Below are positions 1 through 64,000 of a stretch of DNA of 64,000 bases, piece after piece. The position numbers and the translations under genes are program-made. Under the pieces are notes generated by a model that saw only the letters and a list, made by a program, of their open reading frames with translations, did no database searches and was not told the DNA's origin. Every line of letters starts with the position of its first letter. The first letter of the stretch is position 1. Where the stretch lies: positions 8,166-72,165 of the forward strand of contig CAZYCL010000008.1 of assembly GCA_964645795.1 (NCBI GenBank), in the 5' to 3' direction. This stretch comes from an uncultured Planctomycetales bacterium. Its GTDB lineage: Bacteria > Omnitrophota > Gorgyraeia > Gygaellales > Profunditerraquicolaceae.

Positions 1-3000
1 GTCAAACGGAGGCTTGGGCATATTCTTAAGTATGCCGCTGGTAAAAGGCGTAGCAGTATAGCTGGCAGCGACCTTAAGCAGCAGGTCGTTGCCATTGAGG
101 CCGTATTTGTTCTGGCCTAACTTCATAAGGTAAGCTATATACTTGGCTCCGGCATCGATATTCTTGGCATCGTTGTTGACCATGATGTAGGCAAGGCGCA
201 CGCGGCTGCCGTCATATTTCGGATATATGGTCAGATACGCGTCGTAGCCGATCTGCATGCGGCCGGCAGTGGTGGGCTTGACAACCGAACCGAATACGTC
301 AAGTACGCGCTCAAAAGGAGTTAGATCCAGGACTTCATAGAACATCACCGCGGCGACAAACTCGGGGTCAACTCCGTACTTGTTGCTGTATTTGATGATG
401 TTTTCCCTATTCTCTTCTACTCTATTCAAAGCGGTTAAGATGCCCTTGGTATTTCTTACTGTGCCATTGCTGTACTCTGAAGCCTCGAAGAACTTGGCAG
501 CTTCATCTTTACCCAGGTAAAGAGCCAGTGTTCTCTCAATATACGAACGCATAGCCTGATCATTGAGCGCCGCGTAAGCAGCTTCTTTGGATGCATGCGG
601 CTTGAACCCGTCGGCTAACTGGAAGGTCTTTAAGGCGCCCAGCGTCAATATGGACCAGAGCACGACCTTAGCGGCTATCTTTGCGCGGCTGGCAGGCTTA
701 GAGGCCTTGCTTAATTTAGCGGCCTTGTTTAAGCGGGCGGCTTCTCTTTCGGCATCTCTTTCCGCTGCCCACTCATTGGCAAACTTCCAGGCCTCTTGCT
801 TACCAAGGAACAGGGAAGAAGTTAAGAAGACGATCTTCTTGGCCAGGTCATACTTGACCGGCGAAGAGATGTTGCTGTTATTCCTGATCTGGCTCAAGCT
901 CTTGGCAACTATCGCGCTTAAGGCCTGCTTATTGATGTCGCCGTTGACGTTCAGTAAATTGGTATTTAAGGTGGCGCTTAATCCGGCCTTTAATGCGGCA
1001 GGAACCTTGTTTTCTTTGCTGGCGCTAGTGATAAGGGTAAGCTCGGTTACTCTTCTGGCTTCTGAGGCGTTGATGGGCGAGGCGGCCTTGTCAATGCTGG
1101 TAAACATAGGAGGCGCCAAGCTATAATGATAAGTTGCCTTGGGGTCGGTTGCCTTGATCGTGTATACCAAGTTAATCTTTAATCCTATATTATCCAGACC
1201 AGGGAAGTTATTACCGGCGTTAACCGCGAAGCTTTGATTGGCGTTGGCAGCGAGATTTACGGGGAGGTTAATAACGTCAGAAGCCTCGACCGGAGGAGCA
1301 TGGGAGTAAGGAGCGGCATGCGGCATGCTCTTAAATCCGAATTCCGCGCTGCTAGAGTTTCTTGCCAGGCTGTGATTGAAGATAGAATGCACGATGTTTA
1401 AGACAGCGGCGTTCTTAACGGAGTTGCGGCTAATTTCATCGGTGGCGTTATTGATTGCTGTTTCTTTCTTCTCAGTGTTCTTGCTTTCTTTATCCTTAGT
1501 CTCATTATCTACAGAAGCTAACTCAGTACTTAAGGTGGAGTTAACGGAGAAGCGATAGTTAGTTAAGACTTTATTAAAGTCTTTAATTAAGTTGCGGTTT
1601 CCGTTTAATGTTAAGTTGCCTTCGAACCTGTAAGGCTTATAATTATTGCTGTAGTTAAGCGCGCGGTTATATAAAACAGCTTTTCCGGATCTTAACATAT
1701 CTTTTTCCAGCTCAACTGCGCCGTCGATATTAGCGAGAGAAATGCCGTCCTGCTTGTTGGCCACGCTGGTAGAGTAAGTATTGAAAGCAACGGCTGCTCC
1801 GGTTGTAGAGGTGCTGCTTAAAACATAAGCTGCGCTGATACTAGCAGTATTTGCGGCGCCTTCAATATAGGAATAATGTATTACGGGAGAAGCGCCAAAA
1901 GCGTAATCGTCTTCTTTCTCTGTATCGCTATCGCCTGCGGCAGACCCGCCTACGCCAGCACCGGAGCCTGAGCCTGCATCGGCGCCAGCGCCGATGCCTG
2001 CGCCTGAACCGCCGCCGTTGCCGTCACCTTGGAGATCATTTACTTCTTCATCAGAAATTTCTTCAATCTCTTCTTTACCGACCTTCCTTGCACCTGCATT
2101 TTCAAATGATCTTGCCTCGGTGTTCAAGCCTATTGCAATAATCTCACCGTTTTTCTTAAACAATTCGCTTATAAGAACTTCTTTTCCTATAATTGTAAGG
2201 GCGGACGCGTTATCTTCGGAAATAATAAGCTTATCCCCGTTTCTTCCTATAACGTTGAAAGCGTGGTATAAGCGGTCATCGGCTTTCTTCATCAAGATTA
2301 GTCTATCCAACAATCTTTGCGGCATATTCCTTAAAGCATCTTCGGACAAGGCAAATACGCCTAATAAGTCTTGCGCTATGCCTATTGCATCTTTAAGGGA
2401 AACCTTCTTGCCTTCCGCTCTTCTCATGCGGATCGCAGACTCTATTTTCTCTCCCGACTTTTCGCCTACTAATGCGTAAATCGCAAATATCAAACAGTCA
2501 ACCGGATTATCGGTATTCAAATATTTAACAACGCCCTTAACGGCGACATTAGCTTTTTCATTTGCTACTGTAGCTTTTTCATTTGCTACTGTAGCTTTTT
2601 CATTTGCTACTGTAGCTTCTTCTTTTACTTCTTTTAACTCGGCTTCCATCTTCTGCTGGCTTTCCAGTATCTTTACGATTAAATATTTGGTATTGGCATC
2701 AAGGGCCTCCAGGGAAAGAACCTTCTTCAGGTCTTCGTTGGTAGCCACCAATTTACCGAGAGTAGACTTGCCTTCGGCAACCAAGAGCTTTAAAGCATCG
2801 TCATTCTTGTTCAACCTGATCTTGGCACCGACCCTCTTATTATTATCGGCGTTATCTTCGCCAATTGCGTCTATCTCAAGCTGCTTAAGGTCCTCGGCAT
2901 CCAAACCTAATTCATTAACGGCGCGGTCAAACCAGGCCTCTAAGCCGTTGATGGCCTCGACCCTTGTCTTTTCGACCTCATTTTTATCCTCAAATACTCT

Positions 3001-6000
3001 TCTTCTTAACATTAATTTCTTAGCGTCACCGGCTTCGTTAACTATGGAGTTACTGACAGATTCGGCAGAATCAAAGAACATCTGCCTGGTTTCTTCTTCG
3101 GGAAGGATCTCGCCGTTAGGGGCCTCTAATCGGTAATTAAGCTGGGCCTTGGTCAGTATAACCAGAAGCCTGGCCATGCGGGATTTAAGTATTAAGCCGT
3201 TTTCGCTGATAGGACTGGATATGCACTCTCCACGGGTCGGATCCGATGCGCTTGTGGAGGAAACCGGCACCAGATTCTTTGAAATGGCTTCATTTGTAGA
3301 GAAGTTTTCTCTTAAAGGTGAAGCTGCCTCTAAGAGCTTTACATCTGCTGCTAATCTTACTTCTTTACTTACTGCTGGCTGCGGATCATTCGCGCCTGCT
3401 CTTTCTTCGGTTGCACTCTCCGCACCCCGGGTTCTCTCTGAAAGTTTCAGAGAACCTTCTGAAACCTTGTCAAAACCTGCTTGTTTTGCTGCAATGGCCG
3501 CGCTTATTCCCATCAGCTTGGCTAAATTCTGCGCGACAAAATCAATAAAATTAGCCAAGAGGGGACCGGCGGGCGGGGCAAGGCCTGCTGTGTGGTCTGC
3601 AATTGGATCGGAGAATTTAAGGTTATTGACGTTAAGGACCAGCACGCCGCCTATATCCATAGGCATTATGGGGCTGGCTGCCGCAGATAAGGCCATAGCA
3701 GGGCTGAAACTTGAGCTAAATACGCTTCCTACAATGGAGCCGACTCCGCCAAGGCCTGAATTGCCTACAGGAGCATTGCTAACAGGCGCGGTTGGAGCGG
3801 AAACCGGCACTGCAGGCAGGCCTAAAGGCTGCCTGGTATCGCCTAAAGGAACCTCGGAAGGCTCCGGCAGGCGATTTAAAGGTAACTCTTTTGTATTATA
3901 TTTAAATACCTTAGCCTTATCCAGGGTGATCTTGGGCTGCTTAAATGTTGGCACACGGCCAAATCCGGAGCCGCCTGCGCCAATGCCCTTACCCCTGCCT
4001 GAGCCGCCTGCGCCAATACCAAAACCGCTGCCAGCGCCGCCACCAAGGTCCGTAGCGCTCAAAGATTTCACTTCAGGAGCACTGATATCCTGCTGCTTGA
4101 CAGATGAAACCTTGATCTTCTGGCCGGTAACCGCGGCAAGAGTAGTGACAAAAGCCTGGGTAAAGATATCCTGGCGCTTAGCCAAGGAATAATCCGCGTC
4201 TTTAGAAGCCTTTAGCGGAGAGGAGATGGTCTTAGCCTTGGCTGTTAAAAACTCTTTTGTGCCGCTGATCAGGCTGCTGTCTTTGGTAGCCAGCGTATAA
4301 GAGGAGCGCTCATTATCAACGGCCTTGAGCATATCTTCCAATACCTGCGGACTCACCACCGCGCCGGCAGGGTTATCGGTAAAAGGCGTGCCTACGGAGT
4401 TGGTGGCAAGGGCAACATAGCCCTTATCGGTCTTAACCAGATAAGGTGAGCCTGAATCTCCGGGCCGGCCCTTTCCTAACGGATTGATCAATATTATCCT
4501 ATTGCCGATATAGACAGGCTGGCCAGTCACAAGATTCAAATCGTTTCTTGCGCTCACGAGAGTAGCGGGATTGGACTGGATAGACTCAATGGTCTTGGGC
4601 CCGGCTAATTCTACCGGCACCAGGGTCTGGCCTTTAAGATCGCTCTTCTTGACGGCTAATAAAGCCAGGTCGCCTTTGGCTGCGTTCATCTTTTCTCTCA
4701 TGAACCCGGGTCCGAAGGGGATGCCGGAGAATTTGTCTCTTACAAGAGTCATGACAACCGTTGCATCAGTGATTTTTTCGCCCTTCATTGTCTCTAAGGC
4801 AAAGACCTTATCCTTAGCCACATGCGTATTAGTCATGACAAAGTACAGGTCTTGGGTTTGGCCGACAACATAGCCGGTAGCGCCTGCATTCGGAGAATGA
4901 TCTTTGCCTACGGGAGATACCTTTACTATGGTGCGGGAAAGCTCATCCCTGCCGGATTCCATGGCCTGCTTTATTGATTGCAGCTTATCCTGCTGGGCCT
5001 GTCCCGGAAGCACCAATGCCAGCTGCTCTTCCAGCTTCCTGGCTGAAGATTCGATGTCTTTGTCGGCAAGCACGGCATCCATAAGGAACAGCTGGACGTC
5101 GGAAGCGGATACATCCAGGTCTGATAACTTATTTATCAGCGAGCCTACTGCAACGGCAGCGTTATTAGCGGATACGCCCGGCTGCTGCAGGATCCTATCA
5201 AAGATGTCCCGGTTGATATCTTCGTAATTCTCGGCAAGCTTGAGTCTGCTTAAACCGTCCAATAAAGAGTTTACCGCAGGCGTAACATCCTCCATGTCGC
5301 CGCGGTCGATGATCTGGGACAATATGCTTCCGGCAGCATAATCCGATATATGGGCCTTGATGACCAGGTTGTCGGCTAAAGACTTCATATCCGACAAAGT
5401 GGCGCTGTCCAGCATCTTTATAGTTTCGCCGATATCCTTGCGGCCATAAGAAGTGTGGGTGATTATCGGCCGCCTCATTTCAGGACCCATCCCGGCCTTA
5501 TTCAATAGCAGGGAGAGCTCTTTTAAGGGCTCGGTAATATATTCTTCTTCCATCTTTAAGGTCTTGGAGAGGTAATCTTTTTCCGCAGCTAAGGCGCGGT
5601 TCTTCTTAAGCTTGGCAAAGAGAGGCGAGGAAGAAGCCTCGGCGGCTTTAACGGGCGAGGAGACCTTATCCGGCATGCCGATCTCTTCGTTAAGCTTACT
5701 CAGGAACTTCCGGACCTTGCCATCCGTATCATATTGCTTGAGCGCGGCGGCAAAGTTCAAAACTTCCATCTGTCTGTTTTTGAGGGTAAAGAGCGCGGCG
5801 GATTTTTCTGATTCTGTAAATAAGAACGGGTTGAGGTGGCCGAAGAGTTCAATAGCCACGCCGTGGTCGGATTTGGCTAAAATATCTTTGAAGGCTGCGA
5901 AGGCCTTGATGTCTGCGACGGTAACAGTGCCGGACTCGGCCTTGGCAATAAGCAGGTCGAGAGCGGAAAGCACCAGCTGGTTAGGATTGACCTTGCCTTC

Positions 6001-9000
6001 AACAGGAGGCACCTGGCTGTCAAAATGGCGGCTGGTAGCGATGCGCTCCCTCTTATCCTTTAGCTCCTGGGCCGACACCTTTACGGCGTCATTATCATTG
6101 AGGCCCTTGATGTCTATGCCGGCAACCACATCGGTAACGATATTATCGTAGGTATGCCTGAAATAATCGATCATACCGTTTAAGGCGTGCTTAAGGTTTT
6201 CGTTATCCTTGGCCAAGCTGATAAGCTCGTCCAGCTTATTCTTGCTAAAGCCGGACTGCTTATTCTCTTTTAACTCAAATAAAACGTGGTGGCCGTCATG
6301 CAGGTAGACCATCAGGCGCGTGTCTTCGGGGATGCCGCGCAATGCCCTTTCATTGACCAGCATTGTGCCGATGTTCTTTTCGCTGGTAAATGCCAGCGAG
6401 TCTTTGGTGCCGCCATTACGCACTACCTTGATATCGTAATCATCGGGGTCGATATTCCCGCCGGCAGCGACTATGGCCTGATAGACCTTGGCTACCCGCT
6501 TATCATATTCATCATCGGGGCCCTGGACCATGGGCCTCATGCGCTTGACGCGGTTGCCGTTGGTCCACTGCACGAAGTCGACGACGTCAAAGAGGAAATT
6601 GCCGGTACTGTGCAATACCTGCTTCTTTTCTCTTGCGTTCTCGGTGACCGTATCGCGCCAGCCGCTCTTGGCATTAAGCGCGCCGACGGCATCGCTGAAG
6701 GAATCAAAATCCTGATTGGTAGTGCGCTCGATGAGGTCCTTCATGTTCTCGGTGCCGAAGTCGTTACCATAACTATGTCCGGGATGCGTCTTGACATACT
6801 CGGCAAGGTCCAGAAGACTGAAATACTGCACTACCATTTCATTGGGGTCCCACTCGCTTATTTCAAGGTTTAACTCCGGAACGCTGATACCAAGGACTCC
6901 GGAGATGACTTTTAGCATATTATCATACTGCGCGCGCTCCTGAGGATTCTTGATGAGGCCTAAATTATCCTGCTGCACGCGCTTGATGATGTCGTGTTCT
7001 TTTTCGTGGATGGCGTTATATACGGCCACGACGCTGGGAGTGAAGGTGAGGTTGCCGGACTTGTCAAAATCAAAGATAAAATTCTTACCCACATCCATCT
7101 TAAGGGTGCCCTCGGAATACTGGGCAGTAACTAAAGTATTGGTTTCCTTATTTACCAGCTTATTCAGGCCCACCAACTCTATGTTTATCTTTTCATCTAT
7201 GCCGAAACGCTTGTTGATGGCCTGACGCGCATAACCTGCCAGGTCAAAGGTGGAGCCAGTTGATGGATTGTTTACCTGATGGCTCAACACCGGCAGTACC
7301 GCTCCTATAACATCTTCGGCAGTATTGGTCTTAAGGTTCTCCAGGTCTTCTTTGGCTTTGTTGAGCAGAGGCAGCATCTTGGCGTCTGCAGGCGTATACT
7401 TGGAAGATAAAGCGCTGTTGACCATCCTAAGTGCCTCTCTCCTGGTAGGCATGTAATTGCGCGCTCCGGCGCCAAAAGGAGAGAGTGTTTCCTGAAGCAC
7501 TTCGCTGATCAGGGCGGCGAGCTGCGGATTACCGACCACGGTCCAGGGCAAGACGCTTAAGCCCATCTGGATGACCTGTTCGGATAAGGTTTCTTCGATG
7601 GTGCCGGTTATTGCCATGTCCATGACCCTGCCGGCAGAAAGCGCGCCTTGCGTGCTGGCTAACCTGGGCGCGGTGCCTAGAATCGCCTTGGCCGAGAAGG
7701 TTTCTTCCATGCCTTTTCCGATAGCCTGGAAGTGCTTACCGAAGTTAGCGCGCTTTATGTTAGAAAGGATAGGCTCGGCCATCGGCTGCAGTACGGCCAG
7801 AATTGCGGAGAAACGCAGGTTAGAGTTATCAAAGTTATCGAACCAAACCCTGGCGTTACCTACTACGTCTTTGCTCCTATCCCAGGCAAGGCCATCCTTG
7901 AGCGACTTTATCCTTGCCTCTCCGGTGGAGTTGCCCTCTTCATCGGTCTTATAACCGAACAAGCCCACGGAATAAGCACGGTTGATCACTTTTAAGGCGA
8001 GGTTAAACTTCTGGTCAAGGCCATTGGCATTCTTCCAGGCCTGCCCGTTTACGCCTACGATATCAATATAATTCTGGATGTTGCCGTCCTCTCCGGGAAC
8101 CCAGAAAGCGCCAAACGTAGAACGCCAGAGCGATTTCTCAAAATCAGTGGAAGCCGAAGGAACGATGAACTTGTGAGTCAGGAGCGACGTGGCCTCGATG
8201 ACTCCGTATAAAGGAGCGATGACGGTAAAGAGGTTGCCGATAGTGCCGCGCAGGGCAAAATCATAAGTCAGATACTTGCCCGCGCCTAATATATGGCTGC
8301 CGGCCTTGCCCAGACCCATCTTAGTGCCGAGCTTCTGCCATTCCGCGGGGCTTAAGTTGCCGCCTAAGACACCCAGAGTCTGCAAAGCGCCGTATCCGGC
8401 AAGCGCGATACCGCCGTAACGCAATACTTTACCGAAAGTAGTATCTTTTAATTTATCGGATTTACCTAAATAATATGCGCCGATACCGCCGGCAAGCGGC
8501 AGGACTGCGGAGGTGTAAGTCTGCGGCTGCTTTAATGCCTGCTTGAACTCCCCTAACTGCTGTCCGCCGCGGATGATGTTGGAGTTAATACCCTCTTTTC
8601 TTAATCCATACCAGAATCCTTTGGGTGATTTAAGGTCATGGCCACGGTAGGATTTTCTGGCTACTTTGCCGACGTTAGCAAGCCCTCTGGCCAAAGCGCC
8701 CATGAATAAAGCATAGGACCAATCATTGGCCTGGCCGACTACCTTATAATTGTATTTGCCATCTGCTCCGATCGGGTTATACTGGTCGATTTCAAGGACA
8801 TCGTGCTTGGTAAATAAATAAGTGCGCGCGCGCTGCCAGTAATTCAGGCCGCCTTTGCCTTTTTTAGCCGGATCAAGGCTTTCTTCAAAGATACCGGCAA
8901 GCGGGTCAAAGGTAAGTTTTTTGCCGCTGTAGATGAGAGCGCCGGTTCCGGCAATACCTAAACCCTGCACTCCCCAATGAGCGGCTGTGCGGCTAAGCTT

Positions 9001-12000
9001 AGGAAGGTTCTTAAGGCCGAATGCGCCGATGCCCGCGCCCATAAGAAGATACGGCAGTGCGCCATTCTCGGCGAATTCCTTGCCAGCTTTTTTATCCTGC
9101 GTGTAACGCAGGTATCCTGCCAAAGCACCGGCTGTTCCCCAGGCCGTAGTATACTTTATCTGATGCGCCAGCCCCTGCCAGCGACCGGACATGGCTTCTT
9201 CTCCGGTGCCGAATAACCAATCGCGGCTAAAAGGAACGGCTTTAGTCTTTATCTCGCCGTTGGCTAATTTTATCTGGACTCTCTCTTTGTTCTTAATTAA
9301 TATATCGGCGCCATTGGGTCCTTTGTTTTTAATAAGCACGCCTTCTTTAGTAACTTTCATCTGCTCGCCGGTAGTGCCGGTGAAAAACTCGCTTTCCTTA
9401 AATTTGCCGGCATCTTTAGCTATCTTGACTTCAGTGCCGATCCTGCCGCGGTTAAGGAACCTCTGATAAGCAGGAAGCTTGGTGATGCTTCTGGCTAAAA
9501 GTACGGCGCCGGTGCCGGCAGCAAGTAAGCCGATATGGGAAAGGATTACGCCCGCGGCCTTATCCTGAATGCCGATCTTTTCCGAAGTTCCCAGCCAATG
9601 CAACGTCGAGCCTCCGGCAAGCGAGCCTCCGGCAATTGCCGCTTGCTTGCCAAAAGAAGCATTGTCAAATTTATTCAGCTGGGCATTTGCCCAATTGCCC
9701 AACCTGCTATGGGAAACCGCCTTGGTAATACCGGTTGCGCCGCGCCAAATGAACGCCGCGCCTACCGCACCCGAAGCGATCTCGTCCTTCTGATAAGCGG
9801 CGTTGTAGACCTGGTCTAAGAACTCACTAAATCCATAGCCGTTGGGGCCGTAGTTCATGATCAAGGGCATGCCGATAGTAAAGGCGGTGTTGATATAGAC
9901 CAGGTTCTTGGCGTCCCTGTGGACCCTGGAAAGGAACTGAGGTACGGATACTGAAAGCGGTACATTGGGAGCTACTGCTTTGGCTTCGGCAGCTGCTGAT
10001 CTTAAATTAAGGTAAGTCCGGGATTCGGCAATGGCTGCCTGGCGTAATTGGCCGGCCAACTGCTTCAGGCCTCTTGCCCCGCCGACCATGCTTCCGAAGA
10101 TCATGCCGAACTCTACCCATTTGTCTTCGGGGATCTCGTTATAATTAAGCTCCTTCAGGGTTTCTTTGGCCTTGTTCACCGAATCAAAGAAGCTTAAGGC
10201 GGTCTCTTTCAGGTTTCCTATCGCTCTTATGGAGTAGCTTCCGGAGGCGGCCTGAATAAGGCTATCCGCTCTGTAGAAAGCATAGGCAATGACGCTTGAA
10301 CCTATGCCGCCGATGTTTTCGCGCAGCATGTCGTTAAAGAGCAGCCGCTCCTGATATTTAACCATATCTACGCGCTTAGCAACGTCATTTCTAATGCCTA
10401 AGAAATTACCTATATTACCTGCTGTGGCAAGGATGCCTCTGCCGGGATTAAGCAACAAGCCGGGGATGACTGCCGCGGCTCCCAGCTCGTTTACCATGGG
10501 ATGACGCAGGTCAGCCTGGGCTGCGGCAGTTGAGCCGCCCAGGAATACCGCGGGGTTTCTCCAGCCTACGAGGTCGCCTACGGGAATAAGGGCTTTATTG
10601 GTATAAAGACGAGTAGCAACAAATCCTTTCTTTACGGCTGAACCGGCGCTATTCAATCCTTTGGCCAGCTTAGCGCCGTCTATGAGCTTGCCCCAACGTA
10701 TAAAATCAATAGCCGAGAATGCCGCGGCGCCTCCTGTCATGGCAACAATCTTAGCAACATCCCAGCCTTTCTCGTCTTTAAACTTCCAATTTCCGGTTAT
10801 CGCGGATTCAGTGAGATAGCCGGCGCCTGCGCCTAAAAGCGGGGAGCGGATGGCCGCGCCTACAGGCTTGATGTTTTTACCTACGGCATAGGAGATATCG
10901 AATAATTTCTGCTGGCTTTCGATCTGCCTTCTTAACGCGCCTGTAGCAAACTCTTTTGCGATGACTTCTTTTTCTAAGCCCTTGGCTCCGCCTCTAAACC
11001 CTTCTTTAATGACCGGATTCCTATTGACGGCGTAAACTGTGGTCGCGCCGATAACCGCTCCTGAACCCATGGCGACTATCTTGGACCAATTAGGAGTATC
11101 AAAGATCATGCCCTCTTCCTTAAATCCCCAATTACCGGTGGCCAGTGAATCCGCCAGGTATCCTGCGCCTGCGCCACCCATAGCTCCCAGTGTCGCAGGG
11201 TGTTTAATAAAATTCAAAAGCGCCTTATTGTATTTAATCGCGCCGGCCCCTAACAAGACTGCAGCTGCGGGTATCGCCATAGCTAAAACCTTATGCTCAT
11301 TGAGCCAGGAGTCTTCGGGCAGCCGGTTCTTGAGCCCTGCGGATAATCCGGGAGCCATTAGCGCTGCTCCGGCAAACTTGACATAAGAAGAGGTCTTTGC
11401 AGCCTTGTTGAGCGGGTTAGCTGCGGCAGCAATATCTTTGCCGAAACCGACTCCCAAAAGACCGCCGCCAAGGGTCATGCCTAATTTATCCCAATCAAAG
11501 TTCCCTTCCTGATTATTTAAACCCCATTTGCCGCTGATAAAGCTGGAGGCGGTATAACCTGAAGCAGCGCCCCGTAGCGGCATGCCGCCTTTTTCTGCTG
11601 TCAAACGCGCGGCCTTACCTATTTTATAGAACCGCGTTTCAAGAACGGTGAAATCCTTGGGGGTAATACCTTTAGCCCAGCCGGTATATAAGCCTGCGCC
11701 CATGCCTTTTCCGTATTTAGCTGCGACCCTGCTGCCTGTAAAGCCTACAGCGGCGCCGCCTGCCATAGCAGCTATCTTGGACCAATTAGGAGTATCAAAG
11801 ATCATGCCCTCTTCCTTAAATCCCCAATTACCGGTAATCACTGAATCCGCTAAATAACCTATGCCGGCACCACCTGCTGCTGCTGAAGTATATCTTAGCG
11901 CTGCCGGAGCTTCTGCTGCTATCCATTTGGTTGCGCCATCCACGGCTCCCTTTACAGCTTTTGCTGCCCGGCCTCCTTTAGCAGCAGTTAATACCGCTCC

Positions 12001-15000
12001 GTTGAATAGAAGCGCGCCGCCTCCCATATGCAAAAGCTTAGAGGAATCGAACTTAGTCCAGTTGCCTGTTTTATATGAGTCGACCAGATAGCCGGCGCTT
12101 GCTCCGGCTAGAGTAGTGCCGCCGTATTTTGCCCAGGGATTCATTGTAGAACTGGCCACGCGCGAAAGGATATTTTTGGATGCTCCGAAAAGGACAGAAG
12201 GAGCGAGGAGCCAGGCGTAACTGGTCCCCAGGCTCTTGAAGCCTTCGCCTAAATTCATAGCCCGGCCACTGGAAGAGATGCTGCCGAACTGGTCAATAGC
12301 TAAGCTTGAGTTGACCCAGAACAGGCTTCCGGTGGTAGAAAGATTGCGGGTCGCCATACCCATAGTGCCAACTTTAGCGATATCAGTTCCTTTTTTCAAA
12401 GTTTCTACGGTCTTAAAGATATTGGCGCCTGCTCCTTCAAGCTTACCCAGGTTTGAGGTGTTCCTGATTATGCCGGACATTCTTACCCAGGAAAGACTCT
12501 GCCTTGAGCGGTCAATTGCCGTAGCTAAGTTACCCGCGGAAGCGCCGGCTTTTCCAGCTGCCTGCAAGGCTTTTAAGTCCGTGGATAGTCTGGCTAAGGT
12601 CGCGCTCTTGGCCCATGCCGCGGCGCCCGAGGCGACAAAACCAGTAACACCGGCAACTGCCATTTCTCCGCCGGTAATATGGTCGCCGGTCATTCCGTAT
12701 TTAAGAACGGCTGTAGAAGCAATGCTTCCGGCAGCTCCTACGCTTCCGGCAGCAAGAACAGCAGCCCATTCCGGTCCGGCTAATCCGCCGCTAAGTATAG
12801 TAGTCCCAACTACGATCACCCCCGCAGTAGCATATGTATTGAGTGCTCCTACCGTAAAAGACTTATCTAACGGCAAAACCGGCGTTAACCCGTTTAGTTT
12901 GGCCCTATCATACAGGTCGCCTATTGTCTTGGCGTGATTGCTGATCAGAACCGACATATAAACAGGATGAGCGATATTAACTATGCCAAGATCTTTGAAC
13001 TGCCCTGTAGCCAATGCTTCATTTAGCTTATAATTGGCATAAATCGCATTTCTCTGCGCCAGGCGCTCTTTCCGAGGCTTAAAACCCTGGGCCCTAAGAT
13101 CGCTTCTGTTCAAAGACATCAGCTCATTAAGGCTTTTGTTCACAACATTGCCTTCGTTATCCTGAAGATCTATGGTAATTTTCTTGAAAATCCTATCCGT
13201 ATTATGAAATTCGGAGCGATATCCCGCGGGGCGGCTTTCTCCCAAATCTCCGATGGAGATATCCGACATGATAAGGGCCTTGAAGAACTGCTTGTTTCTT
13301 CTGCTGAATAAAGCTTGCTTAACCAACCCGATTGCTCGCATTTCCAACTCGGGATTAATGACTGCGTTTTGCTCTTCCAGGCTTACTCTTTGGTCGCCGT
13401 TTACGCCCTTGCAATAAAAAGAGTTTGTTTTGTCCCCATGGCGATAATTCATACGCTCATAGCGGACATAATCTCCGCTGGGCAGGCTTAATGAATTCGT
13501 TATATAATAACTGTGGCCCGCAGCTTCCCCGCTGTTCTTATAAACCAATTTCTTTCTGACGACTTCCTGAACCGCGCCGGTTGAAGGATCGAGGATAACG
13601 CCTGCTTCTCCTTCATTGTTCAGGCCGGTTTTAATAAAATGATTATCCGCCTGGAAAAGGACTGCGTAAATTCTGTCTCTATGACTCTCATAAGCTTTAT
13701 CTAATTTAAGCTTTGAATACTGAGGCAGGTTACCTATGCGCCCTTCATTGCCAATAATCGACTTACGCTGCAGGTCTTCATACAGTTTTTTCCCTTCATC
13801 CGCTCCTAATATCTCGTTGAATGCATCCGGCCCAATGACCCCGATTTCCCTTCCGTCCTTGACGAGGATAGCTTCGGTATACCCGATAGGCCGCACCGAC
13901 ATAACCCCTGACAGAACGTTATTAGGGTCTTTGATGCCTAAATCCGGTAGTTTATGTAAAACCTCGCAATCCAGCAATAATGCCTCTCTGTGGTTAATTG
14001 ACGGACTGTGCTTAATCGTAACCATCTCTCTAACGCCTTTGCTGGCTGTTCCTATACCATGAATGTCGGTTCCTATAGCAGCGTAAATGGCACCCTGGCT
14101 GATGTCTTTAGGATTTATGGCTGTGCCATCGGCGTTGAAGTATAATAGAGAAGAAGAGTTCTTGTCATTAATATTCCAATCGGAGTTTGGAACAGCGAAA
14201 TAAGATATACCCTTTGCTTTACAATAGGCCCTGCCTAACTCCTTGGCATTATCACTGCTGTAAGCTATGCCGTCCTTTATGTATATCATGTTCTCTACTA
14301 ACAATTTCTCTGTGGAATGCATCGAATATTCGCTTCCATAGCCGGGATTTTTCTTCATAAGCTCGATCACGGTGAACTGATTAACTTCATTGGCGGGGGT
14401 GATTTTGTAATAACCCTGCTTATAGACCGCATTGTTCGTATGCAGCTCTGTGACAGCCTCTTTTCGCTTAGCCACCAGATATTCAGTATAAGTGCTTACG
14501 GATGAGCTGTTATTGTTTACCGACCCGGTAAAGCTTCTAGTGGAAACCTTGCTGCCCAGATCTTTGCCGGTATGATCCATCAAGTGTTTACGTTTAAGAA
14601 GGGCCACCTTTTTGGCTTCCTCATTACCAAGGGAGTCGGTTGATGTATAAGTAACCCACTCCCTGACAGTGCGCCTGGTTCCCCCGGTCTCCACAGTCAC
14701 TCTTTTTGTTTTGCCATTAACATTAAAAAGCCGATTCAACGGACCATTGCCCTTTATTTTCCCAATCTTGAGATCAGTATTCTTATCTAATCCTAGATTC
14801 TCCGCCGCCTTCGCCGCCAGTATACCCTTATTGCCTTTGGTCAACGGGATAAAAGTAGGCTTTTCAATAAACGGGAAAAAGGCAGCTTTAATCGTCTTTT
14901 TCCCGACTTTAATCTCCAATGTGATAAATTCGGCTGCATCGTTGGCACTATTAGGCACCACGCCAATCAGCTTTCCGCCTTTTAAGGCTTTATTTTTATC

Positions 15001-18000
15001 AAGAACATCTCTATAGCGATCATCAAATGCTTTAAATTCAGCTTTTATTGCCTCCTGCTTCTTCTTCTCTTTATCTTTCGAATTATGATCGTTGTCTATG
15101 GCGAGTAACTTCTTGGTCAAATCTTCGCTGAACAGCCTTTCCAGGCCGAAAGACCAGTAATCTTGGAGGCGAGCCTTTGACATGTCAACTACGACCGGGT
15201 GCGGATTGAAGCCCCAGCCCGAGGCTATAACGTTGTCTACGCCGGTAAAGGTGGCGTTGCGCGTGTCAAGGCTTAGGCTGCCGGTGGGGCTAAACAGGGA
15301 GTTATTGTTGAAAAGAAGGCGCTGGTTATTGGCCAGTCCGTATCCGGCCTTATCAAACTTAAAGTTTGAAGTGACCGGATCGCGACCTGATGCGGGCGGC
15401 TCTGCTGCCTGATTCTGGCTTGCAGCAGAGAAAGCTCCAAAGGCTCTTTCATAGCCGTCTTTATCGCCTTTTAGATCAATATAGGGCTGGGCATCGCTGC
15501 CTATACCGGCCTTAAGCCCAGAACTGCTGATGGAATATTTATCTTTAAAAGTGAGCTTGTCGAGGCTGAAATGAGCGTAAGAGTATTCTGCCGCAGCGTC
15601 TTTGACCCCGGTAATCATGCGGCTGAAGCTGACCCCATCGGCATTGACGCCTTCTTTAAAGGCAGTAGTTACTATTTTGTTAAAATCCTTAGCCTGGATT
15701 ACTTTGGCGATGTCGCTGCGCAGGTTGGCCTTGTCGCCGACAGTTACCTTCAAATCCGCGGCCAGAGGCTCAAGCAGCTCATCCGGGACATCGTTAATAT
15801 TATTGATCCTATGAAGCATCTTGGCGTCCAAAAGCGCGTTGATATTGCTCCAGGTGGAAGATATAAGAAAGTTCTCGTCGATACCGGCCAGCTGCTGCTG
15901 CTTGTTAAAGAATGCCGAATTTTTCCCATGCGTCATGATACCAGCGTAACCGGTCATCCCATTATCGTTAGCCTGGCGGGCAAGCCCGAGCCAGACGAAG
16001 TTCTTCATCCCGGTAAGTTCGGTATTGCTCAAATCCAACTCCGCGTTTGCACGGGCAGAGAATAACGCTCCGGGCGCGAAGCTTATGCGCTGATTTTCTC
16101 CGAAGACCTTATTGTTTTCGACGCCGAAGTTGGTTTGGCGATAGCTGACATTGGCAGGCTCAACGCTGTTTGCCGGCTGCTGCTCAACACCCGAGACCAT
16201 CGGCCCCATCTGCTTGCCAAAGGCCGGAGCCTTTCCGGTAATGTCGATGTAGAGTGAATTTATTCCCCTCTCATCCGCGGGACTTATGCCGGGCGTAATA
16301 TCGGTGCGCTTTGTGCCATCTTTAAAATCTATGCGGCTTAAACTGAAACCTCCGTCTTTATAGAAATACTCCCCGGGTTTATCGGCTCCAGGGGCCTTAA
16401 TAAGGGTGCGCTCAAAATTAACGCCGCGAGCAATGATGACTTCGGGAGTAGATACGGCAAGCTTACCGCCGCCCTCCTTGATCTTGGCCTCTATTTTGCT
16501 GGTCAGCTGGTTAATGTTCATTTTGTTGACTTCGGCTTCGATCAAGGCTATAGCCTGATCGGTGGGTTTCTCTCCGTTCACGAACTTCTGATTTTGCAGG
16601 ATGCCGGCGTAGATGACCCTGGCCAGCTTGACATCATTATTCTGTTTGATCTTTTCAACGTCCGTAAGCACCATGGCGAAGCTGTCGGTGGCGGTATCTA
16701 TACCTTTGTAGAATTCACCTACATTTTCAGTCACCATGCGCTGCTGGCTGTCAAATTTAACCTTATCGATACCGCTTGGCCTGATTCCTATGACGCGCGC
16801 GCCCCTGGACAAAGGATCCTGGACGCCCAGGGTGAGCTTGTCGATATTCTTTGTGGCATTGAAGGTTACGTTAGTAAGGTTACCGGAAAGGCCGACATTG
16901 GTTGAGCCGAGATTATTTAAAATGAAGTCAACACGCTGCTTGTTAGCTAAGGTGCGTCCGGCCTTTACCGTAGGAGTAATATCCATTGCCGGCAGGGTCG
17001 ATTCCGGAGCTTCTTTCTGCGCTGACGGCTGATCGAAACTAGCCTTGGGAAGCTGTTTCAACAGGAGTTCATGTTTACTCAGGATATCGATGACCGGCTT
17101 ATGATTATCGAGCCTGGTTTTTATTGCCAGCTCCCTGCCCTCCTGGCCGTTCCTGAACTCGCTGGCTTTGCCTATGGAGAAGTTATCAAAACGCATGTCG
17201 CCAGCCACATCGCGCACCCAGAAGTTTACTTTATTCAAGGCGATGTTAGCGGCCTGTATGGTGTTCTTTGCCCCTGAGACTTCAATGAAGCCGGTGCCCA
17301 AAGAGTTGATATTGACCCATCCGGATTTGGCAGAAGTGCCCCTGACTATACCCGCATTGTTAAGCTCCAATTTACGGCCGGAGAGGTTTGAGCCGATTCC
17401 GGTTACGGGGTTATAATCATTTGCGGCAAAAGCGATTATCTCGCCGTTGACTAGGCCCTTGTTGTCCAGCTGCACTGCCCGGACAAATTTATTCATATCG
17501 CCGGCAACGTTGAATTTGGCAGATTCAAACATCGGGGTGGTATCGATGTTAGAGCGCAGGCTCTTGGTATCAACGTGCAGCCAGGCCGCTCTCTGCTCTT
17601 TACCGGTGGCGGAGTTGGCTTCATAGATGTAAGGTGCGACTTCCTTAAGCGACCAGCTGGTAACTTTCTGTTTTGCGATATTGGCGCCGGCGTTATCCGA
17701 GTCGTTGTTAGCGGCAGCGACGCTGGCTACCTGAGACGGAAAGATGAACTGTTTGGCCTGGATCCCAAGATTCACCGCAGCAGCGCCTCTGGTAATATCC
17801 GCGGGGTTAAGAGTAAGCTTTAAGCTCCTTCTGGCAGCGTCTAATAGCTGGCGAGGTTCACCCTGGTAATTGTAATCCTTATCCAGCGCGCTTAAATTGG
17901 CTTCATGGATGGTAAAATCAAACTCCTGGCGCTTATTCTTGCTTAAATCCCACTGCTGGCGGTCGGCTATGGATTTGGGAAGCAGCAAATTATTCTGCGA

Positions 18001-20646
18001 GCCGATTACTCCGTTAGTTGCGCCAATAAGAGGAGCGATAGCGTTCTTTCCGATATCAATACCCAATATAGGAGCTTTATCTTTCCAGCTGGAGATCAGG
18101 CCGTCTTTGAGAGCAGCGCTTCCGTAGAAGTTAACTTCGTAATTCTGGCCCTTATCATTGAAGCGGGCGTTAAGCGCCATGCCCTCGATATCCTTGCGGG
18201 TATAGTGCATGATCTTCTGGTTGTCTTCGAGCGCAATGGTCGCTCCGTTAATTCTAAGCGGATCTCTTATCCAGTCGTTTGCCTGCCCTATGGGCCTCAA
18301 AGCCTGGGTGTTGGTAAGCAAGGGGATGTGCGAACCTTCGTTATTAAACCAGAGTTTTTGTTCTTTGGTGGCGATAACCTCCAGAAGGTCGTTCCTGTTG
18401 CCAATAGTAATGTTGCCGTAGGTACCGATGCTCTTAGGATATACGGGGTCAGCAGCCGAGCCGGAACCGAGTATCTGATTGGTAACCACTGCCTTGCCGT
18501 TTGAACCGGCAAAGGCGTTCAGGCGGCCGGTATTGGTGTAATCAAACCCCGCCAGATCCAGTTTGCCGGTCTGTTTGCCGTCAAGCCAGGTAGTAATATC
18601 GCCTCTAGAAACGCTCTTCTCCATTGAACCCGCCCCGATAATGTTGCCTTGATGGTCGAACTCCTGGCGGGAGCCCTCTTTGATCCTCATATCAATAAGA
18701 TTGGTAGTTATGGATTTGCCTATGGGCAGAGCGTAAGAAACGGAATAATTGGTTTCAGGATTCTTGGTGACCACGCTCATCCCAAAAGGATGAAGGTTTA
18801 GGGACCTTCCGCTTGCCGGAGAAGACTCGATGCGGAAACCGCTAGCTCCGCTATTCTCAAACATCTTATTCCTGAACTCCATTCCGGAGACCAACGGTAT
18901 TGCCTGGCTGCCGTATCCAGAAGTAAATAGCGTGTCTCCGGGACGGGCGTGCAGGCCGGCGCGGGTGAAGTTTAAAGTAAAGTCACCCTGGGCATTGGCG
19001 GGATGTATTTCCATCACGCTTAAGCCTTGCGGCGCGGATTGAACGGGCTTTACGGAAAAGATATTGTTGTACGGCGTGGGGGCCGAGGAAGGCCGGTCAT
19101 CGAAGTTCGAGGCCACTTCAGGGGAACGCAAGGTGTTCATGTAGGTAGACATGTCCCACCTTAAGCTTCCCGGCTGCAGGTTCTGGAAAGATCTTTGGCT
19201 AAGGTTAGTGCTAAAGTTAAGATCGCCTATCTTGCTGCCGATCCAAACGGTGGTGCCGTCTTTGACTTTGCCTTTCCTGGCATCGAGGCCCGTATCAAAT
19301 AAGGCCTGCGCATAATTCTTATACCCGGTGGAGTTGATCCTGCTCCAGACATCTCCCTTGACATCAAAGTTAACGTAATTGTTGGAGGTAAGCCTGGTGT
19401 TGCCGTGCCAGGCGCCGCTCAACACTCCGTTATTATATGTGGTGCTGATATAGCCGTTCTTAAACCACTGGTTAATGCCGCCACTTACCATTGCCGGTGC
19501 GCCGTTATTGGCATATTGGGTATTGCGATAGGATGTCTTAAAACCGTAGACATCGGTGGTGACCGTATTCCTGCTTAAGCGGCCGGGTTCGGTGAAATTC
19601 ATGGTGAAGGTCACCGGTTTAAAGCTATTGTTATTAGAACGAGTAATGTTCTGGGTAAGATTAAGCTGGGCATTGGGATTTGAGGCCGAGTTATAACCCT
19701 GGCTGCTCTGGCCTACCGCGTTATTGTTGTACTTATAGCTGGAATCCTTGTTCTGCCTCTGGGTCCTGAATCTGTCCTGGCCAAACTGCCCCCAGTCAGC
19801 CGCGCCCATGACCTTCTGCGCTTCTGCCTGCGAAAGAAGCCGGGTATTTTCGTTGGCGGTCAAGATCAAGGCGTTTCCGGAGAACCTTTCGGAGAACTTT
19901 TCCAAAGGCAGGTATGATTCCGTATGCTCATCAACGAAATAAACTTTATCAACGGTAATTCTGGTAACTAAAATATAGTGGTCCCCGTTTAAGTGGGCGA
20001 TGAAAGGGGCCAATTCAGTTGTGCCGGTTGGCCAGTTGGCCAGTTGGCCAGTTAAATCTATATTTACGGGATAAAGCTTGGTGCCGAAGAATTCAGAGGC
20101 ACGGGAAAGGGCATAAAGGGAGTTCTTGACTACTGCGGGATCGCCTTCGGGCCTGATCACTCCGTTTAAGATGTCGGTAGTGAGGGCCAGGACCGCGATA
20201 TCCTGCTCAACTACTTCAATGCCCTGATAACGCAGGAAGTCATAAAGCGCCTTGGCGCCGCAGGGCCTGTTTTTCAACCAATTGTATATCTCTTCGATCC
20301 TGGACTTGGATAGGTTAAGCGGCTTTTCCAGTTCAATGGCGATCTCCGGTGAAAGACGGATGGAGGTAATCGGCTTGCCGGCAACTTCATTTAAAATATT
20401 ACGGACTGCAAAAGGAATATCAAACTGCGGATTGGTGTTTAATGGGGAGGCGGTATAAAGCTCTGCACCGGGCCTGTTCCAGAGCACTCGCCAATCATAC
20501 TCAACTGCCTGGGCAACCTGCTCAGGAACGAATACGCATACCACTAAAAAAGCCACCACTCTTATCCAGCGCTTAAAACCGGACTTGAACGGCGGCTGAA
20601 CTTCTGTCGCCTGCGCATCGCTTACGGTAATGGGGGCTACTTTCAT
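1..20646 (-). CDS. Giant secreted multidomain protein, over 6,882 aa, C-terminus truncated by the window edge. N-terminal signal anchor, internal ~240-aa Gly/Ala-rich repeat modules, trypsin-like S1 peptidase domain, C-terminal SLT/lysozyme-like region.
   Basis: Hand translation of the minus strand from ATG at 20646..20644 (MKVAPITVSDAQ..., followed by a hydrophobic segment WIRVVAFLVVCVFV) shows no stop through position 1. The frame is confirmed at three distant points: the start codon, GRPGDSGSPYLV at about 4445-4470 with TNTHV at about 4840, and G(R)MQ/EV motifs at about 250-450. Plus-strand ORFs in this span are all short shadow ORFs. The ORF track omits it, probably because it has no stop inside the window. 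Confidence 0.8.
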   Translation of the reverse strand, partial: MKVAPITVSDAQATEVQPPFKSGFKRWIRVVAFLVVCVFVPEQVAQAVEYDWRVLWNRPGAELYTASPLNTNPQFDIPFAVRNILNEVAGKPITSIRLSPEIAIELEKPLNLSKSRIEEIYNWLKNRPCGAKALYDFLRYQGIEVVEQDIAVLALTTDILNGVIRPEGDPAVVKNSLYALSRASEFFGTKLYPVNIDLTGQLANWPTGTTELAPFIAHLNGDHYILVTRITVDKVYFVDEHTESYLPLEKFSERFSGNALILTANENTRLLSQAEAQKVMGAADWGQFGQDRFRTQRQNKDSSYKYNNNAVGQSSQGYNSASNPNAQLNLTQNITRSNNNSFKPVTFTMNFTEPGRLSRNTVTTDVYGFKTSYRNTQYANNGAPAMVSGGINQWFKNGYISTTYNNGVLSGAWHGNTRLTSNNYVNFDVKGDVWSRINSTGYKNYAQALFDTGLDARKGKVKDGTTVWIGSKIGDLNFSTNLSQRSFQNLQPGSLRWDMSTYMNTLRSPEVASNFDDRPSSAPTPYNNIFSVKPVQSAPQGLSVMEIHPANAQGDFTLNFTRAGLHARPGDTLFTSGYGSQAIPLVSGMEFRNKMFENSGASGFRIESSPASGRSLNLHPFGMSVVTKNPETNYSVSYALPIGKSITTNLIDMRIKEGSRQEFDHQGNIIGAGSMEKSVSRGDITTWLDGKQTGKLDLAGFDYTNTGRLNAFAGSNGKAVVTNQILGSGSAADPVYPKSIGTYGNITIGNRNDLLEVIATKEQKLWFNNEGSHIPLLTNTQALRPIGQANDWIRDPLRINGATIALEDNQKIMHYTRKDIEGMALNARFNDKGQNYEVNFYGSAALKDGLISSWKDKAPILGIDIGKNAIAPLIGATNGVIGSQNNLLLPKSIADRQQWDLSKNKRQEFDFTIHEANLSALDKDYNYQGEPRQLLDAARRSLKLTLNPADITRGAAAVNLGIQAKQFIFPSQVASVAAANNDSDNAGANIAKQKVTSWSLKEVAPYIYEANSATGKEQRAAWLHVDTKSLRSNIDTTPMFESAKFNVAGDMNKFVRAVQLDNKGLVNGEIIAFAANDYNPVTGIGSNLSGRKLELNNAGIVRGTSAKSGWVNINSLGTGFIEVSGAKNTIQAANIALNKVNFWVRDVAGDMRFDNFSIGKASEFRNGQEGRELAIKTRLDNHKPVIDILSKHELLLKQLPKASFDQPSAQKEAPESTLPAMDITPTVKAGRTLANKQRVDFILNNLGSTNVGLSGNLTNVTFNATKNIDKLTLGVQDPLSRGARVIGIRPSGIDKVKFDSQQRMVTENVGEFYKGIDTATDSFAMVLTDVEKIKQNNDVKLARVIYAGILQNQKFVNGEKPTDQAIALIEAEVNKMNINQLTSKIEAKIKEGGGKLAVSTPEVIIARGVNFERTLIKAPGADKPGEYFYKDGGFSLSRIDFKDGTKRTDITPGISPADERGINSLYIDITGKAPAFGKQMGPMVSGVEQQPANSVEPANVSYRQTNFGVENNKVFGENQRISFAPGALFSARANAELDLSNTELTGMKNFVWLGLARQANDNGMTGYAGIMTHGKNSAFFNKQQQLAGIDENFLISSTWSNINALLDAKMLHRINNINDVPDELLEPLAADLKVTVGDKANLRSDIAKVIQAKDFNKIVTTAFKEGVNADGVSFSRMITGVKDAAAEYSYAHFSLDKLTFKDKYSISSSGLKAGIGSDAQPYIDLKGDKDGYERAFGAFSAASQNQAAEPPASGRDPVTSNFKFDKAGYGLANNQRLLFNNNSLFSPTGSLSLDTRNATFTGVDNVIASGWGFNPHPVVVDMSKARLQDYWSFGLERLFSEDLTKKLLAIDNDHNSKDKEKKKQEAIKAEFKAFDDRYRDVLDKNKALKGGKLIGVVPNSANDAAEFITLEIKVGKKTIKAAFFPFIEKPTFIPLTKGNKGILAAKAAENLGLDKNTDLKIGKIKGNGPLNRLFNVNGKTKRVTVETGGTRRTVREWVTYTSTDSLGNEEAKKVALLKRKHLMDHTGKDLGSKVSTRSFTGSVNNNSSSVSTYTEYLVAKRKEAVTELHTNNAVYKQGYYKITPANEVNQFTVIELMKKNPGYGSEYSMHSTEKLLVENMIYIKDGIAYSSDNAKELGRAYCKAKGISYFAVPNSDWNINDKNSSSLLYFNADGTAINPKDISQGAIYAAIGTDIHGIGTASKGVREMVTIKHSPSINHREALLLDCEVLHKLPDLGIKDPNNVLSGVMSVRPIGYTEAILVKDGREIGVIGPDAFNEILGADEGKKLYEDLQRKSIIGNEGRIGNLPQYSKLKLDKAYESHRDRIYAVLFQADNHFIKTGLNNEGEAGVILDPSTGAVQEVVRKKLVYKNSGEAAGHSYYITNSLSLPSGDYVRYERMNYRHGDKTNSFYCKGVNGDQRVSLEEQNAVINPELEMRAIGLVKQALFSRRNKQFFKALIMSDISIGDLGESRPAGYRSEFHNTDRIFKKITIDLQDNEGNVVNKSLNELMSLNRSDLRAQGFKPRKERLAQRNAIYANYKLNEALATGQFKDLGIVNIAHPVYMSVLISNHAKTIGDLYDRAKLNGLTPVLPLDKSFTVGALNTYATAGVIVVGTTILSGGLAGPEWAAVLAAGSVGAAGSIASTAVLKYGMTGDHITGGEMAVAGVTGFVASGAAAWAKSATLARLSTDLKALQAAGKAGASAGNLATAIDRSRQSLSWVRMSGIIRNTSNLGKLEGAGANIFKTVETLKKGTDIAKVGTMGMATRNLSTTGSLFWVNSSLAIDQFGSISSSGRAMNLGEGFKSLGTSYAWLLAPSVLFGASKNILSRVASSTMNPWAKYGGTTLAGASAGYLVDSYKTGNWTKFDSSKLLHMGGGALLFNGAVLTAAKGGRAAKAVKGAVDGATKWIAAEAPAALRYTSAAAGGAGIGYLADSVITGNWGFKEEGMIFDTPNWSKIAAMAGGAAVGFTGSRVAAKYGKGMGAGLYTGWAKGITPKDFTVLETRFYKIGKAARLTAEKGGMPLRGAASGYTASSFISGKWGLNNQEGNFDWDKLGMTLGGGLLGVGFGKDIAAAANPLNKAAKTSSYVKFAGAALMAPGLSAGLKNRLPEDSWLNEHKVLAMAIPAAAVLLGAGAIKYNKALLNFIKHPATLGAMGGAGAGYLADSLATGNWGFKEEGMIFDTPNWSKIVAMGSGAVIGATTVYAVNRNPVIKEGFRGGAKGLEKEVIAKEFATGALRRQIESQQKLFDISYAVGKNIKPVGAAIRSPLLGAGAGYLTESAITGNWKFKDEKGWDVAKIVAMTGGAAAFSAIDFIRWGKLIDGAKLAKGLNSAGSAVKKGFVATRLYTNKALIPVGDLVGWRNPAVFLGGSTAAAQADLRHPMVNELGAAAVIPGLLLNPGRGILATAGNIGNFLGIRNDVAKRVDMVKYQERLLFNDMLRENIGGIGSSVIAYAFYRADSLIQAASGSYSIRAIGNLKETALSFFDSVNKAKETLKELNYNEIPEDKWVEFGMIFGSMVGGARGLKQLAGQLRQAAIAESRTYLNLRSAAAEAKAVAPNVPLSVSVPQFLSRVHRDAKNLVYINTAFTIGMPLIMNYGPNGYGFSEFLDQVYNAAYQKDEIASGAVGAAFIWRGATGITKAVSHSRLGNWANAQLNKFDNASFGKQAAIAGGSLAGGSTLHWLGTSEKIGIQDKAAGVILSHIGLLAAGTGAVLLARSITKLPAYQRFLNRGRIGTEVKIAKDAGKFKESEFFTGTTGEQMKVTKEGVLIKNKGPNGADILIKNKERVQIKLANGEIKTKAVPFSRDWLFGTGEEAMSGRWQGLAHQIKYTTAWGTAGALAGYLRYTQDKKAGKEFAENGALPYLLMGAGIGAFGLKNLPKLSRTAAHWGVQGLGIAGTGALIYSGKKLTFDPLAGIFEESLDPAKKGKGGLNYWQRARTYLFTKHDVLEIDQYNPIGADGKYNYKVVGQANDWSYALFMGALARGLANVGKVARKSYRGHDLKSPKGFWYGLRKEGINSNIIRGGQQLGEFKQALKQPQTYTSAVLPLAGGIGAYYLGKSDKLKDTTFGKVLRYGGIALAGYGALQTLGVLGGNLSPAEWQKLGTKMGLGKAGSHILGAGKYLTYDFALRGTIGNLFTVIAPLYGVIEATSLLTHKFIVPSASTDFEKSLWRSTFGAFWVPGEDGNIQNYIDIVGVNGQAWKNANGLDQKFNLALKVINRAYSVGLFGYKTDEEGNSTGEARIKSLKDGLAWDRSKDVVGNARVWFDNFDNSNLRFSAILAVLQPMAEPILSNIKRANFGKHFQAIGKGMEETFSAKAILGTAPRLASTQGALSAGRVMDMAITGTIEETLSEQVIQMGLSVLPWTVVGNPQLAALISEVLQETLSPFGAGARNYMPTRREALRMVNSALSSKYTPADAKMLPLLNKAKEDLENLKTNTAEDVIGAVLPVLSHQVNNPSTGSTFDLAGYARQAINKRFGIDEKINIELVGLNKLVNKETNTLVTAQYSEGTLKMDVGKNFIFDFDKSGNLTFTPSVVAVYNAIHEKEHDIIKRVQQDNLGLIKNPQERAQYDNMLKVISGVLGISVPELNLEISEWDPNEMVVQYFSLLDLAEYVKTHPGHSYGNDFGTENMKDLIERTTNQDFDSFSDAVGALNAKSGWRDTVTENAREKKQVLHSTGNFLFDVVDFVQWTNGNRVKRMRPMVQGPDDEYDKRVAKVYQAIVAAGGNIDPDDYDIKVVRNGGTKDSLAFTSEKNIGTMLVNERALRGIPEDTRLMVYLHDGHHVLFELKENKQSGFSKNKLDELISLAKDNENLKHALNGMIDYFRHTYDNIVTDVVAGIDIKGLNDNDAVKVSAQELKDKRERIATSRHFDSQVPPVEGKVNPNQLVLSALDLLIAKAESGTVTVADIKAFAAFKDILAKSDHGVAIELFGHLNPFLFTESEKSAALFTLKNRQMEVLNFAAALKQYDTDGKVRKFLSKLNEEIGMPDKVSSPVKAAEASSSPLFAKLKKNRALAAEKDYLSKTLKMEEEYITEPLKELSLLLNKAGMGPEMRRPIITHTSYGRKDIGETIKMLDSATLSDMKSLADNLVIKAHISDYAAGSILSQIIDRGDMEDVTPAVNSLLDGLSRLKLAENYEDINRDIFDRILQQPGVSANNAAVAVGSLINKLSDLDVSASDVQLFLMDAVLADKDIESSARKLEEQLALVLPGQAQQDKLQSIKQAMESGRDELSRTIVKVSPVGKDHSPNAGATGYVVGQTQDLYFVMTNTHVAKDKVFALETMKGEKITDATVVMTLVRDKFSGIPFGPGFMREKMNAAKGDLALLAVKKSDLKGQTLVPVELAGPKTIESIQSNPATLVSARNDLNLVTGQPVYIGNRIILINPLGKGRPGDSGSPYLVKTDKGYVALATNSVGTPFTDNPAGAVVSPQVLEDMLKAVDNERSSYTLATKDSSLISGTKEFLTAKAKTISSPLKASKDADYSLAKRQDIFTQAFVTTLAAVTGQKIKVSSVKQQDISAPEVKSLSATDLGGGAGSGFGIGAGGSGRGKGIGAGGSGFGRVPTFKQPKITLDKAKVFKYNTKELPLNRLPEPSEVPLGDTRQPLGLPAVPVSAPTAPVSNAPVGNSGLGGVGSIVGSVFSSSFSPAMALSAAASPIMPMDIGGVLVLNVNNLKFSDPIADHTAGLAPPAGPLLANFIDFVAQNLAKLMGISAAIAAKQAGFDKVSEGSLKLSERTRGAESATEERAGANDPQPAVSKEVRLAADVKLLEAASPLRENFSTNEAISKNLVPVSSTSASDPTRGECISSPISENGLILKSRMARLLVILTKAQLNYRLEAPNGEILPEEETRQMFFDSAESVSNSIVNEAGDAKKLMLRRRVFEDKNEVEKTRVEAINGLEAWFDRAVNELGLDAEDLKQLEIDAIGEDNADNNKRVGAKIRLNKNDDALKLLVAEGKSTLGKLVATNEDLKKVLSLEALDANTKYLIVKILESQQKMEAELKEVKEEATVANEKATVANEKATVANEKANVAVKGVVKYLNTDNPVDCLIFAIYALVGEKSGEKIESAIRMRRAEGKKVSLKDAIGIAQDLLGVFALSEDALRNMPQRLLDRLILMKKADDRLYHAFNVIGRNGDKLIISEDNASALTIIGKEVLISELFKKNGEIIAIGLNTEARSFENAGARKVGKEEIEEISDEEVNDLQGDGNGGGSGAGIGAGADAGSGSGAGVGGSAAGDSDTEKEDDYAFGASPVIHYSYIEGAANTASISAAYVLSSTSTTGAAVAFNTYSTSVANKQDGISLANIDGAVELEKDMLRSGKAVLYNRALNYSNNYKPYRFEGNLTLNGNRNLIKDFNKVLTNYRFSVNSTLSTELASVDNETKDKESKNTEKKETAINNATDEISRNSVKNAAVLNIVHSIFNHSLARNSSSAEFGFKSMPHAAPYSHAPPVEASDVINLPVNLAANANQSFAVNAGNNFPGLDNIGLKINLVYTIKATDPKATYHYSLAPPMFTSIDKAASPINASEARRVTELTLITSASKENKVPAALKAGLSATLNTNLLNVNGDINKQALSAIVAKSLSQIRNNSNISSPVKYDLAKKIVFLTSSLFLGKQEAWKFANEWAAERDAEREAARLNKAAKLSKASKPASRAKIAAKVVLWSILTLGALKTFQLADGFKPHASKEAAYAALNDQAMRSYIERTLALYLGKDEAAKFFEASEYSNGTVRNTKGILTALNRVEENRENIIKYSNKYGVDPEFVAAVMFYEVLDLTPFERVLDVFGSVVKPTTAGRMQIGYDAYLTIYPKYDGSRVRLAYIMVNNDAKNIDAGAKYIAYLMKLGQNKYGLNGNDLLLKVAASYTATPFTSGILKNMPKPPFD
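2551..2631 (-). repeat. 21-bp perfect tandem repeat (3 full copies plus 1 partial) inside the giant CDS, encoding (ATVANEK)n
   Basis: agctttttcatttgctactgt is repeated head-to-tail. It is in frame (a multiple of 3) and translates to EKATVANEKATVANEKATVANEKANVA. Confidence 0.85.
20017..20042 (-). repeat. 8-bp tandem repeat (ttggccag x3) about 200 codons into the giant CDS
   Basis: ggttggccagttggccagttggccagtt is read directly. The unit length is not a multiple of 3, so gain or loss of one unit would frameshift the giant gene. Confidence 0.8.
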
Positions 20647-21187
20647 TTTATTATTAATAATAAATAATATAAAATGAAGCTTCTCCTTTATCACTAACGC
20701 CAGATTTTTCACTGCGTCTGCGATTTTTCTCATCACCGATTTTTAAAGCTTTAAAAAACTGCTTTTTAATGCCCTAAAAATAACGCCTGGAACTCTTTCC
20801 CAGTGCATCAAAATTATAACATAATATATATATGAGTCAAGAAAAAAAACCCGAAAAATTTAAGCGCTTACTTTTTCAAATAGAGGTATAAAATTAACTA
20901 AATCATAAGTGTTACAACAACTAGCTAGAATGAGTAAAAAGCCAAACTTTCTTATAAATTCCCATAAAGGGGACAAAGGAGAGGTTAAAAGAGTGCCTCA
21001 ATAAACACTTATGCTGGCTTCTTTCTTGGAATTGATTTAAGCAATATTCTGAATGAATAATCAATCCTTTCAAAATAATCATCCAGATGTTTAGATTGGA
21101 CATTGACTACTAACATAGTGCAGTTTGGACATAAATTTTTATTTAATAGTAAATTGGACATTGTTTTGGATCATGCAAGCAACCAAT
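20647..21187 (-). promoter_or_regulatory. 540-bp AT-rich upstream/leader region of the giant gene with three phased TTGGACAT octamers (ATGTCCAA on the gene strand)
   Basis: TTGGACAT at 21096-21103, 21125-21132 and 21154-21161, with 29-bp spacing. There is no long ORF, and no canonical SD near the ATG at 20646. Confidence 0.5.
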
Positions 21188-22219
21188 TTAATTATCGTTA
21201 CGGATAGACACACTTGTCTGAATAAGCGAATCTAGGGTTATAGGTTGAGGGTCAGGTCGATTATCTAAGTATTGGCGTTCATATACCGGAAAGCTGGCCT
21301 TTTTTTCGATTAGGCGGTTTATAGGCTGAAAAGCGGCCTTATGGAGTTTGCTATTATAAGAAGCGTCTAGTAAACCACCTTGATAATCTCCTGGAGCGTA
21401 ATCATTAACATCTATCACCTCAAGATAGCTATCTTTGCTCGGCGCATCGTAATTCCAGGCACTCCAATAGCCATTCGGACCTGATTCCGACCCCTCAAAA
21501 TGCTCAAGCTTGCCGCGCAAAACGACCGTGCTCGTTCCATAGCCATTCCTGGCCCTGTCTCCAGTCAGTTTCGGTTGGTCGATATTCAAATTCGAAATCG
21601 ATTCTGCCCTATCTCCTTCTATATATTCTATTACTCTCTCAGCATCCTTGGCCTGATAGGTAGTCTTACCTTTTTTAAAGTAGCGCTTAAACTGGCTCAA
21701 GGACTTATCAGACACCTCATAAGAAGAGGCTTGCCATTTTCCGTACTTTTGGGGCAAGCCTAAGCTCATGCGGAAGGCATCGTACTGGGATTGACGCTGC
21801 GAATCTTCCTTATCCATATCCCAACCGTATTTGGCGTATTCATTATCTTCCTTGGTGTTAGTTAGAACCGCCTTGAGTATACTGCTCCAGGGCCGGTGTT
21901 TAGTGCCCAGGCTAATGCCCTGAGGATAGATATTCTCGGTGATCCTCTCGCTTAATCCAAAGGGAAGCTGGTTCTCGATCAATTCATCATTAATGCCGTA
22001 TTCGTCAAATTGCCCGTCGTTGGGCATATACGGCATCTTGGTAGAGTATTTCTTTCCCTCGAATTTAAAGCTCTTTTTGCCTTCCCTCTTAGCCTTGTCA
22101 CGCGCCTCTATCCATTTGGGCTCTTTTAATCGAAGGTTCAAGCCAGAATTGTTGAGCTCATACATCTTCGGGCTATCTTTGATCATCTCCTGCGAAGGAG
22201 GCTCGTAAGAGACGAACAT
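21188..22219 (-). CDS. Hypothetical 343-aa protein, probably the C-terminal extension of the upstream 2,294-aa protein via the A10 frameshift site
   Basis: ORF track. Its reading frame is open upstream all the way into the A10 tract at 22419-22428. GGAG abuts the ATG with zero spacing, so there is no credible RBS. No recognizable domain. Confidence 0.6.
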   Translation of the reverse strand: MFVSYEPPSQEMIKDSPKMYELNNSGLNLRLKEPKWIEARDKAKREGKKSFKFEGKKYSTKMPYMPNDGQFDEYGINDELIENQLPFGLSERITENIYPQGISLGTKHRPWSSILKAVLTNTKEDNEYAKYGWDMDKEDSQRQSQYDAFRMSLGLPQKYGKWQASSYEVSDKSLSQFKRYFKKGKTTYQAKDAERVIEYIEGDRAESISNLNIDQPKLTGDRARNGYGTSTVVLRGKLEHFEGSESGPNGYWSAWNYDAPSKDSYLEVIDVNDYAPGDYQGGLLDASYNSKLHKAAFQPINRLIEKKASFPVYERQYLDNRPDPQPITLDSLIQTSVSIRNDN

Positions 22220-22410
22220 CTCCGCCGCATCCGATCTGTCGCTTATCGAACCGCCGGACCCGCCGCGGCCTCCGCCATCATCAAAGGCAAGCAGGCTGTA
22301 ATCGTCTACGGCATGCAGCTTTTGCAGCGATTGAACGACTATATCGCTTTTTTCATTGACGGGCTGGCTATTTTTCTTTCCTACGGACGGGGCATTGGTA
22401 GTTTCGTTGT

Positions 22411-25400
22411 TTACTTTATTTTTTTTTTACCGGTGGGCACAGCTGTTACAGGGGCGATGATTTTGTTCAAATCGGGCGTAGGATTCGGCAATTGATTGAT
22501 CGTTCTAAGCGGTATAGGCCTTGTAATAGCGAGGTCATCCTCCAGAGTCGACAGCCAATTGGGATTATTGAGAATCTTGGCGGGGTTCCTCTCAATGAAG
22601 GTAAAAACTCCGCCTGATTCATTCGATTCATCGCTTGTTAAAAGCTTATCCAGCTTAACCAGGTTGCTAATTACTTGTTCGTAATTATCTTCGGTGATGC
22701 TGCCGTTCCTGCAGGCTCCTACCAGGATATTTTGCGCACCTTCGGTCAAAATGTAGGTTTTACTCATTACCTTTCGCTCCAGGTCGGGGTTATTAATCGG
22801 TGTAAAGCCGGATATCTGATTTTGACTGGCCGAGACTTGCGGGGTATTTGCGGGCTTGCCAAGCTGGCGCAGGTCATTTAACAGAGAGGCTTGCGTATAT
22901 GTAACTACCGGCACGATATCGATATCCTCGTCATCGTCGACATCCTGAGGCATGCTTAATAGGTCGTCTTTGAAAGTAGACAGCCAGTTCGGATTACCCG
23001 CTATTTTTGCGGAATTAGTAACAAGGAAGTAATCAACTCCTCCCATCTCCTTGTTTACCTCTCTAAGCGTCTTAATAACATCTTGATAGTTAGACTCAGT
23101 TATACTCCCGTTCCTACAGGCAGAGATCAAGGTTTCCTGAGCCTCTTCCCTAAAAGTTTGCGTAGAGTACCTGACCTTTTTCTCTAGTTCGGTATTATTT
23201 ATCGGAGTAAACGCCGATTTATCCGCAACGACTTGCTCTAATTTAGCCAATTGCGTATTTTGAGATCTGTTTTCTTCGATTGCCGCGAGGTTATCAATCG
23301 AAGTGGTTGGTGAGGGAATATTCAAATTGGCATCTTGGGGATCGTTTTTAACCGGCTTAGCCAGGGGTAAAGCAGCGGTTGGCAGATTTTCATCCGGGAA
23401 TTCCTTAACCGGATTGATAATTAAAACCGGATTACTATTGATATCCGCGTCGGTTGTCTTAGGGTTATTGACCGGCACTGTATTGTCTGGCTCATTCATC
23501 CAGTTTAATCGGTTTCCAGGGTCTCTAAGCGGGCCGTGCATAACAGGATCGAAGTTCTCGGGCGCCTCCTCCTGCTTAATATCATTGTTTTTCACGATAT
23601 CTTGAGCCTGCTTCTGCAGGATTAACTCCATAGTAGCTTCCCTTGCGGATTGCGGACTCGAACTTAATGAATTGTTTATTGAATATATAGTATTGTTTAC
23701 TTCAATCAACTTCTTATTGTCTACCGGTTCTACATTGTTGGCAATCAAATCATTCTTTATAGGCTGCTTAACGGGATCAATCAACTGCCCTATATGTCCC
23801 CTAGCATAAGTATTGAGGTCAGACGGATTGATCCCGGAGGTAACAACCTTTTTGGAGTTGAACTCCGTCTTTTTAAAGATCGGATCGGCTCCGATGAATG
23901 TCCTGTCCACGCTTGAGCCATCTTCGCCGAGCTCCTCTGTGAAGGTAGTCCTGAAGGCACCGTAATGATCGGAGCTTTCCGGGCCGCCTGAAACAAAGGT
24001 CTTGCCGGATATATAATGCAGCTGCATGGATTGTAAGGCATTGCCGATAACAAAAGCATCCTGGTCATCGGGATTGCCTGAAGGAGACAGCGCGTCCGCT
24101 GCTTTTTGATCCTGGTCTTTTACAAACTCCCTTATACCCTGCCTGATCTCATCCTCGACATAATTATAGGAAGATAATCTCTTAAAACCCTGCATCTTAC
24201 CGTCGTTGACTTGCTCCTGGATATCTATGCTCCATTTAGGAAGAGGGATCCAGTCGGAGAAGGCCTGCGTGCCCGGGGCAGTAACACCCTTAAATCTCTG
24301 ATACTCAGATACCCTTACCCCGCTATAGGAAGAGCCGGGTGAAACAACATTCTGCGCATCCACGCGGTGCGACGGCCCGATATAAGGACTGTAGCCCTTT
24401 GAGCCTTCATAAAGGGTAAGGCTGTATGAGGTAGAAGGAGCGCCCCCTGCCAGCGTACCGGCAGCCCGATTAGACGGCCCCCTAAGAGAAAGGTCGGGTT
24501 CGGGCAGCTTGAACCCGGTTACGGATATCGGCTCAAGGCGCGGCAGAGGAACGTATTCTCCGTCGAAAACACGCAGGTGTTCTCCGGATTGTAACGGGAT
24601 ATGGTCCACATTGGGCTTGACATTGCCTCTGATATAAGGCTTAAGTTGCGATGCGTCGCCCTCAAACCGCTCTCCTGTTCCTTCATTCTTATATACAGCT
24701 TGGCCTTCTTCGGTATTAGAGCGCACATAAGACCGGCCTTTTGCGTCCTTATAATAAAGACGGTCGCCGTAGCGGCTAAGCAGCTGCGGGTTCAGGTCTA
24801 CCAGTGAGGCGCCCGTAGATTCATCGGTAATAAGCCATTGACGGCCACCATCTCTGGTCTCGGAAGGAAGCCAGGTCTTGGAAAAAAACCAGGCGGTCTG
24901 CTTCAATTCGCCGTCTTTGGATATGCCTTCTTCTACCTGGGCATATAAATCTCCGTTCGGACCCTCCACCAACAATCCGCGTTGCGCTTCAGGAAGTTTA
25001 TTCTTAAACTCATCGAGTTTCTTATCAGCCGCCTCTGCGGATTCTGTATATGATCGAAGTCCGGAAGTATTTATCGCAGATACTATGTCTTTATTGGTTT
25101 GTACCTCTATCCCGGCATTATCCGGCTTAGAAGCAGGCGGAGTATAACTGGGGCGGGCATCGGAATAATCCCTGGTTACCGATAAGGCATGGCCAAAAGG
25201 ACCGTAATAATGCGTTGAGACCCTGTCCAGCTGCACGCCCTGCCAGTCATTGGAATCCAGGCTCAACCTCTCGCCAGAGTAGTAATAGGTGTTGAGCATC
25301 CTGCCGAAGCGGTCAACCGTGGTATACTCAGCAAGCATGGGAGTCGAGCTGTGGTAGAAATCCACGCCCTTCTTAAGGCTGTCAACGACCCCCAGCAGAC

Positions 25401-28400
25401 GGTCAACGGAAGGAGCTTCTCCGTCCGGGCCTTTAGCGCCCTCATAAATCCACTTGAAGTTCTCTTTTATCTCTTCGACAAGCCTTAGCTTATCTTCTTG
25501 CGGCAAATCAGTCAGCTTCGTATTGGCTGTGATTGAGTTCTTGATGGTGGAGTTACTCAAAATATTGGTATCAGCTAAATCGAAATCATTCGGTCCGCCG
25601 ACAGAACCCCTGTAGAGGTTTCTAAAAACCACCTGGCCTTGTGAGACTCCTGCGCGCGAGAGATAATAACTATTATCGATATAATCCGTGACCGCGAACT
25701 TAAGCCGATCTCTTATGTTCCTGGCCGTCTCAAGATCACCGTTTGTTTCCGCCTCTATGGCGCGCTGCTCCAGCGCGTTCATCACATCCGGCATATTGCT
25801 TATTTCCGGGCTTATTACCTGGCTGTTTGTAGTGTAATCATAAATGGAATTATTCATAAAGACGGCGTAATTATCGAAGTTATCCGGCATAAACGCCCAA
25901 TTATTTACTGAAGCGGATAAGGATTCAGCAAGGTTCATGTCGGCACGGTAACTTAAATTAGAGGCTATGCGCATATTGTCGGCGTCAATGACAGTCCCGC
26001 CCTGGGAGATGACGCTTATATGTTGAGTGAACTTATCGCGCACTCCCCACTGGTTCATAAAGGCATTGGGCCCGGTGCCGCTGGCGCGGTAATTGACCGG
26101 CAGCAGGACGCTGTCAACAATAGCTTCGTAGAACTGCTGGCTGGCATCTCCCACCACGCCTCCAACGAAGGTCGTATCTGAACCGTATGCGCTTTTAAGA
26201 TCCTGGTTGCCCTGCTTATTCTGCCTAAAGATAGCATCGACTGTGCCGGCGATAAGGCTTGAGGCTCCCAAGTGCACCAGCTCATTTACGGCGGTAGGGG
26301 TAATCTCTTTTTCTTTGCAGTAATAACCCCAGCCTATTTCGCTAGCGGCAAAGAAGACGTTTTCCACGCTCTTGGCCCCGAGGTTACGCCAGTAACCAAG
26401 CGAACCCCTGGTCTGGAAAGGATTGTTGTATACTTTCTTGGTCTTATAGACTTTTTCTTCGCTTATTTCGCCCGTTACAGGATCTATTACGAATACAGTT
26501 AATTCCTTTCCATGTTTTTTCACAGGCACAAATTCGGTCTTTCCGGTATCTTTATTGAATCTCGTCTTATAAACCTCTGTGCCCTTATCACCCATAATCA
26601 CCCTGCCCTGGAACCAATCCCAGTTGGTAAAGGCTTCGGAGGTAATATTTGCACCGACGTTGGCAACGGCCATCTTGGCCTTATTCATGAACATCTTCTT
26701 ATAGTCAGTATTGCCGTAATAAGTTTCATAATTCATCACTTCCAACAACGCTACTCTTGTGGCGGTAGCAATAATCGGAGTAAGCCCCATGGTACGCATT
26801 GCTTCAAATCCTGAACGTAAACCAAGGCGGTTCTTCAGGGTGTTAATATCCCTGCCGTCCAGGGTGTACATCAGGCCGCCGGTATGCGCGAAGACGTTTT
26901 GGTATACCTGGTTGCTAATCGCTCCTTCATAGACTTTTAGGCCGTTAATAACCTGATCATTAACATCGTTAGGCGCAAGCTGGTATATTGTTCCGTCAGC
27001 CGCTTTTATGCTGTATGGTTTATCCGGATTGCTGGATATCTGTCCAAGTAAGCTAGAATTGACCAGTTCGTCGATTGTTAAAGTGACCAGCTCTGCCTTA
27101 TCTTGGCCAGCCCGGGTCAATTTAAGCGTTATAGTCTGATTGGGATCGCCTAAGGCGAGCACTCCGTACTGACCGATGGACTTAACCCCTTCCTGCAACT
27201 GCCCAGCAGCAACAGCCATGCCTGTTTTGTAAGCCTTGGCTGACTCTAGCATTTCTGCGGTTATGTCGCTTCCCTTAAGCAAGACCTTCTGACCAGTAGT
27301 CGTAAGGGTTATCTCTACAACATCATTAGGCTTTAAGTTTTGGAGCTTGTCCAGGTTAGCGGCAACGGTAGCTATGGTGACCTTTTCCCGGTAAGCGGCA
27401 TCGGGGTTGACAACTTGCAAGGCGTCCAACTTGCCCTGCACATCCAAATACATATATTGTTTTACCTGTTCAACGACTCCGGAAGCGATAAGCTCCTGAA
27501 CTGAGACTTTAACTTTGCTTCCATCTGAGCCTATTAATTCGTAGGCCCCATTGGGATCTATCTTGCCTAAACGAATGTCTTCTTCGACTTTCGAGTACAC
27601 TTCCCCGATGGTAGTCTTTACCCCGCCCAGGGTAACTTCAGTATCAGCGCTTAAATCGTTGGAGATATTTGCCACGTTCACTATCTGGGCCAGTTGCGCG
27701 GCCTGTTCGACATATGACTGATATTGCTTTACCACGCTTGATTTAAGCAGCTCTTCGCCGGTTATCTCGCTAATTGTCCCGTTAGAGGTCGAAATCTTAT
27801 ACACTTCTTCTTTTTTTATCTGGCCTTTTAAAATGGCTTCCTTGAGGCTTGCGTCATTTAATACTTCGTTAAGAGTAATGCTTCCTTTTACCACGCCGTT
27901 GCCTATTTGCTGGGCAGCCGCAACAGCGATTATCCCATTTAGATAGGTTTTGATACCTATTATTGCCTCGTTGTTAACATCGATATCGTTTGCCGACACA
28001 TAGATTATCTTACCGTTACGATTGACTTCATACACCGCATCCTTGGTTAGAGCGCCGTCATCCAACAGGTCAGCTACAAAGGCTTCGCAGGCTGCCAGCT
28101 CTCCGCCGCTGACACCCTTCTTCTTGCCTTTCTTATCTATGCCGTAGGCGACGTCGCTCTGCCCATCCGAAAGATACGCGCCCTGGTTGTCGAGCTTACC
28201 GCCTTCAGCGCGAGCTATCATCGGGGCAAGGGTATTCTGGACAAAGGCTGCGGCGTAATTGCCAACCATGTCGCCGACTATCTGGGCGACAGTCTCGTCA
28301 ACCGGGCCGATGATCTTCTTGCCCTTTTTAGTATATATGCCTTCCTCGAGGTTCTGCTTTACGTACTCGGAGACAAACAGACGCACAGTCCCGGATATGA

Positions 28401-29295
28401 CGTCCAGGGCAAAATACGACAGGGCGTGGATCAGGCCATTGACCGGGCTAGTAAGCATCTCCTGGCCGAACCTGATATAGGGGTTGGCACCTACGGCAGA
28501 AAGCCTGAAAATCCCCCCTACTGTTTCGTCCGAGTACTGGCTGAAGTTCCTGATAATCTGCTTTACCTTCTGGATAGGGGTATCCCATATGGGCTTGAGG
28601 ATGTTCTTGTACACCCAAACAGCGGCCTTCTTAATCGCGTTACATACGGGCTTAATCACATTATTAAAGAACCACACGAGCGCATTCCATACCGCCTTAA
28701 GCGCATCCATAACCGCCTTTTTAATGGCCTGAATAATCTGGCCTATAATGGTATTGGCAACAACGCTGGTGGTGGTCTGGACAACTACCTGCGTACCGAC
28801 ACTAGTCGCAGTTTGAGTTCCGGCTTGAGTTAAAACTTGAGTCCCTGTATCTGCAGCTGTCCCTGCAAGGGCTTCGGTCCCTGCCTGCGTTCCTACTTCA
28901 GTGCCGACATCAGCGCCTCCCTCAATAAGGCCGCTGACTATACCGCCTACGAGGCTTGCAGCGCAACCTGCTACCATTGACCAAAACTGGCCTTTCGTGA
29001 TCTTGACCTTGCCGACTTCGATCATTGTTTCGCCATAGGTGTCGTACATGGCGAAATAAAGTATGGTGCCGACACCATCACTAACTATGGAGCTAACGCA
29101 GCCCCATACAGGGTTTATGAGACAGCCCACAGCAATACCTACTCCGCTGATCGCCCCTGCTCCCATAGACTCAAGCGTAGTGGTAGTGCCATAATTACCC
29201 GACCTGGCAAATGCAGGGGGCGTAAGGGAAGAAAAAAAGAAGGCAAACGCGGTGATAAGGCTGATTACTTTTATAAATTTACTTTTTCTTTTCAT
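22411..29295 (-). CDS. Giant secreted protein, 2,294 aa. Signal peptide, Gly/Thr/Gln-rich and amphipathic-helix N-terminal region, tandem-duplicated ~105-aa C-terminal module.
   Basis: ORF track. N-terminus is MKRKSKFIKVISLITAFAFFFSSLTPPAFA. The C-terminus contains two homologous modules (FTPINNxxLExKV...ACRNGSITExNYxxVIxxL...NPNWLSTxxDDL). No catalytic motif recognized. Confidence 0.8.
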   Translation of the reverse strand: MKRKSKFIKVISLITAFAFFFSSLTPPAFARSGNYGTTTTLESMGAGAISGVGIAVGCLINPVWGCVSSIVSDGVGTILYFAMYDTYGETMIEVGKVKITKGQFWSMVAGCAASLVGGIVSGLIEGGADVGTEVGTQAGTEALAGTAADTGTQVLTQAGTQTATSVGTQVVVQTTTSVVANTIIGQIIQAIKKAVMDALKAVWNALVWFFNNVIKPVCNAIKKAAVWVYKNILKPIWDTPIQKVKQIIRNFSQYSDETVGGIFRLSAVGANPYIRFGQEMLTSPVNGLIHALSYFALDVISGTVRLFVSEYVKQNLEEGIYTKKGKKIIGPVDETVAQIVGDMVGNYAAAFVQNTLAPMIARAEGGKLDNQGAYLSDGQSDVAYGIDKKGKKKGVSGGELAACEAFVADLLDDGALTKDAVYEVNRNGKIIYVSANDIDVNNEAIIGIKTYLNGIIAVAAAQQIGNGVVKGSITLNEVLNDASLKEAILKGQIKKEEVYKISTSNGTISEITGEELLKSSVVKQYQSYVEQAAQLAQIVNVANISNDLSADTEVTLGGVKTTIGEVYSKVEEDIRLGKIDPNGAYELIGSDGSKVKVSVQELIASGVVEQVKQYMYLDVQGKLDALQVVNPDAAYREKVTIATVAANLDKLQNLKPNDVVEITLTTTGQKVLLKGSDITAEMLESAKAYKTGMAVAAGQLQEGVKSIGQYGVLALGDPNQTITLKLTRAGQDKAELVTLTIDELVNSSLLGQISSNPDKPYSIKAADGTIYQLAPNDVNDQVINGLKVYEGAISNQVYQNVFAHTGGLMYTLDGRDINTLKNRLGLRSGFEAMRTMGLTPIIATATRVALLEVMNYETYYGNTDYKKMFMNKAKMAVANVGANITSEAFTNWDWFQGRVIMGDKGTEVYKTRFNKDTGKTEFVPVKKHGKELTVFVIDPVTGEISEEKVYKTKKVYNNPFQTRGSLGYWRNLGAKSVENVFFAASEIGWGYYCKEKEITPTAVNELVHLGASSLIAGTVDAIFRQNKQGNQDLKSAYGSDTTFVGGVVGDASQQFYEAIVDSVLLPVNYRASGTGPNAFMNQWGVRDKFTQHISVISQGGTVIDADNMRIASNLSYRADMNLAESLSASVNNWAFMPDNFDNYAVFMNNSIYDYTTNSQVISPEISNMPDVMNALEQRAIEAETNGDLETARNIRDRLKFAVTDYIDNSYYLSRAGVSQGQVVFRNLYRGSVGGPNDFDLADTNILSNSTIKNSITANTKLTDLPQEDKLRLVEEIKENFKWIYEGAKGPDGEAPSVDRLLGVVDSLKKGVDFYHSSTPMLAEYTTVDRFGRMLNTYYYSGERLSLDSNDWQGVQLDRVSTHYYGPFGHALSVTRDYSDARPSYTPPASKPDNAGIEVQTNKDIVSAINTSGLRSYTESAEAADKKLDEFKNKLPEAQRGLLVEGPNGDLYAQVEEGISKDGELKQTAWFFSKTWLPSETRDGGRQWLITDESTGASLVDLNPQLLSRYGDRLYYKDAKGRSYVRSNTEEGQAVYKNEGTGERFEGDASQLKPYIRGNVKPNVDHIPLQSGEHLRVFDGEYVPLPRLEPISVTGFKLPEPDLSLRGPSNRAAGTLAGGAPSTSYSLTLYEGSKGYSPYIGPSHRVDAQNVVSPGSSYSGVRVSEYQRFKGVTAPGTQAFSDWIPLPKWSIDIQEQVNDGKMQGFKRLSSYNYVEDEIRQGIREFVKDQDQKAADALSPSGNPDDQDAFVIGNALQSMQLHYISGKTFVSGGPESSDHYGAFRTTFTEELGEDGSSVDRTFIGADPIFKKTEFNSKKVVTSGINPSDLNTYARGHIGQLIDPVKQPIKNDLIANNVEPVDNKKLIEVNNTIYSINNSLSSSPQSAREATMELILQKQAQDIVKNNDIKQEEAPENFDPVMHGPLRDPGNRLNWMNEPDNTVPVNNPKTTDADINSNPVLIINPVKEFPDENLPTAALPLAKPVKNDPQDANLNIPSPTTSIDNLAAIEENRSQNTQLAKLEQVVADKSAFTPINNTELEKKVRYSTQTFREEAQETLISACRNGSITESNYQDVIKTLREVNKEMGGVDYFLVTNSAKIAGNPNWLSTFKDDLLSMPQDVDDDEDIDIVPVVTYTQASLLNDLRQLGKPANTPQVSASQNQISGFTPINNPDLERKVMSKTYILTEGAQNILVGACRNGSITEDNYEQVISNLVKLDKLLTSDESNESGGVFTFIERNPAKILNNPNWLSTLEDDLAITRPIPLRTINQLPNPTPDLNKIIAPVTAVPTGKKKIK
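22419..22428 (-). other. A10 homopolymer (slippery tract) at the 3' end of the 2,294-aa CDS. Candidate -1 frameshift, transcriptional slippage or phase-variation site.
   Basis: Minus strand reads CCG GTA AAA AAA AAA ATA AAG TAA. The -1 frame from inside the A run continues with no stop for 68 codons into the ATG of the 343-aa ORF. Confidence 0.6.
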
Positions 29296-29695
29296 TTGAC
29301 TGATTTAAACTTTTTTAAAATCATTAAGAAGCGCTAAATAAAAATCACGACTCAATCTGGTCGCAGCTTCTCTAAACTTTTCAACCTAACCTTCAGATCT
29401 TCTTTGCATGGTAAGTATATCATAAAGCTATATTTTATATCAAGCGTAATTTATAAGAATATGAAACCGTTTTCTTTAGTTAAAGAAGAGCCAGGATGTG
29501 GACTCTTTAAAAGCATTTGGTATGCGAAAAAACTGCCTAAAATAGGCTTAGGGAGTGCTTTAAAGCTTTGACTTTGCCTCAAATCAAGACTGTGTGGTCT
29601 AGCATAAATAAGAATGGACAATAAAACGTTTGAATGGACATTAACATATATAGAAGTAATGTCCAAAATGACTTTAATTTCGGTGTCGGCTTCGG
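29296..29695 (-). promoter_or_regulatory. AT-rich upstream region of the 2,294-aa gene containing an ATGGACA(A/T) direct pair and an inverted ATGTCCAA
   Basis: ATGGACAA at 29612-29619, ATGGACAT at 29632-29639, ATGTCCAA at 29657-29664. The last two form the palindrome TGGACAT-N17-ATGTCCA. The 71-aa ORF at 29451..29666 is judged spurious. Confidence 0.45.
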
Positions 29696-29730
29696 TTAGG
29701 TATCGGTTGCGACTGTCGGTTTCGTATATT
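29676..29730. repeat. Left inverted-repeat flank of the four-helix-bundle gene (CGGTNNCGG repeat family)
   Basis: cggtgtcggcttcggttaggtatcggttgcgactgtcggtttcg. Its reverse-complement-like partner lies at 30121-30180. Confidence 0.6.
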
Positions 29731-30118
29731 GTCTCTCTTTGAAATTGCTCCAGGCTAAAGAAAGCCGATAGAGCTGTCTGCTTATTTTATCAAACTTGTC
29801 TATTAATTCTTCGCAAAGAGCGACTTCTATACCATAAGCATCTTTTACGTGACAAAGAGAAACAATTGTTTCATTACTCTCCTGCATAGCGTCATCTATC
29901 AATGCTCTGAATCCTTTCTTTTGGTGCCTTTTGGAATATGCTTCAGCAATCAATCTAGGGACAGCCTTTGAGCTTCTTCGTAACTGGTCTACTAAATCAT
30001 ATTGCTCCTGTTTGGGTAATTTAGGTAGTATCGTAGTTAAGACCACAATTGAGCTTTTGTATGCATTTTGGTAGACATCGAGGTCTAAGAAACTCGTTAT
30101 TGTTTTTGATCCTTTCAT
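29696..30118 (-). CDS. Four-helix-bundle protein (TIGR02436 / '23S rRNA intervening-sequence protein' family)
   Basis: LDVYQNAYKSSIVVLTTILPKLPKQEQYDLVDQLRRSSKAVPRLIAEAYSKRHQKKGF...LYRLS matches the conserved four-helix-bundle pattern. The true start is probably the internal MKGSK, because the ORF-track N-terminus (MRFRTRIGCRRRF) is encoded by the flanking repeat. Confidence 0.7.
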   Translation of the reverse strand: MKGSKTITSFLDLDVYQNAYKSSIVVLTTILPKLPKQEQYDLVDQLRRSSKAVPRLIAEAYSKRHQKKGFRALIDDAMQESNETIVSLCHVKDAYGIEVALCEELIDKFDKISRQLYRLSLAWSNFKERQYTKPTVATDT

Positions 30119-30120
30119 GC

Positions 30121-30180
30121 GAAACCTCCTCCGACAACCGATACGTGTCCGAAACCGCAACCGAACCTATTTCTCTGCGT
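30121..30180. repeat. Right inverted-repeat flank of the four-helix-bundle gene
   Basis: cgacaaccgatacgtgtccgaaaccgcaaccgaacc is approximately the reverse complement of the left flank. Confidence 0.6.
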
Positions 30181-30550
30181 GGAAACCGATAGCTTTTGTC
30201 TGCTTGAATAAAAGGCATAGCCACGCCTTCCTGAGTGAAAACTTCCGGTAGATATCTTCGGCCGCCCCAACTTGAGGTGCCAAATTGGCACCTCAAATCT
30301 GCTTCTTCCTCCTTAGTAAGTTAAAACAAAAATCGTGCGGGAACCTGTCGCTATGCCTTTTAACCTGCCTCAATAACTGCCTGGTTGGCACGCTATTTCA
30401 CTGTGCCAGATCTTTATCCAGCATTAGCTTTTTGTTTCTTATTCCCATTATCTTAGTTGTGATGACCTCTATAGAAATATAATTAGCCATTTTTACCTCC
30501 TTTGCTGCAATAGACGGATAAGGAGAGGGAATCTAACGGTTATTGGCGGA

Positions 30551-31005
30551 GGATTGCAGGATGATTGCAGTTAAATATCGGTAGCGGTTGCGGTTAAGTA
30601 TCGGTAGCGGCATCGGTATCGGTTACGTAACCCAAACCGAAACCGATACGTAACCGTTACCGACAGACGCGGCCCATGCGTGGCCGTTACCCTAACCTTG
30701 GCCCATACGTGACCGTGGCCGGCGGACGCAGCCAAGCTTGAGTTAGGTGGACAGGTGACGATGGAAGTTGAAGCAGGCACCCAACGCTAATAGGTATCTG
30801 GCGCTAATAGGATGATTGCAGTTAAATATCGGTTTCGGTGGCGGTGGCGGTTAAGTATCGGTAGCGGCATCGGTATCGGTTACGTAACCGATACGTAACC
30901 AATACCGACAGACGCGGCCCATACGTGGCCGTGGCCGGCGGACGCAGCCAAGCTTGGGTTAGACGGACAGGTGACGGCTTGAGGCTAAAGAGAGGTTAAG
31001 GAAAG
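30551..31005. repeat. Imperfect tandem duplication (2 copies of about 200-250 bp) of a palindrome-rich element built from short TATCGGTAGCGG-like units
   Basis: Both copies begin ggatgattgcagttaaatatcgg (30560 and 30811). They share ...atcggtagcggcatcggtatcggttacgtaacc...gacagacgcggcccat(a/g)cgtggccg...ggcggacgcagccaagcttg(a/g)gttag. Copy A has an extra ~35-bp insertion. The 69-aa ORF inside it is judged spurious. Confidence 0.8.
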
Positions 31006-31009
31006 AGGG

Positions 31010-31543
31010 CTAGTGCAGGCGCATGCTGTGCAAGATGCGCTTGAACATCCTTTTGTAGATACGGTAGTCATCCTCCGAGGCGACACAGGTGACGATATAC
31101 ACCCTGCCGCGGGAGAACCAGGCAGCGGTATTGAAGATGAGGGTTATGGCGGTGAGCTTACTTTCGAAGTAAAGGCTCCTGCCGGGGTTAAACCCGGAGA
31201 AGATCCTGCTTTCTTCCATGTTCTTGACGTTGGGGATGGTATTCTCGATCTCCTGCTTGTTGGCCTCGAAGAACTGCTCCATGGAGATCTCGGCGGGCAT
31301 ATCTTTGACGATAACGTTGATATTGGCCTGGAACTTGTTTGGGATCCTGGCGTATTTGGGGTCCTTCACCAATATCGCCATGCCCTTGAGATTGGCCTTC
31401 TCCTGCTTCCAGTTCCTGGGCAGAAGTATGGAGAACTGGTTCTTCTTGTCCTCATAGAGCCTTACGGGCTGGAAAAAGCTGCAGCCTGAAACCAAGAGTG
31501 CCAGCGAAAGGAAAAAAGCTAAAAATCTGATATTTCTAATCAT
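31010..31543 (-). CDS. Lipoprotein of unknown function (signal peptide plus lipobox LVSGC)
   Basis: ORF track. MIRNIRFLAFFLSLALLVSGC; no further identification. Confidence 0.6.
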   Translation of the reverse strand: MIRNIRFLAFFLSLALLVSGCSFFQPVRLYEDKKNQFSILLPRNWKQEKANLKGMAILVKDPKYARIPNKFQANINVIVKDMPAEISMEQFFEANKQEIENTIPNVKNMEESRIFSGFNPGRSLYFESKLTAITLIFNTAAWFSRGRVYIVTCVASEDDYRIYKRMFKRILHSMRLH

Positions 31544-31579
31544 ATTAATAAGAAGTTTTTACTGCGAGGTAAGCCGGAC

Positions 31580-32467
31580 CTACATTTTGGGGATGAGGCT
31601 GCCTTCCATGAATTTTAGCATGATAGGGCCGGCCACGACAATCATAATAGCCGGAAGAATGCAAAAAAGCAAGGGAAAAAGTATCTTCAGGGATGCCTTG
31701 ATAGCGTAGCGCTCACCGTTCTGGAAACGCCTATCGCGGGTATCTTCGGATATGTTCCTGAAAGTCTCCTCCAGTGGCGTACCCATACGCTCTGCCTGGA
31801 CAATGGTGCGCACAAAGGTATTTATATCCATGCTTTCAAGGCGGCGCGCCATGTCTTTGAGCGCCTCAGTGCGGGTCTTGCCCATCTTGGTTTCATTCAG
31901 GACCATCTCCAGCTGTTCGATAAAGGGATCAGTGTCGCTTTTTTCAATCAACCACTTTACCGATGTAAGAAAATCGGCTCCCGCGCTTATGCACATATCC
32001 AAGAGATCCACAGTCTCGGGAAAGATCATGATTATAGCTTCTTTTTTGGCCTTGACCCTGTTCAAGAGGATCATATCGGGAACGAAAAACCCCAGCAGCA
32101 GCCCGCCCACGGCGTAAAGCATGTTGTAAAACGAGACGTAAAGCACCAGTGCCGCCACAATGCCCAAGACAAGCTTCTGCAGGAGCAACAAAGACATGTC
32201 CTGGCGTATCTTGAACACCTCACAGCGGCTTCTCAGTTTTTTGAAATACGGCATATTGGCCCAGGGCCGGAAGAGCGCAACGACAGGCTGGAATAATTTT
32301 GATTCGGAGAAAGGGACCTTTTTTTTGGCGGAAAGCGGGCCGATGGTCCCCGGACGGTTAAACAGGCTGGGCCTGGACTCCAGCCTGTTGAAAAGCACTC
32401 CTATCGACAAAAGAAAGGCTGCCGCTCCGACTAGAATCAATACCAATATAAAAGACGGTGTAATCAT
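31580..32467 (-). CDS. tadC: Tad pilus assembly inner-membrane protein, TadC-like (T2SS-F domain)
   Basis: 295 aa. Membrane helices flank a cytoplasmic T2SSF-like domain. Adjacent to a TadB-like paralog and pilin genes. Confidence 0.65.
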   Translation of the reverse strand: MITPSFILVLILVGAAAFLLSIGVLFNRLESRPSLFNRPGTIGPLSAKKKVPFSESKLFQPVVALFRPWANMPYFKKLRSRCEVFKIRQDMSLLLLQKLVLGIVAALVLYVSFYNMLYAVGGLLLGFFVPDMILLNRVKAKKEAIIMIFPETVDLLDMCISAGADFLTSVKWLIEKSDTDPFIEQLEMVLNETKMGKTRTEALKDMARRLESMDINTFVRTIVQAERMGTPLEETFRNISEDTRDRRFQNGERYAIKASLKILFPLLFCILPAIMIVVAGPIMLKFMEGSLIPKM

Positions 32468-32473
32468 GCGCTT

Positions 32474-33334
32474 TTAAAACTTAGAAGAGCTTATCCTACG
32501 GATAAGGATCATGCCTGCCACCTGCAGGGCAACGGCTACCAGCATCAGAAGACGGCCTTTTTCGGTATTAAGGAATATCTCAAAGTGCTCGGGGTTATTG
32601 GAGTAAACAAAATAGACAAAGACAAAAGGGAGTATGGACATGACTACGCCCTGCAGCTTTCCCTGCATGGTAAGGATGGCAATTTTGGCTTTAAGTTTTA
32701 TGTTATTGCGGATGGTGTCGGTGAGCCGGCTTAAAACCTTAGGCAGGTCTCCTCCGGACTCACGGGCAATAAGCAGCGCAGTCACCAAGAGGTTTACTTC
32801 CTCCAAGGGCAGGCGCTTCCTCATCCTCTTAAGCGACTCATCGAGACTGACCCCCCACTTGTTCTCCTTAAGCACCATCCCGAACTCAAGGGAAGCGGGA
32901 GGAGGCATCTCAGAGCATAACACCTCGATAGCCTGGATAAAGCTTAACCCCGCTTTTACCGAAGAGGAGAGGATCATGAGGCTGTCAACCATCTGGCCGC
33001 GGAACTTCTTGATGTGCCTGGCCCGGGCAAATTTAATGAGCATCCCGGGCAGGAAGAGGCCGAAGGCAAAGCCCACGATGATACCGATTATATGCTTTGA
33101 AATGAGGAACCCGGCTAAAGCAACGACAAGCGGCGAGAAGATAAGCATGAGCCGGTGGCGCTTGTCCTCGATGAAGATAAAAGACTCTTCCAGCCCCACG
33201 GAAAGGCGCTGTGCCCTTCTATTTTGAGACTCGGCGATCTTATTGAGTATGACCGGCAGGTAGGTATTAAGCAGATAAAAGCTAATGAGGGTTGCAGCGG
33301 CGAAAACAGCGAAAATTATTGCTACTATAAGCAT
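32474..33334 (-). CDS. tadB: Tad pilus assembly inner-membrane protein, TadB-like (T2SS-F domain)
   Basis: 286 aa with N- and C-terminal TM segments and a central T2SSF-type domain (…IARESGGDLPKVLSRL…). Confidence 0.65.
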   Translation of the reverse strand: MLIVAIIFAVFAAATLISFYLLNTYLPVILNKIAESQNRRAQRLSVGLEESFIFIEDKRHRLMLIFSPLVVALAGFLISKHIIGIIVGFAFGLFLPGMLIKFARARHIKKFRGQMVDSLMILSSSVKAGLSFIQAIEVLCSEMPPPASLEFGMVLKENKWGVSLDESLKRMRKRLPLEEVNLLVTALLIARESGGDLPKVLSRLTDTIRNNIKLKAKIAILTMQGKLQGVVMSILPFVFVYFVYSNNPEHFEIFLNTEKGRLLMLVAVALQVAGMILIRRISSSKF

Positions 33335-33336
33335 CT

Positions 33337-33510
33337 TTAGGGATTATATAATTCACCCTGCCCGAAGGCGTCTCCAGCGTCCCTTATTTTGCCGGACAGG
33401 CTGTTTCTTATATAATACCCCATAATCAGCAAAGCTGCAAGCACTAAAGCAAGCAGGACAGCGTAGTCGAGTATCTCTTGACCTTTCCTTGATCTGGCTG
33501 ATCTCATCAT
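33337..33510 (-). CDS. Small Flp/TadE-like prepilin (57 aa). Not in the ORF track because it is under 60 aa.
   Basis: Hand translation: MMRSARSRKGQEILDYAVLLALVLAALLIMGYYIRNSLSGKIRDAGDAFGQGELYNP*. It has a G-Q-x-x-x-(E/D)-Y class-III-type prepilin signal followed by a hydrophobic helix. It sits between the secreted-protein gene and tadB. Confidence 0.6.
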   Translation of the reverse strand: MMRSARSRKGQEILDYAVLLALVLAALLIMGYYIRNSLSGKIRDAGDAFGQGELYNP

Positions 33511-33513
33511 AAG

Positions 33514-34419
33514 TTAATATCCAGAAGAATCGCTTTTAGTAAACAATACGGTTACCATCGAGCCAAGATCAGGACCGGCATAATGCTGCACGACGTTGAT
33601 ATCGGCCTTGCCTCTTGACGATTCAAACGACATAAACGCGCTTTGGCTGATCATCTTTTCGATATTCAACCCGCCCTCAACCGGGGCCATGCCTTTTAGG
33701 GAAGGGCTTAATTTCAGCTCCTTACCCTTCTTCATTTTTCTTGCCTCTCTGTTGTACTCTTCGACCACATCCGAACCCTGCCGGTCCGAGACCATCTTCC
33801 AGCCGTAAGCCGGCATACTGGAACGGTAAAAATCCGCTGCCTGCGCAGGGGTCAGTTTTGTCTGGTAGGCATAGGCGGTGTAAAAAAGGTTCGGCTGAGG
33901 GCTGGCCAGACGTATGCTGTCCGGAGGCCGCGGGATAAAAGAAATGTCCTGGCCCGGCAGGTCCTCTTTGGGCAGCTCCGAAAAAGCCGTATCTCTAGAC
34001 GTTGGCCTTAACTGCTCCAAAGGAAGGCTGCCCGGCGACTCAATATGCTTTCCGGCGACGATGCGGGTCGAGCCGTCTTTGCTTTTTACGGAAATGGTCG
34101 CTACCTTATCGCCCTTCTTAAACCTCAAGAATACCTCTCCGGTCTTAGGGTTCCTCTGGTCCATGATATTTTGAAAACCTGATGCTGCAAGGCTGCGGCG
34201 GAAGAACTCCGCTGTATCCAAATCGCTTTGCTGCGTGTAATAAAGAAAGGATTTGACTGGCCTGCCGCCGTGGATAATATCCTTTTGGTCCTGCAAGACG
34301 GCATCTGCCGGGACAGCCAGCTCAAAATCGATATCGCTTTCTGCCCAAGAGAGGCCCCCCGGAAAAAGTAAAACCGCGAACGCGGCTAAGAACAGAAAAA
34401 ACCTGGCTCCTGTACGCAT
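33514..34419 (-). CDS. Secreted hypothetical protein (signal peptide), pilus-locus associated
   Basis: ORF track. MRTGARFFLFLAAFAVLLFPGGLSWA; no recognizable domain. Confidence 0.55.
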   Translation of the reverse strand: MRTGARFFLFLAAFAVLLFPGGLSWAESDIDFELAVPADAVLQDQKDIIHGGRPVKSFLYYTQQSDLDTAEFFRRSLAASGFQNIMDQRNPKTGEVFLRFKKGDKVATISVKSKDGSTRIVAGKHIESPGSLPLEQLRPTSRDTAFSELPKEDLPGQDISFIPRPPDSIRLASPQPNLFYTAYAYQTKLTPAQAADFYRSSMPAYGWKMVSDRQGSDVVEEYNREARKMKKGKELKLSPSLKGMAPVEGGLNIEKMISQSAFMSFESSRGKADINVVQHYAGPDLGSMVTVLFTKSDSSGY

Positions 34420-34420
34420 A

Positions 34421-35752
34421 TTATTGTGTTCTCATCAGCTCTGTTTCAAAAAGGTGATGCTGGGTATTGACCAAGCCGTCGGTGCAGGCGGAAAAATCCC
34501 AGGAGGATAGGCCATCGACCAAACATTGGATAAGCGTATGAAAAATCGTCGGCTCGATGGTCTCGTGTCCGGTCTTCATATAGGCGTGAGCGCTGGCTTT
34601 AGCGCCTACTGCCCCGTACTTAAATATCCACAAACCCAGGGTGCGGTTGTTGGCCTTATACCTTTTAACGTGCACACTAATGGGGTTATTGTCGGTTGCA
34701 TTGCGCACGCCTGTCTCTCCCAGTTCCGCAAAGCTAAGCCCGAAAGGCAATAAACCAAACAACGGGCAGATCATGGCTACGAATATAGCGATTATGCCGG
34801 CGATGAGCACAAACCACCAGGGGGCATTGTCTGTAGCCCTTTCCATTATAGCGTCAAACACGATCCCGGCAAGGTCCATGGCGGTCATGTATAAAAACAG
34901 GTTGTACTGAGAAGCACCCTGCACCGTCACCTCAACGTAGTTGGCGTGCTGCCTGTAGCTGTTACTCTCAAAACGGTCAGGAGTGCTTGCCCCAGGCGCG
35001 TTATGGCTGCCGCCCGAGTCGATATATCCGAAGCTGTTGGTAATGGTGGCGTCGGGGTTAGAGGTCCAGCCGTAACCTGAGGTGACAATGTAACGGGAGG
35101 CGTTGCTCGGCCGGATCCTGCCGATAGGCCTGGCAAACCCGATCTTATCCCAATCCATAAAGTGCGCCAGGCCGCTCTGGCTTAAGTATCGCGCGCGGTC
35201 CGTTTCAAGCCTGGTGTATTCGTTGTTATAGGAAATGAGGCTTGCGGCATCCAGAGAACGGGGGTCCTGGACCCCGCAGGCCCTTAAGAATTGTTCAAAG
35301 GTAGGCCGTGGCTCATCTATGCCGGCGTTGTTAAAGGCGTACTGCATAGCGGTCTTCTTGGCATTAGACCAGGCGACCCTGGTCTCTCCCCAACACTTTA
35401 TCACGGCTAATATCTGGGAGATATAATAGGCTATGGCTATGGCTATGGCTACTGCCGTGCCATAAGGGGGGAAGCAGGCGGCGATGATTATGGCAATGGT
35501 GCAGACCAAGCCCTGGCCGCACATCTGCTCGCTCTTTAGCCCCAAAGCCAGTAGCTCTCCGCTTAAGACGCTGGCAGCAGCCAGCGCTCCGGCATCCGCG
35601 GCGTTGGAAGCATCAGTGCGAAAGAGCGTAAGCTGGCCGGCGTTCAGAGTAATCATGAAAGCGATGATCAATAAGGCGGTTATAGCGATAAGAAAAGGGA
35701 ATATCTGGCCCTTTTCGTAATGCGTCTTGTTGTTGGCAAAACAAATGAACAT
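34421..35752 (-). CDS. TadG-like pilus assembly protein (TadG N-terminal-like domain)
   Basis: N-terminal TM followed by ...LTLFRTDASNAADAGALAAASVL..., resembling the Tad/TadG N-terminal motif. 443 aa. Confidence 0.5.
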   Translation of the reverse strand: MFICFANNKTHYEKGQIFPFLIAITALLIIAFMITLNAGQLTLFRTDASNAADAGALAAASVLSGELLALGLKSEQMCGQGLVCTIAIIIAACFPPYGTAVAIAIAIAYYISQILAVIKCWGETRVAWSNAKKTAMQYAFNNAGIDEPRPTFEQFLRACGVQDPRSLDAASLISYNNEYTRLETDRARYLSQSGLAHFMDWDKIGFARPIGRIRPSNASRYIVTSGYGWTSNPDATITNSFGYIDSGGSHNAPGASTPDRFESNSYRQHANYVEVTVQGASQYNLFLYMTAMDLAGIVFDAIMERATDNAPWWFVLIAGIIAIFVAMICPLFGLLPFGLSFAELGETGVRNATDNNPISVHVKRYKANNRTLGLWIFKYGAVGAKASAHAYMKTGHETIEPTIFHTLIQCLVDGLSSWDFSACTDGLVNTQHHLFETELMRTQ

Positions 35753-35777
35753 CTACCTGCTCCTTCTACGCTTGATA

Positions 35778-37292
35778 CTATTCAATAGTTTGCCATCTAC
35801 CGGTTTTGGAACGGCTATCGTAATTATCAACAAGATCATCATCGCTGACGCTATTAAGGGTCGTTGTTTGCCTGGGGTTTAGGCTGCCTTCAGCTTGCAT
35901 CGGCTCTAACTCAGGCCGATGAGGGCCTTCGGGATCTTCGCCGTCGCCGTCATCTTCTTCAGGCGGCTCTGGATCTCCTCCGGGATTCCAGTCGCCCTCC
36001 TCGTCATCTTCATTATCATAGCCTTCGGTATCCGGCTCATCCAGCATGTAATCATCCGCGTCAGTAGTAAGTTCAAAGATCAGGGGCGAGCAGCGCAGCT
36101 GGGACATGGCAGCCCCAAGGTAGAAGCCTCCCACTTCAGAGCACTGCACGCAGCATTTGGCCATGCGCTTAAGCTGCTTCCTTTCGCTTTTACCCTCCAG
36201 TTTGTCGCACTTGGTATCATCCTCAATATCCTTAGCGGTGCCGTAGGCAGAGTTGCAGAGCGCGGTGCATCTATTGTAGCGATCCTGATTCTCGACATTA
36301 TTCGGATCATCTTCATCCAAAAAGTCTCCGCAGGATTCCAGGCAGTCATCGCGGGCAGCCCGGCAATCCACGTTTTTGGGGTCATCTGAATCGTCGCCTA
36401 CGTCGCACAATAAGAAACACATATCCGCGGCGTAAAAGGCGATCTTCAGGGCGCCGCTCCTGCAGAGCGTATTCTTTTCGTTATCGTCGGCGCAGGCTTC
36501 CTGGGCAAAAGCAAAGGTCTCATTGGGATCAATAAAATCGCTGGGATCCTCGCAGCAGTTCTTTGAAACTACGCCTGTAGTATACAACGCAGAAGCCTGC
36601 CACAAAAGCCTCATCCCCATATCCCCAAGCCGATAAGCGGCTGCGATGAGGGTAAAGGCGGCTTTACCGCTTCGTTGCATGGCTTGACCAAAAAGATCTG
36701 CGCCTTGGTGCAAAAGATCCAGGCCTTCCCGGCCTAAAGTAGGAGGCTCGCCCGGAAGCGGCTCGCCTACATATATCTGTGATACGTTATACTCATACGC
36801 CTCCTCCCCCTTCTCTGTGCACATGCATATGGCAAAGGGGGCGCAGTTTGTATCAAAGTCGTCTGCGCTTCCGCAGGTCCCGTCATCGTTTGCCAGGGCC
36901 CATTCCATGCACTCTCTCCTCATATCCTCTTCAGTAGGACCGGGAGGCGCGCCGGTAACGGTTTCAGAGCTCTCTCCTCTGAACACCCAATTGTCGGTGA
37001 GGTCCAGAGGTTCGTAAGGACGCTGGGCAAAAGTAAGGTTAGCTTCATCAGTCCAGTTGGCCCTGATGCCTAACGGCGTTTTTTCCGTATTATACATCTG
37101 GTCAAGCTGTCCGGATTGGTCCTCGTAGCCGACCTTTCCGGCAATAAGGCGGCTTTCCTGATAGACGTGCTGCCTGCGGGCGTAGTTGGCGTCAAACCAG
37201 ATCCAAACCCTGACTATTCCCAGGGTCAAGGCAGAGACGGCAATAAAGGCGATGATGAAGTCCAGCGCTGACTGCGCTTTTCTATTTTCCAT
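35778..37292 (-). CDS. TadE-like pseudopilin-type protein with a large Cys-rich, highly acidic extracellular domain
   Basis: N-terminus RKAQSALDFIIAFIAVSALTL fits the TadE signal. There are about 30 cysteines, and the C-terminal tail is acidic (DEPDTEGYDNEDDEEGDWNPGGDPEPPEEDDGDGEDPEG). Confidence 0.5.
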   Translation of the reverse strand: MENRKAQSALDFIIAFIAVSALTLGIVRVWIWFDANYARRQHVYQESRLIAGKVGYEDQSGQLDQMYNTEKTPLGIRANWTDEANLTFAQRPYEPLDLTDNWVFRGESSETVTGAPPGPTEEDMRRECMEWALANDDGTCGSADDFDTNCAPFAICMCTEKGEEAYEYNVSQIYVGEPLPGEPPTLGREGLDLLHQGADLFGQAMQRSGKAAFTLIAAAYRLGDMGMRLLWQASALYTTGVVSKNCCEDPSDFIDPNETFAFAQEACADDNEKNTLCRSGALKIAFYAADMCFLLCDVGDDSDDPKNVDCRAARDDCLESCGDFLDEDDPNNVENQDRYNRCTALCNSAYGTAKDIEDDTKCDKLEGKSERKQLKRMAKCCVQCSEVGGFYLGAAMSQLRCSPLIFELTTDADDYMLDEPDTEGYDNEDDEEGDWNPGGDPEPPEEDDGDGEDPEGPHRPELEPMQAEGSLNPRQTTTLNSVSDDDLVDNYDSRSKTGRWQTIE

Positions 37293-37304
37293 AGTATTGC
37301 CCCC

Positions 37305-38069
37305 TTACTGGACAGGAGTGCTCCAGCTCCTGCTTCTTGAGATAACGTTGCCGACGCTTTCGGTATTATATTCGTAACGGTTCTCTTCGTTCAAAAGCAA
37401 GCCCTGACCACCTGTTTCGTAATTCGCGCGCTCTTCATATTGAGGGGCCGGGGTATAGTCATCCTCAGGATGCCTGCCCTCGGAGGTATCAAAACGGGTA
37501 TAAATAGTTGTGGCTAAAGTATCCTGCAGCTGCGAGGAGCGGGCGTTAGCAACTATACCGCCTGCCTCTCTTTTAGAAAACGAGGTGGAGTATGACTCAT
37601 CTCGCACGCTGGTTTCGCGATAGACGTTAACCGGCATCTTGGCTTCCTGCTTGCCGCCCATGGCATCGTAAATAACCTTGTCCTCGCGCGGAAGACCATC
37701 GTCCGGATCTCCTATCATCATCCCGTTTATCTCATAAAAGGCGAACGACTGTTCATCTTTGGCACCCTGCGCTCCGGGCTGACCCATCTGCCACATGACG
37801 CTGGCAGTAGAGCTAAGGCTGGTTGCCTGGCCCTGGCCCCAGCCGCCGGATAAGCTTGCCAGGCGGGTATCTTTTTTTAGGGAGTAGGAGACGCTGCTGT
37901 TTTTTTCGTAGGCCTTTTGCAGGGCCTTGCGGAAAGCTTCCATCTTGAGCTGATTCTGCATCTCAAGCCGCTGGCCGTAAGTGACGAGGGTGGAGAGCAC
38001 CAGGATCATGATCGTGCCGAATACGGCAAGCTCTATCGCTGCCTGGCCTCTATTCCTGCAAATTCTCAT
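37305..38069 (-). CDS. TadE/TadF-like pseudopilin
   Basis: MRICRNRGQAAIELAVFGTIMILVLSTLV carries the canonical TadE-family motif GQAAIE(L/F)A. Confidence 0.6.
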   Translation of the reverse strand: MRICRNRGQAAIELAVFGTIMILVLSTLVTYGQRLEMQNQLKMEAFRKALQKAYEKNSSVSYSLKKDTRLASLSGGWGQGQATSLSSTASVMWQMGQPGAQGAKDEQSFAFYEINGMMIGDPDDGLPREDKVIYDAMGGKQEAKMPVNVYRETSVRDESYSTSFSKREAGGIVANARSSQLQDTLATTIYTRFDTSEGRHPEDDYTPAPQYEERANYETGGQGLLLNEENRYEYNTESVGNVISRSRSWSTPVQ

Positions 38070-38111
38070 ACCACTCTCCTGCTTAATGTATATTTATAAA
38101 GACAAAACGCC

Positions 38112-38609
38112 TTACCAAAAACCCATACCCGACGGGGTTGGTATGTCCAGGCTCCAATCGAAGTCAAATAGCCACCCCAGATCTTCCAGTCCGGATAAGT
38201 CCAGGTCTAGCCCTAAACCGCTTCCTGTGTTGTTCTCGGTAACACCGATCGCGTTCAGCAATGCCTCTGCCCCTTCATCTACGCCGCCTGAAGTGCTGGT
38301 TTGGCTCTCTGAGCTGGAAGCTACGGTGCTTATGACTACCGAGGATTCTGTCCCGGAGTGATTTTCCTGAAGCCGGTAATTGGAGGCCTGCGTGCCGGTA
38401 GCATATACCCTTGAGGTCTCATCGCCCTTATAATCGTGCGGCTCCTGGCCCCAGCCTTCCCATAGAAGATAATTGGCGGTAGCGCCGATCTTCTTCATGT
38501 ATGCGCGCTTAAGCGGGTTGCCAAAAAGAGTAAAGAGGCTGAGTGCCACTCCGAGCGTCACTACCCAGCTTATCAGGCTGTTGGCCTTGTTTGAACTAGC
38601 GATCTTCAT
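38112..38609 (-). CDS. Membrane-anchored Ser/Thr-rich hypothetical protein in the pilin array
   Basis: ORF track. It has one N-terminal TM helix (SLISWVVTLGVALSLFTLF) and no prepilin motif. Confidence 0.5.
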   Translation of the reverse strand: MKIASSNKANSLISWVVTLGVALSLFTLFGNPLKRAYMKKIGATANYLLWEGWGQEPHDYKGDETSRVYATGTQASNYRLQENHSGTESSVVISTVASSSESQTSTSGGVDEGAEALLNAIGVTENNTGSGLGLDLDLSGLEDLGWLFDFDWSLDIPTPSGMGFW

Positions 38610-38914
38610 TGATAGGCCTCCACTCTCTCGCTCCTGGTCGTAGTCATAGAGCTGGAGCCGGTTGTTTGTGTCGCGCCGTCCGGCACGCCGGAGCCGCCTA
38701 CGCGGGTTGTGGAGCTGGAGGAGGTAGTGGTGATGATATTGGAGGTAGTGTGGCCGGGAGAGTACTGCGGGCCGACGTTATCAGCCTGCTCTTTAAGCCC
38801 TCCCTGATAGGCCCTTTTGATATAAAACTGCATCACCAGCAAAGCGCTGATGACCACCGCCACCAGTAGCGCATACTCGGGTATGCTTTGAGCTTTTCGC
38901 GACCAAAACCTCAC
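38606..38914 (-). CDS. Flp/TadE-like prepilin paralog (102 aa) with a Ser/Thr-rich tail
   Basis: MRFWSRKAQSIPEYALLVAVVISALLVMQ followed by ...TTTSSSSTTRVGGSG... Confidence 0.65.
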   Translation of the reverse strand: MRFWSRKAQSIPEYALLVAVVISALLVMQFYIKRAYQGGLKEQADNVGPQYSPGHTTSNIITTTSSSSTTRVGGSGVPDGATQTTGSSSMTTTRSERVEAYQ

Positions 38915-38949
38915 TACCTCCTCCTTGTTAGAGCAGCAAGCTAATATGC

Positions 38950-39366
38950 TTAAAAATCAGCCACGACATCAGTAGGCAAATCACCGGCTTCATAGCCTTC
39001 GGCTGCTGCGCCGTCCATCCTGGCATTGCTGGTCGTAGTGCGGGTGCCTCCTGAGCGCTCCGAATAAGTCAGAGCACCCTCAGGAGCTCCGATGGAAATG
39101 GAGCCGCTAAGCGAGCTGATATTTCCTGAACCTGAAGTAATGGTTTCCTGACCGGACAAAATCCTGCTTACCCTGGTTGTCGTGCCTGTCGCAGAGAAGC
39201 CTTCGCCCATCTGATCAGAAGACTCCTTCAGGTGTCCGGAGTAGCCTCTTTTGATAAAAGTCTGCATAAGTATAAGGGCAGCAATAACCACAGCCATGAG
39301 TATCACATACTCGATTATTGACTGGCCTTTTCTTTTACGAGAAAAAACCATATTCCACCTCCTCAT
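38950..39366 (-). CDS. Flp/TadE-like prepilin paralog (138 aa)
   Basis: MRRWNMVFSRKRKGQSIIEYVILMAVVIAALILMQ. Confidence 0.65.
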   Translation of the reverse strand: MRRWNMVFSRKRKGQSIIEYVILMAVVIAALILMQTFIKRGYSGHLKESSDQMGEGFSATGTTTRVSRILSGQETITSGSGNISSLSGSISIGAPEGALTYSERSGGTRTTTSNARMDGAAAEGYEAGDLPTDVVADF

Positions 39367-39374
39367 TCTGATTT

Positions 39375-39722
39375 CTATTCGACTTCCATGCCGCCGGTTG
39401 CGGTCTCCAAAGAAACGGAGTTGGTTATGGAAGTAGTCACCCCGCCTGCTGTTTCTCCACCGCCCTTCCTCATGGTCTTGGTATAGCTATCCGCGGTCAC
39501 GTTGGTAGCGGAACCCTCTGAACTGAAAAGAGTTACGCTTGCATCGTTAGTCAACGTATCGTTTCCCGCGTCCAACAAATAATTCACCGCCTGCTTGCTT
39601 TTTGTACGCATACCACCCTTAAGCATCATCTGCATGACTCCCGCAGCAACCGCAGCCACCAGGGCGATGACAATCGCGTACTCGGCAACTGATTGCGCTT
39701 TCCTGGATAACCTCATAAACAC
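39375..39722 (-). CDS. Flp/TadE-like prepilin paralog (115 aa)
   Basis: MFMRLSRKAQSVAEYAIVIALVAAVAAGVMQ. Confidence 0.65.
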   Translation of the reverse strand: MFMRLSRKAQSVAEYAIVIALVAAVAAGVMQMMLKGGMRTKSKQAVNYLLDAGNDTLTNDASVTLFSSEGSATNVTADSYTKTMRKGGGETAGGVTTSITNSVSLETATGGMEVE

Positions 39723-39805
39723 CTCCTTAAAAAATAATTCGTATGACGACAGCGCTTCACAAAACCCTATATCTGTGATTGGCTGTTAACCTCCTCACCC
39801 CGATC

Positions 39806-40006
39806 TTATTGAAATACGCCGGTGTTCAGATTGCCCGCAACGTTGGTTACGGCATCGGTCACTGAATCATAGGACGTCTCAAGCTTGTTCTTCATGCCGC
39901 CCTGACCGCCTGCTCCCAATAAAACAACGATTATAGCCATGATGACCACCGCTAAAAGCAGGGTGTACTCCAGGATGCTCTGGCCCTTTCTCTGTTTTTT
40001 CCTCAT
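39806..40006 (-). CDS. Flp/TadE-like prepilin paralog (66 aa)
   Basis: MRKKQRKGQSILEYTLLLAVVIMAIIVVLLG. Confidence 0.65.
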   Translation of the reverse strand: MRKKQRKGQSILEYTLLLAVVIMAIIVVLLGAGGQGGMKNKLETSYDSVTDAVTNVAGNLNTGVFQ

Positions 40007-40060
40007 TCTCTCACCTCCCTTTTTTTAAAAATTTTATACCCTCAACAACTGCTCCATATC

Positions 40061-40465
40061 TTATTGGTAGTGCATTTCTTGCGCGTGCCCGCCACCGCCA
40101 CCACCTCCGCCGCCCGTGCTGCCGCCGGGGTTATGTATGGGGTCGGGATCGTCATATTCGACATAATCCGGCTCGCCCTGGTGCGGATTAGTCTGCACCA
40201 AAGGATTATTGCCTACCCCGGGAGAGAAAGACGTGGCGCTATTACCTCCGGGAGGAGCGGCAAGCGTGTGAGCGTTAGTCTGCCCCACTGCGTCGCTGCG
40301 CCTGTAACTTAACTCCTCTTGTATCAACTTTAACTTGGCGTTTACCGAACGGTAGAGATACCTGTGGGTAAGGGCAATGGCGCCGGCGACAACCATGAAA
40401 AGTATGACGTATTCGATTATGCTCTGCGCTTTACCGCTGGCTCTGGGCATTTTGCCCTCCTGCAA
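40061..40465 (-). CDS. Flp/TadE-like prepilin paralog (134 aa) with a poly-Gly C-terminus
   Basis: MPRASGKAQSIIEYVILFMVVAGAIAL followed by ...GGSTGGGGGGGGGHAQEMHYQ. Confidence 0.65.
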   Translation of the reverse strand: MQEGKMPRASGKAQSIIEYVILFMVVAGAIALTHRYLYRSVNAKLKLIQEELSYRRSDAVGQTNAHTLAAPPGGNSATSFSPGVGNNPLVQTNPHQGEPDYVEYDDPDPIHNPGGSTGGGGGGGGGHAQEMHYQ

Positions 40466-40488
40466 TCTTTTGGCCCTGAAAGGCCGCT

Positions 40489-40734
40489 CTAATCCTCGCT
40501 AAATGACTCGTCGTCCGGCGGATCGGATATGACGATGCTCCCCGCGACCATCTCCCTGTAGGTGTTAAAATGATCCGTAAAGGCGTTGTTCGACGGGCGC
40601 TTGAGCATGACATTAATAATAACCACCACGGAAGTCACGCTTATCGCCGCCAGGATGATCAGCTCCACGGTACTCTGACCTCTTCCTCTCTTCATTGGCT
40701 TTAGCCTCATTTCGAAAAAAAATCCGAAAACCAA
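40489..40734 (-). CDS. Flp/TadE-like prepilin paralog (about 70-81 aa; start ambiguous)
   Basis: ...MKRGRGQSTVELIILAAISVTSVVVIINVML. There are three candidate in-frame Met starts. Confidence 0.6.
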   Translation of the reverse strand: MVFGFFFEMRLKPMKRGRGQSTVELIILAAISVTSVVVIINVMLKRPSNNAFTDHFNTYREMVAGSIVISDPPDDESFSED

Positions 40735-41089
40735 ACGGCTTCCGGAGCGATGAATAACGGATTTTTTAAAAGCTTTAGTAACTGCCTAAAAAATAAAAAA
40801 GAAATAGAGAAACTTGAAAATCCGGCATCGCTCCGTGGCCATCGTTGCCGTTTTTTTCAATTTAACTATAGCATCTATATATATTGGTGTCAATCATATT
40901 TAGCCAATGGTTGAAAGCGTTTTCATAATAAAAAACAGGGTTTACTGTTGAGATAAACTGAAACCTTTTCACGGACAACTTGCACCTTTTAGGTAAAATA
41001 TCAATGAATATAAAGAAAAGGATTGTTTATTGACAAAATGGACGTTTGATGATATATTGACTTTTAAGAAATGTCCAATCTGAGGGAAA
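40735..41089. promoter_or_regulatory. Divergent intergenic region with a canonical sigma70-type promoter (TTGACA-17-TATATT) for the 771-aa gene, followed by ATGTCCAA in the leader
   Basis: TTGACA at 41030-41035, a 17-bp spacer (containing ATGGACGT), TATATT at 41053-41058, ATGTCCAA at 41071-41078, GAGGG RBS, ATG at 41090. The pilin operon promoter on the other strand lies in the same interval. Confidence 0.55.
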
Positions 41090-43405
41090 ATGGGCGTAAT
41101 TCATAAATTAAAGCCGGAAATCCTGGATTTTATCCTGGAAACAAAGAAATCCCAGCCGCTAATAAGCTGCCGAAGCATGGCTGCGGAGATCGAAAAAAAG
41201 TTCTCTTTAAAGGTATCCAAATCCAGCATCAACGCTGTATTTAAGAGCGCGAGCCTCAGCCTTCCCGTAGGCAGAAGATCTATAAAGCAGAAGCCGCAAG
41301 CAGATAAACCCCCCTTGCTCCTGGAAAAGCTTACAGAAACACCTCAGCCTGTTGAATGCCGTCCGGATATCTTGCCATCTCTGGCTAAGGCCCCTTTTGC
41401 CCGGGAAATAATCGCTTCCGCGCAAAAAGAAGTAGACTCAAGCCTTTTGCCGGGTTACGCGAGCCTGCAGGAAGAAGCTGCTCCTGAGGCAGCGGCGCAG
41501 CCCGAGCCTGTTATTGAGCCTTCGATTCAGCCGGTTGAGTCGCCAGTTCAACCACCGCCAGAGACAACAGCTGTTACGCAGCCTCAAGCGGAAGCGGAAA
41601 AGGCAGAACCTGAAGCTGCAAAGGAGGCCATTGAAGAAACGCCTGAGAATCTTAAAGAGGCCACTCGGTCTCCAGAAAAGACAGAACCGCCTGTTGTAAA
41701 ACAAACCCCTGAAGAACAAACTGCTCAAGAGGCGCTGAAACCGGCCGCAGAAGATCAAACCGCTGAGAAGGCTAAACCAGCTGAGCAGATGCCTGAGGCT
41801 CTAGAGCCTGCGAAAGAGGCAACAACGCCTCCCGCGCCGCAGGCGCAGAAGCCAGCAGCGGCGCAACCCGTATTTGAGCCGGAAAAAGAAGCTACTGAAA
41901 TACAGGCTGCGCAAGAACCTGCTCAGCATGTCAAAAAGCCTTTACCAAAAGAGCCGGTCCCGACCGAAGAAAAACAACCCGCAGAAGTAAGCCTGCAGAA
42001 GCCTGCGCCGCTTCCTGAGCATCCGGTTGCAGAACCGCGAGAGATAAAAATAAAAGAGCCTTTGGAAACCCCTGCGGCCAAGACCGCAGGGACCACTCGC
42101 ACTGGCGCGCAAAAAACCAGAGGGCTGGTCATATTAAAAGCCGCAGACAACCTCCTTGGGGGCTCGCGCAGCCTGGCTGAGCTTTTCCGCAATCGAGTCG
42201 ATATCCAGGATAAGAGATTGAATGCCAAGATCGAGGCTTTGGTCTATGGCTCTCTTTTTCAAGAACTGGCCAGCGACGCCCTGCCTACTGATGAGATAAT
42301 AACCGCGGATGAAGCGGTGGAGGTATTGGACAAGCTACGTTCCTCTCCTAATCTGATACAGGAAAGCCTGAGGCTTCTCTTCAACGGCATCGAGGATGTG
42401 CGCTGTATAAAATTCATCCTCTCCGAAGGAAACCAGTTCTTTATCGACGGGCAGTTTCGCAGCGTCTGGTCTTCGCAGCACACCCCGCACAGCTTCTCAA
42501 ACGCCCTGGCAAACACCAAGCTTACTCTCAATAAGTACCTGTATGAGAACAACCCGCTCATTATCTTCTGCGCCCCAGGCAGGGACGTGCCTGCGCAAGA
42601 GCTCTTTGACATGATCGCAAGCCTTAACTACTCTGCCAAACCCATAAAGAAGATCGGGCTATGCGGACACAGGGATAACGACTTGGAGGTCCTGGCATTC
42701 GACCAGAGCTGCAGGCATTACTTTATCTTCGGGATGTTCCCCTGGCAGTATGTAAAGTTCCGCCGGGTAAAGAAGCTCGGAGAGTTTAAAACGGTAACTC
42801 TGGGGTATCCTAAGGGAGAGTGCCTGCTTGCCAAGGCCCAGGTGGAGTTGATCGAACCCTCCCTGCAGCAGTCGGTAGTCCTTAACGGCTGCGCGTTCAA
42901 GACGGACCCCTCAGCCAAGATAAAAGTGGTGATGTTAAGCAATATGCCGGAGGAGATGTTCACTCTGGAGGAGATGGCGGACGCTTACTTTAACCGCTGG
43001 ATAAACACCGAAGAAGGATTCCAGGATTTCAGCAGGAAGCTTGAGCTATTTACTTATACCGCGGGCTGCGAATATCACTTTAGCGCAGACAATCTGAATT
43101 TAAACCCCGGCTCGCCTTACACCGAATTTAAATCCCTGTTTACCAATTATGCCAGGGCAGCCGACCTTTACGCGCGCTGGAGCTTTTTCCCGCAAGGGTA
43201 TGAAAAACTGGATTTCCTGGAAGTTAAAAGGCGCATCTACAGTTTGGACGTGGAAGTAAAAAGGGAGCAAAGATACGCGGAGTATATGTTTGAAAGGCCT
43301 GCCGAGGCAAGCTACGCCAAAGACCTCGAGTATATCTGCCGCAGGTTAAATGAAAGAGAGATCGTTTCCGCCGACGGAAGGCGCCTGTGGTTCTCTATTA
43401 AATAA
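41090..43405 (+). CDS. Hypothetical 771-aa protein with three parts: N-terminal HTH-like domain, about 250-aa Pro/Glu/Ala/Lys-rich low-complexity linker, and a C-terminal ~400-aa domain of unknown function. Possible regulator.
   Basis: ORF track. N-terminus is KLKPEILDFILETKKSQPLISCRSMAAEIEKKFSLKVSKSSINAVFK. The linker is full of PEPxxE/KPAAE repeats. Divergently transcribed from the pilin array. Confidence 0.6.
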   Translation: MGVIHKLKPEILDFILETKKSQPLISCRSMAAEIEKKFSLKVSKSSINAVFKSASLSLPVGRRSIKQKPQADKPPLLLEKLTETPQPVECRPDILPSLAKAPFAREIIASAQKEVDSSLLPGYASLQEEAAPEAAAQPEPVIEPSIQPVESPVQPPPETTAVTQPQAEAEKAEPEAAKEAIEETPENLKEATRSPEKTEPPVVKQTPEEQTAQEALKPAAEDQTAEKAKPAEQMPEALEPAKEATTPPAPQAQKPAAAQPVFEPEKEATEIQAAQEPAQHVKKPLPKEPVPTEEKQPAEVSLQKPAPLPEHPVAEPREIKIKEPLETPAAKTAGTTRTGAQKTRGLVILKAADNLLGGSRSLAELFRNRVDIQDKRLNAKIEALVYGSLFQELASDALPTDEIITADEAVEVLDKLRSSPNLIQESLRLLFNGIEDVRCIKFILSEGNQFFIDGQFRSVWSSQHTPHSFSNALANTKLTLNKYLYENNPLIIFCAPGRDVPAQELFDMIASLNYSAKPIKKIGLCGHRDNDLEVLAFDQSCRHYFIFGMFPWQYVKFRRVKKLGEFKTVTLGYPKGECLLAKAQVELIEPSLQQSVVLNGCAFKTDPSAKIKVVMLSNMPEEMFTLEEMADAYFNRWINTEEGFQDFSRKLELFTYTAGCEYHFSADNLNLNPGSPYTEFKSLFTNYARAADLYARWSFFPQGYEKLDFLEVKRRIYSLDVEVKREQRYAEYMFERPAEASYAKDLEYICRRLNEREIVSADGRRLWFSIK

Positions 43406-43414
43406 CATCCCCGG

Positions 43415-43756
43415 TCATTGCAGCGCAAGCACATCCCCCAAAACTATCCCGTTTCTTGCGATGCTGCCAACAGGCAGCTCAACCGCGAAATAGGCCCTGT
43501 AAAAAATAGCGCTAAGCTGCCATGGCTTAAGCTGCGGGCACAACCCCACTACCCTGCCTTTCCTGTCGGAAAAAACCACATCTATGGGGAAACGCATGAA
43601 AAAGGTGTGCACCGAGTTGCATGGCCTGATAACCAAACATTGCCCGTCTGCAAGACCATCCCTGCCCAATAAACCCTTGAGCCTTTTCAAAAGGCTTCCG
43701 GCAACCTCGGCTTCTTCAGAGATAATATTGTTTTTGCTCAGATTTATTAATTTCAT
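43415..43756 (-). CDS. DUF192 (COG1430) family protein
   Basis: ...LKGLLGRDGLADGQCLVIRPCNSVHTFFMRFPIDVVFSDRKGRVVGL...AVELPVGS fits the DUF192 conserved pattern. Confidence 0.6.
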   Translation of the reverse strand: MKLINLSKNNIISEEAEVAGSLLKRLKGLLGRDGLADGQCLVIRPCNSVHTFFMRFPIDVVFSDRKGRVVGLCPQLKPWQLSAIFYRAYFAVELPVGSIARNGIVLGDVLALQ

Positions 43757-43789
43757 AATTTAATATGTAGCGAACAAGGGCCGCGGTTA

Positions 43790-43890
43790 AACATGGGTTG
43801 CGGTTTCGTTTTCGGTAACGATATAAGAGATGTAACCGATACCGATGGGCGCAACCAATACGTAACCGCAACCGCTAGACGCAGCCGTGA
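43790..43890. repeat. Intergenic copy of the CGGTNNCGG / GTAACCGATACG repeat family
   Basis: gggttgcggtttcgttttcggtaacgatataagagatgtaaccgataccgatgggcgcaaccaatacgtaaccgcaaccgctagacgcagcc shares units with the 30.5-31.0 kb repeats. The overlapping 94-aa ORF is judged spurious. Confidence 0.65.
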
Positions 43891-43901
43891 ATTCCGGGGT
43901 A

Positions 43902-46046
43902 TTACTTCTTCTTAAACAACTCATCCGGGAGCGGTATGCCACGCAACCTGATATCTTCGGCAAAGGTGGGGATATAACCGGTAGGCAGGTAGTTACCGAG
44001 GACTTTTTTGTTCTCGTCAAGTCCCGTCTGCTTGAAAGCGAATACGTCATGCAGCCCGATATGGGTCTCATCGAGCATCCCGGCTATCTCGGTTATCTGC
44101 ATTACCCGGCGGCTGCCGTCGGAAAGGCGGGCGGTATGCACGATGATATCGACCGCGGCGGCGATCATCTCGCGGATAGAGCGCAAAGGCAGCTCTATTC
44201 CCGACATCAGTATCATGGAATCAAGGCGCGCCAGCACATCGTGGGTGGAGTTGGCATGAATTGTGGTCATGGAGCCGTCATGGCCGGTGTTCATGGCCTG
44301 GAGCATATCAAGGCTTTCTACGCCGCGGCACTCGCCGATGATTATCCTGTCCGGACGCATCCTTAAGGTGTTCCTGAAAAGATCCTTGATGGTAATGGAA
44401 CCCTTTCCTTCGATGTTCGGAGGACGCGACTCAAGCCTTATCCAGTGCACCTGATTAAGCTTTAACTCCGCGGCATCTTCGATAGTGATAATACGGTCGT
44501 CTTCCGGTATGAAGTTAGAGAGGACGTTAAGCACGGTGGTCTTGCCTGAACCGGTGCCGCCGGAGACGATGATGTTCTTGCGCGAGACCACGCAGGCGCG
44601 CAGGAAATCGACCATCGCCTGGCTCAATGACTTAAGCTCCACCAGCTCCTCTGCCTTGAAACTTTCCTTGCGGAATTTTCGTATCGTTACCGCCGGCCCT
44701 GTAAGGGACAGCGGCGGTATTATGGCGTTGACGCGGCTGCCGTCGTTAAGACGGGCGTCCACCATCGGCATGGACTCATCAATCCTTCTGCCGATAGGGG
44801 CGATGATCCTTTCGATAATGCGTTTTACCTGTTCATTAGAGACGAACTTTTTATTGGTCAATATAATCTTTCCATCGCGCTCGATGTAGACTTCGTCCTT
44901 ATTGTTGACCATGATATCGCTTATGCCCTGATCGGCGAGAAGGTCTTCCAGGGGCCCGAGCCCCAGGGCCTCATCCAGTATCTCCTTGATGATGGTCTTT
45001 CTTTCGTCGGCGCTGGAGAACAGGCCTCCTGCCTCCTCGGCCAGGATGTTGGTGACCACGATCTGCGCCCTTTCGCGCAATTCCCTGGCCTTCTCGACAT
45101 CGCTAAAGGCGTTGGAGTCCAGCCTTTTAATGTTTAGTTCATCGATCAGGCGGTTATGGACTTTACGTTTGAGTGAGGTAAGGGCATCTACTTCCTCAAC
45201 CGCCGCTCCCTTTGCCATCCGGCCCAGGCCCTGCTTTCGCCAGAAATCCCCTGCCTTGCCGGCTCCGGCAGAAGAACCCCTCTCTATCTGCTGGTGGTCG
45301 GCAAAAATGGTCTTGTCGTCGATAAGCAAGGCGGCGAGCTTGCTGATGGTCTGGGTTATCTTGGAGCGCGGGGCATCTGCCAGCACCGGGATACCGCGGT
45401 TTACCGCCTGGCCTACGATGCGGCCCTCGGAAGGTATCTGGACGAGTATGTCTATGGGCAGGGTCGCCTTGATCTCCTGCCAGCTTATGCTGGATACCGA
45501 TTCGGCGCGGTTTAAGATTATGCGCATCATCTTCAAGGGAAAATTCAGGGACTGCAGGGTATCCAGGACCCAGCGGGTCTGATAGACCGAAAGGACGTCG
45601 GGGGTGATCACCAGCAAAATAAGGTGCGCTTGATCGAGGATGCTGATGAGGGTGTCGCTGAAGCTCTGTCCTGCGTCTATGACGATATAATCATACTTCT
45701 CATCGAGGCTGGTGAAAAGATTGGTAACGGCAAGCTGGTCTATCTGGCAGGACTGCTGCGGGACCATGGTTGCACTTATGAAATCTAACCCAAGCTTGGT
45801 CTTGGTCAGGATCACTTCGTTTCTTAAGGTATCGACGTTGGCCGTAGCCAGGGTCTGCAGGTCTGCCAGGGACTTCTGAACGTTGATGTTAAGCATGCGC
45901 GACAAATCCCGGGGGGCCTGGAGGTCAAAATCGATAAGGCAGACGCGCTGCTGGTGGTGCGCGGCGAGGGCGGTGGCGAGGTTAGCGGCTATAAGGGTCT
46001 TACCCGCTCCTCCTTTTGCGCCAAAGAGAACGACAATCTTTGCCAT
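43902..46046 (-). CDS. Fused TadZ/CpaE-like (MinD/ParA-family) N-terminal domain plus TadA/CpaF secretion ATPase C-terminal domain
   Basis: N-terminus VVLFGAKGGAGKTLIAANLATAL carries the ParA/MinD deviant Walker A. C-terminal half has GGTGSGKTT (Walker A), IIIGECRG, and His/Asp boxes typical of CpaF/VirB11-type ATPases. 714 aa. Confidence 0.75.
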   Translation of the reverse strand: MAKIVVLFGAKGGAGKTLIAANLATALAAHHQQRVCLIDFDLQAPRDLSRMLNINVQKSLADLQTLATANVDTLRNEVILTKTKLGLDFISATMVPQQSCQIDQLAVTNLFTSLDEKYDYIVIDAGQSFSDTLISILDQAHLILLVITPDVLSVYQTRWVLDTLQSLNFPLKMMRIILNRAESVSSISWQEIKATLPIDILVQIPSEGRIVGQAVNRGIPVLADAPRSKITQTISKLAALLIDDKTIFADHQQIERGSSAGAGKAGDFWRKQGLGRMAKGAAVEEVDALTSLKRKVHNRLIDELNIKRLDSNAFSDVEKARELRERAQIVVTNILAEEAGGLFSSADERKTIIKEILDEALGLGPLEDLLADQGISDIMVNNKDEVYIERDGKIILTNKKFVSNEQVKRIIERIIAPIGRRIDESMPMVDARLNDGSRVNAIIPPLSLTGPAVTIRKFRKESFKAEELVELKSLSQAMVDFLRACVVSRKNIIVSGGTGSGKTTVLNVLSNFIPEDDRIITIEDAAELKLNQVHWIRLESRPPNIEGKGSITIKDLFRNTLRMRPDRIIIGECRGVESLDMLQAMNTGHDGSMTTIHANSTHDVLARLDSMILMSGIELPLRSIREMIAAAVDIIVHTARLSDGSRRVMQITEIAGMLDETHIGLHDVFAFKQTGLDENKKVLGNYLPTGYIPTFAEDIRLRGIPLPDELFKKK

Positions 46047-46047
46047 A

Positions 46048-47649
46048 TTAATCGAGTTGGTATGATACGGGCACTATTACCCAGAGCTCATCCTTCTGGA
46101 TAGAGGGCGGCAGCGGCGGGTAAGAGGATATTTCTTTGGCTGCCCGGAGAGCGTTGTCATCGAGCATCCTGTAGCCGGAAGTCTGGTCAACCTTGGCATC
46201 CAGCAACTCGCCTCTAAAAGAAAGGTGCAGGTTAAGCTTTACCGTGCCCTGGAAACCAGCTTTCTTGGCAGAGGCCGGATAGGCTATTCTCTCGATGATG
46301 CGCTTCTGGATAAGGGAGGCGTACTTCTCTTCCGGGGTCAGCGGCTCTTTGGGCTCGACGACGGAAACGACTTTTTCAGAAAGGATCTTGGTTGCGGATT
46401 TTGCCTGTTTTATGATCTTTGGCGTAAGCAGTATGAAAAGCTCGGTATCGCCCCTTTCTCCGGTGCCGCCGCCTTCCTTGGTTTCTTTTTTACGGAAGAG
46501 CGCTCCGATAACAGGCACATCGCCCAAAAACGGCACCTTGCGCAAGTCTTCCCCGGTCTTTTCCTTCATCAGCCCGCCGATGGCCATGGCCTGGCCGTCT
46601 TCAAGATAAAGCTCGGTAGAGGCGTTTCTTTTGCTTAAAGGATAGGCCTTGGCAGTAGGGGCGTTAGCCGCGCCTATTGTTTCAGCCTCGCCGACCTCGC
46701 TTACTTCTATGTTAAGAGCAAGCTTTATACGCTCTTCCTCGGTGACCGTAGGTTTGATCTTGAGTTTTATGCCGAACTCCTTATACTCGACCTCGGTACC
46801 CTCGCCTCCGGTTACCGCGACCGCAGTAGTAAATATAGGCTTCTCCCCTCCGACGATAAGTTCGGCTTCCTTGCCGCTCTGGCAGGCCAGCCTTGGACGC
46901 GAAAGAACCTTTGCTTTGCCTTCCTGAATAAGAGCGTCTATCTTAAAAGCAAAAGGCACAACAGTGCCGCCTGTGCCGCGGTATAAGTCCACGACCCTGA
47001 AAAGACTGCTCCAATTAGTGCCTCTTGCCGCCATGAGCGCCGGGTTAAGCGTAGCCCCTGTCTCGGTAATATCAACCGAACCGGGGAAGGTAAATCCGAG
47101 GGTTTTGGTAGCATCTTTATTAAGCTCGAGTATCTGGACATCGATCTCAACCGCCGCCTCTTCTTCCTTGACCTTGATAAGGTCGACGATCTTGCTCCTT
47201 AGTTCACCCAAAACGACATTTATCCGCTCCCTGTCCTGGGCGGTCTTTACCGAACCCATGAGAAAGACCTTTTCTTCGTCCTCTTCCGGCTGGGTATAGA
47301 CGTCGGGAAGGCTCAATTTGGATAAAAGCTTATCTACGCGCTTCTTGATGATATCCACGTCCTCGGAAAATACTTTTATCAGGTAAGACTGCTCTCCATA
47401 GTCATCCCAGATGACCATAGTGGTCGAGCCTCTTGTCTTGGGGGTGAGGGTCAGTTCTTTCTTGGTGGCCTTGCTTATATCGACTACGGAAGGATTTCCC
47501 AGGACCACGCGGGTGGGGTTGCTCATCGACAGCCGGCGCGTTTCACCCAGATACAGCTTAAGCACCTCTTCGGCCAGCGCGATGTTGTTAAGGCACAAAA
47601 AGCCGAGGAGCGTAAAAAACGGGACAAAAAACCTCATTAGTTTAATCAT
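46048..47649 (-). CDS. CpaC/RcpA-type secretin with a C-terminal TonB_C-like domain
   Basis: Signal peptide. The secretin core is ...VPFLGDVPVIGALFRKKE...ELFILLTPKII. The C-terminal ~90 aa are ...IAYPASAKKAGFQGTVKLNLHLSFRGELLDAKVDQTSGYRMLDDNALRAAKEISSYPPLP, a TonB C-terminal-type fold signature. Confidence 0.7.
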   Translation of the reverse strand: MIKLMRFFVPFFTLLGFLCLNNIALAEEVLKLYLGETRRLSMSNPTRVVLGNPSVVDISKATKKELTLTPKTRGSTTMVIWDDYGEQSYLIKVFSEDVDIIKKRVDKLLSKLSLPDVYTQPEEDEEKVFLMGSVKTAQDRERINVVLGELRSKIVDLIKVKEEEAAVEIDVQILELNKDATKTLGFTFPGSVDITETGATLNPALMAARGTNWSSLFRVVDLYRGTGGTVVPFAFKIDALIQEGKAKVLSRPRLACQSGKEAELIVGGEKPIFTTAVAVTGGEGTEVEYKEFGIKLKIKPTVTEEERIKLALNIEVSEVGEAETIGAANAPTAKAYPLSKRNASTELYLEDGQAMAIGGLMKEKTGEDLRKVPFLGDVPVIGALFRKKETKEGGGTGERGDTELFILLTPKIIKQAKSATKILSEKVVSVVEPKEPLTPEEKYASLIQKRIIERIAYPASAKKAGFQGTVKLNLHLSFRGELLDAKVDQTSGYRMLDDNALRAAKEISSYPPLPPSIQKDELWVIVPVSYQLD

Positions 47650-47653
47650 TCTC

Positions 47654-48565
47654 TTAATAATCCCTTAATGGGACCTTTTCCCGGCCGCTTGAGCCGCGGT
47701 AAATCTCCAGATAACCGCTAGGGGTCTCTTCGTCGTCTTCTTCTTCTTTCTTCTCTTCGAATGCCTGAGGCATAAGCGCTCTCAATATCGTCTCCCAGCT
47801 GACCGGCTGCAGAGGCTGAAGCTGGGAGTCGGCAGGGGAGCGCATAATGAACTTGATCTTAGCCTGCTCCTGGACAAAGGAAATAAGGTTTGCCTCCGGA
47901 GGGGTAAGGGCTACGGTTATGATCGATGAGGCAGCAGCGTCTTTCTTCTCCTGCTGCTTGGGATCCTGCGCTGAAGGCGGCGCGGGAGGAGCGGTGTCCC
48001 TGCCCACTGCCACCACCAAAACATTCTGAAGCAGGGGAACAGAGGTCAACTGGGATGTCGGTTTGCCGTCCGGAGCGGTCGCAGGCAGAGGGATCATCGC
48101 TATCACGTCAACGTAATTACCGGGGATGATCAGCCCCGCCAAAGAAGAGATATCGTCGACTTTTATGGTGACCGCTCTTTTTCCTACGGGAGTAGCCATG
48201 GCCAAAGACATGCCCTGGGCCTCGCGCTTGCTGGAAAGCCTGTCCAGGGTTATCTGCTGGCCCTTGGGTATCAGGGCGACTGCCGTCATGTCGATTATTC
48301 TTTCGGGAGAGGTCACTGCCTGCGGCTGGACAAACTGGCTAGGCACTGGCATGGCCTCGATCATCGAGGCGTCAACGACTGAGCCGGGCGAGATGTCTTT
48401 CTTTGCCACCATCACCGCCACTTGGCTGGTCTGCATCTTCTTGATCTGCTTATTGGCCTGTTCTACGATGAACTGCCTCTGCTGCTGGATATAGGCATAG
48501 ACGGCGAATACCGCCAGGAATGCTATGGCCACACCCAGGATAAGCACCAGCTGCTGTCTTTGCAT
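47654..48565 (-). CDS. cpaB: CpaB-type Flp pilus assembly protein (SAF domain)
   Basis: N-terminal TM followed by ...VAVMVAKKDISPGSVVDASMIEAMPVP. The C-terminus is rich in Ala/Pro/Glu. Confidence 0.6.
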   Translation of the reverse strand: MQRQQLVLILGVAIAFLAVFAVYAYIQQQRQFIVEQANKQIKKMQTSQVAVMVAKKDISPGSVVDASMIEAMPVPSQFVQPQAVTSPERIIDMTAVALIPKGQQITLDRLSSKREAQGMSLAMATPVGKRAVTIKVDDISSLAGLIIPGNYVDVIAMIPLPATAPDGKPTSQLTSVPLLQNVLVVAVGRDTAPPAPPSAQDPKQQEKKDAAASSIITVALTPPEANLISFVQEQAKIKFIMRSPADSQLQPLQPVSWETILRALMPQAFEEKKEEEDDEETPSGYLEIYRGSSGREKVPLRDY

Positions 48566-49515
48566 TATTTGACTTCGCTTTCGTAAACTTCGATCTTGGC
48601 GTCGCGGGAGAGGTTGCCGATTATCTCCTCGACCTTCTGCTGCTGCTTTAGGAAAGTAAGCCCCTTCTTTATGTCGTCCCAGAGCTCTTTAAGGGTCTTG
48701 GCTTCTCCGCCGCGCTTGGCTTCCAATTTCAGGACATAGTAGCCGTCGGGGCCTTTGAATATATTGCTGATCTTACCTACATCGAGCGTCCCGGAAAAGG
48801 CAACGCTGTCAAACTTCGCAAACTTGGCTCCCGGGCTGATAAAACCGAGGTCTCCGCCGTCCTTGGCGCTGGGGGCAATGGACCTGTCTCTGGCTACCGC
48901 AGAAAAATCAGCGCCCTGCATCAGCTGGATGACGATATCCTTGGCGTCCGATTCATTGCGGACCACGATCTCGCGGACCTGCCTTTCTTCCGGCTCCCTC
49001 AACTCTTCTTTATAGGTATTGTAATACTCCTCGATGTCCTTGGAGCTGACATCCACCTGGGCGGTCTCCTGGCGCACCAGGTCAACCACCATAAGGTCCT
49101 GTTTGGTCTTCTCCAGGGCCCTCAGGATATCTTCCTGCCGGTCAAGGCCGCGGTCAAGCGCCGCCTGATATAGAAGGAGCTGGCGCACCTTCTGGTTCTT
49201 TAAATAATCGAGCTTCTGCTCGCGTGTCGTTATCTTGGCTTCGGGCCTGTCCGCGGGGACCATGGAGTTGAAAGTCTCTATCTCCTGGTTCAGGTCTTCC
49301 AGGCTTATCGGCATATTGTTGACCCTGGCGACTATCGGGCCCTTTACCGGCAGCGACGGGTACTCGCCCTTCGAGGAGACCTGGAGGGCGCCCTTGGAAG
49401 ACGTTTTCTTGCCGCCTAAATTTATGAGATTATCACAACCTGATATTAAAAACGCTGCGACTAAAATAAGTGCCGCGCCTAAAGTCGTGCTTTTCATCTG
49501 GTGCTCTCCTTTCAA
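48565..49515 (-). CDS. SurA/PrsA-like parvulin-type peptidyl-prolyl isomerase lipoprotein
   Basis: Lipobox LISGC. The PpiC domain is ...GADFSAVARDRSIAPSAKDGGDLGFISPGAKFAKFDSVAFSGTLDVGKISNIFKGPDGYYVLKLE. Confidence 0.65.
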   Translation of the reverse strand: MKGEHQMKSTTLGAALILVAAFLISGCDNLINLGGKKTSSKGALQVSSKGEYPSLPVKGPIVARVNNMPISLEDLNQEIETFNSMVPADRPEAKITTREQKLDYLKNQKVRQLLLYQAALDRGLDRQEDILRALEKTKQDLMVVDLVRQETAQVDVSSKDIEEYYNTYKEELREPEERQVREIVVRNESDAKDIVIQLMQGADFSAVARDRSIAPSAKDGGDLGFISPGAKFAKFDSVAFSGTLDVGKISNIFKGPDGYYVLKLEAKRGGEAKTLKELWDDIKKGLTFLKQQQKVEEIIGNLSRDAKIEVYESEVK

Positions 49516-49526
49516 AAATCTCTGTA

Positions 49527-49778
49527 TTATTTCTCCTGCCCCGGAGTTTTTTCCGTCAGTACCTTAGCCAATATACCGGCCATGCTCCCCACCAGCCAAA
49601 AGAAGAAAAACATAAACCCGTAGAAGAGTATCATTACGACTCCGACCCACGGGTTAGCGATGGGGGTGCGTCCGAAAATTACCGGGATGCCCGCAAAAAG
49701 CCCGAGCAATAAAAAAATGCAGCCCACGATTTTCACTATCAAGCTGGATGCCTTGAGAAACCGTAACTGCTGCATCAA
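49527..49778 (-). CDS. Small integral membrane protein (83 aa), function unknown
   Basis: ORF track. Two hydrophobic helices. First gene after the AT-rich intergenic region at 49779-49842. Confidence 0.45.
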   Translation of the reverse strand: MMQQLRFLKASSLIVKIVGCIFLLLGLFAGIPVIFGRTPIANPWVGVVMILFYGFMFFFFWLVGSMAGILAKVLTEKTPGQEK

Positions 49779-49842
49779 CCCTCCTAAAATTTTATTATAA
49801 TATTTTTAACATAAAGCCATGAGTAATGCAAGAGAAATTTAT

Positions 49843-51663
49843 TTATTTTAATTTTTTATAAAGTATCTCTATCCCGAAACCCTCGCGCTTAAAAGGCTCT
49901 TTACCGAAACGCTGCAAAAGAAGATAGTTATCCTTTATCCACCGGTAGAGCTTTCCGCCGTAGGCTTGGCAAAAATAATTATACCCGTGCGCCTCTATGG
50001 GGTAATCGATGACCACGATGTAATCCGGCCCGGAGCTGATAAATGCCGCCAGGATCGCAGCTTCACCGTAGATATTCAACTCCGCGGGCAAAAACGTGAG
50101 GTGGCCGGTGGGGTTAGAGCGGCGGCTAAGATAATTGAACATTGCGCCCTCCGGGAAAACTACCAAGCCCTGGCCTTCCCTGATCAGCTTGGCCGCAGTA
50201 TTCAGCGCGGAATTGACCAGCGCCCCTCTGGATATATCCCCATAATCAAGTATGAGGTCTGGGCCCTTGCCAACCGCGTAAGTCTTGGACAGGTAAAACC
50301 GGCAACTTCTAATGACAAAGCCGGAGGAGACAACTACCAGGAGGGCCAGACAAAGGATGCGCGCAAGGCGATAATTGCCGCGCGCCTTCTGTATGCCCAA
50401 AGGAAGGTAATGCGTAAAGGCGGCAGCGGCAACAAGGGCGGCAGGCATAGCCAGGGCAAACCCTATATGGAAGATATTGGCGTAAAAGATTATTTTAGCC
50501 AAAAGGAGCAGGGCAAATAATGCCATAACCGGCAGGGGCAGGAGCGCCTTTTGCCCTGCAGCGTCCATTCTTAAGCGCCAAAGCTTCAGGCTGTAACCGG
50601 CCAGCAGCGCTGCCATGATCAGCGGCAGCGGCATGCCGGCATAGATCAAGATATCTTTAGCCAGATAAAACCAGCCCACAAGGAGAAGAAGCAAAAACAA
50701 AGAACGGGCCAGATAAGCCTGCTTGTCCGCTGCGGTCAAGGGCCGCGCCCCGGGATTTACCCAAAAACAGCTAAGGCGGATAATCAAGGCTGTGCCGATA
50801 TACCAGCAACTCAAAAACAGGATCCGTATGATATTATCTTGAAAATGAGTAAGCCCCATTACATCCCTGTAGAACGGGCCGGAAGAGACGGAGCGCAGAA
50901 AAAGGTAGCTATAGGGCTGGGTCAGGAATTTTACGCTATCCATAAAGCTTGCGCGCAAACAAAATAACCCGACGCAGATAAATAGCGGCGTCAGGAGGCC
51001 GCAAAAGAATACCGCAGAGGCAGGCGCTATGCGTTTTACGCTCATCCTCTCAAAATAAAAAAGCAGGCAGAGCCCTGCGACAACGGCCGCAATGAGCGCC
51101 AGGAATATTTCCGGCTTGGTAAGGAATGCCAGGCCGCAAAGAATCCCGAGTAAGGCAATACGGTATACTGTCATTTTTCTGCATAAAAGAAGAAAAACGT
51201 ATATGGCGGCAAACGAGATAAGGATGCCGTGAGTGAGGGTATAGGTATAGGGGCAGACGTAATTGTAGTTGGCTATCCCGACATACTGCGAGAAGGCAAA
51301 AAGCGTCAAAAACAAAAGCAGGCAGGCGTGAGCGCTAACCCTGTCCAGAGATCGCGAGAAAAACTTAAATATGAGTACGGACAAGGCCACGATCAAAAAG
51401 ACGTTAAACCAGGCAAGGGTCAGGATGCCGGTGCCAAAAATTTTGAACACCAGGGCATGCATATACGCGGAGAGCGGGCCGAAGAGATAGGCGATATCCC
51501 TGTAGAGGAGCTTTCCGCAGTTGATCTGCCAGGGGATATAGGCCTCCCTGCCGAAATCCGTTATGATATCCGGCCACCTCTGCCAGCTTAAGGCCAGCAT
51601 AAAGATGCCGACAGCCAGGGGCATGAGTAATGCCGCGTATCTCTGCAGCTTGCTCTTATTCAT
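49843..51663 (-). CDS. Polytopic membrane protein (at least 12 TM helices) with a C-terminal soluble domain; possible GT-C-like glycosyltransferase or polymerase
   Basis: ORF track, 606 aa. Topology only; no motif I can name with confidence. Confidence 0.5.
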   Translation of the reverse strand: MNKSKLQRYAALLMPLAVGIFMLALSWQRWPDIITDFGREAYIPWQINCGKLLYRDIAYLFGPLSAYMHALVFKIFGTGILTLAWFNVFLIVALSVLIFKFFSRSLDRVSAHACLLLFLTLFAFSQYVGIANYNYVCPYTYTLTHGILISFAAIYVFLLLCRKMTVYRIALLGILCGLAFLTKPEIFLALIAAVVAGLCLLFYFERMSVKRIAPASAVFFCGLLTPLFICVGLFCLRASFMDSVKFLTQPYSYLFLRSVSSGPFYRDVMGLTHFQDNIIRILFLSCWYIGTALIIRLSCFWVNPGARPLTAADKQAYLARSLFLLLLLVGWFYLAKDILIYAGMPLPLIMAALLAGYSLKLWRLRMDAAGQKALLPLPVMALFALLLLAKIIFYANIFHIGFALAMPAALVAAAAFTHYLPLGIQKARGNYRLARILCLALLVVVSSGFVIRSCRFYLSKTYAVGKGPDLILDYGDISRGALVNSALNTAAKLIREGQGLVVFPEGAMFNYLSRRSNPTGHLTFLPAELNIYGEAAILAAFISSGPDYIVVIDYPIEAHGYNYFCQAYGGKLYRWIKDNYLLLQRFGKEPFKREGFGIEILYKKLK

Positions 51664-52496
51664 CGGTCATGAGAATCGGGGTTTTCCAGCACAAATACCG
51701 GCTCGGCAGCAGCCAGCGGCAGATCAAGCATGCTTTCTTCAAAACCGAACCTGTCCAATATTTTCCAGCCTTCCAAAAGCAGGGGCAGGCGCAGCTTTCC
51801 GTAAATCCGCCTGCTGTTCCATATGAGGGTATCTTTGCCGACGGGCACGGATAAAAAAAGCAGGCCGCCGGGCTTTATCATCAGCCTGGTCTTCTCCATC
51901 GCCTTCAGGTCGCCTAAAGGGTCGAGCTTTTCCCCGTACCTGCCCAAGCCGTCGTGCTCAAAAGAAGAGATGGAAAATGCCGCTTCGAACATCAGCGGAT
52001 CCCTGGCATACTCTTCTGTTGTCAAAAACCTTATGCGCGGGTCGCTGTTGATGATCCTGTTGTAATCTACGGTCGTGGGTATGCCTTTATAAAAGAGGCA
52101 GATGCTTTCATACCAGGGCGTAACCGAACCGATCACAACGACGGATTTGCCCCGGATGCCGTACTTATCCAGGGCCTGATAAAGGTAGCTGTCGGTTGCT
52201 CCGTAATAGAAGCGCTCTTTGTTTTCGATCTTACTCAGGTAATAATCGGTCCTCTGGGGGGTAAATACTATAGGGTCGTCCGGCCGGCGCGTGCCGTCCT
52301 CATACCAATACCGCAGCCTCACTTTGCCGCCCATAAGATACTGGCTAAACAGCCCCGGAGGGCAAAACAGGGGCGCAGGCTTCCTAATCCTGAGTATCGA
52401 TTTTATCAGGCTCCTTAAAACGACGCGCAGCATCTTGAACAATCGGGGCATATTAGAAAGGAATCTTATATCTCCGGCGGGATTATCGTTTTTCAT
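51660..52496 (-). CDS. DUF268-like putative SAM-dependent methyltransferase
   Basis: ...GKSVVVIGSVTPWYESICLFYKGIPTTVDYN...SISSFEHDGLGRYGEKLDPLGDLKAM... resembles the DUF268 / class I MTase fold. Overlaps the upstream gene by 4 nt (ATGA). Confidence 0.45.
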   Translation of the reverse strand: MKNDNPAGDIRFLSNMPRLFKMLRVVLRSLIKSILRIRKPAPLFCPPGLFSQYLMGGKVRLRYWYEDGTRRPDDPIVFTPQRTDYYLSKIENKERFYYGATDSYLYQALDKYGIRGKSVVVIGSVTPWYESICLFYKGIPTTVDYNRIINSDPRIRFLTTEEYARDPLMFEAAFSISSFEHDGLGRYGEKLDPLGDLKAMEKTRLMIKPGGLLFLSVPVGKDTLIWNSRRIYGKLRLPLLLEGWKILDRFGFEESMLDLPLAAAEPVFVLENPDSHDR

Positions 52497-52534
52497 AAAG
52501 ATAGTATATTATATCAAAGATTGGAAAGAATAAC

Positions 52535-52564
52535 AAAAAAAGGACGGTTTTTTGAGAACCGTCC
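52535..52564 (-). terminator. Rho-independent terminator (minus strand): 8-bp GC stem GGACGGTT/AACCGTCC followed by a U7 run
   Basis: Plus strand reads aaaaaaa-ggacggtt-ttttgag-aaccgtcc. On the minus strand the hairpin is followed by TTTTTTT. Confidence 0.7.
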
Positions 52565-52599
52565 TCGATATGCTGCCAGATCATCTAAAAGGTCGTCGC

Positions 52600-52710
52600 G
52601 AATTGTTGAGCGCCAAAATCTTTTATCCGGCGAAATCCCGCGCAAGCGGGAATCCCTTGCCTGCGAAGTCAACTGCAAAGCAGTTGACGAGCGTTTAGGC
52701 AAGGGAGAAC
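52600..52710. repeat. Structured palindromic repeat element, copy 1, downstream of tRNA-Glu
   Basis: cccttgcctgcgaagtcaactgcaaagcagttgacgagcgtttaggcaaggg plus ggctggtagccccaacc. Reverse-complement match to 56905-57005 over about 80 bp. Internal palindrome AACTGCAAAGCAGTT. Confidence 0.7.
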
Positions 52711-52847
52711 CGCTTAGGCTGGTAGCCCCAACCGGATGTTCCCGACCGAGCCTCTAGGCGAGGTCGGGATGCCGACCGAATAAAAGTGAGTGTCGGCAGA
52801 ACCGGTATGATTTTTGCCAAATGGTTTAATCTCGCGGCAAAAATCAT

Positions 52848-52922
52848 TAGCCCCAAGGGGATTTGAACCCCTGTTTAATGGCTGAGAACCATTCGTCCTA
52901 GACCAGGCTAGACGATGGGGCC
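52848..52922 (-). tRNA. tRNA-Glu (anticodon CUC)
   Basis: Minus strand: GGCCCCATCGTCTAGCCTGGTCTAGGACGAATGGTTCTCAGCCATTAAACAGGGGTTCAAATCCCCTTGGGGCTA. Cloverleaf has a 5-bp anticodon stem AATGG/CCATT, loop TTCTCAG and T-arm GGGGTTCAAATCCCC. Confidence 0.8.
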
Positions 52923-53029
52923 AGAGATTGATTTAGATAATAGCATATATTCCCGGGCGGTCAATAAATTTATTGCCCAATTATCCGCCCTGATATATAC
53001 TATAACTTCGAGAAAAGAACTATAAAAAT

Positions 53030-54247
53030 ATGATAGATATTGGCATAGGTATCAGCGAAGACGCTGACGCTGTGGCGGCGGCAAAAGAGGCGGCTAAAAC
53101 CGCCCTGCGCGCCTTTGCCCCTGCGGCAAAGATCGGCCTGGGCCTGGTCTTCTCGACCAAAAACCTTCCCGGGACACTCCTCTTAAAAACTATCCACAAT
53201 TATATCGAGGGCGTGCCGATACTAGGCTGCAGCGGCTCAGCGCTCATCTCTAACCACGGCATATTGAGGCAGGCGGTAGGGGTGCTGCTTCTGGGCTTTC
53301 CCAAGGGGGTGTACTTCAATACCGCGGCGGTCAAGGGGATAAAAGAGCTGGTCCCCGTCAAAGCCGGCGAACTCCTGGGAGACAAGCTCCTTTACGGCTG
53401 CCGCAACGTGCGCAGGGATTTCGGCATCATGTTCTCGGATGTCTCGGGCAACGAGCAGGCGGGGTTATTGAGCGGGCTTCAGGATAAGCTGGGCAGAAGC
53501 TTCCCTTTTGTCGGTGGATTTGTCGGTACCCCCGCTGACCCGCTGAAATCCCATATTTATTACAACCAGGAGCTACTGGCCGACTCCGCATCAGGCATCC
53601 TTGTCGGTGGAGGAAAGCTTTACTTTGGCTCGCGCATCCGCCACGGCTGGAAGCCCCTGGGTAAACCGCGGACCGTGACCTTCTCGCAAGGCAACGTCGT
53701 CTATGAGATAGACGGCGCGCCTGCGGCCAAGCTTTACGAGAACTATCTTGCCAAGGACATCGCCGAGCTTAAAAAGATCATCAACCGGATATCCGCGCTT
53801 TATCCGGTGGGCATCCATCTTGAAAACGAAAACAGCTATCTCTTGAGAAAAGTCGTCTCGATAGTAGAGAGCGGCGCCCTATTGTTCCAGGGGGAAGTGC
53901 CCCAGGGCAGCCAGATCAGGCTCATGATCGGCACCAGGGATTCGTGTCTTGAGGCGGTGCGCGAAGCGGCAGAGGAGGCAAAAAAAGAACTGTCAAATCA
54001 GGCCGCCGGCACAAAGAAAACTGACACAAGCAGATTTATACTCGTACTTGACTCCATATTCCGGCATATGCTCTTAAGCCGGCAGGCCCGCCAAGAGATC
54101 GAGATCATCCAGGCGGTATTCGGCAAGGATACTCCCATCATCGGCATATCCACCTCCAGCGAAGTAGCTTCTTTACAAACTCAAGGCTATCATGGTAAAG
54201 TATACTTCCATAACCAGTGCATTAACATAATGGCGGTTGAGGGCTAG
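53030..54247 (+). CDS. FIST-domain sensor protein (FIST_N + FIST_C)
   Basis: 405 aa. ...ILGCSGSALISNHGI...GFVGTPADPL...IYYNQELLADSASGILVGG..., typical of FIST signal-transduction sensor domains. Immediately upstream of a histidine kinase. Confidence 0.55.
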   Translation: MIDIGIGISEDADAVAAAKEAAKTALRAFAPAAKIGLGLVFSTKNLPGTLLLKTIHNYIEGVPILGCSGSALISNHGILRQAVGVLLLGFPKGVYFNTAAVKGIKELVPVKAGELLGDKLLYGCRNVRRDFGIMFSDVSGNEQAGLLSGLQDKLGRSFPFVGGFVGTPADPLKSHIYYNQELLADSASGILVGGGKLYFGSRIRHGWKPLGKPRTVTFSQGNVVYEIDGAPAAKLYENYLAKDIAELKKIINRISALYPVGIHLENENSYLLRKVVSIVESGALLFQGEVPQGSQIRLMIGTRDSCLEAVREAAEEAKKELSNQAAGTKKTDTSRFILVLDSIFRHMLLSRQARQEIEIIQAVFGKDTPIIGISTSSEVASLQTQGYHGKVYFHNQCINIMAVEG

Positions 54248-54255
54248 AAACGCAT

Positions 54256-55764
54256 ATGTGGGAGACATTCATAGCTTACGCCGGGGCGGCTGCGATAGCG
54301 GTGATCACGATACTGGTGATAGTCCTGGGCTTGAACATGTCCAAGAGCCAGGAGCTGCAAAAAACGCTAAAGGATATGAAAAGATCTCTGGATGAGATGG
54401 ATGAACAGGCCAAGCTCATCGTGCGCACGGATATGGAGCTCAACAAAACCCAGGAAGAGTTGGACAGGAAGATGTTCGGCCTTTACGGCCTGCAGGGACT
54501 TACCAAGGCCATAAGCAGCACGCTCGAAGAAAGCCAGATATTCAAGATGATAAAGCCCTCGTATCTGGAGGACCTGGGCTTTGAGAAAAGCTGCGCGTTC
54601 CTTTGGGATGAAGAAACTAAAGAATTCAATTGCGCCGTCGGGATAGGTTACGCCCCGGAGGAAACGGAAGGCATTAAGACCTATATCAGAGACCGCCGGG
54701 AGTTCTTCCTGGGCATGATGAAAGAAGAACGCACCTTCTCCTCGCTGTCCCTTCTCTCCGATACGAAAACACGCGATGAATTAAACCAGGTCTTCCGGGT
54801 AAAGTTCTTCGTGCTCTCTTCCATATTGCCCAAGGAGGGCAGCAGGGGTTTTATCTTCGTCGGGACCACTAATCCCGACACGGTCATCACCGAAGGAGAC
54901 GAAGAGCTGGTGACGATCCTGGCCAACAACCTCGGCCAGACTCTGGAGAATGCGCGGCTCTTTGAGAAGACCTGGAGGGCGCATCAGGACCTGGAAAGAA
55001 AGGTCGATGAGCGCACCCGCCAGCTAAGCCACGCGTTGGAAGAAGTCAAAAAGATCAGCCAGCGCAAGACCGACTTCATCTCCGCGGTATCGCACGAACT
55101 GCGCACGCCGCTTACCTCGGTAAAAGGGTATGCGGCAATCTTGCTGGCGGAGAAGCTCGGGCCGCTTCCCGAGCCGGCCAAAGAGAGGCTGGCTAAGATA
55201 AACCTGCACAGCGATGAGCTTGTGCATATGGTCAACGACCTTCTGGATATCGCCAGGATCGAGGCCGGCAAGACCGTAATGAAGCTGGAGGCCGAGAACA
55301 TCCGCAAGGTCATCGAAAGCGCATCCGACCTTATATCAATACAGTGCAAGAACAAGAATATCGACCTTGTGCTGGAGGTGCCGCATGAGCTGCCCTTGAT
55401 CATGCTCGACCACAGCCAACTGGAGCGCGTTTTCATAAATCTGCTTGGCAATGCCGTGAAGTTCACGCCCCAGAACGGGAAGATCTCCATCCGCGCCGCG
55501 GTAAACGGGCCGTCGATCCAGGTGGACATCGCGGATACGGGCATAGGCATGCCGAAAGAAGCGCAGGCCAAACTGTTCCAGGAGTTCTACCGAGTGGATA
55601 ACGAGATCAACGCCCAGGTCAAAGGCACGGGGTTGGGATTAGCCATGGTAAAACATATTATCGAGGCGCACCAGGGAAAGATCTGGGTAGACAGCGAGCC
55701 CGGAAAAGGGAGCACTTTCAGCTTCACCCTGCCGCTTAAATTCAATCAAGATATAAAGACATAA
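54256..55764 (+). CDS. Sensor histidine kinase (TM, coiled coil/GAF-like, HisKA, HATPase_c)
   Basis: H-box ISAVSHELRTPLTSVKGY; N/G boxes LLGNAVKFT...GTGLGLAMVKHIIEAHQGKIWVDSEPGKGSTFSFTLP. Confidence 0.85.
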   Translation: MWETFIAYAGAAAIAVITILVIVLGLNMSKSQELQKTLKDMKRSLDEMDEQAKLIVRTDMELNKTQEELDRKMFGLYGLQGLTKAISSTLEESQIFKMIKPSYLEDLGFEKSCAFLWDEETKEFNCAVGIGYAPEETEGIKTYIRDRREFFLGMMKEERTFSSLSLLSDTKTRDELNQVFRVKFFVLSSILPKEGSRGFIFVGTTNPDTVITEGDEELVTILANNLGQTLENARLFEKTWRAHQDLERKVDERTRQLSHALEEVKKISQRKTDFISAVSHELRTPLTSVKGYAAILLAEKLGPLPEPAKERLAKINLHSDELVHMVNDLLDIARIEAGKTVMKLEAENIRKVIESASDLISIQCKNKNIDLVLEVPHELPLIMLDHSQLERVFINLLGNAVKFTPQNGKISIRAAVNGPSIQVDIADTGIGMPKEAQAKLFQEFYRVDNEINAQVKGTGLGLAMVKHIIEAHQGKIWVDSEPGKGSTFSFTLPLKFNQDIKT

Positions 55765-55776
55765 GGGGCGCGGACA

Positions 55777-56712
55777 ATGCCTAAACCACGCATACTGATA
55801 GCCGACGACGACCCGGATATCCTCGATGTCCTGGAGATAACCTTAACGGAAGAGGATTACGAGATCGTCAAGGCCCACGACGGAGAAGAAGCGCTTAACA
55901 TCATACGCTCAAAGCCCCTTAACCTGGTGTTGGTCGATTATAATATGCCGAAGATGAACGGTAGGCAGGTCTGCAGCGAGGTAAAAAAAGACCTGCTGCT
56001 TTCTCATCTGCCGGTGATCATGGTCACCGGAAAAGGCGAGCTGGACGATAAGCTCAGCGGCATCAACGCCGGAGCGGACGATTATATAGTCAAGCCTTTC
56101 GAGCCCAAGGAGCTCTTGGCAAGGGTAAAGATGTGCCTGCGCCGCACGCAGCGCGACCTTGAAGCCAACCCCCTGACGAGGCTGCCCGGGAATGTGGCGA
56201 TACTGGAGGAGCTATCCCGGTGCCTGGAATCAAAAAAGCCTTTCGCGGTCTGCTACGCGGACCTTGATAAGTTCAAGTCTTACAATGATACCTACGGCTT
56301 TGAGCACGGGGACAATGTGATCCGGGAGACGGCGCGAATAATGCTGCGCTCAATCCAGGAAACAAAAAGGGCGGGGGATTTTGTCGGCCACATCGGGGGC
56401 GACGATTTCGTCATCGTCACCGTTCCCGAGGCCGCGGACAAGATCTGCCAGAAGATAATCGAGGAGTTCGAGAAGGTAGCGCCTACCTTTTATAACGAAA
56501 CCGACCGCAAAAACGGCTATATTATCGGCAAGGACCGCCAGGGAAACATCCAGAAGATACCGCTTCTTTCCATATCCATAGGCGTAGTCACCAACGAGAC
56601 AAGAAAGATCGACCACGTCGCCCAAATCGGCGAGATCGGCGCGGAGTTAAAGCACTACGCCAAAAGCCTGGAGAGAAGCAACTACATCAAAGACAAGCGT
56701 AAAGAAGTTTAG
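55777..56712 (+). CDS. Response regulator with REC domain plus GGDEF-type domain carrying a degenerate GGDDF site
   Basis: REC: ILIADDDPDILDVLE...LVLVDYNMPKMNG. GGDEF domain: LTRLPGN...DLDKFKSYNDTYGFEHGDNVI...HIGGDDFVIV. Confidence 0.8.
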   Translation: MPKPRILIADDDPDILDVLEITLTEEDYEIVKAHDGEEALNIIRSKPLNLVLVDYNMPKMNGRQVCSEVKKDLLLSHLPVIMVTGKGELDDKLSGINAGADDYIVKPFEPKELLARVKMCLRRTQRDLEANPLTRLPGNVAILEELSRCLESKKPFAVCYADLDKFKSYNDTYGFEHGDNVIRETARIMLRSIQETKRAGDFVGHIGGDDFVIVTVPEAADKICQKIIEEFEKVAPTFYNETDRKNGYIIGKDRQGNIQKIPLLSISIGVVTNETRKIDHVAQIGEIGAELKHYAKSLERSNYIKDKRKEV

Positions 56713-56838
56713 GGACGGTTCTCAAGACAATCTAAAAGTGTCCCCTTTGAAAGTAGGTACTCGGCCTTATCGGATAGGCCGGTGCCCGCTTTCTGCGGGA
56801 CAGTTCTAAATTAGATTGAGAACCGTCCCTTTTATTTC
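56712..56838 (+). terminator. Large structured terminator-like element: 14-bp outer stem GGGACGGTTCTCAA/TTGAGAACCGTCCC enclosing inner hairpins, followed by a T-run
   Basis: Starts 1 nt after the TAG stop of the regulator gene. The outer arms are at 56712-56725 and 56816-56829, followed by ttttatttc. It shares the 13-mer TTGAGAACCGTCC with the terminator at 52552-52564. Confidence 0.55.
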
Positions 56839-56904
56839 AAGGAAACTTAGGAATTTTTAACACCGCAATCAATAATTTAACGATACGGTGCGGTATGAAT
56901 CCCG

Positions 56905-57005
56905 TTGGGGCTACCAACCTCAGTAATTTTCCCTTGCCTAAACGCTCGTCAACTGCTTTGCAGTTTACTTAACAGGCAAGGGATTAATTCGCGCATTGAC
57001 TTATG
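56905..57005. repeat. Structured palindromic repeat element, copy 2, downstream of tRNA-Leu, in inverted orientation relative to copy 1
   Basis: cgttggggctaccaacc...cccttgcctaaacgctcgtcaactgctttgcagtttacttaacaggcaaggg is the reverse complement of 52600-52745 at high identity. Confidence 0.7.
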
Positions 57006-57043
57006 TCGCTGGCGCTCCATAAGTCAAGCGCTCATTAATTTAA

Positions 57044-57126
57044 TGCGAGGAGAGGGAGTTGAACCCTCACACCCTTGCGGGCAACAGCCCCTCAAACTGT
57101 CGCGTCTGCCATTCCGCCATCCTCGC
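57044..57126 (-). tRNA. tRNA-Leu (anticodon GAG), type II with long variable arm
   Basis: Minus strand: GCGAGGATGGCGGAATGGCAGACGCGACAGTTTGAGGGGCTGTTGCCCGCAAGGGTGTGAGGGTTCAACTCCCTCTCCTCGCA. Anticodon loop TTGAGGG, extra arm TGCCCGCAAGGGTG, T-arm GAGGGTTCAACTCCCTC. Confidence 0.8.
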
Positions 57127-57189
57127 GTTACTCGCTAGAGCTTATTCTATGCTTATTTAGCTGTCTGTAGCTTAAGATGTATCTAAGAC

Positions 57190-57330
57190 GTATTTAGCTG
57201 GTCAAATGACGCTCGCTCCTTAAGAGGGGGCAAGCCCCCTCTTAACGTCCCGACCGAGAGTTAGCGAGCGTCGGGACTGTTCTCCCCCATTCGCGGGGGC
57301 AGCGTCCCCCGCACCCCCTTGATGTTTTTA
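57190..57330. repeat. Cluster of GC-rich hairpins upstream of tRNA-Leu, including a CCCGACCGAG...GTCGGGA hairpin shared with 52738-52780
   Basis: AAGAGGGGGCAAGCCCCCTCTT; tcccgaccgagagttagcgagcgtcggga (compare gttcccgaccgagcctctaggcgaggtcggga at 52.74 kb); GCGGGGGcagcgtCCCCCGC. Confidence 0.55.
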
Positions 57331-57426
57331 GCAGCATTCAATCAGTTAGCTGCTGTCGCTACCGCTGAAAGCGGCAGTTGCAAAAACATTTTTCATAGTT
57401 TAGAACTTAGGGATGATAATTTTAGT

Positions 57427-58455
57427 CTATTCGCGGCCCTTAGTCAAGCTCTTATAGAGCTCGTAATACTGCAGGGCGATCTTGTCCCAGTTGAAGCGCG
57501 CGGCATTGGCAAATCCTTTCTCAACCAAACCCGCCCGCAGGCATTTATCGGATAAAACCTTATTGATGCCCTCCCTTATATCCTCAACGGAGTAGGGGTC
57601 GACTAAAACAGCCGCGTCTGCGGCTACTTCCGGCAGAGAAGATACATTTGAAGTAACGACGGGAATGCCGCATTTCTGGGCCTCGACTACCGGCATGCCG
57701 AAGCCTTCGATTAAAGAGGGGAAAACCAGGCAATCCGCGCAATTATAGATAGAAACCAGAAGCTCCTTGTCGGGGTTAGAAAAATGCTTGTAGTCGATCC
57801 TGTGCTCCTCAAGCAAACCCAGCTCTTCCTTGGTCAGGCCGCCGACTTTTATGAACTTTACCTCCAGGCCTGCCAGCGCCTCGATCAAGCGCTTGAGATT
57901 CTTGTTAGGCATGGGGACGGCAACATGCAGTACGGCCTTCTTTCCTTGCGGGTTTTCCAGGAGCCTCTGTTTTTCCTGAAAAGAAAGATCTAACACCCGG
58001 AATCTGCGGTCAACTCCCGTCGGGATGACTACAACCCTCTCCTGGCTGATCCCGGCATAACGCTGGAGATTTCTGCGGGTCTCAAGGGAAACCGTAGTAA
58101 TGCAGGCGCTTTTGTATTTGGGAAGAGTGAACCAGAAAAATTTGAAGATTGCCTTTTTCAGGGGCCCGAGCTCCGGGCTCATAAGCCTGGCGCAATCCCA
58201 AATGGTAAGGATGGTCCTGCGCTTATCAAGCAGGTAAGTCAAAAAGTGGGTATCTCCGGTAACATGATTAATATCGGACTGGTGGGAGGCCGCCTCAAAA
58301 ACAGAGCTTATCTTGTTCCATAAACCGCGGTTAGTGTGTCTGGGCCTAAAAATCAATGCCTGCGCCTCAGGCGGAAGATTGTCGCGCAAATTAGCGGTCA
58401 TATTCTCTATGCTAAAACCGCCTATAACATTCCTGCAGAAAAGGGTGATGCGCAT
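57427..58455 (-). CDS. Glycosyltransferase family 1 (GT4-like)
   Basis: ...CADCLVFPSLIEGFGMPVVEAQKCGIPVVTSNVSSLPEV... is the E-x7-E/EGFG motif region typical of GT1 enzymes. Confidence 0.75.
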   Translation of the reverse strand: MRITLFCRNVIGGFSIENMTANLRDNLPPEAQALIFRPRHTNRGLWNKISSVFEAASHQSDINHVTGDTHFLTYLLDKRRTILTIWDCARLMSPELGPLKKAIFKFFWFTLPKYKSACITTVSLETRRNLQRYAGISQERVVVIPTGVDRRFRVLDLSFQEKQRLLENPQGKKAVLHVAVPMPNKNLKRLIEALAGLEVKFIKVGGLTKEELGLLEEHRIDYKHFSNPDKELLVSIYNCADCLVFPSLIEGFGMPVVEAQKCGIPVVTSNVSSLPEVAADAAVLVDPYSVEDIREGINKVLSDKCLRAGLVEKGFANAARFNWDKIALQYYELYKSLTKGRE

Positions 58456-58456
58456 A

Positions 58457-61400
58457 TTAAGATTTTTCCCTGAAATTGCGCGCCCACTTCAAGATCTTAT
58501 CCTTTAGCCTGATGCGGTCAATGGGCTTAGCCATATAATCGTTCATCCCGCAGGCAATGGCCTTCTCTTCATCCTCTTTCATCGTGGCTGCGGTGATGGC
58601 GATGATCGGCAGATCATTCAGCCCCGCCTGACGGATTTGCCTGGTGACTTCAAAGCCGTCGATCAGCGGCATCTGGATATCCATCAGGACCAGGTCGTAT
58701 TTATCGGTCTTTGCCTTCTCCAAAGCCTGTTGGCCGTTATCGGCAGTATCCACTTCGCACATAAGCCTTTCCAGGAGCACACATAGCAGCCTCTGGTTTG
58801 TCTTATTATCTTCTGCGACAAGGACTTTAGTCCCTTTTAAAAGCACTTCTTCCGAAAGGTGGCGGGTGATCAATAACGGGGTGCTTGTATTAATACCCAA
58901 AGCTGCCCTGATCGTCCTTATGAATTCGCTGCGGGTGATAGGTTTGGCAAGGTAGGCATCAAAACCGCTGGCCTTTATCTTCCCTGAAATTCCCGGCGTA
59001 GCCTCAACAGTAATAGCCATGAGCCTGGTTTCTTTGAGCATCTGGCGCAAACGGATCCCGCGAGCGAACTCATAGCCATCGATACCGGGAAGGACAATCT
59101 CGGAGATTATAATATCGGGGATCTGGCCGCGAGAATCCAGCCATTCCAGGGCCTCTTCCGCGTATTTGAAGGCGCCTAACACCACCATGCCTTCTCTTGA
59201 AACGTACAATTGCATGATGCTGGAAGATACCCTGCTTCCGTCAACAATCACGACCGTCTTGCCGCGCACGTATGCAGCGCTTACGGGATCGATCCCCTGG
59301 AACAGGGGTTGCGACCCCTTAAGCCTCAAGGTTACCAAAAACTGCGTGCCTTTCCCCGGCTCGGAAACAACCTCCACAGAGCCTGCCATCTTCTCTACAA
59401 TCTTTTTTACTATAGCCAGGCCAAGGCCAGCTCCTCCATGGCCCCTTGTAGAGGAGGCATCCAACTGCACAAAAGGATTGAAGATCTCTTTTTGCTTGTC
59501 TTTCGGGATGCCTATGCCGGTATCCCTTACCGAAATAGATATATTCCAGTGATCGGGCATTTCTTCGCACGGGGATCCGTTGACCGTAAGCAGGATGTGC
59601 CCTTTTTCCGTAAACTTCGCGGAGTTGCCCAACAGGTTGATGATGATCTGGCGGATACGGTTGGCGTCGGCCCTGAACTGCGGCGGCAGGTCAGGATTTA
59701 CCTCGTAGACCAACTCCACTTTCTGGGCGTTGATCTTCGGGGTCACTATTTTTACCGCGCTTTCCACCAGGTATTCAAAATTGAAATCAAAATCACTGAG
59801 CTCGAATTGTCCGGACTCGATCTTGGACATGTCCAGTATATCGTCCATCAGGCTCATAAGCACGTGGCTGCTTTCAACTATGGTCTCCAGGTACTCGCGC
59901 TGCACATCATTGACCTCAGTAGTAAACATAAGGTCCGTAAACCCGATGATGGCGTTCATGGGCGTGCGTATCTCGTGTGACATGTTAGCGATGAACTCGC
60001 TCTTGGCCGTCGAAGAAGACAGGGCCTGGCTGCTTATGCTGCGCAGCTTCTGTTCGTTAAGCTTGTATTCGGTTATATCGCGGGTGCTCTCGATCGCTCC
60101 CGCGATATTCCCCTTTGAGTCGTAGAGGACGCTTGCGATCCCCCATAATACCGTATCGGCATCCCGTCCGGGCAGGCGTATCCGGACTTCTGCGGTCAGG
60201 GTATTGCCTTCCCTTCTTACAAAGCTGTATTTTTTGGCTATCTCTTCGTTGTTTTCGAGAGCCAGGTCTACCAATATCGGCCGGCGCTCTTTGTAAAACG
60301 GAATGGCGTACTCGTAATCACCCTTGCCTATCATGTCCCGGGCCAAGATACCCGTCAGCTTCTCTATGGCTTTGTTCCAGGCAATAATCGTTCTGTTCTT
60401 ATCGATGGCAAACACCGCATCGGGGAAGAAATCGATGATGTCGAGCATGCGCTGCCGCGAGTCCGCAAGTATCTCTTCGGCGTTCTGGCGGGCGGCTATC
60501 TCGTCGTTCAAAAGCTGCGACTGCTCAAAAGATTTTTCTACAAGTCGCGCCAGCTCCGCAAACTCATCGTTATTTGCCTTAAGGGCGCCGAGGGGAGCGG
60601 TCGAATTCGTACGCAGGGCGCTGGAAATCCGCGAAAGCGGCCTGTTCACCCACAGGAAGAACGTCAAGAACAACAACAGCACCAGCAGAATAGAAAAGGC
60701 AACATCTCTGGCGATGTTTTTGCGCGTGAAGTCATCGAGAAATTGCAGGCGCACAGACCGGGATTCTATCCGTGCATAGGCAACGGGTTTTAAATCCCAG
60801 GACCTCAGGGCAACGGTAAACCATGCCAGGTCCTTATCAAAACCGTAACCTTCTTTTCCGTCAGCCGCGGGATCGGCCGTGATGCTTATGGATGATTCCA
60901 AAAGCCTGGAGATAGCCTCGACATATTCTTTATTCCAGATCCTGCCGGAGAAAAGAAAACCGAAAGACTCGCCTTTTCTGTCGAAGTCCTCAGTAGTATG
61001 TATGGAAGCCGCGTATACCTCCATCGGGCCGTATTTAGTACCGGTAAAAAACCTGATTAACTTTTTGCTCCTAAACAGGCCGCCTATATCGGTACCCGGG
61101 GCGACGGCGTCAATATCGGGATGGCCCTGAAACCTGGTGACATAGTAAACGAGGTTGCCCTGGGCATCATAAACCCAGGACGCATCGGCGTTGAAGGTCT
61201 TGAGGGCGGCTTCCAGATTAAGGCGTGCCCACTGAGGATCCCTGTTCTTGACGAACTCCGCCATATCCGTCCAGTAAGTATAATCTTTTACCAGCGACGA
61301 CAGATCATTGCTCTGCATCCTGACCAGCCTGTCGAACCTGTCCTTCCTGACATTCATCTCTATCCCCAACAGGGCCAATAGTCTTTTTTTGGAATAATCC

Positions 61401-61477
61401 GCCTGGTAGGCGACAAGCGAAATTGCGGCCAGGGATATCAATAGGAGTATGAGGGAAAGCCGGGTTTGAAGCTTCAT
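58457..61477 (-). CDS. Hybrid sensor histidine kinase: periplasmic sensor domain between 2 TMs, PAS, HisKA, HATPase_c and two REC domains
   Basis: H-box IANMSHEIRTPMNAIIGFTDLM; G-box GGAGLGLAIVKKIVEKMAGSVEVVSEPGKGTQFLVTL; C-terminal REC KVLVAEDNKTNQRLL...DLVLMDIQMPLIDGFEVTRQIR. 1,006 aa. Confidence 0.85.
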   Translation of the reverse strand: MKLQTRLSLILLLISLAAISLVAYQADYSKKRLLALLGIEMNVRKDRFDRLVRMQSNDLSSLVKDYTYWTDMAEFVKNRDPQWARLNLEAALKTFNADASWVYDAQGNLVYYVTRFQGHPDIDAVAPGTDIGGLFRSKKLIRFFTGTKYGPMEVYAASIHTTEDFDRKGESFGFLFSGRIWNKEYVEAISRLLESSISITADPAADGKEGYGFDKDLAWFTVALRSWDLKPVAYARIESRSVRLQFLDDFTRKNIARDVAFSILLVLLLFLTFFLWVNRPLSRISSALRTNSTAPLGALKANNDEFAELARLVEKSFEQSQLLNDEIAARQNAEEILADSRQRMLDIIDFFPDAVFAIDKNRTIIAWNKAIEKLTGILARDMIGKGDYEYAIPFYKERRPILVDLALENNEEIAKKYSFVRREGNTLTAEVRIRLPGRDADTVLWGIASVLYDSKGNIAGAIESTRDITEYKLNEQKLRSISSQALSSSTAKSEFIANMSHEIRTPMNAIIGFTDLMFTTEVNDVQREYLETIVESSHVLMSLMDDILDMSKIESGQFELSDFDFNFEYLVESAVKIVTPKINAQKVELVYEVNPDLPPQFRADANRIRQIIINLLGNSAKFTEKGHILLTVNGSPCEEMPDHWNISISVRDTGIGIPKDKQKEIFNPFVQLDASSTRGHGGAGLGLAIVKKIVEKMAGSVEVVSEPGKGTQFLVTLRLKGSQPLFQGIDPVSAAYVRGKTVVIVDGSRVSSSIMQLYVSREGMVVLGAFKYAEEALEWLDSRGQIPDIIISEIVLPGIDGYEFARGIRLRQMLKETRLMAITVEATPGISGKIKASGFDAYLAKPITRSEFIRTIRAALGINTSTPLLITRHLSEEVLLKGTKVLVAEDNKTNQRLLCVLLERLMCEVDTADNGQQALEKAKTDKYDLVLMDIQMPLIDGFEVTRQIRQAGLNDLPIIAITAATMKEDEEKAIACGMNDYMAKPIDRIRLKDKILKWARNFREKS

Positions 61478-61488
61478 GCGTTTTTAGT

Positions 61489-62022
61489 CTATCCGGTTTT
61501 ACGGCAGCGTAGCCTGTCTATCTTCTGCTGGACATACCAGGAGAAATACCCTTTGTACTTCTTCTGCAGGCCGGGCTTTTTCCAGTCGCTGGTGGTAACG
61601 AGCTTGCGGCAGTTAACGGCGCCGCAGCCACATTTAAAGGAATAATCATAATCAGCGTCGGTCATGCAGTAATCGTAGGTTATCTCTTCGCCTTTTTTGA
61701 TGTTGCGCATGGCCACCATCAAAAGATGGCCTTTGATGCCGGCGTTGGGCGAACAGCTGTGGTTGAAGAAATCGTCGTCCTCCAACCCGCCTTTTTTACA
61801 GGAGACAAGGTAAAACCCGTCGGCAAGCCTGGTAGCGTAATCATCTATGTTCTTAAACTTTTTTTTAGAAAGCCCCTGGAACTCTTTTTCGGTTATAACG
61901 TGACCTCCCCAGACGCAGATGACCTCGCCTTTTCTGATGGGCTCAGCGGCAAATACCCCCCTTCTGTTGATGCCGGAGGTAAGTACTTTGGCTTTTTTGG
62001 ATATATAGGAGTGCTCAACCAT
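61489..62022 (-). CDS. SET-domain protein (putative protein-lysine methyltransferase)
   Basis: ...FFNHSCSPNAG...KKGEEITYDYCMTDADYDYSFKCGCGAVNCRK has the NHSC-x-PN and ELxxDY SET signatures plus a post-SET Cys cluster. Confidence 0.7.
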   Translation of the reverse strand: MVEHSYISKKAKVLTSGINRRGVFAAEPIRKGEVICVWGGHVITEKEFQGLSKKKFKNIDDYATRLADGFYLVSCKKGGLEDDDFFNHSCSPNAGIKGHLLMVAMRNIKKGEEITYDYCMTDADYDYSFKCGCGAVNCRKLVTTSDWKKPGLQKKYKGYFSWYVQQKIDRLRCRKTG

Positions 62023-62025
62023 GGT

Positions 62026-63033
62026 TTAGCGGTTTTGTTGAAGGCGGTTTATGATAATCCCTTTTGCCCTAATGCCGGACAATAACCTCTCAAATACCTG
62101 CGCATCCAGCGCCAACTCCTCCATAAATACAAGGCCTCTTTTATTAACGGCCCCTTTTAGGAGCATTTCTGCAATTACCGCCGGGACCGAAGCGGTTATT
62201 TTCTGCATAGAGTTAAGCGCTTCGTTTTTTCTGGATGAGGCGCGCATAGACCAGGAGACCTTTGACTTCTTTGACAAAAAATCGATCTCTGCCAGCGTAA
62301 TATTATCTTCTTTTGCCCCTTCCAGTATTTTCTTGGTATTTTGGATGCTTCCTTTGGTCAAGAGCCGGTAACTTTCGAGGAATTTGAAAAACTGCATGAA
62401 TCCTTGCGGCCGGACCACCCGGCAGGTGCAGTTCTTCAATCTTACCTTGTCCAATATATTCTCAAATCCGCTGGCGCAATAATAGCTTTCTGCCGGGATG
62501 CCGAAAAACCGTTCTTTACGCAGGCCTGAAAAAACAGGCAGCTTCTTCTTCCTGCCGCCTAAGAGCTGGTAAGAAGGTATGGTGTGTTCCACGACAATAT
62601 CCTCGAAGCACCACAAGAACGGATAGTAGCAGGCTTTCTTTGACAGCGAACCGGCTTTTATCTCGATAGACTCGATCCCTTTAGTCCGCGCCAGCTCCCT
62701 GCCAAGGATAAAATTGGTCAGCCCCGGAGAGAATCCGCAGCCCGGGATAACCAGGATCCCGGCTCTATCGATCGCGTCTTTCTTCTTAAGATATCCCGGC
62801 GGGTCTACGTCGGAAAGATCCAGGAGGCTCTTGCGGTATTTAAGCGCCAGGCCAAGACACCTGGGGCCGATATCCCCGGCCAGGGCCCCGACCAAAAGGT
62901 CGGCATCCCTGGCATCTTTGTCAGAAACGATGAATCCAACCCTCTTTATCAGGGGGTTTTTCTTAAAATAAAAAGCCGCGGCTTTAGCCATGCGGCCAAG
63001 GCCGATAATGCCGACTTTGAATTTTGCGCTCAT
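62026..63033 (-). CDS. Saccharopine dehydrogenase-like NAD(P)-binding enzyme (carboxy(nor)spermidine dehydrogenase / homospermidine synthase-like)
   Basis: N-terminal Rossmann KVGIIGLGRMAKAAAFYF. The ORF track starts at 63063, but the probable start is MSAKFKV at about 63033. Adjacent to speE. Confidence 0.5.
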   Translation of the reverse strand: MSAKFKVGIIGLGRMAKAAAFYFKKNPLIKRVGFIVSDKDARDADLLVGALAGDIGPRCLGLALKYRKSLLDLSDVDPPGYLKKKDAIDRAGILVIPGCGFSPGLTNFILGRELARTKGIESIEIKAGSLSKKACYYPFLWCFEDIVVEHTIPSYQLLGGRKKKLPVFSGLRKERFFGIPAESYYCASGFENILDKVRLKNCTCRVVRPQGFMQFFKFLESYRLLTKGSIQNTKKILEGAKEDNITLAEIDFLSKKSKVSWSMRASSRKNEALNSMQKITASVPAVIAEMLLKGAVNKRGLVFMEELALDAQVFERLLSGIRAKGIIINRLQQNR

Positions 63034-63034
63034 G

Positions 63035-63922
63035 TCAGATCTGCCAAAGCTTGGGCATTGCAAGGCTTGCTGAATAGATTTGAGGAGTGAAGTATTTGAG
63101 GGTGGATATCTTTTTCCCCAGCCTTTGATTCATCCTTTTTTCTATAAGCCGGGCGTTTAGTTTAAGGGGATCGAGTTTCCTGGAGGCCAGCATAAAGCAA
63201 TACTCGCAGCCGCAACTATAAGAAGGCATGGCCAGGCGCACAGGATTGACATAGGAGAAAAAGTTCTTTAGTTTGCCGGCCGTAGGCTTGATGATCAGGT
63301 CAAAATCAAGAAAAGGCCCAAGCTGGAAGACCGCCAGGCCTTCTTTGGTCAGGGCCCCTGCTACCATCTTGTAAAAAGGCTGCTGGAAAAGGACTTTTCC
63401 CGGCCCAACCGGGTCGGTAGAATCGACCACAATGACATCAAAAAATCCGCGATGGCGCTGAATAAACTTCCTTCCGTCTTCGATAAATATCTTTACTCTT
63501 TTGTCATCGAACGCGCCCCGGGAGATAAACTTGAGGTGCTTCTTGGAAAATTCGACCACGCTTGAATCGATATCGACAAAATAAATCTCTTTTAACGGGT
63601 GCTTGGTAGCTTCGCGCAGCACCCCCCCGTCTCCGCCTCCGATAACCAGCATACGTTTTGGGTTTGGGTGCGATAAAAGCGGGATGTGAGTAATGACTTC
63701 GTGGTAAATAAACTCGTCGCTCTGGGATAGCTGAATAATGCCGTCGAGCGCCAGGACTTTGCCGAACCCGGGGCTCTCAAATATATAAATATCCTGGAAC
63801 TTACTCCTGCCTTTATAGATCTCTTTATCTATGCGGAAGGCGTCTCTTTTGGCGCGCCTGACCCCGGGGAAAGACGTCTCAAGGAACCATTTTTCCCTGC
63901 CAAAATATATGTGATTTTTCAT
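63035..63922 (-). CDS. speE: Spermidine synthase (polyamine aminopropyltransferase)
   Basis: ...KRMLVIGGGDGGVLREATKHP...IYFVDIDSSVVEFSKKHL...VIVVDSTDPVGPG... carries the classic SpeE motifs. Confidence 0.8.
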   Translation of the reverse strand: MKNHIYFGREKWFLETSFPGVRRAKRDAFRIDKEIYKGRSKFQDIYIFESPGFGKVLALDGIIQLSQSDEFIYHEVITHIPLLSHPNPKRMLVIGGGDGGVLREATKHPLKEIYFVDIDSSVVEFSKKHLKFISRGAFDDKRVKIFIEDGRKFIQRHRGFFDVIVVDSTDPVGPGKVLFQQPFYKMVAGALTKEGLAVFQLGPFLDFDLIIKPTAGKLKNFFSYVNPVRLAMPSYSCGCEYCFMLASRKLDPLKLNARLIEKRMNQRLGKKISTLKYFTPQIYSASLAMPKLWQI

Positions 63923-64000
63923 CCTGTTAGATCTTGCCTCGTCTTATGAACATAGTCTTTACCCGGCTGCAGCCAAAGACTTTCTTTAAGTACTCGAGGG
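63923..64000 (-). CDS. 3' end of an upstream gene (partial; product unknown, possibly polyamine-pathway)
   Basis: Open frame ...PRVLKESLWLQPGKDYVHKTRQDLTG* ends with TGA overlapping the speE ATG (ATGA). Confidence 0.3.

Follow-up and report, generated by a model that had tools for sequence, protein, structure and literature searches.

The closest described systems are the giant-gene loci of Omnitrophota (West-Roberts 2023, 10.1101/2023.11.21.568195; Seymour 2023, PMC10066038; Nielsen & Lui 2026, 10.64898/2026.06.07.730766). Section 11 of the first of these papers (10.1101/2023.11.21.568195) describes loci in which gspD/E/F, rcpC, and a Rotamase_2 PPIase precede giants with an N-terminal C39 domain, and according to the accessible portions of the Omnitrophota giant-gene literature, C39 is the largest architecture cluster among Omnitrophota proteins of at least 10 kaa. 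The same portions cover ORFs of ~7,000 or more residues (≥20 kb) or of 10,000 or more, and they make no mention of a conserved 1.4–3.8-kaa protein encoded between secretion operon and giant.

We analyzed a 64,000-nt stretch of DNA (hereafter, the window) that encodes such a protein, an ORF of 2,294 aa with an ATG start (22411..29295; all features lie on the minus strand unless noted). As far as the accessible portions describe them, the Omnitrophota giant-gene loci have the same co-oriented upstream operon (gspD/E/F-like, RcpC, Rotamase_2) and a giant with N-terminal C39, and they share with the present locus a signal peptide, hydrophobic helices, mostly unannotated sequence, and a proposed part in prey attachment and cell-wall attack. 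Unlike the giants, the family introduced here consists of proteins of 1.4–3.8 kaa that have their own constant body and variable ends and no detectable sequence in common with the adjoining giant. We propose, giving the idea an even chance of being right, that it is a Sec-exported, membrane-associated carrier of swappable cassettes in a predatory or epibiotic attachment apparatus. An earlier note on the window had described a large secreted protein with a signal peptide and no visible catalytic signature, placed head-to-tail with a giant gene and beside a pilus locus; all of these points are borne out below. The weight it gave to Gly-Thr-Gln repeats, amphipathic helices, and a duplicated C-terminal module was misplaced, as the conserved parts are instead an N-terminal hydrophobic hairpin and a core at about aa 800–1817.

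A rare protein family with a constant body

A protein identical to the ORF product (P0001) is present in a public collection. Whole-protein searches of Pfam, NCBIfam, and PDB sequences gave zero matches. No catalytic signature is detectable. Zero matches also came from a PDB profile search using six relatives and from Foldseek searches of the predicted structure against PDB and BFVD at E < 0.02. A core profile searched against 1.84e9 representatives retrieved 44 family members at E ≤ 1e-3, 26 of them at E ≤ 1e-30; the profile was built from two seeds, one being the window protein itself, whose membership is therefore partly circular, and the independent relatives match all blocks. Nearly all full-length members are 1,400–3,800 aa long. 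The family was also found at one more genome locus and at seven loci from metagenomes (loci and proteins are given L and P numbers below; L002 represents the window gene in a different assembly). The window protein and P0002 share 29% identity over 1,444 aa (E 3e-128). When a word index of 5.8 billion proteins was queried with the full-length sequence, it returned the query itself and one relative only; queried with a 33-sequence family alignment, the same index gave two proteins only, low-complexity words having probably crowded out candidates. Comparison of the window protein with the neighboring giant revealed zero detectable shared sequence. We conclude that the ORF is a genuine gene and that the family to which it belongs is rare and unannotated. 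The hosts are PVC-superphylum genomes and, judging from locus architecture, most probably Omnitrophota; the window itself contains no phylogenetic marker gene, and the single relative with a taxonomic label is listed as "uncultured Planctomycetales bacterium."

The constant body of the family consists of a signal peptide, a Gly-rich hairpin domain, amphipathic helices, repeats of a β-hairpin plus a helix, and a helical/β core. Its conserved blocks are PAWA/REGNYG, the Gly-rich hairpin, I[ST]KGQ.WSM.AG, TGG.., P.GTG.NA..QDKF, TVD.FGR..YY..HYYGPFG, and GPN..Y....Y.TG.G.SPY.GP. The family-defining core, delimited by homology to P0002 and by the profile, spans aa 806–1817 of the window protein (23845..26880) and ends with FIGADPIFKKTEF; within it, the blocks read TGGLMYT, GTGPNAFMNQW, TVDRFGR..YYY..HYYGPFGH, and ..Y.L.LY.G.G.SPY.GPS. 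AlphaFold pLDDT values in the core reach 75–94 (aa 800–1145), 82–93 (aa 1324–1380), and 80–95 (aa 1619–1740). Conserved catalytic residues of the Cys/His/Ser type are absent from the core alignment. The first AlphaFold model showed a compact helical arrangement (pTM 0.60); the model of the C-terminal half was poor (mean pLDDT 47.6).

Putative export signal and N-terminal region

The N terminus of the ORF, MKRKSKFIKVISLITAFAFFFSSLTPPAFA followed by RSGNYG, has a basic n-region and ~20 hydrophobic core residues, with AFA occupying positions −3 to −1. This shape suggests a Sec signal peptide (aa 1–30, 29206..29295) with putative cleavage between AFA and RS. The start region is kept across the family, with the consensus W.SA..AL.FL.N...PAWA/REGNYG. 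The class III signal of type IV and Flp systems is a short basic leader ending in Gly, followed by a hydrophobic helix with Glu at +5 (G/XXXXEY). A prepilin reading of GNYG was rejected on two counts: the Gly is preceded by a Sec-type hydrophobic stretch with AxA, and the Glu after GNYG is not kept in P0002–P0005.

Hydropathy, AlphaFold, and the alignment together delimit a conserved Gly/Ala/Ser-rich hydrophobic domain at aa 37–131 (28903..29187). It is predicted to form a helical hairpin, a β-hairpin, and a helix (pLDDT 74–89), has hydropathy peaks of 1.7–1.85, and contains the nearly invariant residues G47, G51, Y80, Y84, G95, G102, S106, and M107. The domain is probably membrane-embedded. 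The count of hydrophobic helices could also place the bulk of the 2,294-aa protein in the cytoplasm. The Gly/Thr/Gln/Ala-rich stretch that follows (aa 127–169), delimited as a linker at aa 129–176 (28768..28911), is of low complexity (T27 V17 A15 G13 Q11 %) and is not kept in sequence among relatives; given its pLDDT of 25–29, it is probably a disordered linker. Next come amphipathic helices (aa 180–259, 28519..28758), recognized from sequence and AlphaFold and including NNVIKPVCNAIKKAAVWVYKNILKPIW at aa 211–237, within a long helix predicted at aa 180–238 (pLDDT 45–57). The Gly-Thr-Gln repeats and amphipathic helices singled out by the earlier note are therefore present, but both are among the least conserved parts of the protein.

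Weak PHROG matches lie at aa 179–345, to phrog_971, a 1,338-position "endolysin" family (6.9e-7), and to the tape-measure family phrog_8927 (9.4e-5). The protein could accordingly be viewed as a phage-derived tape-measure or ejection-type protein to which long helices, membrane segments, and added cell-wall hydrolases would belong; tape-measure proteins are likewise long and helical, contain hydrophobic segments, and may carry M23 or LysM, and the architecture here is largely helical, with M23 and LysM in relatives. The matches, however, are limited to the repetitive amphipathic segment, with coverage of the body put at aa 181–258 only, and P0002 has none. The BFVD fold search was empty below E 0.02, neither the window nor the related loci contain phage genes, and a Sec signal peptide is, to our knowledge, not a feature of tape-measure proteins. 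We regard a phage origin as scarcely credible and largely refuted.

Beyond the amphipathic segment, a conserved helical block at aa 270–380 (28156..28488; pLDDT 84–92) is apparent from the alignment, with the motifs ANPY.R.G ... SEY.KQNLEEG ... DET.A and the nearly invariant residues D298, D333, and A337. Approximately five degenerate repeats, each a predicted β-hairpin plus helix, occupy aa 470–805 (26881..27888). They are defined by AlphaFold secondary structure and a manual/MAFFT alignment of the five segments; BLAST self-comparison missed them, and a regex count was not above that of shuffles.

Gene neighborhood

Upstream of the family gene lies a Tad/T2SS-like operon (31580..49515) with Pfam matches to Secretin, T2SSE, T2SSF (two), RcpC, Rotamase_2, and Tad. 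It encodes a PPIase (Rotamase_2), RcpC/CpaB, a secretin–TonB_C fusion, a TadZ–TadA fusion, TadE/G-like, TadB, and TadC, and the same interval contains one 771-aa ORF on the plus strand. The last gene of the operon (31010..31543) encodes a PsbP-fold lipoprotein with the lipobox LVSGC, which matches Pfam PsbP (3.9e-9) and PsbP_2 only; orthologues occur in L001, L003, L004 (two copies), L007, and L008. Downstream of the family gene, a stop-free frame (1..20742) that runs off the window encodes a giant of at least 6,914 aa with a signal-like hydrophobic N terminus and a Peptidase_C39 match (9.7e-6) at residues 211–298 of the frame counted from 20742. T5SS, T6SS, and T7SS genes are absent from the window.

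This gene order recurs. Most loci with readable flanks have TadB/TadC and the PsbP-like lipoprotein, then the family gene, then a C39-bearing giant. TadB/TadC and the lipoprotein are directly upstream in the window, L001, L003, L004, and L007/L008. A giant or long gene is directly downstream in the window, L001, L003, L004 (11,961 aa), L005 (C39), L009 (at least 5,704 aa), and L010, and the combination of a signal-like N terminus with a C39-like domain is found in the same arrangement in L001, L003, and L005. In L005, a 108-aa ORF follows P0012.

So stable a place between Tad operon and giant, kept across relatives of ~30% identity, is what might be expected of a structural or assembly part serving the secretion apparatus or the giant, for example a membrane platform, an anchor, or an export/holdase partner of the C39 giant. 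The compact helical first model fits such a role, and so does the pattern of conservation, which is strongest in the membrane-like N-terminal domain and in a core devoid of catalytic residues. Pfam, however, revealed no similarity to known Tad, T2SS, or T4P components; the N terminus is not a class III (prepilin) signal; and no Tad operon lies within 10 kb of the family gene in L005 and L006. A purely structural part would also not be expected to carry the extensions described in the next section, which range from near zero to ~1,700 residues and can contain M23, LysM, or OmpA. We consider this explanation unlikely.

Variable extensions and the question of polymorphic toxins

The constant body ends in the block IG[ST]DP.F.K..F, beyond which members diverge into lineage-specific extensions. 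The closest relatives have a second motif, LLAFND...SDAVNPMA, where the variable cassettes begin, and the sequence diverges right after this junction motif in L003, L010, L016, and P0005. Pfam matches in the extensions and inserts of relatives include Peptidase_M23, LysM, OmpA, HopBA1/Tiki-like, and a weak HExxH/M48-like match; such envelope-related domains were found in 4–5 of the ~25 relatives scanned, and most extensions lack annotation. An all-versus-all comparison of tails resolved a few recurring cassette types that are common to different core lineages; the tail of the window protein matches none of them.

A further part of the variable region may lie out of frame in the window. An A10 homopolymer, the sole A10/T10 run in the window, is located 5 nt before the stop codon of the ORF (22419..22428), and the same run is present in L002. 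A −1 shift within it would fuse the 2,294-aa ORF to a stop-free frame of 412 codons (21191..22426) whose first 69 codons lack ATG, GTG, and TTG. This frame opens with the junction motif, here DDYSLLAFDD..SISDRSDAAEM as identified by motif comparison (22217-22306), followed by a 343-aa ORF (21188..22219). In L003, L010, and L016, the family protein itself contains the motif in frame, and homology of the −1 frame to L016 crosses the in-frame stop of that locus. The 412-codon frame probably either continues the family gene or is a cassette of that gene that has been displaced. Because the ORF stops in A10 and the motif is in frame in L003, L010, and L016, the true product may be ~2,700 aa long. 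We found no support for programmed −1 ribosomal frameshifting driven by a stimulatory structure downstream (fold z-score 0.41). In PDB, the −1 frame matched fusion-protein constructs of paramyxoviruses (E 0.0015), a match ascribed to its GGSGG-like linker and dismissed.

These features invite comparison with polymorphic toxins of the CdiA-CT/Rhs/MafB kind, in which a constant delivery body bears interchangeable C-terminal toxins that are injected into competitors or prey. Shared with those systems are the constant body, divergence immediately after a short conserved motif, a few recurring cassettes common to several core lineages, and a downstream cassette with a junction remnant and no start codon. 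Orphan CT modules of CDI/Rhs loci carry a junction remnant and lack a start codon; by analogy, the 412-codon frame would be an "orphan" toxin cassette, displaced but retained for use in recombination. No in-frame junction motif occurs in the main ORF itself, a finding more in keeping with one gene broken by a frameshift than with an orphan that has been displaced. Moreover, the junction motif is found in just five of the ~fifty members, all in the closest clade, and between the cassette and the giant (20743 to 21187) there are only odd-composition ORFs of 38–60 aa, with no plausible immunity gene among them.

The constant body offers two further points of resemblance to toxin systems. The TVDxFGR...YY...HYYGPFG block is reminiscent of YD repeats, and β-hairpins are predicted for it; in contrast to RHS/YD-repeat proteins, there is no RHS_repeat Pfam match, and the predicted β block is a single one of about four strands (aa 1324–1380). 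The Gly-rich hydrophobic N-terminal helices on a large effector-like protein, with a small PsbP-like protein encoded alongside, bring to mind prePAAR effectors and their Eag (DUF1795) chaperones, whose fold may be related to PsbP. The neighbor here, however, is a lipoprotein with a Sec/lipobox signal and therefore periplasmic, whereas Eag chaperones are cytoplasmic; it matches PsbP/PsbP_2 rather than DUF1795, and PAAR and T6SS are absent. More generally, searches of Pfam and NCBIfam found no known toxin, PAAR, VENN, TPS, LXG, or RHS_repeat domain in the window protein, and the window lacks T5SS, T6SS, and T7SS genes. On balance, we think it improbable that the family consists of polymorphic toxins.

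The spacer and the duplicated module

Between the core and the end of the ORF lies an Asn/Pro/Asp-rich spacer (aa 1818–2024, 23224..23844) that is predicted to be disordered from its composition and pLDDT (~30) and has no counterpart in relatives. Self-comparison then identified two copies of a module, at aa 2025–2115 (91 aa, 22951..23223) and aa 2160–2258 (99 aa, 22522..22818). The copies share 53% protein identity (E 3e-31) and ~60% DNA identity, which indicates an old duplication in which both copies have been maintained.

A module profile had zero matches in the 43 other family members and, in six-frame translations of 16 loci and the window, found the two known copies only; the module-negative loci are the 14 fetched ones besides L002. 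A pattern scan of JGI metagenomes gave 126 pattern matches, of which 0 were confirmed, and the stand-alone module that the earlier note had thought worth seeking there was thus not found. A word-index search with the module alignment returned nothing, a weak negative given that the query protein itself was also missed. The tail of P0007 looked module-like by eye, but the similarity was not significant. AlphaFold, which the note had recommended for both regions, gave the two copies different folds (pLDDT 40–72, an unreliable model) and left the Gly-Thr-Gln stretch at 25–29.

The duplication that the note described thus stands, although its units are 91 and 99 aa rather than ~105. Their C-terminal position is doubtful: the copies lie near the end of the ORF, but the ORF ends in A10 and homology to relatives goes on in the −1 frame, so that in a ~2,700-aa product the modules may be internal. 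The note would have taken a lack of conservation in related genomes as a refutation; such a lack applies to the module but not to the protein, which is clearly conserved. A "targeting or binding" function for the module is a guess.

Proposed role and significance

In the carrier model that we favor, Sec would export the protein, and the hydrophobic domain would hold it in, or insert it into, a membrane. Swappable distal cassettes would then be displayed at the cell surface or to the envelope of a target cell, with the carrier taking part in attachment or predation beside the giant protein and the Tad-like machine. In the window, the variable part would comprise the disordered Asn/Pro-rich spacer, the two orphan modules of ~95 aa, which are probably spacer or binding units, and the −1-frame end; a −1 shift in A10 would be the sole access to the junction motif and the ~343-aa cassette in common with L016. 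Since the PDB and BFVD fold searches were empty below E 0.02, the term "carrier" is based on architecture and not on homology. The absence of an adjacent Tad operon in L005 and L006 and the small share of relatives with envelope-related domains also count against the model.

A bolder version would have the family, the PsbP-fold lipoprotein, and the Tad/T2SS-like machine form an unrecognized contact-dependent delivery pathway. Here, a constant body, equipped with a Gly-rich hairpin that inserts into membranes, would take recombination-swappable C-terminal cassettes into prey or host cells, the LLAFND..SDAVNPMA junction would mark the cassettes, and slippage in A10 would act as a switch that chooses which end-piece is made. 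We rate this version as a long shot.

The A10 break is a warning that, for genes of this kind, the annotated end may differ from the true end of the protein. The M23, LysM, OmpA, and metallopeptidase-like ends of relatives point to the envelope of a target cell, and if the junction motif truly marks swappable cassettes, it would tie this apparatus to the way in which polymorphic effector systems work. Omnitrophota giant genes are a current puzzle: enormous, poorly conserved, and with hardly any annotation, they offer few experimental handles. A smaller conserved partner beside the giant in most loci examined, and in many of these immediately behind the secretion operon, provides a tractable entry and a locus marker, and the family protein is a candidate for proteomics and localization in the sole cultured representative.

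A rare family with a conserved body

The ORF at 22411..29295 (-) encodes a protein of 2,294 residues. As an earlier note had described, its N-terminus is of the signal-peptide type (ending AFA|RS), and a Gly/Thr/Gln/Ala-rich stretch (aa 127-169) and an amphipathic NNVIKP...KPIW segment (aa 211-237) follow. The GC content of the ORF is the same as that of the surrounding sequence. Weak PHROG matches within the amphipathic segment are the only feature to suggest a phage tape-measure-like protein, a reading that we regard as highly improbable.

A word-index search with the protein retrieved only itself and one relative, P0002 (29% identity over 1,444 residues; 33% over the first 455). When a core profile was compared with 1.84 billion representatives, 44 proteins matched at E ≤ 1e-3, of which 26 reached E ≤ 1e-30; with few exceptions, the full-length profile matches were 1,400-3,800 residues long. 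An additional genome locus and seven loci from metagenomes enlarged the set, and the only labelled relative comes from a MAG named 'uncultured Planctomycetales'. These sequence matches indicate a family that is real but rare, and its conservation excludes low-complexity noise, the contrary outcome that the earlier note had considered.

Two regions are conserved across the family, namely the first ~130 residues and a series of core blocks set apart by inserts of variable length. The N-terminal consensus begins with W.SA..AL.FL.N...PAWA|REGNYG and continues through a Gly/Ala/Ser-rich hydrophobic hairpin, YY..Y..YG, I[ST]KGQ.WSM.AG and a further hydrophobic helix. Gly, Ala, Pro, aromatics and two Asp make up the nearly invariant residues, with no catalysis-like Cys/His/Ser pattern among them. 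Pfam, NCBIfam and PDB sequence searches returned zero matches, and the initial impression that no known catalytic signature is visible is borne out.

AlphaFold models were generated in two parts (aa 1-1160 and aa 1150-2294; MSAs of 33-34 sequences). The first (mean pLDDT 64, pTM 0.60) includes a hydrophobic domain (pLDDT 74-89), a block at aa 270-380 (pLDDT 84-92), confidently predicted repeats of a beta-hairpin-plus-helix unit at ~aa 470-805 and, at aa 800-1145, a core of long helices (pLDDT 75-94). In the second, confident beta blocks are confined to aa 1324-1380 (the TVDRFGR...HYYGPFGH block) and aa 1619-1740. Foldseek searches of PDB and BFVD gave no match below E 0.02 for the predicted models; at the sensitivity used, the conserved body as modeled has no known structural relative.

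Linkage to a Tad operon and a giant gene

The protein had been placed head-to-tail with another giant gene and beside a pilus locus, and the neighborhood agrees. Upstream, on the same strand, lies a complete Tad/T2SS-like operon encoding a PPIase (Rotamase_2), RcpC/CpaB, secretin-TonB_C, TadZ-TadA, TadE/G-like, TadB and TadC proteins and a PsbP-fold lipoprotein. Downstream, a 343-aa ORF (21188..22219, -) is followed by a stop-free frame (1-20742, -) that extends over at least 6,914 codons and past the edge of the window. This giant ORF has a hydrophobic N-terminal segment, just three more strongly hydrophobic segments in ~6,900 residues, and a Peptidase_C39-like domain at residues 211-298 of the stop-free frame, its sole Pfam match. 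It shares no detectable sequence with the 2,294-residue protein.

Synteny was compared between the window and the remaining distinct loci with readable flanks. A giant or long ORF directly follows the family gene in the window, L001, L003, L004 (11,961 aa), L005 (C39), L009 (at least 5,704 aa) and L010. Upstream of it, TadB, TadC and the PsbP-like lipoprotein are encoded in the window, L001, L003, L004 and L007/L008; no Tad operon occurs within 10 kb in L005 or L006. A protein so placed could serve the secretion machine or the giant protein as a structural or assembly partner, although we consider this unlikely.

The PsbP-fold lipoprotein (lipobox L..GC; window 31010-31543, -; L001 573-1100; L003 5382-5909; L004 7891-9004; L007 9125-9577) is the last Tad-operon gene in every related locus showing the operon, with two copies in L004. 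A role as pilotin or holdase is conceivable; to our knowledge, no PsbP-fold lipoprotein is established as a Tad component. The pairing of a Gly-rich N-terminus with this neighbor may recall prePAAR effectors and their Eag chaperones, but the neighbor here is a lipoprotein that matches PsbP profiles only.

Within the operon, the secretin carries a C-terminal TonB_C domain in one polypeptide (46048-47649, -; Pfam 1.7e-15), an unusual fusion, and a 714-aa ORF (43902-46046, -) joins a ParA/MinD-like (TadZ-type) domain to a T2SSE ATPase in an apparent TadZ-TadA fusion. A 771-aa ORF lacking a Pfam match interrupts the operon on the opposite strand (41090-43405, +). Between the operon and the family gene sits a 23S_rRNA_IVP-family gene encoding a four-helix bundle (29696-30160, -); in three loci (the window, L004 9095-9505 and L005 4461-4826) such a gene adjoins the family gene or lies a few kb upstream, on either strand. 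Sigma-70-like promoter matches with an extended -10 TG were seen just upstream of the giant gene (20813-20840, -; 11/12) and of the family gene (29414-29443, -; 10/12), consensus matches that hint at separate promoters. A three-gene cluster near the locus encodes a FIST sensor, a histidine kinase and a response-regulator/GGDEF protein (53030-56712, +); c-di-GMP signalling has been tied to giant-gene loci via the PilZ genes that follow them.

Duplicated modules and a probable frameshifted end

The family body closes with the block IG[ST]DP.F.K..F (FIGADPIFKKTEF at aa 1800-1812 here), beyond which some members stop within ~100 residues and others run up to ~1,700. In the window, an Asn/Pro-rich region predicted to be disordered (aa 1818-2024) leads to two modules (aa 2025-2115 and aa 2160-2258) that both keep the motifs FTPINN, ACRNGSITE, NPNWLST and DDL. 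Because the copies share 53% protein identity (E 3e-31) and ~60% DNA identity, and Tandem Repeats Finder saw no recent repeat, the duplication must be old. The modules' pLDDT of 40-72 and differing predicted folds permit no statement on module structure. The module was found nowhere beyond its two copies in the family, 16 loci, the window, one JGI pattern scan or a word-index search of doubtful sensitivity; a stand-alone version, which the earlier note had proposed to look for in metagenomes, did not appear in these searches.

The tandem modules are present as first reported, but their position at the true C-terminus is doubtful. The stop codon lies 5 nt past an A10 run (22419-22428), the sole A10/T10 run in the window, and the -1 frame stays open for 412 codons (22426 to 21191, -), including the 343-aa ORF. 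The opening 69 codons of this frame, devoid of ATG, GTG and TTG, encode a junction motif, DDYSLLAFDD...SISDRSDAAEM, that occurs in frame (..LLAFND...SDAVNPMA..) within the family proteins of L003, L010 and L016 and in a shorter version in P0005 and L013. The sequence past the motif differs among relatives. In L016, the cassette after the motif is 38% identical to the 343-aa ORF over 328 residues (E 2e-46). A single in-frame TAA (1906-1908) parts the L016 family ORF from this homologue, with homology running across the stop; this second, independent break, at another position than the A10 run, could reflect a pseudogene, stop-codon read-through or a true gene boundary.

On the simplest reading, the 2,294-codon ORF and the 343-aa ORF form, or until recently formed, a single gene of ~2,700 codons that a -1 frameshift has broken in two; the spacer and two modules would then have been inserted after the end-of-body block and before the junction motif. 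Alternatively, the -1-frame cassette might be a displaced 'orphan' cassette like those of CDI and Rhs loci, a reading less favored because the 2,294-residue protein itself lacks a junction motif. The A10 break could be a homopolymer error, yet an independent Logan assembly of the gene (L002) has the same run. It could also be a real mutation, phase variation or transcriptional slippage; no stimulatory RNA structure was found downstream of the tract.

Variable cassettes and possible function

Pfam scanning of the relatives' extensions and inserts retrieved Peptidase_M23 (P0012), OmpA (P0024), LysM (P0027), HopBA1/Tiki (P0008) and, weakly, Peptidase_M48 with HExxH (P0039, which has a tail homologous to the P0002 tail). 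A small number of cassette types recur. The distant members P0011, P0014 and P0029 end in a common unannotated domain of ~350 aa (38-46% identity) in which His and Cys residues are conserved, for instance in HIALTFEDWW.H..DP.G.YKTDWS.I.SH.R.GLGPQGDFD; by eye only, a further motif in P0014 resembles a lytic transglycosylase. The C-terminal ~200 aa of P0005 and the L003 protein yielded nothing in Pfam, but their H(R)GH...(S/G)C(G/S)xG motifs suggest a His/Cys hydrolase. The tail of the window protein matched none of the recurring types. What the comparisons establish is that the protein belongs to the family, that a constant body bears variable ends, that the gene is linked in a conserved way to a Tad-like operon and a giant gene, and that certain relatives carry cell-envelope domains.

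A constant body with a junction motif and a cassette that lacks a start codon would also fit a true polymorphic toxin. Searches with Pfam and NCBIfam and inspection of the ORFs beside the cassette found no toxin, immunity or delivery markers, and we hold this identity to be improbable. We instead give roughly even odds to a carrier: the protein would be exported via Sec, tied to the membrane by its Gly-rich hairpin, and would show exchangeable distal cassettes to the envelope of a target cell during attachment or predation, with the two modules serving as spacer or binding units.

The locus type itself is already known. Omnitrophota carry a secretion locus of more than 10 subunits (gspD/E/F, rcpC and a Rotamase_2 PPIase among them) before giant genes that bear C39 at the N-terminus (10.1101/2023.11.21.568195), and no architecture cluster of Omnitrophota proteins of at least 10 kaa is larger than that of C39 (10.64898/2026.06.07.730766). 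The window follows the same arrangement of a secretion operon and then a C39-bearing giant gene (10.1101/2023.11.21.568195). On this locus architecture, the host would belong to the PVC superphylum and probably to Omnitrophota. The consulted passages of these two sources and of PMC10066038 do not mention any conserved protein, a few thousand residues long, encoded between operon and giant gene; as far as could be found there, the partner family is undescribed, as are its junction motif and its frameshifted end. The family offers a practical way into a poorly understood system rather than a new principle.

Follow-up and report, generated by a model that had tools for sequence, protein, structure and literature searches.

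On the minus strand of a 64-kb window, by which we mean the whole stretch of DNA analysed, a row of mostly short genes between positions 33337 and 40734 was originally predicted to be an array of TadE/Flp-like prepilin paralogs. This raises the question of which system these genes belong to, and whether they are recent copies of one pilin or pilins of distinct types. We consider it likely, with a probability of about 75%, that 33.3–40.7 kb holds the pilin genes of a Tad-type (type IVc) pilus locus, one that is conserved in the candidate phylum Omnitrophota.

Genes surrounding the prepilin-like array

The order of genes in the locus is PPIase, CpaB, secretin, TadZ-TadA fusion, pilin array, TadG-like, TadB and TadC, all on the minus strand. 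The first gene of the conserved locus (48565..49515) encodes a parvulin-type PPIase, SurA/PrsA-like (Rotamase_2 E=1e-12), which is kept in related loci and is listed as a locus member by West-Roberts et al. 2023 (doi 10.1101/2023.11.21.568195). It is followed by CpaB/RcpC (47654..48565), recognized by the equivalog model TIGR03177 (142 bits; cut-off 71) and by PF16976, and by an RcpA/CpaC-like secretin (46048..47649; Secretin E=2e-41, T2SS-T3SS_pil_N) with a C-terminal TonB_C domain (E=1.7e-15). The next protein, of 714 aa (43902..46046), is a fusion of ParA/MinD-like TadZ with the TadA/CpaF ATPase (T2SSE E=1e-64 plus ParA/CbiA). The TadZ part occupies its N-terminal 250 aa and matches ParA/CbiA/MinD and CpaE_hom_Actino (E=1.9e-12). 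With NCBIfam models, the ATPase scored 331 bits for the TadA family (TIGR03819), slightly below the 373-bit equivalog cut-off, and 55–57 bits for GspE and 50 bits for PilB. Beyond the pilin block lie the TadB-like (32474..33334; T2SSF E=9e-20) and TadC-like (31580..32467; T2SSF E=1.7e-16) platform proteins. A platform split into two genes with a single T2SSF domain each, as here, is the defining arrangement of Tad/Epd systems (PMC6668835). The predicted TadE/Flp class-III type thus holds insofar as prepilin-like proteins are found in a tad-type locus, with CpaB, TadA, TadB/TadC, a secretin and a PF13400 protein.

Several other conserved genes belong to the locus. On the minus strand, these are the genes of a DUF192 protein (43415..43756; PF02643 E=2e-17), found in 4 related loci; of a 301-aa protein with a Sec-type signal peptide (33514..34419), which has positional orthologs in 9 loci and gave no match in searches of Pfam, NCBIfam and the PDB; and of a PsbP-like lipoprotein (31010..31543; PF01789 E=3.9e-9), whose gene closes the conserved locus and is found in 8 related ones. 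A 771-aa component is encoded on the plus strand (41090..43405). In 6 related loci, the homologous gene has the orientation of the tad genes; in this genome it is inverted, with divergent promoter-like sites, and the inversion is also seen in independent assemblies.

It is unlikely that the locus encodes a type-II-secretion-like pseudopilus, that is, a short periplasmic piston with a tip that pushes cargo (the giant protein or its fragments, or hydrolases) through the secretin. West-Roberts et al. term the locus T2SS-like and describe it as regularly preceding giant genes (doi 10.1101/2023.11.21.568195), and in the window it is followed downstream, on the same strand, by one ORF of 2294 aa and a giant one of at least 6914 aa. 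The PPIase chaperone within the locus and the pilin-like proteins, which resemble GspG-K in their number and in including members without Glu5, also agree with such a device. However, the diagnostic components are all of Tad rather than Gsp type: the TadA score far above that of GspE, the CpaB equivalog, TadZ, the split TadB/TadC and TadG. The scores with the type II secretion models stayed far below their cut-offs (GspE 55–57 against more than 600 bits, GspF 20 against 424), no NCBIfam pseudopilin model matched, and for GspC/L/M there was no Pfam or NCBIfam match on any ORF scanned. In addition, a hydropathy scan of the giant ORF revealed three TM-like hydrophobic segments, and it has no class-III signal; it is therefore a poor fit with passage through a secretin. 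We also regard as improbable a reading in which the machine is a type IV filament of a separate kind, early-branching or archaeal-like, with a fixed set of about twelve pilins (Gln at +1, G/A/S at −1) and no peptidase of its own in any locus. If this were true, a non-canonical enzyme, PibD/EppA-like or wholly different, would mature the pilins, and the filament or pseudopilus would form one functional unit with the downstream giant surface proteins, which it could display, anchor or help export in attack on prey cells.

The prepilin-like signal and its carriers

In a six-frame translation of the window, the motif [KR][GA]Q[SAET]xx[ED][YLFI] occurs ten times, and nine of these occurrences are ORFs of 33337–40734. 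Base shuffles yielded 0.1 on average and never more than 1. In all nine ORFs, which lie on one strand within 7.4 kb, the motif is followed by at least 10 hydrophobic residues. The predicted motif and hydrophobic helix are confirmed. All ten ORFs of the original prediction were found on the minus strand at the positions given for them, but they are not strictly consecutive, since the TadG-like gene (34421..35752) and the 301-aa gene separate the 57-aa gene from the rest. Independent gene calls for this organism, made on other assemblies, yielded proteins of 68, 129, 66, 113, 133, 102, 165, 254, 504, 443, 301 and 56 aa. About 12 proteins begin with the sequence features of a class-III (prepilin) signal, namely a short basic leader, G/A/S at −1, Gln at +1, Glu/Asp-Tyr at +5/+6 and a hydrophobic helix. 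The signal is common to 110 homologs, with a nearly invariant Q at +1 and a leader of 4–16 aa. In ten related Omnitrophota loci (L004–L013), these pilin types recur in an identical order, with 7–12 per locus.

The genes described below are all on the minus strand; arrows separate positions −1 and +1. The first small prepilin-like gene (40489..40695) encodes 68 aa from MKRGRGQSTVEL (81 aa from a TTG at 40734) with RG↓QSTVEL and a hydrophobic helix. Its product is also 68 aa long in independent assemblies, matches Class_IIIsignal at E=0.0045 and has positional orthologs in L004–L010. The second (40061..40450; 129 or 134 aa; KA↓QSIIEY) has near its C-terminus a Gly9 run encoded by mixed GGN codons. 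Its orthologs are mostly about 50 aa long and share a conserved YKYVYRSMNARLKQ; identity to the 51-aa one of L004 is 63% over the N-terminal 43 aa. Two proteins of Flp size are candidate major pilins. One has 66 aa (39806..40006; KG↓QSILEY; predicted mature length 58 aa), a weak Flp_Fap match (E=0.15) and a strong Shine-Dalgarno-like sequence, AAAGGGAGGTGAGAGA, before its gene, the ortholog of which is duplicated in L004 and L005. The other, the shortest, has 57 aa (33337..33510; KG↓QEILDY; predicted mature length 47 aa). No Shine-Dalgarno-like sequence was found upstream of its gene; the orthologs, 46–58% identical and named UPF0333 by JGI, are always encoded immediately upstream of tadB.

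Three mid-size prepilins have tails rich in Ser and Thr. The 113-aa protein (39375..39716; KA↓QSVAEY) is 50% identical to a 136-aa ortholog in L004, the 133-aa protein (38950..39351; KG↓QSIIEY), whose tail is also rich in Gly, belongs to an orthogroup with IKRGYQGGLKESADKMGEQFS, and the 102-aa protein (38606..38914; KA↓QSIPEY) to one with IKRAYQGRLKQEAD..GQQYSPGHTTS. The AF2 model of the 102-aa pilin shows a helix at residues 11–46 (pLDDT 86–93) and then a low-confidence beta hairpin. After the helix, S+T makes up 29–42% of the 113–115-, 133–138- and 102-aa proteins (42% in the last) against 11.8% in neighbouring proteins. The predicted Ser/Thr-rich and poly-Gly tails are thus present, and the S/T-rich tails may plausibly be glycosylated.

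The remaining members are larger or depart from the signal. The 165-aa protein (38112..38609; KA↓NSLISW) had been taken for a motif-less membrane protein; instead, it shares with its orthologs in 8 loci [KR][GA][HYNQ]S...W, a prepilin-like site without the acidic residue at +5 and with an invariant W at +6. It is weakly homologous to the 102- and 133–138-aa pilins (E=8.5e-4 and 0.009). The 254-aa TadE-like protein (37305..38069; RG↓QAAIEL) resembles a large minor pilin. Its confident model (pLDDT 87.6) has a pilin-like architecture, with a long helix and a beta domain that found no match in the PDB, solved pilins included. The 504-aa protein (35778..37292; KA↓QSALDF), which has positional orthologs in L004–L012, is modular: 102 representative clusters match only residues ~1–160, the conserved N-terminal part, and the acidic, Cys-rich C-terminus is hypervariable. 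Its window copy has 21 Cys rather than the roughly 30 counted earlier, and the median in the family is 38, with up to 109. The conserved pilin N-terminus with such a C-terminus would suit a candidate tip adhesin. The TadG/CpaL-like protein (443 aa) matches PF13400 (Tad) at 29.2 bits against a cut-off of 22.3. Its N-terminus [KR]GQ(I/L)xP(F/Y)L, a degenerate signal without acidic +5, is kept in 8 loci. In Caulobacter, TadG/CpaL is an experimentally supported minor-pilin-like tip protein (bioRxiv 10.64898/2026.02.14.705861).

Comparison with the Pfam TadE and Flp families, suggested as a check of the original prediction, stayed below threshold for all of the proteins, and none of the curated pilin models of Pfam and NCBIfam reached its threshold for any of the twelve pilin-like proteins. 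The best window score for Flp_Fap (PF04964) was 12.3 bits (E=0.15) against a gathering threshold of 32.2 bits, and the 254-aa protein scored 12.6 bits (E=0.15) for TadE (PF07811) against 22.9 bits. The best match was to Class_IIIsignal (PF04021), with 17.3 bits against a 23.7-bit threshold. Weak matches among the 110 homologs were to pilin-signal families only: Class_IIIsignal in 31 (best 5.6e-6; two with a precomputed PF04021 match), DUF4244 in 28 and Flp_Fap in 12 (E<0.1, best 2.6e-4). TadE was matched by 4 of 24 family members (best E=0.0027). The Flp hallmark Glu5-Tyr6 is present.

Proposed leader processing and assembly, and age of the pilin set

As predicted, no prepilin peptidase was detected in the window: no ORF of at least 150 aa had a Pfam match to the A24 family, and the A24 catalytic motif GxGDxK is absent from the 64-kb window and from the ten related loci, each covered for 13–21 kb around the match. 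Residue −1 is A in about a quarter of the family members; in two loci, A and S are the sole residues found there. In bacteria, G is the residue that prepilin peptidases are usually said to need at this position. It is highly improbable, in our view, that the proteins are processed by a non-A24 enzyme or remain unprocessed, as membrane-anchored components instead of filament subunits. This would explain both the lack of TadV in every locus and the common A or S at −1, and the locus does contain conserved genes without an assigned function (301 aa, DUF192, PsbP-like, 771 aa). However, archaeal PibD accepts G, A and S alike at −1 of class-III signals. Separately encoded peptidases, often shared between systems, are common among type IV filaments (PMC6668835). 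The invariant Q at +1 and E at +5 match the EppA-type substrates of Methanococcus maripaludis (PMC3875500), which points to ordinary class-III processing.

For a Tad-type pilus, we propose that an A24-family peptidase encoded elsewhere, probably of the PilD type and tolerating A or S at −1, would remove the leaders, and that one Flp-sized protein (of the 57-aa or 66-aa type) would polymerise into the fibre. At least two Omnitrophota genomes have an entry for K02654 (PilD) in the supplement of PMC10066038. The TadG-like, 165-aa, TadE-like 254-aa and 504-aa proteins may form a tip or initiation complex that primes assembly, comparable to CpaJ/CpaK/CpaL of Caulobacter and to GspH-K of type II secretion systems. 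The 504-aa C-terminus, presumably disulfide-rich, would then be shown at the tip as a module binding prey or host. The mid-size pilins with S/T-rich tails could be low-abundance fibre subunits, possibly glycosylated. Such a pilus may attach to other cells jointly with the giant surface protein encoded downstream. A Tad complex has been reported to be expressed in Velamenicoccus archaeovorus in co-culture with Methanosaeta (PMC10066038).

The local expansion implied by the term paralog array was not borne out. Each gene has its own ortholog in L004–L013, and the orthology is one-to-one and collinear. On this comparison of loci, the pilins are shown to be an old, fixed set of distinct types, each represented elsewhere in Omnitrophota. 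A recent tandem duplication giving antigenic or phase variation of the major pilin is extremely unlikely and already largely refuted: although the small and mid-size genes resemble each other at their N-termini and some related loci have local duplications (a three-gene cassette repeated in L005; 12 genes in L013), the window genes are closer to positional orthologs in distant genomes than to their neighbours (for the 102-aa type, 50–62% identity against 38% to the closest window paralog, the 133–138-aa type), the gene order is fixed in ten loci despite a TadA identity of only 54–64%, and no slippage-prone or recombination repeats were found in the array.

Comparison with known systems

With the canonical Tad/Flp pilus (Aggregatibacter, Caulobacter Cpa, Pseudomonas), the locus has in common CpaB, the secretin, TadZ, TadA, TadB, TadC and a TadG/CpaL-like protein, pilins of Flp size that carry Glu-Tyr at +5/+6, and larger minor pilins resembling TadE/F. 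The canonical systems have one or more major pilins, two minor pilins and TadG/CpaL, usually three to five genes, whereas about 12 prepilin-like genes are present here, in agreement with the predicted excess. Unlike them, the window locus has Gln at +1, allows A or S at −1, has TadZ fused to TadA and TonB_C on the secretin, falls below the thresholds of the Pfam Flp and TadE models and has no tadV; among the ORFs scanned, none matched a Pfam or NCBIfam model of tadD or rcpB.

The EppA-dependent (Epd) pili of M. maripaludis (PMC3875500; PMC6668835) share the short leader, Gln at +1 and Glu at +5, and likewise comprise about ten pilin-like proteins in three size classes (~70, 130–156 and 200–299 aa). 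Several of their minor pilins are essential, the pilins are glycosylated, and Tad systems are thought to have descended from an Epd-like system (PMC3875500; PMC6668835). The best Pfam match of the Omnitrophota family is likewise to an archaeal model, Class_IIIsignal. In contrast to Epd, the Omnitrophota locus is of a diderm-bacterial kind (secretin, CpaB), keeps the Flp Tyr at +6, which is absent from the M. maripaludis pilins, has all its pilin genes together in a single operon-like block, where those of Epd are spread over four or more sites, and lacks an adjacent dedicated EppA-like peptidase. The tip complexes of the T2SS (GspH-I-J-K) and of type IVa pili (PilV/W/X, PilY1) also consist of several distinct low-abundance pilins, among them an apical one that lacks Glu5 and a large one that bears an adhesin, and by analogy we propose a similar role for the TadG-like, 165-, 254- and 504-aa proteins.

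The closest counterparts are the published Omnitrophota loci (10.1101/2023.11.21.568195; Seymour et al. 2023, PMC10066038), which by the names of the homologs come from the same phylum and likewise precede giant genes. In a single sentence, West-Roberts et al. 2023 (doi 10.1101/2023.11.21.568195) describe how a conserved locus, whose "many small genes" resemble class III signal peptides, lies upstream of the giant genes of Omnitrophota. Nothing essential differs, and the window is another instance of an arrangement already in the literature, whose small genes neither 10.1101/2023.11.21.568195 nor PMC10066038 dissected. What we add is the use of A and S at −1, the lack of a peptidase gene in these loci, the reversed orientation of the 771-aa gene, the members without E5, the modular Cys-rich pilin and the fixed order of about ten pilin types.

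Composition of the locus and its surroundings

Using Pfam and NCBIfam scans of the neighbouring genes, we showed that a tad-type locus runs on the minus strand of the window from 49.5 kb down to 31.0 kb. It opens with a parvulin PPIase and CpaB/RcpC (equivalog above cut-off), followed by a secretin (46048-47649, minus strand) with an extra C-terminal TonB_C domain (E=1.7e-15), a TadZ-TadA fusion of 714 aa (43902-46046, minus strand; TadA family 331 bits, GspE 55-57 bits) and a DUF192 protein. Then come the 771-aa gene (41090-43405) on the opposite, plus strand, the array of pilin-like genes, a TadG-like protein (above cut-off for PF13400), a 301-aa protein that carries a Sec-type signal peptide, a 57-aa pilin and, finally, TadB, TadC and a PsbP-like protein. 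The secretin-TonB_C fusion, unusual among RcpA/CpaC secretins, is also present in the related Omnitrophota locus L004. The other fusion joins TadA/CpaF to TadZ, its ParA/MinD-like part, and is found (711-727 aa) in all eight related loci that cover the gene in full.

In six related loci, homologs of the 771-aa gene are a regular component and share the strand of the tad genes; in the window the gene is inverted, and the inversion is seen in independent assemblies too. The protein matches HTH_32 weakly and contains a linker rich in Pro, Glu, Ala and Lys. A transposase-like insertion, suggested by the HTH_32 match, was rejected because of the homologs in the six loci and because no terminal inverted repeats flank the gene. 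The intergenic region 40750-41090 contains divergent sigma-70-like sites facing both ways, with 11/12 matches each. PDB sequence searches with the 771-aa and 301-aa proteins were uninformative.

Two large ORFs follow the locus downstream on its strand: one of 2294 aa, and then a frame without stop codons that spans at least 6914 aa and leaves the window. It is possible to read the whole as a T2SS-like pseudopilus serving a giant protein or hydrolases, and the gene neighbourhood agrees with this; however, all diagnostic components are Tad-type, and we consider such a pseudopilus unlikely. The long frame (1-20742, minus strand) runs off the left end and encodes an N-terminal transmembrane (TM) segment around residue 59; it is a giant gene of the Omnitrophota type lying downstream of a tad-like locus. 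Between it and the locus, the 2294-aa ORF (22411-29295, minus strand) gave no Pfam matches; it contains low-complexity sequence rich in Gly and Thr, and a signal or TM segment at its N-terminus. A gene for a four-helix-bundle '23S rRNA intervening sequence protein' (29696-30160, minus strand) separates the locus from the large ORFs; the window itself contains no rRNA. Beside the pilus locus, a FIST sensor, a histidine kinase and a GGDEF response regulator form a three-gene cyclic-di-GMP module (53030-56712, plus strand). Further on, a bacterial SET-domain protein (61489-62022, minus strand; E=3e-18) is encoded inside a polyamine cluster with spermidine synthase and a saccharopine-dehydrogenase-like protein.

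The pilin-like proteins and the processing of their leaders

ORF listing and re-translation confirmed a minus-strand ORF wherever the original prediction had placed a prepilin-like gene between 33337 and 40734. A regular-expression scan of all six frames of the window for [KR][GA]Q[SAET]xx[ED][YLFI] gave 10 occurrences, compared with a mean of 0.1 in base-shuffled sequence. Nine of the ten are on the minus strand at 33.4-40.7 kb, and a hydrophobic stretch follows each of these. The same genes are called in independent assemblies of this organism (68, 129, 66, 113, 133, 102, 165, 254, 504, 443, 301 and 56 aa). The proposed Ser/Thr-rich tails are also real: post-helix Ser+Thr reaches 29-42% in three genes versus 11.8% in neighbouring proteins. 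Mixed codons encode the Gly9 tract, which is not prone to slippage. In the model of the 102-aa protein, confidence is limited to the helix.

The assignment to TadE/Flp did not hold at the level of curated models: in the Pfam and NCBIfam scans ten window proteins gave sub-threshold matches only, and no window pilin-like protein reached a curated cut-off. A profile built from seven window pilins matched 110 proteins. All organism-named proteins among them belong to Candidatus Omnitrophota/Omnitrophica MAGs, which places the window in an Omnitrophota genome, and a few of the 110 bear the JGI labels 'Flp pilus assembly pilin Flp' or 'UPF0333'. Their leaders are 4-16 aa long. At -1 of the predicted cleavage site, about three quarters of the proteins have G and about one quarter A, with S occurring occasionally; +1 is Q almost throughout, +2 is mostly S, and +5 is E or D. 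Scanned singly, the 110 members gave weak matches to Class_IIIsignal (31), DUF4244 (28), DUF3290 (20) and Flp_Fap (12). Since these matches are weak and no window protein reaches a curated cut-off, the family is a divergent branch within the class-III/Flp type of pilin signal, one that curated models do not capture. A profile search of PDB sequences with the 110 homologs found nothing significant; its best pilin match was a Geobacter pilin (E=0.87), in which merely the cleavage sites align.

With the 504-aa protein, a word-indexed homolog search returned 2 proteins only. An exhaustive representative search returned 102 related clusters, with the alignment confined to residues ~1-160. Beyond these residues the sequences of the family cannot be aligned and are acidic and rich in Cys, the median being 38 Cys and the maximum 109 in a 1233-aa member; the 504-aa protein itself has 21 Cys rather than the predicted 30 or so. 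A conserved pilin module with a hypervariable, apparently disulfide-rich head is what would be expected of a tip-displayed binding protein.

The window was said to lack a prepilin peptidase, and indeed no ORF of at least 150 aa in it matched Peptidase_A24. A motif scan found no GxGDxK catalytic motif in the window or the ten related loci, and a look-up beyond the right end of the window gave only short contigs, none of them with a peptidase. The giant ORF has a Peptidase_C39 match (residues 211-298, E=4.8e-6). This domain was dropped as a leader peptidase because C39 enzymes cleave after double-glycine-type sites, and the pilin leaders have Lys or Arg at -2. A literature search on Omnitrophota and prepilin peptidases found nothing relevant; the supplement of Seymour et al. 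gives K02654 (PilD) for at least two Omnitrophota genomes (PMC10066038). 'Loner' or shared prepilin peptidases are common (PMC6668835). The leaders would probably be processed by an A24 peptidase encoded elsewhere. Non-canonical processing, or none, would account both for the missing peptidase and for A or S at the predicted -1 position, which in L011 and L012 (7.8-10.9 kb) is Ala or Ser in every pilin-like gene and never Gly; as the less economical explanation, it seems to us quite improbable.

Order, age and possible roles of the pilin types

We compared the window gene by gene with ten loci: L004, a syntenic locus from a MAG, and L005-L013, nine Omnitrophota loci from GTDB. It turned out that the order of pilin types is identical across the compared loci. 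A ~50-aa type comes first, followed by a type with YKYVYRSMNARLKQ, a ~60-aa EYTLLLGAII type, the AEYAIVIGLVIAVAAG type, the IKRGYQGGLK type and the IKRAYQGRLKQ..QQYSPGHTTS type. Next are a type without the acidic +5 residue (E5-less), in which Trp at +6 is invariant, a ~260-aa YGQRL type and a 400-600-aa RIWIWFNANYA type. The TadG-like protein, whose N-terminus retains [KR]GQ and then xxP(F/Y)L, a ~300-aa secreted protein, a ~55-aa YYIRNSLSGK type, and TadB with TadC complete the order. Each type is closer to its orthologs than to the other window genes, despite a TadA identity of just 54-64% between loci. Thus, the expansion of the pilin genes is ancient, and each type presumably plays a role of its own. 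That the array arose by recent duplication, for the sake of variation, is refuted by this orthology and hardly deserves consideration. Local amplification is seen in L005, where a three-gene cassette (57-, 123- and 144-aa types) is repeated at 7034-9252, and in L013 (154-3742), where the motif occurs in 12 genes and both TadG and the 301-aa gene are absent.

In Caulobacter, Tad pili have two minor pilins (CpaJ and CpaK) and the minor-pilin-like TadG/CpaL, an apical, GspK-like initiator (bioRxiv 10.64898/2026.02.14.705861). By analogy, the TadG-like protein and the 165-aa (E5-less), 254-aa and 504-aa proteins may form an initiation/tip complex, the mid-size S/T-rich pilins would be minor fibre subunits, and a Flp-sized protein of the 57-aa or 66-aa type would be the major subunit. 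Directly upstream of the locus (49843-52496, minus strand) are genes for a GT-C glycosyltransferase (PMT_2, 606 aa) and a DUF268 methyltransferase-like protein. The glycosyltransferase is a candidate modifier of the S/T tails, and both proteins are possible pilin-modifying enzymes.

Relation to known pilus systems

Omnitrophota are uncultured, mostly ultra-small and suspected to be predators or parasites, and a Tad-like locus beside giant genes is among the few conserved clues to their cell contact. Seymour et al. described Tad complexes in Omnitrophota, expressed in Velamenicoccus archaeovorus co-cultured with Methanosaeta (PMC10066038). West-Roberts et al. reported exactly the same locus upstream of giant genes (bioRxiv 10.1101/2023.11.21.568195), and a 2026 preprint again states the association with secretion and pilus genes. 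Therefore, the window provides a further example of a locus already known, though little characterised, and not a new kind of system. Our analysis contributes a list of its parts and shows that the pilin types keep a fixed order, that some members are E5-less, that one pilin is modular and Cys-rich, that A or S is used at -1 and that a peptidase is consistently absent from the loci. By specifying the pilin genes, those without Glu5, the bearer of the hypervariable Cys-rich head and the peptidase absent from the loci, the gene-by-gene list offers targets that proteomics, cryo-ET and heterologous cleavage assays can test, where the literature had a one-line remark.

The pilins of Methanococcus maripaludis are glycosylated, and its pilin-like proteins, about ten in number, fall into three size classes (PMC3875500). 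Its EppA substrates have Gln at +1 and Glu at +5, like the Omnitrophota signal (PMC3875500), which also keeps the Tyr at +6 typical of Flp pilins. It has been proposed that Tad descends from an Epd-like archaeal pilus (PMC6668835). The combination of EppA-like (+1 Gln, +5 Glu) and Flp-like (+6 Tyr) features fits such an origin. Thus, in its signal features the family is intermediate between bacterial Flp and archaeal Epd pilins, which is relevant to the proposal that Tad pili are of archaeal origin.

Follow-up and report, generated by a model that had tools for sequence, protein, structure and literature searches.

A fusion of TadZ to TadA in one polypeptide has recently been described in Bdellovibrio bacteriovorus, in which the protein, named TadZA, was studied experimentally and carries no receiver domain (July 2026 preprint; bioRxiv 10.64898/2026.07.08.737194). 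It has been demonstrated that repression of tadZA-tadB by CRISPRi reduces predator proliferation and prey invasion, and that TadZA binds the polarity hub RomR through TadZ and the linker in POLAR assays (bioRxiv 10.64898/2026.07.08.737194). The same work gives K/RGGxGxS/T as the Walker-A-like consensus of the TadZ region (bioRxiv 10.64898/2026.07.08.737194). This preprint was the only literature found on a TadZ-TadA fusion, and there the architecture is treated as an oddity of a single predator (bioRxiv 10.64898/2026.07.08.737194).

Elsewhere, CpaE/TadZ is known as a separate protein whose gene adjoins tadA. Caulobacter CpaE, Aggregatibacter TadZ and the TadZ of E. rectale (3FKQ) share a MinD/ParA-fold ATPase with a signature lysine, typically preceded by an N-terminal receiver-like (ARD/REC) domain, and Caulobacter CpaE additionally bears a C-terminal amphipathic membrane-binding helix. 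In the cryo-ET model for Caulobacter, CpaE dimers ring the CpaF hexamer with six dimers per hexamer, i.e., a 2:1 ratio of CpaE to CpaF.

In the window analysed here, by which the whole 64-kb stretch of DNA is meant, a single open reading frame, which starts with ATG and is free of internal stops, combines both modules in one chain of 714 residues (Table 1). Pfam assigns ParA/CbiA/AAA_31 to residues 3–240 and T2SSE to residues 361–640, while NCBIfam places MinD-like matches at residues 2–257 and TadA-family and VirB11-type ATPases at residues 323–652; E-values from 1e-65 to 1e-117 exclude chance. The single-polypeptide TadZ-TadA fusion proposed in the initial annotation is therefore confirmed, and the sizes given there (~270 and ~400 residues) come close to the N-terminal module of 245 residues, the linker of 42 and the CpaF module of 427 that were found. 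The motifs quoted at the time are likewise all present (KGGAGKT within residues 10–17, GGTGSGKTT at 496–504 and IIIGECRG within 567–575). No second ParA-like or TadA-like gene was found within the 64-kb window. For comparison, 80 related species-level loci were collected in one contig scan; all are from Omnitrophota or from mislabelled metagenome-assembled genomes (MAGs), and their scope is this phylum.

Table 1. Coordinates of the fusion gene, its parts and the surrounding tad genes in the window.
Feature	Residues	Coordinates	Strand	Basis or remark
Whole fusion gene		43902..46046	-	714 aa + stop; comprises TadZ-type ATPase module, linker and CpaF/TadA module
N-module, receiver-less MinD/ParA-fold ATPase of CpaE/TadZ type	1-245	45312..46046	-	Pfam ParA/CbiA/AAA_31
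N-module deviant Walker A, AKGGAGKT	10-17	45996..46019	-	Signature Lys11, P-loop Lys16
N-module switch-I stretch, IDFDL		45921..45935	-	Motif
N-module Walker B, YIVIDAG	120-126	45669..45689	-	Motif
Inter-module linker	246-287	45186..45311	-	Low confidence; sequence variable, length nearly constant
Conserved linker (FW) motif, GDFWRKQGL	266-274	45225..45251	-	Short helix predicted
CpaF/TadA module	288-714	43905..45185	-	Three-helix bundle, then N- and C-terminal ATPase domains
Three-helix bundle of motor module	288-361	44964..45185	-	AF2 helices
Motor Walker A, GGTGSGKTT	496-504	44535..44561	-	Motif
Motor Asp box	519-528	44463..44492	-	Motif
Motor Walker B, RIIIGECRG	567-575	44322..44348	-	Motif
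Motor His box, HDGSMTTIHAN	589-599	44250..44282	-	Motif
PPIC-type peptidyl-prolyl isomerase, SurA/PrsA-like		48565..49515	-	Pfam; head of conserved block
CpaB/RcpC		47654..48565	-	TIGR03177, 142 bits (cutoff 71); Pfam RcpC
Secretin, RcpA/CpaC-like, with C-terminal TonB_C domain		46048..47649	-	Stop 1 nt before fusion ATG
DUF192 protein		43415..43756	-	Pfam; directly downstream of fusion
Pilin-like gene array and large pseudopilin-like proteins		34421..40465	-	Array 38606..40465; translations
ORF with Tad (TadE/G-like) domain		34421..35752	-	Pfam Tad
Two T2SSF platform genes, TadB/TadC-like		32474..33334, 31580..32467	-	Span 31580..33334

As such, the fusion is genuine but not new, since one of the same kind is known from Bdellovibrio. 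Judged from its description, TadZA resembles the window protein in its receiver-less ParA/MinD-type TadZ, flexible linker, C-terminal TadA and location in a tad locus. The Omnitrophota fusions nevertheless differ from it in keeping the canonical KGGxGK[ST] in place of K/RGGxGxS/T and in having a conserved FW motif of their own in the linker, whereas a RomR partner and polar dynamics are known for the Bdellovibrio protein only. TadZA was not among the best 120 matches listed in the homology searches.

The C-terminus was annotated initially as a complete CpaF/TadA ATPase, and this is upheld by the T2SSE match (E=1e-64), by CpaF as closest PDB match and by the presence of all four motor motifs. 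Structures of Caulobacter CpaF are available as 9E24, 8RKD and 8RJF; 9E24 (E=6e-117) and 8RKD (E=1e-116) align from CpaF residue 77 onwards, so that the match takes in the three-helix bundle as well as the two ATPase domains, and the next PDB matches are archaeal GspE2 and FlaI (1e-40) and VirB11 (1e-33). On sequence comparison, the closest solved relative of the motor is CpaF, and not PilB, PilT, GspE or VirB11, with a three-helix bundle of the CpaF type. All four motor motifs are conserved with Caulobacter CpaF, and almost all of their columns are invariant among 36 orthologues. The difference lies ahead of the bundle, where a folded ATPase module of 245 residues and a linker take the place of the first ~76 residues of Caulobacter CpaF, a stretch that falls outside the alignment. 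The best NCBIfam model, TIGR03819, describes a different subfamily (TadA family, conjugal-transfer-associated) and was matched at 331 bits, short of its cutoff of 373; the NCBIfam match list of the fusion contained no general CpaF equivalog.

The N-terminal module was modelled by AF2 with a pTM of 0.80, and its best PDB matches are 3EA0, MinD and FleN. The first of these, a 'ParA family ATPase' of Chlorobium tepidum from structural genomics, is the best match in both sequence and structure (profile E=2e-24; Foldseek TM 0.77/0.89; 27% identity), but differs from the module in being a stand-alone chain of 245 residues with an atypical Walker A, KGGDGGS. The module corresponds to just the ATPase half of TadZ and lacks the N-terminal receiver-like domain that is typical of TadZ/CpaE. 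No ARD/REC domain was found in the fusion, the ATPase domain begins at residue 2–3, orthologues keep the N-terminus MAKxIV, and the frame is open for only nine codons from the upstream stop to the fusion ATG. Furthermore, no counterpart of the amphipathic membrane-binding helix of Caulobacter CpaE was detected in the window protein, which at the equivalent position has the FW motif, not amphipathic by hydrophobic moment.

The linker is predicted with low confidence (pLDDT 41–50 in both AF2 models), and the full-length model, with a pTM of 0.43, is poor and says nothing on contacts between the modules. Column identity in the linker is 0.54–0.60, compared to 0.85–0.98 in the motor core. Within the motif GDFWRKQGL, W269 is invariant in both alignments, G273 is nearly invariant, and F268 is invariant in one alignment (A1) and at least 90% conserved in the other (A2); AF2 places a helix at residues 266/267–271. 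The motif lies ~20 residues past the ATPase domain, where the tails of related CpaE proteins have basic and hydrophobic stretches. An amphipathic membrane helix kept from CpaE would fit this position, but such an origin finds no support in the hydrophobic moment, which is low (mean 0.21) and whose maximum in the linker is not above shuffled controls. The motif was absent from the Elusimicrobiota-type fusions examined.

The fusion lies in a tad locus that also encodes CpaB/RcpC, a secretin, two T2SSF platform proteins and pilin-like proteins. The order PPIase-CpaB-secretin-fusion-DUF192 is conserved across the Omnitrophota loci, with the secretin gene immediately preceding the fusion in 78 of the 80, CpaB/RcpC present in 72, and the peptidyl-prolyl isomerase and the DUF192 gene in 70 each. 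A DUF192 gene also occurs in an unfused tad locus (L087). The pilin-like proteins have N-termini in which K(A/G)QSxxEY precedes a hydrophobic helix; the small ones had no Pfam match, and this N-terminal motif is the sole basis for regarding them as candidate Flp-type pilins. None of the window ORFs that were scanned with Pfam matched a prepilin peptidase. Giant ORFs adjoin the tad cluster in the window.

Across the uncultured phylum Omnitrophota, the Tad motor is as a rule made in this fused form. The initial statement that the two proteins are normally encoded by separate genes thus holds for model organisms but not for Omnitrophota, in which fusion is the rule. The same architecture occurs in Elusimicrobiota and in MAGs labelled Sericytochromatia and Myxococcota, and is common in at least one phylum besides Omnitrophota. 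In a neighbour-joining tree of the N-terminal modules, which has neither bootstrap support nor an outgroup and whose deep order is untrustworthy, the Omnitrophota fusions form one clade and the Elusimicrobiota-type fusions lie apart from it. The set as a whole includes fusions whose Walker A is canonical, atypical or degenerate, with or without a receiver domain, and offers a large natural collection of sequences in which to study the role of a CpaE/TadZ module that is unable to leave the motor. In addition, such systems could be scored as TadZ-less by annotation tools that expect tadZ as a gene of its own. For the biology of Omnitrophota, the fusion adds detail to Tad systems that have already been proposed for host attachment.

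We consider it highly probable that the product of the gene is the cytoplasmic motor of a Tad (type IVc) pilus, in which a receiver-less CpaE/TadZ ATPase domain is fused N-terminally to the hexameric CpaF/TadA ATPase; it is not a new kind of machine. By homology, the C-terminal module would hexamerise on the TadB/TadC platform and drive pilin polymerisation and, as CpaF does in Caulobacter, probably also depolymerisation. The N-terminal module would bind ATP and form sandwich dimers through its signature lysine. Following the Caulobacter model, in which CpaE surrounds CpaF, these dimers would lie at the motor's membrane-proximal periphery. Compared to the 2:1 ratio of that model, the covalent link fixes the window module and the motor at 1:1, so that a hexamer would carry six N-terminal modules and at most three dimers. 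As there is no receiver domain, any positional cue would have to be supplied by another protein binding to the N-terminal module and the linker, as RomR does in Bdellovibrio, and the FW motif is a candidate docking site. Dimerisation of the module, its contact with the motor and any role in localisation are here extrapolated from other organisms.

A bolder reading, which we hold to be unlikely, is that receiver-less CpaE-CpaF fusions constitute a widespread and distinct Tad subtype, in which the accessory ATPase is no longer a positioning factor and has become a cis-acting, nucleotide-gated regulator of the motor. Such a subtype would take in Omnitrophota, Elusimicrobiota, the MAGs labelled Sericytochromatia and Myxococcota, and Bdellovibrio. 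The three dimers per hexamer could then impose or read out the two-fold asymmetry of the motor and thereby act as a gate on its switching between extension and retraction, with the FW motif serving as the docking element. The TonB_C-domain secretin, the PPIase, the DUF192 protein and a protein of 771 aa would be the conserved parts of Omnitrophota's own version. If this were true, the neighbouring giant ORFs would fit a role in host-cell attachment or attack.

Returning to the main reading, the name given to the N-terminal half of the motor depends on where that half came from. The initial annotation took KGGAGKT and the MinD fold as the hallmark of TadZ, which they are not: the motif is the deviant Walker A that MinD/ParA ATPases all share, and although it fits the loose TadZ consensus K/RGGxGxS/T, it retains the canonical lysine. 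The assignment to CpaE/TadZ is based instead on nearest relatives and gene context. When the profile of the module was searched against 1.84 billion representatives, 93 of the 150 best cluster representatives had an N-terminal extension of at least 100 residues ahead of the ATPase domain; these are Response_reg+ParA proteins, two of which carry the JGI name 'CpaE'. In the two loci that were checked, the genes run Flp-TadE-TadG-RcpC-[REC+ParA]-T2SSE-T2SSF-T2SSF, with the REC+ParA gene directly upstream of tadA. Since the nearest unfused relatives are receiver-bearing ParA proteins encoded in this position, the module is of CpaE/TadZ and not MinD derivation, and, judged by sequence similarity and gene context, it descends from CpaE/TadZ genes that adjoin tadA upstream.

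It is improbable, then, that a MinD/FlhG/ParA-type domain was recruited independently and that the name TadZ-TadA fusion is wrong, although several rankings point that way. The top NCBIfam models for the module are minD_arch and minD_bact at ~85 bits, compared to 47 bits for CpaE_hom_Actino, and MinD, FleN and Soj stand above E. rectale TadZ among the PDB matches. The latter (3FKQ), the only solved TadZ, ranks about 20th with E=5e-7 and was not among the 50 best Foldseek matches. The canonical Walker A, unlike the atypical TadZ form, and the missing receiver domain could be read in the same sense. However, the REC+ParA proteins, including the two named CpaE, score 81–108 bits with the minD models and 55–66 with CpaE_hom_Actino where it is listed, all below cutoff, and because bona fide CpaE proteins give this same pattern the NCBIfam order is uninformative. 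Similarly, KGGxGK[ST] is kept in 77 of the 93 relatives with CpaE architecture, so that a canonical or atypical Walker A does not discriminate. The closest non-fused relatives among the 150 best representatives are overwhelmingly of CpaE architecture and not MinD-sized, and the two checked lie in tad loci. A MinD identity, as suggested by the NCBIfam and PDB rankings, was accordingly rejected.

Equally doubtful is the idea that this CpaE/TadZ-derived module is a degenerate scaffold that works independently of nucleotide, contributing bulk or a binding surface with no ATP-dependent cycle of dimerisation. Its appeal comes from fusions of other lineages in which Walker A has been lost (e.g., AKSGSGTT, REGLGQA and KEGINQS), which indicates that the fused design tolerates the loss of nucleotide binding. 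The Omnitrophota modules speak against it. Among the 36 orthologues aligned, K11, G12, G13 and G15 of Walker A are invariant, as are D39, D124 and G126, and K16 is conserved in at least 90%; across the species-level loci the motif reads KGGxGK[ST] in 74 of 80 and KGGxGRT in five. The invariance of these nucleotide-site residues indicates selection for nucleotide binding, while the degenerate motifs in several other lineages suggest that ATP turnover by the module may not be essential to the fused design.

That an error of sequencing or assembly merely joined adjacent cpaE and cpaF genes into one frame, as a single indel could in principle do where tadZ and tadA lie side by side, as they usually do in unfused loci, has practically no chance of being correct, since the DNA of the gene and of 300 nt on each side is 100% identical in four independent run assemblies, which encode the same protein and run uninterrupted across the junction at 45.19–45.31 kb, since more than 115 protein clusters of 714–725 aa among the best 120 matches listed align over their full length at 61–65% identity, and since the linker has a conserved length and holds an invariant Trp preceded by an almost invariant Phe. 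The frameshift-merged pair that the initial annotation had wished to see excluded is likewise ruled out by the related genomes, in which the fusion was present throughout: the junction is read through in all 80 species-level Omnitrophota loci, with a linker stop in none, and 70 of the 72 complete ORFs encode proteins of 700–746 aa.

The TadZ(CpaE)-TadA(CpaF) fusion gene is a single, uninterrupted ORF of 714 codons with an ATG start. Its product comprises a MinD/ParA-fold ATPase (the N-module, aa 1-245), a linker (aa 246-287) and a CpaF/TadA motor module (aa 288-714). Pfam places ParA, CbiA and AAA_31 at aa 3-240 and T2SSE at aa 361-640, while NCBIfam assigns MinD models to aa 2-257 and TadA/VirB11-type ATPase models to aa 323-652. 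With the motif positions, these matches bear out the ORF, the two-domain description and the motifs quoted in the initial annotation. The motor module aligns from residue 77 onwards with Caulobacter CpaF (PDB 9E24, E=6e-117; 8RKD, 1e-116), so the CpaF-type helical bundle is included; archaeal GspE/FlaI (1e-40) and VirB11 (1e-33) rank next. Nearly all columns of the motor Walker A, Asp box, Walker B and His box are invariant in an alignment of 36 orthologues, as are K11, G12, G13, G15, D39, D124 and G126 of the N-module, with K16 conserved in at least 90%.

AF2 models aa 1-282 with a confident MinD-like fold as far as about residue 245 (pTM 0.80) and a low-confidence tail beyond it. Its model of the whole protein is poor (pTM 0.43); pLDDT is again low at aa 250-287, and the linker is followed by three helices (aa 288-361) that lead into the ATPase domains. 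The linker has the lowest conservation in the fusion (column identity 0.54-0.60) and a nearly constant length among orthologues. Within it lies the motif g-D/E-F-W-x-K-Q-G-L (GDFWRKQGL, aa 266-274), with an invariant Trp and an almost invariant Phe, modelled by AF2 as a short helix. The FW motif has a low hydrophobic moment, not above shuffled controls, and so is not supported as a retained amphipathic membrane helix. By computation, both nucleotide-binding motif sets are intact, the linker is flexible and the fusion is conserved.

The fusion is not a sequencing artefact, as neither an error joining two genes nor a linker stop in other assemblies was found. Contigs from four sequencing runs, each assembled independently, encode exactly the same 714-aa protein, and their DNA matches the window with 100% identity and no gaps across the gene and 300 nt either side. 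A search of 5.8 billion clusters recovered more than 115 protein clusters of 714-725 aa with 61-65% identity and approximately 100% coverage, all with ParA-type and T2SSE Pfam domains and, where sources are named, mostly labelled Omnitrophota/Omnitrophica. One genome per GTDB species was also scanned, yielding 373 loci with an N-module relative. The best 80 of these were analysed, all of them bearing either an Omnitrophota label or a default MAG name ('uncultured Planctomycetales', 'bacterium'). None of the 80 has a stop codon in the linker, and in 79 a motor module comes after the N-module; the remaining one gave no motor-module match downstream. Complete fusion ORFs are 700-746 aa long in 70 of 72 cases; one exception (684 aa) lies on a contig that begins within the gene, and the other, L047 (CAZOSW010000026.1), ends early at 588 aa within the motor module. 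L047 is the only such locus among the 80 and may be a pseudogene or assembly error. Throughout Omnitrophota, the gene is normally fused.

The origin of the N-module is ambiguous from library rankings alone. Its top NCBIfam matches are MinD models (about 85 bits, far under their cutoffs), and among solved structures it comes closest to 3EA0, a Chlorobium 'ParA family ATPase', with MinD, Soj and FleN next. 3FKQ from E. rectale, the one TadZ with a solved structure, matches the N-module profile at just E=5e-7 and is not among the best 50 Foldseek matches. An exhaustive profile search of 1.84 billion cluster representatives was therefore made. After Omnitrophota fusions, as fragments or full-length, the best matches are proteins of about 380-420 aa that match from near residue 140, and 93 of the 150 best representatives are extended N-terminally by 100 aa or more. 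In the examined relatives with this extension, Response_reg precedes the ParA-type domain, and two are named 'pilus assembly protein CpaE' by JGI. Both receiver-plus-ParA (REC+ParA) relatives that were placed on contigs belong to canonical tad loci with the gene order Flp-(A24 peptidase)-TadE-TadG-RcpC-[REC+ParA]-T2SSE-T2SSF-T2SSF. CpaE-type REC+ParA proteins likewise match MinD models first and sub-threshold in NCBIfam, so this pattern does not speak against descent from CpaE. The N-module is the ATPase part of a CpaE/TadZ-type protein that has been joined to tadA, the receiver domain being lost; unfused, the gene for such a protein is normally the immediate upstream neighbour of tadA. The TadZ identity proposed initially holds through its CpaE-type nearest relatives and their tad loci; the Walker A motif does not serve as a TadZ hallmark, and KGGxGK[ST] is common to 77 of the 93 nearest CpaE-architecture relatives. 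Domains and context also support a TadZ-TadA fusion, but TadZ is represented without its receiver half.

By homology, the motor module would hexamerise on TadB/TadC and drive pilus dynamics, while the N-module would bind ATP and dimerise through Lys11 at the motor periphery. Tethering would place six N-modules on each hexamer, enough for three dimers at most, against twice as many in the Caulobacter cryo-ET model, where six CpaE dimers ring the CpaF hexamer. In Caulobacter a C-terminal amphipathic helix keeps CpaE at the membrane, and receiver domains join its dimers; the window fusion has no receiver domains with which to link dimers or read a polar landmark. The spatial cue would therefore have to come from a separate partner, as with RomR in Bdellovibrio, and the FW motif is a candidate contact. 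The Bdellovibrio bacteriovorus fusion TadZA is also without the atypical receiver domain and contains a flexible linker; its TadZ region together with this linker binds the polarity hub RomR, and TadZA moves dynamically from pole to pole (bioRxiv 10.64898/2026.07.08.737194). Both fusions are receiver-less with a flexible linker, a likeness drawn from the published description of TadZA. A 2023 Omnitrophota survey reported Tad systems whose TadB and TadC group with Bdellovibrionales, and makes no mention of a TadZ-TadA fusion.

The fusion is real and its initial interpretation essentially right, apart from the points on the Walker A motif and the receiver half; within Omnitrophota it is also not rare, and it is already in the literature as TadZA. 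Its value is modest: it shows how widely the 'atypical' TadZA design occurs and supplies natural variants for study. With profiles from more distant fusions, ParA+T2SSE proteins about 700-770 aa long were recovered in their hundreds. They carry the labels Elusimicrobiota, Elusimicrobiales and Endomicrobiales, single ones being labelled Myxococcota and Bacillota, and one cluster includes a member labelled Candidatus Sericytochromatia; one of these fusions, P0174, is located in a tad locus. Walker A in these proteins varies from canonical (KGGVGKT) to degenerate (REGLGQA, KEGINQS), with TadZ-like forms (KGGVGTS, KGGVGQT) in between. P0393 (853 aa, outside the window) is REC-ParA-T2SSE, a whole CpaE including its receiver domain with CpaF in one chain. 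In a neighbour-joining tree of N-modules the Omnitrophota fusions form one clade; the tree does not settle a single origin of all fusions. Also outside the window, P0002, P0003 and P0004 (~1150 aa) carry three tandem CpaF/TadA modules per chain and P0291 and P0296 (~780-870 aa) carry two, which would be covalent trimers and dimers of the motor subunit. From length and high scores, P0407 (~1150 aa) and P0408-P0421 (~780-870 aa) are probably similar.

Features of the fusion protein and its surroundings
Feature	Position	Strand	Description or basis
N-module Walker A	aa 10-17		AKGGAGKT; motif in translation
Motor Walker A	aa 496-504		GGTGSGKTT; motif in translation
Motor Walker B	aa 567-575		RIIIGECRG; motif in translation
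Conserved block		-	PPIase, CpaB/RcpC, secretin with C-terminal TonB_C, fusion, DUF192; Pfam, NCBIfam
PMT_2/DUF268 pair	49843..52496	-	PMT_2-type membrane glycosyltransferase (606 aa) and DUF268 protein
Secretin	46048..47649	-	TonB_C at C-terminal aa 455-532 (Pfam)
Fusion	43902..46046	-	
DUF192 protein	43415..43756	-	Pfam
771-aa protein	41090..43405	+	Pro/Glu/Ala-rich N-half; weak HTH_32 match
Small pilin-like array	38606..40465	-	five genes; K(A/G)QSxxEY start, then hydrophobic helix
2294-aa ORF	22411..29295	-	no Pfam match at E<=0.01
Giant ORF	1..20742	-	open frame of at least 6914 codons, leaving the window start

The fusion sits in a minus-strand tad cluster, its ATG 1 nt after the secretin stop, and no second ParA-like or TadA-like gene lies within the window. 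Downstream come the small pilin-like array, genes for large TadE/G-like proteins and a pair of T2SSF platform genes; the window ORFs scanned with Pfam included no prepilin peptidase. The order PPIase-CpaB-secretin(TonB_C)-fusion-DUF192-771-aa ORF is complete in 48 of the 80 related loci, most others having shorter runs in the same order. The secretin-TonB_C combination recurs in 78 of 80, and TonB_C may be a peptidoglycan anchor or pilotin substitute. DUF192 directly follows the fusion in 70 of 80 loci, and in the unfused tad locus L087 (10571..10924) it follows TadB/TadC. Homologues of the 771-aa protein come after DUF192 in 61 of 80, mostly on the fusion strand; the opposite strand here suggests a local inversion splitting the tad cluster.

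The start of the small pilin-like proteins looks like a Flp/class-III signal; several have Ser/Thr/Gly-rich tails, and the three that were scanned gave no Pfam match. The 2294-aa ORF lies between the platform genes and the giant ORF, which shares the strand of the tad cluster and lies downstream; Omnitrophota are reported to have giant ORFs flanked by pilus or secretion genes. Just upstream of the tad block, the PMT_2 and DUF268 genes, found in the same position on two independently assembled contigs (L001 and L003), may serve pilin or surface glycosylation.
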